Positions 1 to 16,265 of a stretch of DNA of 16,265 nt are shown here, in pieces; position 1 is the stretch's first letter, and the number at the start of each line of letters is the position of its first letter. Below the pieces are notes generated by a model that had not been told where the DNA came from, did no database searches, and was given only the letters and a program-made list of their open reading frames with translations. The translations under genes were made by a program, and so were the position numbers. Source of the stretch: a candidate division WOR-3 bacterium (GTDB lineage Bacteria > Hydrothermota > Tepidihabitantia > Tepidihabitantales > CAIPLT01); contig CBFGJZ010000007.1 in assembly GCA_965649215.1 (NCBI GenBank), forward strand, positions 1 through 16,265. The letters run 5' to 3'.

Positions 1-519
1 ATTCCATAAGAAATCATAATTGCGGTTAAGGTCAACGCCGTCGCCACTATCCCAAATGCCATTTTGGTTATTGTCTCGGCAATTTTTACGCCATAAAGTA
101 TCAATATTGGAACGGGTGATATAATGACCATCAGGATTGACCATTGGGACAACCCAAATTTCTGTATTATTAACCGCATTTGTTACTAATGAATCAGTAC
201 CATACTTAGTAACTAAATCCCACAGTATTGCCATGCATATCTCAACACCGATAATTTCACAGGCATGATGAACTCCATTATATAAAAGGCGCGGTTCATC
301 TTCTTGGAGTTGCGGATTATCTGATACTTTCATTGCCAGAATTGGTAAATTAAAACCTGTTGTATAACCAATCGTATGAAGTCGAGTAATGGTAGGATAA
401 TTAACGGCAATGTTTATCATTTCATCGACCATCTGGCCATAAGTTCGATATGCGGGGTCGACTGCTAAGAGTTGGGTTGTGCTTAAAATTATGATGCTTA
501 AAATTATTGGATATTTCAC
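1..519 (-). CDS. M14 zinc carboxypeptidase (carboxypeptidase T-like), secreted; only the 5' part is in the window
   Basis: Not in the ORF track; translated by hand. GTG at 519-517, with an in-frame TAA just upstream at 531-529. Translation: MKYPIILSIIILSTTQLLAVDPAYRTY...LAMKVSDNP...EPRLLYNGVHHACE...IWVVPMVNPDG...WRKNCRD...GDGVDLNRNYDFLWN. It has a signal peptide, HxxE Zn ligands and the NPDG, WRKN and GVDLNRN motifs of M14. Open to position 1. Confidence 0.93.
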   Translation of the reverse strand, partial: MKYPIILSIIILSTTQLLAVDPAYRTYGQMVDEMINIAVNYPTITRLHTIGYTTGFNLPILAMKVSDNPQLQEDEPRLLYNGVHHACEIIGVEICMAILWDLVTKYGTDSLVTNAVNNTEIWVVPMVNPDGHYITRSNIDTLWRKNCRDNNQNGIWDSGDGVDLNRNYDFLWN

Positions 520-540
520 TTTATTTTCTTAAAAAATTGA

Positions 541-3500
541 TTAATAAATTACCATTTTACGGCTCTGTTTTTTATTCTCTGTGATGAGAGTATAAAAATA
601 GATACCTTTAGGTACAGTTTGATTGCGAAAGTCAGTGCGATCCCAATTTATTATGTATTCACCAGCATTTTGATATTGATTAACAAGAGTTTTAATATGC
701 GTACCAACACTGTTATAGATTTTTAACTGGACATTTTGAGCAGTTGGTAAAGTGTATTTAATTTGAGTTAAATTGCTAAAAGGATTGGGTGCATTTTGAT
801 AAAGCTGAGATATTAATAAGGGTTGGGCAGTTGTTTCTAAAATCGCATTATAGATTAACATTGGAATTGAAAAGTATACAACCGCAGAATAGTTTGTTGC
901 ATTAATCTGTAAGATAAAATCTAAAATTGAGTCAGTCGGATTACTGACAACTTGAAAACGGAACGGATCGCTTAAATTATTTACAATTGCCGAAGGTGAA
1001 ATTGTGCCTAAATTAGTTATTGAATCAGTAATTATAACATTGCCGTCAAGGCTGCGAATAATTGCAGAAACATTAGAAGCACTAATATTACTGCGATTTT
1101 GGAGATACATTACAAAATCGACAATCTCATTTGGTTCAGGGATGCCATTATTATTACCATAAAGTGAATCATTGATAATGCCATTATTCAAAGTTATCCA
1201 TGGTGAATTTAAATTATTGGGTGATTGAGTGCTAAATCTGACTGCTCGGCCGTTGGTTAGAAAAGCGGATGTTGGATTATAGACATTGTTACGCATATAT
1301 TGAATACCAATTGTTTGCGGTTGATTTTCAATACCAACTGTAACTGACGACGGATTATTAAAGGTATGGTAAATAAATTCTATTATCCCATCACCGGTTG
1401 GGGTAGGGTAATAAATTGGATTATAAAGGATGGTTTGGAAAGTGAAGATATTAGTAGCTTGATTATACATCGGTACTTGATAAAACTCAACAATCCAACG
1501 ATAATTGGTAGCATCGTAATATTGATAAATATCGCCTGCTAAAGATGGGTCAAGATCACACCAAAGTGGTGCAATCATTGCGGCAGGGCCAGAAGTGTCA
1601 GGTATTGGCGTTGTGTTATTACCGAAACGATACGAAGTGCGACCCATCGCTAAAAATCCATTTGAACATACAGATATTGAATCATAATTTTGTCCATAGT
1701 ACTTGAAAGTAAATGGCAAGCGTAAAGTTGTCACGGCAGCATCTTGATTGGTAATTTCCAAAATTAAGCTACCTGGTCCACCGGGTCCAATTTCAAACCA
1801 GTTATAGGTAGGTGCTTGACCCGAAAGAGAGTCAGTATTATCATATGCCCAATAGCCATAGTTATCAGGACCGGTTGGGTCATTTGTAGAACCATTCTCG
1901 GAAACAATTATGAAATTAATCGTATCGCGATAGTAATAGGTACCACCATTACCGATTAAGAACATAGTTAAAGATATTGGATAGTTTTTTGGTAAGGTCG
2001 GGCTGGCAACTATGGCAAATGGGTCTTGGCTATTACTTGCTGATGCATTATGCAGAATATTGCCAAAACCAGCTTGGGAATCAGTGATCGAAATATAAGG
2101 TGATGTTGTTCTTAAAATGGCACTGACGCGATTGAGATTTTCACCAATATTTGTAATGTTAGTGGTTAATTTTATAGCTTCATTTTGTCCAATAGTTGAA
2201 TTGTTATTACCACCTGGAGGTGGGTCAATAACACTGACTGATGTTAAGTTGATTTTACCTGCATAGACTATAGTATTAATCTGTCTATCCCAAACGCGAG
2301 CTTGAGCATCTTGGATATGCAGTTGGAAAGTAATCTGTTCGTTGTTACGACAGTTAGAAGAGACCCAAAAACGATAAATTTGTTGGGAGATAACACTTTC
2401 CCCAACTGCAATCGTACCGTATTCACAAAGACTGTCTTGAATTGTAATATATGGATTATTGGTTCTTAAATAGGCCTGTACATTAGGAGCGTTGATATTA
2501 CCGTCGTTGCGTAAAATAACTGATAATTGAATTTGTTCGCCGGGATTTATTTTGCCATCATTATTTCCCAGTTGTTCTGTAAAATTATAAGAAACAATAT
2601 TTATATAGGGTTGATTAGCCGGTATAAAACGGATTGTATTTTCAAAAGGTATATAATTAGGGGCGGTCACCGTGATATCCATAATACCACTTGCTTGAGG
2701 TGTGAATGAAAGATTGATGAGACCTTGCATGTTAGTATAACCCCAAGTGTAAATTATGGTGTCCATACGCAGACATACTAATGCATTAGGAACCGCATTG
2801 TTGTTTTGATTGCGGACAGTAATTTGAAGACTACTTTGAGTCGAGGGAATAACGGAATCGTAAAGAACCAGCATGGGTTTGGGAGCATCGGTCCATAATT
2901 GTAAGGTTGGGTCGCCAAAAAGATTCCATTCACGGTAACGATCCGAAGAATATCCAGCCGGTTGTATAGAATCAAGAATGAATTTTGCTCTTTTAGCAGC
3001 ATCACCCATCGCATAAACTTTATCTTCAAATACGGAGCGGAAAAATCCAACCGAGACGGTACCGCGTTGCATTGCTAAACCAGAACCTGAACTAGTCATT
3101 GTAGAAGCAAAAAATCCAACTGAACCTTTCGGTGTTGTAACACTGCCTGCATTGATAAATCGGTCAGCGGCATAACCAGTGCTGGATAGGCTCATTGTGG
3201 CACAAGTGCCAGAGACTACGACAGGTAGTTTGTAGCCGTTATTACAATTATTGGGTTCAGTTGAAAAAGGTGTCCACCAGTTGGTTGTAGATTGACCACG
3301 AAATAAGACATAGGCTCGACCATCTGTAATGCCATTTACAATATCAGTACTGGAATGGCCACGATTTTTTGATAAAGAATCAACATAGACATAACCATTG
3401 CGTAACCATTGCGTAAATACATAACGAGCATTTTCCCAGTAATAAGTATCAGGATATTGTGTTGGCGGATAACCCGAATAGTCTTCTCGCACAATCGTCA

Positions 3501-3966
3501 TACCTTTACGAAACCATAATGTATCAGTAAGATAGGGATATCTTTCATAATTCAATGTTTTATTTACAATATTTCTTAGTTGATCAAGATTACTAGCTGG
3601 TAATCGACCAATACTGAGTTCAATTAAATAACTACCACCCATATCTGCAAAATAATCATCAGATGAACCTGAAGTAGCTAAAACACTGCCATGTCCTGCT
3701 AACAAAATATATTCAGGTCTTATTTGCCAGTTATTATAAGCATTTAAGATATAATTCTTAATTTGCGACGCAGAACTGCCAGTTACAGATAAAGGGACAA
3801 TCATTGTTTTAATACCTTTTTTGGTTTTCCAATCCGCAAATTGTTGTAGTTCGGAGACAAAATTATCAGGTGCGATGATGAGATATTTTGCACCATAGTA
3901 TGCAAATAGCGTATTGATAAGAATTATATTTATCAAGAGGATAAATAGAAAAGAACTCTTTTTCAT
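541..3966 (-). CDS. C25 (gingipain-like) family protein without prodomain; Ig-like repeats, nidogen-like domain, C-terminal T9SS/FlgD-Ig-type sorting domain
   Basis: Signal peptide followed directly by KYLIIAP..WKTKKG, YILLAG, IGRLP, LPVVVSGTC and WNLFGDP (C25 motifs). Three GNNxG..PxE Ig-like repeats, GPDNYGY/LPFTFKYYG domain, and a C-terminal PNPF..IYNSVG..GIYFY..KMVIY. SD AAGGAG upstream. Confidence 0.9.
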   Translation of the reverse strand: MKKSSFLFILLINIILINTLFAYYGAKYLIIAPDNFVSELQQFADWKTKKGIKTMIVPLSVTGSSASQIKNYILNAYNNWQIRPEYILLAGHGSVLATSGSSDDYFADMGGSYLIELSIGRLPASNLDQLRNIVNKTLNYERYPYLTDTLWFRKGMTIVREDYSGYPPTQYPDTYYWENARYVFTQWLRNGYVYVDSLSKNRGHSSTDIVNGITDGRAYVLFRGQSTTNWWTPFSTEPNNCNNGYKLPVVVSGTCATMSLSSTGYAADRFINAGSVTTPKGSVGFFASTMTSSGSGLAMQRGTVSVGFFRSVFEDKVYAMGDAAKRAKFILDSIQPAGYSSDRYREWNLFGDPTLQLWTDAPKPMLVLYDSVIPSTQSSLQITVRNQNNNAVPNALVCLRMDTIIYTWGYTNMQGLINLSFTPQASGIMDITVTAPNYIPFENTIRFIPANQPYINIVSYNFTEQLGNNDGKINPGEQIQLSVILRNDGNINAPNVQAYLRTNNPYITIQDSLCEYGTIAVGESVISQQIYRFWVSSNCRNNEQITFQLHIQDAQARVWDRQINTIVYAGKINLTSVSVIDPPPGGNNNSTIGQNEAIKLTTNITNIGENLNRVSAILRTTSPYISITDSQAGFGNILHNASASNSQDPFAIVASPTLPKNYPISLTMFLIGNGGTYYYRDTINFIIVSENGSTNDPTGPDNYGYWAYDNTDSLSGQAPTYNWFEIGPGGPGSLILEITNQDAAVTTLRLPFTFKYYGQNYDSISVCSNGFLAMGRTSYRFGNNTTPIPDTSGPAAMIAPLWCDLDPSLAGDIYQYYDATNYRWIVEFYQVPMYNQATNIFTFQTILYNPIYYPTPTGDGIIEFIYHTFNNPSSVTVGIENQPQTIGIQYMRNNVYNPTSAFLTNGRAVRFSTQSPNNLNSPWITLNNGIINDSLYGNNNGIPEPNEIVDFVMYLQNRSNISASNVSAIIRSLDGNVIITDSITNLGTISPSAIVNNLSDPFRFQVVSNPTDSILDFILQINATNYSAVVYFSIPMLIYNAILETTAQPLLISQLYQNAPNPFSNLTQIKYTLPTAQNVQLKIYNSVGTHIKTLVNQYQNAGEYIINWDRTDFRNQTVPKGIYFYTLITENKKQSRKMVIY

Positions 3967-3984
3967 TTTTATTGTTGCTCCTTC

Positions 3985-5313
3985 TTATTTTTGATAAATG
4001 ATACGTTTCATATAGTATTTATCTTTGACTTTAATTATTGCTAAATAGATTCCTGAGGCAACTTGTTTATTATAAGTATCAGTTCCGTTCCACGCCAAAA
4101 TATTATTTTGATAGTCTAATGTCTTAATATGTTTTCCCGAAATATCAAAGATTTGAACCGATTGATTTGGGTTAGCTTGATTGAGGATAAAGTTTATTTG
4201 AGTGCGAAACGGATTAGGTTTCACAATAATTTCATTAGAGATATTTTGAGACATTAGAAAATTTTGTTCTTGAATGCCAACATTGGCAATATACCAATTT
4301 GCTCCACCATTATGCGTGTATAAAACAAAACCGTTTCCAGCAATTAAACCGTGCAGAGTGTCGGCAAAATCTACATCAAATAATGTAGTATCAACATTAC
4401 TTTGTTGGATAACCCAAGTATTACCTCCATTCGAAGTATGAAGGATAGTGCCATTTCGACCAACTGCCCAGCCATGCGTAGAACCGACAAATTTTAATGC
4501 CCGTAGGTAGTGTGCTTGATAAGGAATCGGGACATTTTGCCAACTCAGACCACCATCATTGGTTTTCATAATAACCGCTTGATTATTACGGTCATTACCA
4601 CCAACTACCCAACCATGTAGTGAATCAATAAATTTGATATCAAAAAAGTCGTATATCGTATCTCTTTTGAGAAGTTGCCAAGTATTGGGATTTCCACCAC
4701 CATCAATAGTACGAGCAATATAGCCCTGTCCTTTAACATATACGGTTTCACCAGCAACAGGGTCATATTCAGGATAACGGCCAGCACAAAACCATCCGCG
4801 ATTTTCATCAATGAAATGAATTCCGTAAATATCACAAGAATCAGCTGAAAATGGTGGGTTGGGTAAGAAAACTCCTTCCCAAGTTGAAAAACTAAAAGTA
4901 GTCTCGCTACCGGCAATAGTCTTGGCAACGATGGCTTCACCACATGCAGCCCAACCCACGGTATCATTTATGAAAAATACTCGCGCTGCCCATTTGGATA
5001 ATCCCATTGCTTGACGATACCAATTTTGGCCCCCATTTGGCGAGTAGAAGATAAATCCTTCATTACCACCAATCCAACACTTTTGACTATTAAGGGCAAA
5101 AATATCAAAATAATAGCGTTGTGAAGTAAAACTTTGATTCTGCCAACTTAAACCACAATTGGGAGTGTGTTTTACTAAACCGGTATCATTGGCAACAATC
5201 CAACCTAAAGTTGTGTTAGGTGCTAAAGCAGTACCACGCCAATTAACTGCAATTACTTGAGGTATTATTACTAACCCAGATAGGGCGATTATAAATAATA
5301 TTTTTTTATACAT
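3985..5313 (-). CDS. YCF48/BNR (Asp-box-like) beta-propeller protein with C-terminal T9SS/FlgD-type domain
   Basis: Signal peptide; about 7 repeats of GW(A/V)xG...(H/K)TxxGGxxW (HTPNCGLSW, YSPNGGQNW, KTNDGGLSW, HTSNGGNTW, YTHNGGANW); C-terminal PNPF..IFDISG..WNGTD..VASGIY. SD GGAG upstream. Confidence 0.88.
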   Translation of the reverse strand: MYKKILFIIALSGLVIIPQVIAVNWRGTALAPNTTLGWIVANDTGLVKHTPNCGLSWQNQSFTSQRYYFDIFALNSQKCWIGGNEGFIFYSPNGGQNWYRQAMGLSKWAARVFFINDTVGWAACGEAIVAKTIAGSETTFSFSTWEGVFLPNPPFSADSCDIYGIHFIDENRGWFCAGRYPEYDPVAGETVYVKGQGYIARTIDGGGNPNTWQLLKRDTIYDFFDIKFIDSLHGWVVGGNDRNNQAVIMKTNDGGLSWQNVPIPYQAHYLRALKFVGSTHGWAVGRNGTILHTSNGGNTWVIQQSNVDTTLFDVDFADTLHGLIAGNGFVLYTHNGGANWYIANVGIQEQNFLMSQNISNEIIVKPNPFRTQINFILNQANPNQSVQIFDISGKHIKTLDYQNNILAWNGTDTYNKQVASGIYLAIIKVKDKYYMKRIIYQK

Positions 5314-5328
5314 ATCTATTACTCCATT

Positions 5329-8300
5329 TTAATTCAAAATCATTTTTATTTTCTGATTAACTTTATTATCATTGTTTTTAATTGATAGTATGGCAAAATA
5401 GATACCAGCAGGTATTTTTTGGTTCTGCCATTTAAGTTGATATTGGCCAGCAGAATGATATTTATTGTCTATCAAATTTAACTTTATTTTGCCAGTTATA
5501 TCATATACTTTTAGACTTACCATACCATCATGAGATAATGAATAATAAAAATTAGTATAAGATTTTATCGGATTAGGAAAGATTGAGAAGAACTTGGGAT
5601 TATTAATAACATAATGATTGAGTTCTTTTATTGCAGTAAAGGTATCGGGTGGATTGGTTGTGAATTTTATTGCTCTACCGGGTTCAATAATTGCAGCAGC
5701 AGAGGGGTAGTGATTTGCAAAAGTGTATTCAATACCGTCTAAAAGATTTGGGCTTTCAATGCCAACTGTGGCATAATTGTGACAATCCACTGACGCAGAA
5801 TCGTCATTAAACACAGTATGATATTGAAAGATAATCGGACCGTCACCGGTTCGAGTTGGATAATAAGTCGGATTTAAGAGAAGTACTTGAAAAGTTTGTT
5901 GTTCAGCAGGATAGGGATTTCGAAAGCCATGCATATGATGAATTCGGGACCATTGGATAATAAAACGATGATTAGCAGCATCATAATGATAATAAATCCC
6001 TGATGAAGAGAGTGTCTCGGGATGGAAATAATCCCAAAATGGAGCAATTAATGCGGGCGGACCCATGGGAGAAGGAATTGACCAATTATACATATCAATA
6101 ATCCAAGTAGAATCCATTGCCATATAGCCATTCGAAGCAATAGAAATCCGATTATAGTTATTGCCATAATATTTAAAAGTGAAAGGTAAATTTATAACGC
6201 GAATTGAATTATTGGGCATTGAGAGTCGTGTTCCACTCCCGCCGTAGTTTGGATCGATCTCAATCCAATTATAAGTAGGACATTCAGCATATGCAAGATC
6301 CATATTATCATATGCCCAATAACCATATTGATCAGGACCTAATGGAGCAGTAAAATTGATATTGCCAATTGTGATTGGAAATTCAACGATTCTTTCATAA
6401 CTTGAATTTCGTAAAACTAATTGTAGATATATTTTACGACCAATTGCTAATGATGATGCAGCATGGATTGTAAAGTAATCAGATGAATTTTGAATAGAAT
6501 CACCGACATTAATTGTACCATAGTAACCAATTGAATCTAACACTTGTATTGCATAAGGATTAGCACTCCGTAAAATTGCGGAAACATTAGAAATATTTTC
6601 CAGACCGCGATTATAAACTTTAACAATCAGATTAGCAGTTTCATTGGGTTCTAAAATATTATTATTACCATCGACAACAGAATGACTTTTATACGATAAT
6701 TCAGCACTGCGAACTATGCCGTTAAAACCTGCCTGCCAACTATTAGATGTGCTAGTAATGGCAATTTGAAAGTTAATACGATGGTTATTCGTACAATTGG
6801 TGGCAACAATAAATTGGAATGGTCCATTTATACTGATTTGATTAGGTGCAATATCACCAAATGACTTAGTCGAATCTAATATTGTTATATAATTGTCTGA
6901 ACTGCGAAGGGTAGCAAAAGTATTATATGCAGTTTGAGTAGTACCATAGTTTTTTAGTGAGATCATTATATTATTTGTTTGGCCAGCAATGATACTACCA
7001 CTATGGTTATAATAACCAACATATAAGGCACTTGGAATTATTTGGACATTACCTCGATGGGGTAAGAAATTGTGTTTGGTTACAGTGACAAATAGAGTAT
7101 CTTGAGTTTGAGTTAGAAAATTAAACAAAGCCAAACCACTTTCATTAGTATAACTTATCTGTTTAACTTCATTGTTTTTGAAGATTGAAACTAATGCGTT
7201 GGCAACAGGCTGATTATTGCTATTTTGTACGGATATGGTTAATTGAGAACTACCAATTGGTAGTTGATTAGGATAATTTACCACAAATTGTTTTGGGGTT
7301 GTACCATACCACATTTCTAATGATGGGTCCCCTAAAATATTATAAGTGCAAACATGAGTTGTTAAAGCAAGAGTGTCTGATGCCATTGGAAAATTGTTGA
7401 GCATTTCAATTTTGCCACGGAATAAAGCAGGACCAAGATTAGTGATGCCTTCTTCAAAAATGCCAAAATAAACTCCATAATCATGGCAATTATTAAAGCG
7501 TGTTGAAGTTGTCGCATAAATTGGTCCATAAAATGCAACACCCCCGCGGGGTTGAGTGGGACTGCCAGCAATAAGCCAGGTTGTGCCAAAATTTGTTGTG
7601 GCCGTAAAATTACCTGTGGCGCAATAAAAGCTTGTTACAATTGGTAATTTCCAGCCATTGTTAAGATTAGCAACATCTTGGAATTTAAAATAGGGATAAC
7701 TCCATCCTTCTCGATTGCCCCAACCCCGACCATTGACAAAAGTAACTCCACGATTGATGATTGTATCGATAACGCCAACACCATTTGATATTGGCGGATG
7801 AAAAACTGTATCGACTTGATAGTAATTATGATTAATAAGAAGATTACGTACCCATCTTTTAGTAACAAGGGCAGTCCAAACTGGTACACCGGATGATTGA
7901 TAGGTGGTAGCAACCATTAAAGCTCGTTTATACCACAAAGTGTCCGCAAGATGAGGTGATTGTTCATAACCGATAGATTTAGCAACCATTACTGATAATT
8001 CTGAAGTACTACTAGTGGGAAAACGACCTACAAACAAATCAGGATATAAATCATCACCGTCAACGCAGGCGTATAAATGATCACCAACAGTCTGGCTACT
8101 TGAGATTGGAGGAATATCCGTGGCATTGCCGACTAATAAGACATATTCAATTTTTGGGGTCCAAGTTGCATAAGCTTGAGCAATGTAGTTTTTGATAGCA
8201 GCAGAAGTCGTTCCAATTTCTGATTTGCGTTTCACCGTTACTGTCCAACCTTTTTGATTTTTCCATTGAGCAAATGGTAAAATTGTATTATAAAGTGCAT

Positions 8301-8955
8301 CAGTTACGATTATAAGGTAGCCTTTGGGTAGACCAGAAGAAAAAGTCATCGTTTCATCAGCTTGATAATTTAAAATCGTATTTTGGAAAAATTGCGACCA
8401 ACTTGGTGAAATGAAAAGGTGATCGCGATACGCATCGAAATTATTGTTAGATTTAAGTTCAATTTCAATATTTTTATAACTAACAAGAGAATGACTGTTT
8501 TTGTCATATCGATATTGACGCACAATCAACGGCATAACTTTTAGACCATGCATTATCCCACTTTTGCCGAAATATGCAAAGGGAAGATGTTGAGATTCAT
8601 CAGCGTTATTTATCTCTGGATATTTTGAGATGGGTATAGTTACGGAGTCAATGGCAACTATTTTTAATTCAATGTCCTCAGAAGATGTAGTAATTAATTT
8701 TGATTGATAGATGAGGTAATTATCGGAATTAACAAACTCGTCAACTATTAAATCGGTTATCTCATCTTGTAATAAAATGTCATCTGCAATTTTGGTTTCT
8801 ATTTTTAGATAATTCGGTGCTTGATATTGACAGGTAAAATCAGTTAAGGTACTTAAAGGAATCGGTGATTTTATATTTGTTACTGCCCAGCCGATAGTAG
8901 TAAAAATACTTATAACAATAAAAAAGATGATATTTTTCATGTTATTATTCAACAT
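5329..8955 (-). CDS. C25 (gingipain-like) family protein with N-terminal propeptide-like region, Ig-like repeats, nidogen-like domain and C-terminal sorting domain
   Basis: About 190-aa N-terminal pro-region, then GYLIIV..WKNQKG, YVLLVG, DGDDLYPDLFVGRFP, LPIVTSFYC, YNILGDP; GPDQYGYWAY/LPFTFKYYG; C-terminal FPNP..VYDITG..AGIYF. The true start may be the ATG at 8940 (MKNIIFF...) rather than 8955. Confidence 0.9.
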   Translation of the reverse strand: MLNNNMKNIIFFIVISIFTTIGWAVTNIKSPIPLSTLTDFTCQYQAPNYLKIETKIADDILLQDEITDLIVDEFVNSDNYLIYQSKLITTSSEDIELKIVAIDSVTIPISKYPEINNADESQHLPFAYFGKSGIMHGLKVMPLIVRQYRYDKNSHSLVSYKNIEIELKSNNNFDAYRDHLFISPSWSQFFQNTILNYQADETMTFSSGLPKGYLIIVTDALYNTILPFAQWKNQKGWTVTVKRKSEIGTTSAAIKNYIAQAYATWTPKIEYVLLVGNATDIPPISSSQTVGDHLYACVDGDDLYPDLFVGRFPTSSTSELSVMVAKSIGYEQSPHLADTLWYKRALMVATTYQSSGVPVWTALVTKRWVRNLLINHNYYQVDTVFHPPISNGVGVIDTIINRGVTFVNGRGWGNREGWSYPYFKFQDVANLNNGWKLPIVTSFYCATGNFTATTNFGTTWLIAGSPTQPRGGVAFYGPIYATTSTRFNNCHDYGVYFGIFEEGITNLGPALFRGKIEMLNNFPMASDTLALTTHVCTYNILGDPSLEMWYGTTPKQFVVNYPNQLPIGSSQLTISVQNSNNQPVANALVSIFKNNEVKQISYTNESGLALFNFLTQTQDTLFVTVTKHNFLPHRGNVQIIPSALYVGYYNHSGSIIAGQTNNIMISLKNYGTTQTAYNTFATLRSSDNYITILDSTKSFGDIAPNQISINGPFQFIVATNCTNNHRINFQIAITSTSNSWQAGFNGIVRSAELSYKSHSVVDGNNNILEPNETANLIVKVYNRGLENISNVSAILRSANPYAIQVLDSIGYYGTINVGDSIQNSSDYFTIHAASSLAIGRKIYLQLVLRNSSYERIVEFPITIGNINFTAPLGPDQYGYWAYDNMDLAYAECPTYNWIEIDPNYGGSGTRLSMPNNSIRVINLPFTFKYYGNNYNRISIASNGYMAMDSTWIIDMYNWSIPSPMGPPALIAPFWDYFHPETLSSSGIYYHYDAANHRFIIQWSRIHHMHGFRNPYPAEQQTFQVLLLNPTYYPTRTGDGPIIFQYHTVFNDDSASVDCHNYATVGIESPNLLDGIEYTFANHYPSAAAIIEPGRAIKFTTNPPDTFTAIKELNHYVINNPKFFSIFPNPIKSYTNFYYSLSHDGMVSLKVYDITGKIKLNLIDNKYHSAGQYQLKWQNQKIPAGIYFAILSIKNNDNKVNQKIKMILN

Positions 8956-9946
8956 ATTTTACAATTAGTAAGCCCCGGTCACGGTCTGCAACATAGATTA
9001 AATTGTCTATAGTTACATATACACCTTTGGCATAATTGGTTTTTACGGTTTCAATTAATAAAGGTTGGGTAGGGTTTTTGATATTGACAATTTTCAAACC
9101 ACCATCGCCACAGGCAAGATAAGCAAGAGTGTCTTTGACATAAACATTCTGAGCATAACCATCTACTTTAAGATTACCAACTTGAAATGGCGATTGGGGA
9201 TTACGGATATTTAAGACCACCAAACCATTGCGTCCATCAGCGACATAACAAAGGGTATCACGAATAAAAAGATGACGAGCATTACTGGGCGTATCGCAAC
9301 TACCAAGGATTTCAGCAGATACTTGTGGAGTTGATTTTATTTTTATCGTATAAACACCTAGTTGCTCACAAGCTAAATAGGCAATAGAATCGACAACAAA
9401 AAGACTGCGAGCATTGTTAGGGAAATTAAGATATGCATAAGTGGGCCAGTTTGGATCAGTGATATTAAGGATAAAGAAGCGTTCTCGGCCAGCAATACAA
9501 ATAAGATTTGTATCAATAACTGCGTTTTGATAAGCATAACCAATTAGAATTATACCTGATAAGATTTCATAATTAGTAATTATACTATCGGTTCTGACTA
9601 TTTCAAGCCTTACTAAAAGTTTACGACCGCATGATAGATAAGCATAATTTTCAAAAAGCGTTACTGACCAACAGGAATTTAAAGTATCCATCCATTGTCC
9701 AACTATAGTCGGTTGTTCAGGATTATCAACATTATAAATAACTAATCCCGCTTGACCTGAAGCAACAAATGCTAATCTTTGGTTGTGTAATTCTTTTATG
9801 ACAAGCGATTGCGGATAACCAGGATTAGAAGTTTCTGAAATGATTGTAAATTTAGATTCAATAATTTGAGGTTCGCCACAATGAAGTAATAGTGATAATA
9901 AGACAAAAGAAAGTATTTTAATAAAATATTTATCTTTTATAAACAT
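8945..9946 (-). CDS. LVIVD-repeat beta-propeller protein, probable lipoprotein
   Basis: Repeats of (A/C)Y(L/V)AxGxxGLx(I/V)xN(I/V)xNPxxP (AFVASGQAGLVIYNVDNPEQP, CYVADGRNGLVVLNIRNPQSP, AYLACGDGGLKIVNIKNPTQP). The hydrophobic N-terminus ends in LLLHC (atypical lipobox). Start moved from TTG 9970 to ATG 9946, which has SD AAGGA and lies 4 nt after the upstream stop. Confidence 0.85.
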   Translation of the reverse strand: MFIKDKYFIKILSFVLLSLLLHCGEPQIIESKFTIISETSNPGYPQSLVIKELHNQRLAFVASGQAGLVIYNVDNPEQPTIVGQWMDTLNSCWSVTLFENYAYLSCGRKLLVRLEIVRTDSIITNYEILSGIILIGYAYQNAVIDTNLICIAGRERFFILNITDPNWPTYAYLNFPNNARSLFVVDSIAYLACEQLGVYTIKIKSTPQVSAEILGSCDTPSNARHLFIRDTLCYVADGRNGLVVLNIRNPQSPFQVGNLKVDGYAQNVYVKDTLAYLACGDGGLKIVNIKNPTQPLLIETVKTNYAKGVYVTIDNLIYVADRDRGLLIVKYVE

Positions 9947-9950
9947 TTTT

Positions 9951-11048
9951 TTATTCCTTTTCAATTTCAATGTTACTTGTTTGTGTCATCTCAAAAATAT
10001 TTCGGGGATTGAATTTAATTCCCAAAATGTATTTATTGTTATTATAGTCTTTGATTTCTTCAATGTCAACTTGATAGGGGGTATTGACTTTGCGCTGTTC
10101 GTTTTCATAACCAATAAATAATTGGAAATTTTTTGAAATATTATATGTAAAACGGAAGTTTAAATTATATTTATGGTCGCTTCGGCCAGCATGAAATGGA
10201 TCAATAGCAAATGGATTTTCAGTTGTAAAGTATCTTTTACTATATTCAAATCCAAGATTAATATTAAAGAGAGAAGTTAGGAAATTAGGGATTAGATTGA
10301 TTGAATATTTGTTTTCATTATACGAAATATCAGGGATTGGACCTTGTGCTGATAACTGTTTTCGCATTAATTTTAAGCTAATATCAACAAAATTTAAATA
10401 TCGTAAAGTTGTATTTATACCATATCTAAGAGCAGAACCATCATAATAATTAAAATTTTTAATATAATCATTGATTTCGTATTGGAAAAATGGCGAAACT
10501 GTTATTTTAGATAGCCGATAACGAAGATTAAAAGAAAAAAGATGTTCATTAAAAATACAACCGATATAATCAGTACTCGTTCCCAGGGGATTACGATAGT
10601 AACGAATTAAGTAATTAGGCAAGAATAAATAACCAATTTGAAAACTAATTGGTTTAGAGATTTGATATGAGTTACTTAGCGATATTAATTGATAAGATTT
10701 CTGAGTATTCATTAAATAAAGATATTGTCGATAATTGATTGATAGATTGTTACGTTTTTTATTGATTTGGTAAGGAAGTTGGAGATTCAAATTTAAGCGA
10801 GTAATTAGATCATCATATGTGCGAAAGGGGAATCGATAGGCACGATTTTGACTTATAAAATCATTAAGATAGGATTGAGAATAAAGAAAAATATTGTCAT
10901 CATACTCAACATGCATATCCCAATTTATGCGCGGAGATTGTTTAAATGATATAATATTAGCAGACCAAATGATTGTCGGAATGTTTACGAATGCGACAAT
11001 AAATAATAACACTCTGATCATGTGTAAATGGTAGAATTTTCTATTCAT
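9951..11048 (-). CDS. Predicted outer-membrane beta-barrel protein
   Basis: Signal peptide; early YDDNIF motif; many alternating amphipathic Tyr/Phe-rich strands (RLNLNLQL, SFNLRYRL, NINLGFEY, NLNFRFTY, YILGIKF). Alternative start ATG at 11021 (MIRVLL). Confidence 0.75.
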   Translation of the reverse strand: MNRKFYHLHMIRVLLFIVAFVNIPTIIWSANIISFKQSPRINWDMHVEYDDNIFLYSQSYLNDFISQNRAYRFPFRTYDDLITRLNLNLQLPYQINKKRNNLSINYRQYLYLMNTQKSYQLISLSNSYQISKPISFQIGYLFLPNYLIRYYRNPLGTSTDYIGCIFNEHLFSFNLRYRLSKITVSPFFQYEINDYIKNFNYYDGSALRYGINTTLRYLNFVDISLKLMRKQLSAQGPIPDISYNENKYSINLIPNFLTSLFNINLGFEYSKRYFTTENPFAIDPFHAGRSDHKYNLNFRFTYNISKNFQLFIGYENEQRKVNTPYQVDIEEIKDYNNNKYILGIKFNPRNIFEMTQTSNIEIEKE

Positions 11049-11928
11049 ATTGTGCTTTTGGTTTTACAGCAAAATGTAATGACGCGGATTTTCCTAAGCC
11101 ACCTTTGAGTTTGAATTCTATAAGATAGATGCCAGGTGGTATATCTAGATACATATTATGCGGGATGGACGGAATTAAATCAGATGCATTTTTGTAAAGG
11201 CCAGTTTGTGATTTTGAAGTGCGAAATGTTTTGGCTTGCCATTCTTTTCCACTCACTGTCGCAGAAATAGTATAGTTTTGTTTGCCTTCTAGAGTATAGT
11301 CATAATTAAGACGGCAAGTTACTCGTAATGTTGCGGGTCCTTCAATTTTTACCTTAACCGGAGTTTTATCAGTTACTTCATAATAATTAGTAATACGTTC
11401 TTTATCAACAAATTGTAATTCTCGAAACTTAACATCTGGTATAATTTTGTGATAATCAACGGGTTTTTCAAAGCTAACTCGGATTGCGACAGTTTCAGAT
11501 TTTGCTTCTACAAGACTTATTTTATAGTTATTTTTTCCTTGTGGTACTTCAATATAGAAAGAACGCCACTTGCTGTAGCGCTGTTTTTGCGCACCCAGCG
11601 CCGTGTTTGATAGTTCGGAGATAAAAGTTAATAATTTGTCTTGTTCATTTTCACTCACTACTAACTTATAAGTTTGTGTCTTTGCCATATCCTGGTGCCA
11701 AAGTAGTCGAGTGTAAATTCTAAGCCATGCTGGTCCATTAACACTCATTTCGAAAGGTTGGTTTTTAGTTACATAATAATATTCTTGTTCAACTCTTTTA
11801 ATAACACTAATTACAGTTCGTGATGAAACTTTTTTGATTTCAATTGGTTGATTTTGAGCAGATATATACTTAGGTATCAACAATAAGCTTATCATTAAAG
11901 ATAAGAATAAATATTTATTGTTCATCAT
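11041..11928 (-). CDS. Exported hypothetical protein with two internally duplicated beta-rich domains
   Basis: Signal peptide (..ISA/Q); internal repeat YYxVTxxxP..GPAxLRxxxRL..QxY..TF..S.T..Y(I/L)(E/D)(V/I)PxG. SD GGAG spacing favours the second ATG (11925). Confidence 0.8.
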   Translation of the reverse strand: MMNNKYLFLSLMISLLLIPKYISAQNQPIEIKKVSSRTVISVIKRVEQEYYYVTKNQPFEMSVNGPAWLRIYTRLLWHQDMAKTQTYKLVVSENEQDKLLTFISELSNTALGAQKQRYSKWRSFYIEVPQGKNNYKISLVEAKSETVAIRVSFEKPVDYHKIIPDVKFRELQFVDKERITNYYEVTDKTPVKVKIEGPATLRVTCRLNYDYTLEGKQNYTISATVSGKEWQAKTFRTSKSQTGLYKNASDLIPSIPHNMYLDIPPGIYLIEFKLKGGLGKSASLHFAVKPKAQYE

Positions 11929-11942
11929 CTCTCCAATCTTTA

Positions 11943-13034
11943 TTAATTGTTATTATTAGTTTTCTTAGTTAAATAATATTCTAAATCATAACGGATGACA
12001 AAATATAGAATAATAATAAGTAGAATTGCAAATATAGCTGCGATGGTTTGAGAATATTTAGTTTCCACAAACATACTACCTTTACCAACAGGAGGTAAAG
12101 GAATTGGAGCAATTGGCAAATGATATTTCGATGCTAACCGATTAGCATCAGTAATATTTATGACAGGTACTTTATTCTCAAGCATGGTCAGTATCACAAA
12201 ATCACCACTGAGATTCTTTGGCTTATTTCTTATTAGGCCTGTTGGTAGATGTAAACGATGTTCACCAAGATTGGCGATAGAACGACCAATATTAATAAAT
12301 GCTTTTATTTTATGAGTAGTGTGGTAAATTGAAAGTCTTTCTTTTATATTAGAAGACAAATCATCGGTATGAATGAGTTTAATATTGTACTTATTAATTG
12401 TCTTAATCAACGCATCTCGGGCTTCAGGACTAAAACCGCGACCATTATCATCTTCGCCACCGAGTGTAGCAGCAATCGATTGATAGGTAAAAATTCCCTG
12501 CCCTCGACATATTTGTTCCATATCTAACCATGTTAGATTAATATGATTTGCGCCCCACATGGCGGAACTTAAAGTCGAGATAATAATTGGTTTTATATTC
12601 ATAACTCGCAGAGCCGAAAATAATGCTAAATTTAAAGCTGGATAAGAGCCATCAATACCTACTGCGATGGTGTCGCCATCCTTTATTTTTAAATTTGATA
12701 ATAATTCTATCATAACCGCAGCAAAATTAGGATTGGTTGAAGTTAACACAGACGACAGATCGGTTCGATCAATGGTAATTGGAGTGTATTGTTCACCTAT
12801 GATACCAGTTTCGTTAGGATCATTAATAATGTCAATTGGAATATTCAGTCGAAGCCGTTCTTGTTTAATTTTCTGCATTGCTTCGTAACATATTTGACTT
12901 GCTTTTAATCTTAGCTCATAATTCCTAGGACGCACATTGTGTTTACTAGCGAAAGTTAAGATTAAAAAGACGAGCGAAATGATTGCAAAGATAATTAAAA
13001 CAATTCGACCTACTTTCCCTTCACGTTTTTTCAT
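11943..13034 (-). CDS. pgsW: Poly-gamma-glutamate system protein (TIGR04332-type)
   Basis: Follows pgsBC; N- and C-terminal TM helices; DPNETGIIG..TPIT, TNPNFAA, GSYPALN, SSAMWGAN, AATLGG.DD.G and FINIG motifs recognised from this family. Start corrected to ATG 13034: SD AGGAG overlaps the pgsC stop, whereas the track's 13076 start lies inside pgsC. Confidence 0.85.
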   Translation of the reverse strand: MKKREGKVGRIVLIIFAIISLVFLILTFASKHNVRPRNYELRLKASQICYEAMQKIKQERLRLNIPIDIINDPNETGIIGEQYTPITIDRTDLSSVLTSTNPNFAAVMIELLSNLKIKDGDTIAVGIDGSYPALNLALFSALRVMNIKPIIISTLSSAMWGANHINLTWLDMEQICRGQGIFTYQSIAATLGGEDDNGRGFSPEARDALIKTINKYNIKLIHTDDLSSNIKERLSIYHTTHKIKAFINIGRSIANLGEHRLHLPTGLIRNKPKNLSGDFVILTMLENKVPVINITDANRLASKYHLPIAPIPLPPVGKGSMFVETKYSQTIAAIFAILLIIILYFVIRYDLEYYLTKKTNNNN

Positions 13035-13041
13035 AACGCTC

Positions 13042-13494
13042 CTACATAATTGAGATACTACCATTTGAAATAACAATTATTATCAAACGAGTAAGGACTG
13101 CTGCTATGGTCATAGTCGTGATGGTTTCAATTATACCTTGTCGATGCATCCAATAAGCAATTAAACCTGGGATAACATATCCAATGGTTGTGATGTCAAG
13201 TTTTAAATCACTGAAATAAATCGGTGGAAAGAGACGTACTGCATACCCAATCAGATAACCTAAAAGAATTGTAATTACCAATAAGCGTCTTCCAAATAAT
13301 AACATAATTTTACCTAAGAGTTTCGTTAATATAAATGTGATGATTGCGATAAGTACAGTAGCAATAATTCGAAAAGGTTCGGTAAAATATAAAGCAATAT
13401 ATCCCGGTACAACAATACCACCAGCTGCTAAACCAATGGTTTCAGTTAAAAAAAGACTAGCTAACATTCCCAAACCAATAGTTTCTATGATCAT
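13042..13494 (-). CDS. pgsC: Poly-gamma-glutamate biosynthesis membrane protein PgsC/CapC
   Basis: 150-aa hydrophobic protein with GLAAGGIVVPGYIAL, LFGRR and IGYVIPGLIA..QG signatures; directly after pgsB; SD AAGGA. Confidence 0.96.
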   Translation of the reverse strand: MIIETIGLGMLASLFLTETIGLAAGGIVVPGYIALYFTEPFRIIATVLIAIITFILTKLLGKIMLLFGRRLLVITILLGYLIGYAVRLFPPIYFSDLKLDITTIGYVIPGLIAYWMHRQGIIETITTMTIAAVLTRLIIIVISNGSISIM

Positions 13495-13509
13495 ATCTTC
13501 AATCCTTTA

Positions 13510-14676
13510 CTAATATTCAATTTCGCCGCCTTTTGAGGCAAAATATTGTATTATTGTTTCGCCAAAACCAACTGTATTACCGGTCGCAAATACTAAGGCA
13601 TCATTTTTTACTAATTCAAGAACTTTATTGTAAATTTGAGCAGGGGTTTTTTCACCTAAATCTACAATTTTTCCTTTGGGCATTCCTAAGCTTGTTGCTT
13701 TTCGAATGTATGCAGAAGTTAGAAAACCTGTTGCAACAAACCAATCGGCCTGAAATTTTGATGCGGTCAGTTCTCCTAACTGAATTGAGCGATCCGCACG
13801 GTCATCACGACAATTTACTAAGACAATCTTTTCTGGTGCTAAATGATTTACTTTTTGCCATAAGAGGTATATTGAATCAGGATCATTTGCAGCTAAAGTA
13901 TTAATTAATCGCATCTGTTTATTGTTCTCACGAATTGTGTAAATTCTCATAACACCAGGGTCAGGATTAGCGCGATACATACCCAAAAGAGCCGTTTTAC
14001 GGTCAATACCTAAATTTTCACAAACCAAAAGAGCTAAAGCAACATTCTCTTTATGTTCAATATAATTAAAACCTTTCATTTCGTCGTCACTAATGGTTTG
14101 GGCATCAGCAACAAAAACCTGTGAATTTGCTTTCAATGCGTTCTTTTTGAAAATGTCAAGATGGATATTTTCCGCAGTAAAGAATTTTGCATTTTTTGAA
14201 ATTGTATTAGATAATGATTTAGCGACATCACGAACAGTTGGTCCCATAACATCAAGATGATCAGCGCGAGCATTGGTAATTACACTATGCGTAGATTTTA
14301 TCAATCGATGGGTATGAATCCATTGATAATGAGGAACTAAAGCCATACATTCAATAACTATAACTTCAGGATTATATTTGACTGCTTGACGAAATATTTT
14401 TAATTCTTCGCCAATATTAGGTTTGCCTAATCGTTTAATAGGTATTTCTTCTTTATCAGAAATTATAAATCTTGGTTTTGTACCTGTTGTTTTGGCAATA
14501 ACTTTGCGACCACTCGCTCGAATTCCACCTGCGATTAATCGAGTAACTGATGATTTACCACGAGTACCATTTACTTCAATACGAATAGGTATCTTTCTGA
14601 CATTTTTTAAATGCCAGCGATACTCAATTACCCCATACCCAATAAAGATTATGGTAATGATTAATAAAAAAAACAT
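13510..14676 (-). CDS. pgsB: Poly-gamma-glutamate synthase PgsB/CapB (Mur-ligase-like ATP-dependent amide ligase)
   Basis: N-terminal TM helix; VNGTRGKSSVTRLI P-loop, AKTTGT, ECMAL, ITNARADHLDVMGPT, ENVALAL, PDPG, AANDPDS, NCRDDRADRS. Confidence 0.97.
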   Translation of the reverse strand: MFFLLIITIIFIGYGVIEYRWHLKNVRKIPIRIEVNGTRGKSSVTRLIAGGIRASGRKVIAKTTGTKPRFIISDKEEIPIKRLGKPNIGEELKIFRQAVKYNPEVIVIECMALVPHYQWIHTHRLIKSTHSVITNARADHLDVMGPTVRDVAKSLSNTISKNAKFFTAENIHLDIFKKNALKANSQVFVADAQTISDDEMKGFNYIEHKENVALALLVCENLGIDRKTALLGMYRANPDPGVMRIYTIRENNKQMRLINTLAANDPDSIYLLWQKVNHLAPEKIVLVNCRDDRADRSIQLGELTASKFQADWFVATGFLTSAYIRKATSLGMPKGKIVDLGEKTPAQIYNKVLELVKNDALVFATGNTVGFGETIIQYFASKGGEIEY

Positions 14677-14685
14677 TTGTGTTTA

Positions 14686-14714
14686 ATTATAAATTATTAC
14701 TATCATTATGTCAA
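14686..14714 (-). promoter_or_regulatory. Sigma70-type promoter of the pgs operon
   Basis: Minus strand reads TTGACA(14714-14709) TAATGATAGTAATAATT (17 nt) TATAAT(14691-14686) TAAACACAA ATG, a perfect consensus with ideal spacing. Confidence 0.8.
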
Positions 14715-14750
14715 TAAATTTTGAACGAACATATATACTATAAAATGAAA

Positions 14751-14766
14751 TGCAAAAATCATGCCA
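14751..14766 (-). promoter_or_regulatory. Sigma54 (RpoN) -24/-12 promoter of the pgs operon
   Basis: Minus strand TGGCATGATTTTTGCA matches TGGCAYG-N4-TTGCW with exact GG-N10-GC spacing. It faces pgsB, with a predicted start near 14740. Confidence 0.8.
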
Positions 14767-14808
14767 CTAAATATATTAAGATTTAATTGAAGATGTAAAC
14801 ATAAAGGA

Positions 14809-14838
14809 TGCAAAAAATTGCACTGAAGTGCAAATTTT
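14809..14838. promoter_or_regulatory. Inverted repeat with phased TGCA motifs: candidate enhancer-binding-protein site or intrinsic terminator
   Basis: TGCA at 14809, 14819 and 14829 (10-bp period); perfect inverted repeat TTGCACT-GA-AGTGCAA (14818-14833). On the minus strand it is followed by TTTTTT. Confidence 0.55.
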
Positions 14839-15055
14839 ATAAATAGTTTTTTGAGCTTTTCTAACTTACTATTTTTATCTTTGAGTTAGTTATATTTGTT
14901 TCAAAATATGAATATTTATGAGAAATTTATCTGGATACCATTAATAGGGATTTGAAGGGCTAACATAAAATGACTGTTCACTTAAGAATATTAAGATATT
15001 TTTCTTCGTTCTAACTAATATTTAGATTTAAACTTACTAACTTATCTTTTTTCTA

Positions 15056-15592
15056 TTAAAGCAATAAGAGTTTTTTAACTTGGCAATGATCGGGCGTCTG
15101 TAATTTATAAAAATAAATACCGCTTGCTATTTTCTGTCCCCGATCGTCTGTGCCATTCCAATTAATCGTATAAATACCGGCTGGGATTTCCTGATTTATA
15201 AGCTTTCTAATAATCCGACCTGATGCATCGTAGATTACGAGAGAGAGTTTACTAGAATTTGATAAGGAGTAACGAATAGTAGTTTGTGATTTAAATGGAT
15301 TGGGAAATGCATTATAAAGTTTTGTTATTAGTGAATTAGTATTGAAAATTTCATCGTCTTTTTGTTCAGTGATGCCGGTTAAAGGTAAAGGATACCAAAA
15401 CCCAATTTTCGCTAAAATATTTGATGAAGAAAGATTTCCGATTGCAGTTTGACCAATCGTTGCTTGACCTTGAAAATCAGTTGAAGTTAAGGTACCTCCT
15501 CCATTACTAAAAGTATTCCACGGACATGAATATTGGCTATAAGAGATAGCAAACATCCCTACTAAAAATAGGACAAGATATCTATATATCAT
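15056..15592 (-). CDS. Small secreted protein: ~50-aa GGG..IGQ..GFW domain plus T9SS/FlgD-Ig-type C-terminal domain
   Basis: SD AAGGAG precedes ATG 15592; the track's GTG 15607 start would put the SD inside the ORF. Signal peptide; WNTFSNGGG..ATIGQ..IGFW; FPNPF..IYDASG..WNGTDDRG..ASGIYFYKL..KKLLLL. Confidence 0.85.
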   Translation of the reverse strand: MIYRYLVLFLVGMFAISYSQYSCPWNTFSNGGGTLTSTDFQGQATIGQTAIGNLSSSNILAKIGFWYPLPLTGITEQKDDEIFNTNSLITKLYNAFPNPFKSQTTIRYSLSNSSKLSLVIYDASGRIIRKLINQEIPAGIYTINWNGTDDRGQKIASGIYFYKLQTPDHCQVKKLLLL

Positions 15593-15626
15593 TTTTACTC
15601 CTTTCACTAAACTATAACATTTTTAT

Positions 15627-16265
15627 TTATTTTGTCAAGGGGTTTTTTTGATTTATTCTCAGGTTTCTTGTGTCTTGTTTATGTTTCTTCATTATTCGAG
15701 AAATATTAGGAGTTTGCTCATTGTTCTTAAGCCGACCAATTAATAGCCAATCGAAACTTGCGTTAGCGCGACCGTTTGCTAATTCTTTTACCATAAATCC
15801 TGCTGTTGATTTATTAGTAACATAAAGACCATTGCATTCTGAATTCGGGGTAATAATAACTTTTATTGGAATTTTTTCAGATAGCACTTTTTGAATTTTA
15901 TCTGGTAAAGAGATAAAGGCAATGCCATTCTCAAGATTAGAAGTACCAGATATCATAATTTCTTGATTGGGATTTATCGTGGCAAAACAAATACTATCTT
16001 GGATAGAAGTCGCCCACCCACCCGTAGCAAAACCATGTCCTTGAATATAAATTCCTTTAATATCAGAACCGGTTCCAGAATTATTAATAACTTCTAATGT
16101 ATAGTGATCGTTATTGTAATTAGCAAAATAGCCACCTCGTTCACCAGCGCTGTCAACATAAATGCCATCATAGTTAGCATAACCAACATGTAAACCGTTT
16201 CCTTCTACATGATTTACAAACACACCATTTCCCTCAGCGCTATTAACATAAAGACCATCTAAGTT
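15627..16265 (-). CDS. 3' part of a fibre/beta-solenoid-like surface protein, truncated by the window edge
   Basis: The frame is open to 16265 (NLDGLYVNSAEGNGVFVNHVEG...), so the GTG at 16223 is internal. Decapeptide repeats are followed by a G.S.LENG.A.I.LP..IITP..GLYV..K...F.V.E..FDW...G C-terminal domain reminiscent of tail-fibre-like proteins. Confidence 0.7.
   Translation of the reverse strand, partial: NLDGLYVNSAEGNGVFVNHVEGNGLHVGYANYDGIYVDSAGERGGYFANYNNDHYTLEVINNSGTGSDIKGIYIQGHGFATGGWATSIQDSICFATINPNQEIMISGTSNLENGIAFISLPDKIQKVLSEKIPIKVIITPNSECNGLYVTNKSTAGFMVKELANGRANASFDWLLIGRLKNNEQTPNISRIMKKHKQDTRNLRINQKNPLTK
16128..16259 (-). repeat. In-frame 10-aa (30-nt) tandem repeat
   Basis: DGLYVNSAEG / NGVFVNHVEG / NGLHVGYANY / DGIYVDSAGE / RGGYF. 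Units 1 and 4, 90 nt apart, are also similar at DNA level (cagcgct.t.aacataaa..ccatc). Confidence 0.75.

Follow-up and report, generated by a model that had tools for sequence, protein, structure and literature searches.

Organization of the gene cluster

The window analysed here is the whole stretch of 16,265 nucleotides that forms bases 1-16,265 of a 63,694-base contig, from a hot-spring bacterium with two membranes. On its minus strand we identified ten close-packed genes, in the order pgsB, pgsC, pgsW, rep2, barrel, LVIVD, C25a, BNR propeller, C25b and M14. The window begins at the contig end, so that the M14 gene is cut short. The genes and associated features, from upstream to downstream, are:

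14818-14833, minus strand: terminator-like hairpin with T run behind the preceding gene, bounding the cluster on its upstream side
14686-14714, minus strand: sigma-70-type promoter-like site, TTGACA-17 nt-TATAAT, 9 nt before the pgsB ATG
13510-14676, minus strand: pgsB, poly-gamma-glutamate synthase (Mur-ligase-type amide ligase), 388 aa, TIGR04012
13042-13494, minus strand: pgsC, membrane subunit, 150 aa, TIGR04011 and PF14102
11943-13034, minus strand: pgsW, 'poly-gamma-glutamate system protein', 363 aa from ATG 13034, TIGR04332
11041-11928, minus strand: rep2, secreted basic two-domain protein, 295 aa, net charge +13, candidate periplasmic polymer guide
9951-11048, minus strand: 14-strand outer-membrane beta-barrel, 365 aa, net charge +8, candidate polymer exit
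10041-10069, minus strand: second perfect promoter-like site, contained in the barrel gene at its 3' end, some 70-95 nt upstream of the LVIVD start
8945-9946, minus strand: LVIVD-repeat beta-propeller, probable lipoprotein, 333 aa from ATG 9946, PF08309 (74 bits)
5329-8955, minus strand: C25a, C25-fold protein, 1208 aa, PF01364 (206 bits)
3985-5313, minus strand: BNR/YCF48-like beta-propeller, 442 aa, with T9SS type A sorting domain, PF14870 and TIGR04183
541-3966, minus strand: C25b, second C25-fold protein, 1141 aa, with T9SS type A sorting domain, PF01364 and TIGR04183
1-519, minus strand: M14 zinc carboxypeptidase, truncated at the contig end to its first 173 aa, PF00246 (118 bits)

The original prediction of a ten-gene run, with gaps of at most about 21 nt or overlaps and no evident terminator, was borne out: all ten genes lie on the minus strand where they had been placed, and the largest junction gap is 21 nt. 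In gene order, the first three junctions are gaps (15, 7 and 14 nt), followed by an overlap of 8 nt and a gap of 4 nt; from LVIVD/C25a on there are an overlap of 11 nt and three more gaps (15, 18 and 21 nt). The gaps of 7 and 4 nt presuppose ATG starts at 13034 (pgsW) and 9946 (LVIVD), the two reading frames being open from TTG 13076 and TTG 9970; these TTG starts would instead give overlaps of 35 and 20 nt. For pgsW the start is most likely ATG 13034, since the homologue alignments begin at residue 15. Five terminator-like matches were found on the minus strand of the cluster, all within coding sequence and none (0/5) in a junction. The promoter-like site before pgsB agrees with the consensus at 12/12 positions; it is a consensus match only, of a kind that occurs 65 times in perfect form (TTGACA-17-TATAAT) on the two strands of the 1.64-Mb genome.

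Putative synthesis genes

PgsB scores 437.3 bits against the TIGR04012 equivalog model (cut-off 222.7), also matches Mur_ligase_M and has a GTRGKSS P-loop visible in its translation. PgsC matches TIGR04011 with 121.6 bits (cut-off 96.45) and PF14102 with 118 bits, and PgsW matches TIGR04332 with 298.4 bits (cut-off 100). PgsW appears to have a hydrophobic segment at each end and a large middle domain. Thus, all three models of the NCBIfam pgsB-pgsC-pgsW cassette (TIGR04012/TIGR04011/TIGR04332) are matched here, in the same adjacent order; the curated families end at PgsW, whereas in our cluster rep2 and the barrel, both without a family, come next and, like the genes behind them, go by 'hypothetical protein' in their sources. 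The three proteins belong to these families, and their activity in polymer synthesis is predicted from this membership.

The presence of PgsW in place of PgsA/CapA could be taken to mean that the PgsB/PgsC-like enzymes make another amide-linked polymer, or modify an envelope molecule, rather than produce free poly-gamma-glutamate. We consider this very improbable, given how far both PgsB (437 versus 222.7 bits) and PgsC (121.6 versus 96.45 bits) exceed their equivalog cut-offs. As had been noted before, the window contains neither capA nor capD. It had also been considered that such genes elsewhere might account for the pathway, and two clear CapA-family (PF09587) genes do lie elsewhere in the genome, outside the window, but no GGT/CapD was found in the genome (95% complete). 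Furthermore, the CapA-family genes cannot account for passage across the outer membrane.

The candidate periplasmic protein and outer-membrane barrel

No family match was obtained for rep2 in Pfam or NCBIfam, and its cluster representatives number 767 among 1.84 billion proteins. Its AF2 model (pLDDT 90.8) comprises two beta-sandwich domains, which align with CBM-type jelly rolls (VIA-align Z 8-9.6). The AF2 model of the barrel (pLDDT 88.5) has 14 strands, and its top Foldseek matches are porins, with OmpG and CymA fitting best (TM by target 0.63-0.67) and BcsC at rank 41. The modelled barrel resembles general porins and no known polymer exporter in particular. Its family matches are weak only, to EpsL (TIGR03014, 21.6 bits) and BBP2_2, and its relatives are called 'hypothetical protein' by their sources. 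The net charge is +8 or more in 16 of 20 rep2 orthologues and +3 or more in 14 of 20 barrel orthologues, which fits a polyanionic cargo.

Among 272 surveyed genomes of the phylum (assigned to WOR-3 by their record names), 130 carry pgsW, 118 carry rep2 and 115 carry the barrel gene, nearly always adjacent and in that order, and the rep2-barrel pair is essentially confined to the neighbourhood of pgsW. In addition, PgsW and rep2 share a single stop-free reading frame of 690 codons at locus L134, rep2 and the barrel form one 612-aa protein at L055, and P0213 and P0256 are further long forms. Through such natural fusions, of PgsW with rep2 and of rep2 with the barrel, the first five genes are linked to one another.

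The likeness of the barrel to general diffusion porins (OmpG, CymA), and the binding-module folds of rep2, which indicate binding and not transport, might instead suggest that the pair is no exit, and serves to anchor the polymer at the cell or to import glutamate or polymer fragments. This seems to us a doubtful reading, as rep2 is fused to the synthase partner PgsW in one locus and to the barrel in another, and as occurrence of the pair essentially only beside pgsW agrees with its acting in one pathway with synthesis. Moreover, the polymer, being synthesised at the inner membrane, has to get past the outer membrane at some point, and the cluster encodes no other candidate for this step.

The putative surface proteins

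The hydrophobic N-terminus of the LVIVD protein abuts a Cys here and in 18/18 orthologues, suggesting that this propeller is probably a lipoprotein. LVIVD-repeat proteins are present in 231 of the 272 phylum genomes, with or without pgs genes, and the strongest matches (E 8e-34 or better) mostly adjoin the barrel gene. The BNR propeller matches PF14870 (PSII_BNR) with 85.8 bits and TIGR04183 with 34.9 bits (cut-off 23); its assignment as a true Ycf48 was rejected (NF010237, 95.7 bits against a cut-off of 326).

C25a is composed of a signal peptide, an N-terminal domain, the C25 (gingipain) fold, Ig/CARDB-like domains, a conserved domain whose likeness to NIDO we take as a lead only, and a T9SS-type tail that scores 25.9 bits against Por_Secre_tail, slightly below the cut-off of 27. 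C25b matches PF01364 with 155 bits and TIGR04183 with 34.8 bits. As in the gingipains and PorU, both proteins continue after the fold with Ig-like domains and a C-terminal sorting domain of T9SS type. However, alignment with Gingipain R places Trp412 (C25a) and Gln225 (C25b) at the position of the catalytic His211, whereas the catalytic Cys244 is kept (Cys445 and Cys255, respectively). All 50 pgs-linked C25 relatives likewise lack the catalytic His and keep the Cys, and their catalytic domain has no His conserved at 90% or more. By the same method, the canonical His was found in 10 of the 16 C25-domain ORFs of the genome, including the true PorU-like gene on contig C12, and four C25b-like paralogues without the His are encoded at other places in the genome, away from the pgs genes. 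Because both C25-fold proteins of the cluster lack this residue, they are unlikely to act as peptidases in the usual way.

In the M14 fragment the HxxE, WRKN and NRN motifs are visible. An orthologue of full length, L037:1471-2997 (508 aa), scores 128 bits against carboxypeptidase T, retains the catalytic Glu and also carries a CarboxypepD_reg domain; the carboxypeptidase is apparently active. The M14 fragment is acidic, and with net charges of -9 to -11 the C25 proteins and this fragment seem ill suited to direct electrostatic binding of a polyanion.

Conservation and possible transcription units

In order to compare gene order, 20 loci from 12 families of the phylum were picked by hand, and the full order recurs across families. 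The barrel is present in 20/20, and rep2 is separate in 19 and fused in one. The LVIVD gene lies directly 3' of the barrel in 18/20, C25a is found in 15 of the 16 loci that have the LVIVD gene and sufficient room, the BNR gene in 14 of the 15 loci with C25a, and a further C25 gene in 13/13 loci with room. The M14 gene is found in 6 of the 20 loci (L037-L040, L049 and L052); its conservation at this position spans a narrower set of lineages than that of the other genes downstream, mainly the family of the window itself.

A wider survey covered the best 80 of 265 pgsW relatives from species-representative genomes, including Ignavibacteriaceae, Melioribacter, Bacteroidales, Lentimicrobiaceae, Neomarinimicrobiota, Fibrobacteraceae, Cloacimonadota and Eisenbacteria, with counts taken among loci with room. 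Here, rep2 was found in 72/75, the barrel in 63/68, the LVIVD lipoprotein in 49/60 and a large C25-fold gene in 31/37; no recognisable barrel was present at five loci with room (L101, L118, L129, L135 and L137). The C25 gene lies upstream of pgsB in 17 loci and downstream in 14, depending on the lineage, showing that the linkage outlasts rearrangement. The neighbourhood analysis originally suggested as a check thus shows the rep2-barrel pair following pgsW across the phylum and in many other FCB-group lineages. Lack of conservation of the downstream genes beside pgsBCW, which would have spoken against a common system, was not observed, as the lipoprotein and the C25-fold gene travel along despite reordering.

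The perfect promoter-like site ahead of the LVIVD gene implies that the ten-gene cluster may comprise two transcription units; no RNA run was found to contain the sequence. Among six related loci, this site is perfect and in the same place in L036 and L037, and matches at 10/12 positions in L038. One could then envisage two neighbouring but separate units, in which pgsBCW-rep2-barrel makes and exports the polymer and the genes from LVIVD to M14, with their own promoter, are an unrelated T9SS surface set for adhesion or feeding. The acidic character and missing His of the C25-fold proteins, the existence of His-less C25b-like paralogues and LVIVD proteins away from pgs genes, and the loci that retain the first unit without C25 genes (L044, with no C25 after the LVIVD gene; L051, with nothing recognisable within 5 kb after the barrel; L055, with only the fused rep2-barrel) are all in line with this possibility. 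We nevertheless regard it as unlikely, since the LVIVD gene keeps its place after the barrel in most loci of both surveys, and since the large C25-fold gene mostly stays at the locus in several phyla in spite of its move from downstream to upstream, a change that mere chance adjacency would not outlast. In addition, the promoter-like site overlaps a conserved coding stretch of the barrel gene (VDIEEIKDYN), and coding constraint may account for its conservation.

Proposed mechanism and comparison with known systems

The genome encodes BamA (474 bits), the T9SS translocon protein SprA (427 bits) and a full-length PorU-like sortase (409 bits), and the sorting-domain part of the PorU model gives 31 additional matches. 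On balance, and with some reserve, we favour the view that the genes of the window form an envelope cluster conserved among two-membrane FCB-group bacteria, which would make, export and handle poly-gamma-glutamate at the surface. The original prediction of synthesis, export and surface processing from one operon is partly supported, by the conserved linkage and the fusions, its export and surface roles still being putative. PgsB and PgsC, with PgsW replacing PgsA/CapA, would make the polymer at the inner membrane and pass it to rep2, a basic periplasmic protein with two CBM-like beta-sandwiches, and the polymer would then exit via the dedicated 14-strand barrel. We infer this carriage by rep2 and the barrel as a synthase-dependent route, as for alginate or cellulose. 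More tentatively, the LVIVD lipoprotein and the proteins presumably delivered by the T9SS (two Cys-only C25-fold proteins, the BNR propeller and the apparently active M14 carboxypeptidase) could be co-inherited partners that retain the polymer, set its size or trim it, filling the roles of PgdS or CapD beside the Bacillus operons. Literature searches found no paper describing a pgsBCW-rep2-barrel-surface-protein module. In our view, a gene set kept together across several phyla is a testable candidate for polyglutamate export and handling in two-membrane bacteria.

The cluster is alike in outline to the alginate (AlgK/AlgE), cellulose (BcsB/BcsC) and PNAG (PgaA) systems, all combining, in one operon, a synthase of the inner membrane with a part that binds polymer in the periplasm and a dedicated outer-membrane barrel. 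BcsB has jelly rolls like the rep2 domains (Z 7.8), but the Z values do not rise above background, which makes the likeness one of analogy rather than membership. The exit porins of these systems have 16-18 strands, whereas our barrel has 14 and is nearest to general porins. No TPR scaffold was seen, and the cargo would be a polyamide instead of a polysaccharide.

With Bacillus PgsBCA(E)/CapBCADE, the cluster has in common the equivalog-level matches of PgsB and PgsC. It differs in having PgsW and no PgsA/CapA, in a genome without detected GGT/CapD, and in a host with an outer membrane (BamA); the periplasmic protein, barrel, lipoprotein and T9SS cargo have no Bacillus counterparts. According to one paper (PMC4497714), the gene for a polymer-processing enzyme (PgdS, CapD) lies in or adjoins the pgs/cap operon in Bacillus, a position that is here taken by the M14 peptidase and the C25-fold proteins. 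The same source describes the phage PGA hydrolase PghP as a Zn peptidase related to carboxypeptidase A. The M14 enzyme falls outside the PghP, NlpC/P60 and GGT families by sequence, and its activity on gamma-linked glutamate is only putative; like PghP as described there, it is a zinc enzyme of carboxypeptidase A/T type, with the Zn-binding HxxE motif and the catalytic Glu kept.

Organization of the cluster

We consider the gene cluster to be a real, conserved and new diderm variant of the poly-gamma-glutamate (PGA) system, which is well supported for its five-gene core and less certain for the part encoding surface proteins. Every long open reading frame (ORF) of the window is on the minus strand, and the cluster runs from position 14676 down to 1.

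Genes of the cluster in order (bit scores are followed by the cut-off of the model)
pgsB: first gene, minus strand, starting at 14676; TIGR04012, 437.3 bits (equivalog cut-off 222.7), with the Mur-ligase P-loop GTRGKSS
pgsC: second gene, minus strand, after a 15-nt gap; TIGR04011, 121.6 bits (cut-off 96.45); Pfam counterpart PF14102
pgsW: third gene, minus strand, beside pgsB and pgsC; TIGR04332, 298.4 bits (cut-off 100)
rep2: fourth gene, minus strand; secreted two-domain protein of 295 aa, outside any family
barrel: fifth gene, minus strand; 365 aa, weak EpsL match only
LVIVD-repeat protein: sixth gene, minus strand; PF08309, 74.2 bits (cut-off 20.2)
C25a: seventh gene, minus strand; 1208 aa, Peptidase_C25, 206.4 bits (cut-off 23)
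BNR: eighth gene, minus strand; PSII_BNR/YCF48-like propeller (PF14870) with a type IX secretion system (T9SS) sorting domain
C25b: ninth gene, minus strand; 1141 aa, Peptidase_C25, 155.2 bits (cut-off 23), with a T9SS sorting domain
M14 carboxypeptidase: tenth gene, minus strand, running to position 1; first 173 residues, 118 bits

The window comprises bases 1-16,265 of a contig of 63,694 bases, and since it opens this contig M14 is truncated at the contig end. The ten genes are tightly packed, as the original prediction described, with gaps of 4-21 nt or short overlaps at the junctions, in which no terminator-like sites were found. In the main rival reading, two units with separate promoters would make up the cluster. 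A perfect match to the consensus TTGACA-17-TATAAT is found upstream of pgsB, where a terminator-like hairpin ends the preceding gene, and a second one within the barrel gene, 5' of the LVIVD gene. There are only 65 such perfect sites in the genome, and the second is also perfect in two of six related loci; it is located inside a conserved coding motif. A search of sequencing runs with the window sequence retrieved no RNA run, the best DNA run having a 0.31 share of words (hot-spring metagenomes).

Conservation of the neighbourhood

PgsW is present as a single copy in the window's own genome. Among 272 species genomes of the phylum, pgsW was found in 130, rep2 in 118 and the barrel in 115, the families of the phylum being positive or negative for all three alike, and the coordinates place the three genes nearly always next to each other, in constant order. 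The proteins of the window were then mapped on 20 loci of the phylum, a non-random sample picked for contig size and spread over 12 families. The barrel is present in all 20 loci, and rep2 is a separate gene in 19 and fused in one. The LVIVD gene comes straight after the barrel in 18 of the 20 (it is absent in L051 and L055), C25a is found in 15 of the 16 loci with an LVIVD gene and enough room (absent in L044), the BNR propeller in 14 of the 15 bearing C25a, and an additional C25 gene in all 13 with room, whereas M14 is present at six (L037-L040, L049 and L052). These counts indicate that the gene order of the window is characteristic of the phylum, M14 being its least constant member.

For a wider view, a 12-row PgsW alignment was searched against species-representative genomes and the best 80 of 265 relatives were retained; a few of these genomes are shared with the phylum set, and as the relatives nearest to the query they are silent on distant PgsW carriers. 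Among the record titles are Stahlbacteria, Hydrothermia, TA06, Ignavibacteriaceae, Melioribacter, Bacteroidales, Lentimicrobiaceae, Flavobacteriales, Neomarinimicrobiota, Fibrobacteraceae, Cloacimonadota, Eisenbacteria and Auribacterota, and other records bear the labels Nitrospirota, Chlamydiae and Deltaproteobacteria. The loci were searched with rep2, barrel and PgsW profiles and with the other proteins of the window. Counting those of the best 80 with room, rep2 was detected in 72/75, the barrel in 63/68, an LVIVD-type gene in 49/60, and, where there was room on both sides, a large C25-fold gene in 31/37. The proposal that the downstream genes are kept next to pgsBCW thus holds, both across the phylum and in other lineages. 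The C25-fold gene is upstream of pgsB in 17 loci, of the Ignavibacteria or Bacteroidales type, and downstream in 14, and a linkage that outlasts such a rearrangement is the strongest reason to count the C25-fold protein as part of the system.

Gene fusions were also found. In locus L134, PgsW (residues 25-377) and rep2 (434-667) share a single stop-free frame of 690 codons, and a second hydrophobic segment between them would return rep2 to the periplasm. In locus L055, rep2 (37-238) and the barrel (315-606) form one protein of 612 aa, and further long forms came from the rep2 family search (P0213 and P0256). The linker of the L055 fusion (L055:4207-6045, plus strand) has about 20 residues and is extremely basic, rich in Arg, His and Lys.

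Four genomes of families f24 and f25 (G041, G044, G047 and G048) look like carriers of a divergent form of the locus: rep2 is matched weakly and in part (E 1e-4 to 1e-7), the barrel query found no match in them, and their best LVIVD match is about 10 kb off or on another contig.

Predicted structures of rep2 and the barrel

Both proteins were aligned with their orthologues (20 rows) and folded. The barrel model is closed and has 14 strands (pLDDT 88.5), and it is identified as an outer-membrane beta-barrel porin by Foldseek, with probability 1.00 to OmpG, CymA and 16-strand porins; porins are its top matches, the closest fits among them being the 14-strand OmpG and CymA (TM by target 0.63-0.67). 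The cellulose exporter BcsC comes at ranks 41 and 49 (TM 0.37-0.38), the matches listed include neither AlgE nor PgaA, and EpsL (TIGR03014) reaches 21.6 bits, its cut-off being 275. Residues K117, R149, R272, H286, R289, R319 and K333 are invariant in the 20-row alignment, and the net charge is +3 or more in 14 of the 20 orthologues. The relatives of the barrel are labelled 'hypothetical protein' by their sources, mainly 'candidate division WOR-3' records.

The rep2 model consists of two beta-sandwich domains (pLDDT 90.8), each a jelly roll of CBM type (VIA-align Z 8-9.6, near the background range, with BcsB at Z 7.8); with the whole model, Foldseek gave only jelly-roll matches of low TM. Of 20 rep2 orthologues, 16 are basic, and the rep2 profile retrieved 767 cluster representatives out of 1.84 billion proteins. 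For rep2, the clusters given by the ESM Atlas were all unnamed and had Fidelibacterota as their commonest taxon, which serves as a lead only. Searches of Pfam at E up to 5 produced only sub-threshold matches, to TssR_C for rep2 and to BBP2_2 for the barrel (15 bits each). A complex prediction for the barrel (residues 31-352) with rep2 (25-295), from the 20-row alignments, gave no answer (score 0.01, mark 0.32) and counts neither way.

From the folds, the conservation and the fusions, we infer that rep2 and the barrel may be the periplasmic and outer-membrane parts of a polymer route. Such a route would be synthase-dependent, analogous to the export of alginate, cellulose and PNAG, although its components do not appear to be members of those families. 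In loci L103, L122, L127, L132 and L134 the barrel ORF has 528-608 aa and the LVIVD-type ORF 818-942 aa, pointing to extra domains in both; these lengths are those of stop-to-stop frames, which may be overlong in GC-rich DNA.

PGA occurs in capsules and biofilms and is used in industry; to our knowledge, its synthesis is understood for Bacillus-type cells with a single membrane only. In 2009, Candela reportedly described Fusobacterium nucleatum as the first Gram-negative PGA producer. In the literature, we found no paper on a PGA route across the outer membrane or on this module, and nothing relevant on pgsW, TIGR04332 or 'poly-gamma-glutamate system protein'; one study mentions CapBC and unnamed transport proteins in Cloacimonadota (PMC8542988). 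For each step the cluster supplies conserved candidates (a binder in the periplasm, a pore of 14 strands, a lipoprotein and proteins at the surface), which occur in hundreds of genomes, with records titled Melioribacter roseus among them, and PGA export across the outer membrane therefore becomes directly testable.

CapA and CapD

No PGA_cap gene (PgsA/CapA, PF09587) is present within the window, in agreement with the reported absence of capA from this stretch. The possibility that capA and capD are encoded elsewhere in the genome (1.64 Mb, 95.1% complete) is borne out for the first by two clear CapA-family genes. For the second, a search for GGT/CapD (PF01019) gave no match, although such an absence falls short of proof in a genome that is incomplete.

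CapA-family genes of the genome
C32:635-1777, minus strand: CapA-family protein of 380 aa with an N-terminal hydrophobic anchor, encoded beside a two-component system (response regulator; sensor kinase of 1326 aa)
C5:11690-14638, plus strand: protein of 982 aa with a PGA_cap domain plus a T9SS C-terminal sorting domain, unlinked to the pgs genes

The product of the latter would be a secreted CapA-like protein. PF09587 is not diagnostic of polyglutamate synthesis, because it matches in 7 of 14 control genomes.

LVIVD, BNR and M14 proteins

In the LVIVD protein of the window, and in 18/18 orthologues, a hydrophobic N-terminus leads directly to a Cys. The repeat propeller and the post-signal Cys of the proposed lipoprotein are thus present, and lipidation itself can only be presumed, because the residues before the Cys depart from the classical lipobox. 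The LVIVD repeat family is not specific to pgs carriers, as it has matches in 231/272 genomes of the phylum; of the matches that are strongest and near full-length (E at most 8e-34), the majority are syntenic, and in f24 and f25 they lie apart from the pgs genes. The YCF48-like propeller belongs to the predicted fold family (PF14870) but is not a true Ycf48 (95.7 bits on NF010237, for which 326 are required).

The window fragment of the M14 protein contains HxxE within a domain scoring 118 bits. The orthologue at L037:1471-2997 is full-length (508 aa); it aligns to carboxypeptidase T with 128 bits, keeps HxxE, NRN and the catalytic Glu, with a third Zn ligand that is not cleanly aligned, and bears a regulatory-like domain.

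More tentatively than for the export route, the lipoprotein and the T9SS cargo might retain the polymer or trim it, as the cases of PgdS, CapD and PghP suggest by analogy: PgdS and CapD are encoded beside PGA operons in Bacillus, and the phage hydrolase PghP is carboxypeptidase-A-like (PMC4497714).

C25-fold proteins

The C25 domain of both C25a and C25b passes the Pfam cut-off of 23, and in neither did we find the catalytic His-Cys dyad of gingipain R (His211/Cys244), of which the Cys alone is kept. In C25a, Trp412 occupies the position of His211 and Cys445 that of Cys244, and in C25b these are Gln225 and Cys255, respectively. We aligned 53 large C25 proteins (51 of them from the 80 loci, the other two encoded in the window) and removed three outliers before counting. 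In the remaining 50, all pgs-linked, H never occurs at the His position, which is taken by W, E, G or Q; the Cys is present in 50/50, as is an Arg two residues ahead of the His position; no His reaches 90% conservation or more in their catalytic domain. As a control, a like profile alignment was made of the 16 C25-domain ORFs of the window's genome, of which ten, including the PorU-like gene, have the canonical His and six do not, namely C25a, C25b and four C25b-like paralogues. Since the control finds the His in ten other C25 ORFs of the same genome, its absence is real and not an alignment artefact. The cluster marks out a large gingipain-fold subfamily in which the Cys is kept and the His never. 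The acidity of the C25-fold proteins and the missing His argue against a direct role for them.

Towards their C-terminus, the pgs-linked C25 proteins share a further domain of strong conservation, in which the motifs GPDxxGY and LPFxFxxYG occur. For residues 865-1110 of C25a the ESM Atlas points to NIDO (0.92, 43% of cluster members), as a lead only, and Pfam at E up to 5 gave zero matches for this conserved domain of C25a.

The four C25b-like paralogues that lack the His and keep the Cys are found away from the pgs cluster, at C16:12618-14933, C35:6804-9605, C38:5-3565 and C38:3582-5192.

Type IX secretion and the host envelope

The type A sorting domain of the T9SS (TIGR04183, cut-off 23) was detected in BNR (34.9 bits) and C25b (34.8 bits), and the tail of C25a is borderline (PF18962, 25.9 bits against a cut-off of 27). 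None of the window genes is a PorU sortase, only partial matches to the model (NF033707) being obtained. The genome encodes BamA (474 bits), the translocon SprA (427 bits summed) and a full-length PorU-like protein at C12:12207-15431 (409 bits, cut-off 420, model positions 6-1094), and the part of the PorU model that covers the sorting domain is matched 31 times. LpxC was not found in this 95.1% complete genome, nor in six of nine family relatives, and is present in 231/272 genomes of the phylum.

In Porphyromonas, anionic LPS is the anchor for T9SS cargo. The missing LpxC, despite BamA, SprA, the PorU-like sortase and the sorting-domain matches, prompted the reading that PGA is here not a capsule alone but an anionic surface polymer fixing T9SS cargo, with the Cys-only C25-fold proteins as adaptors or atypical transamidases for the attachment, which we regard as very improbable. 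As a general rule this anchoring is disfavoured, because most pgs carriers of the phylum have LpxC and two families without LpxC (0/14 and 0/5) are also without pgsW. A simple link between LPS loss and pgs gain is rejected on the same distribution.

Just upstream of the cluster (window 15056-15607, minus strand), a 183-aa protein is encoded that is mostly a T9SS sorting domain and whose gene has its own terminator-like hairpin; a relative is found at the matching place in locus L037.
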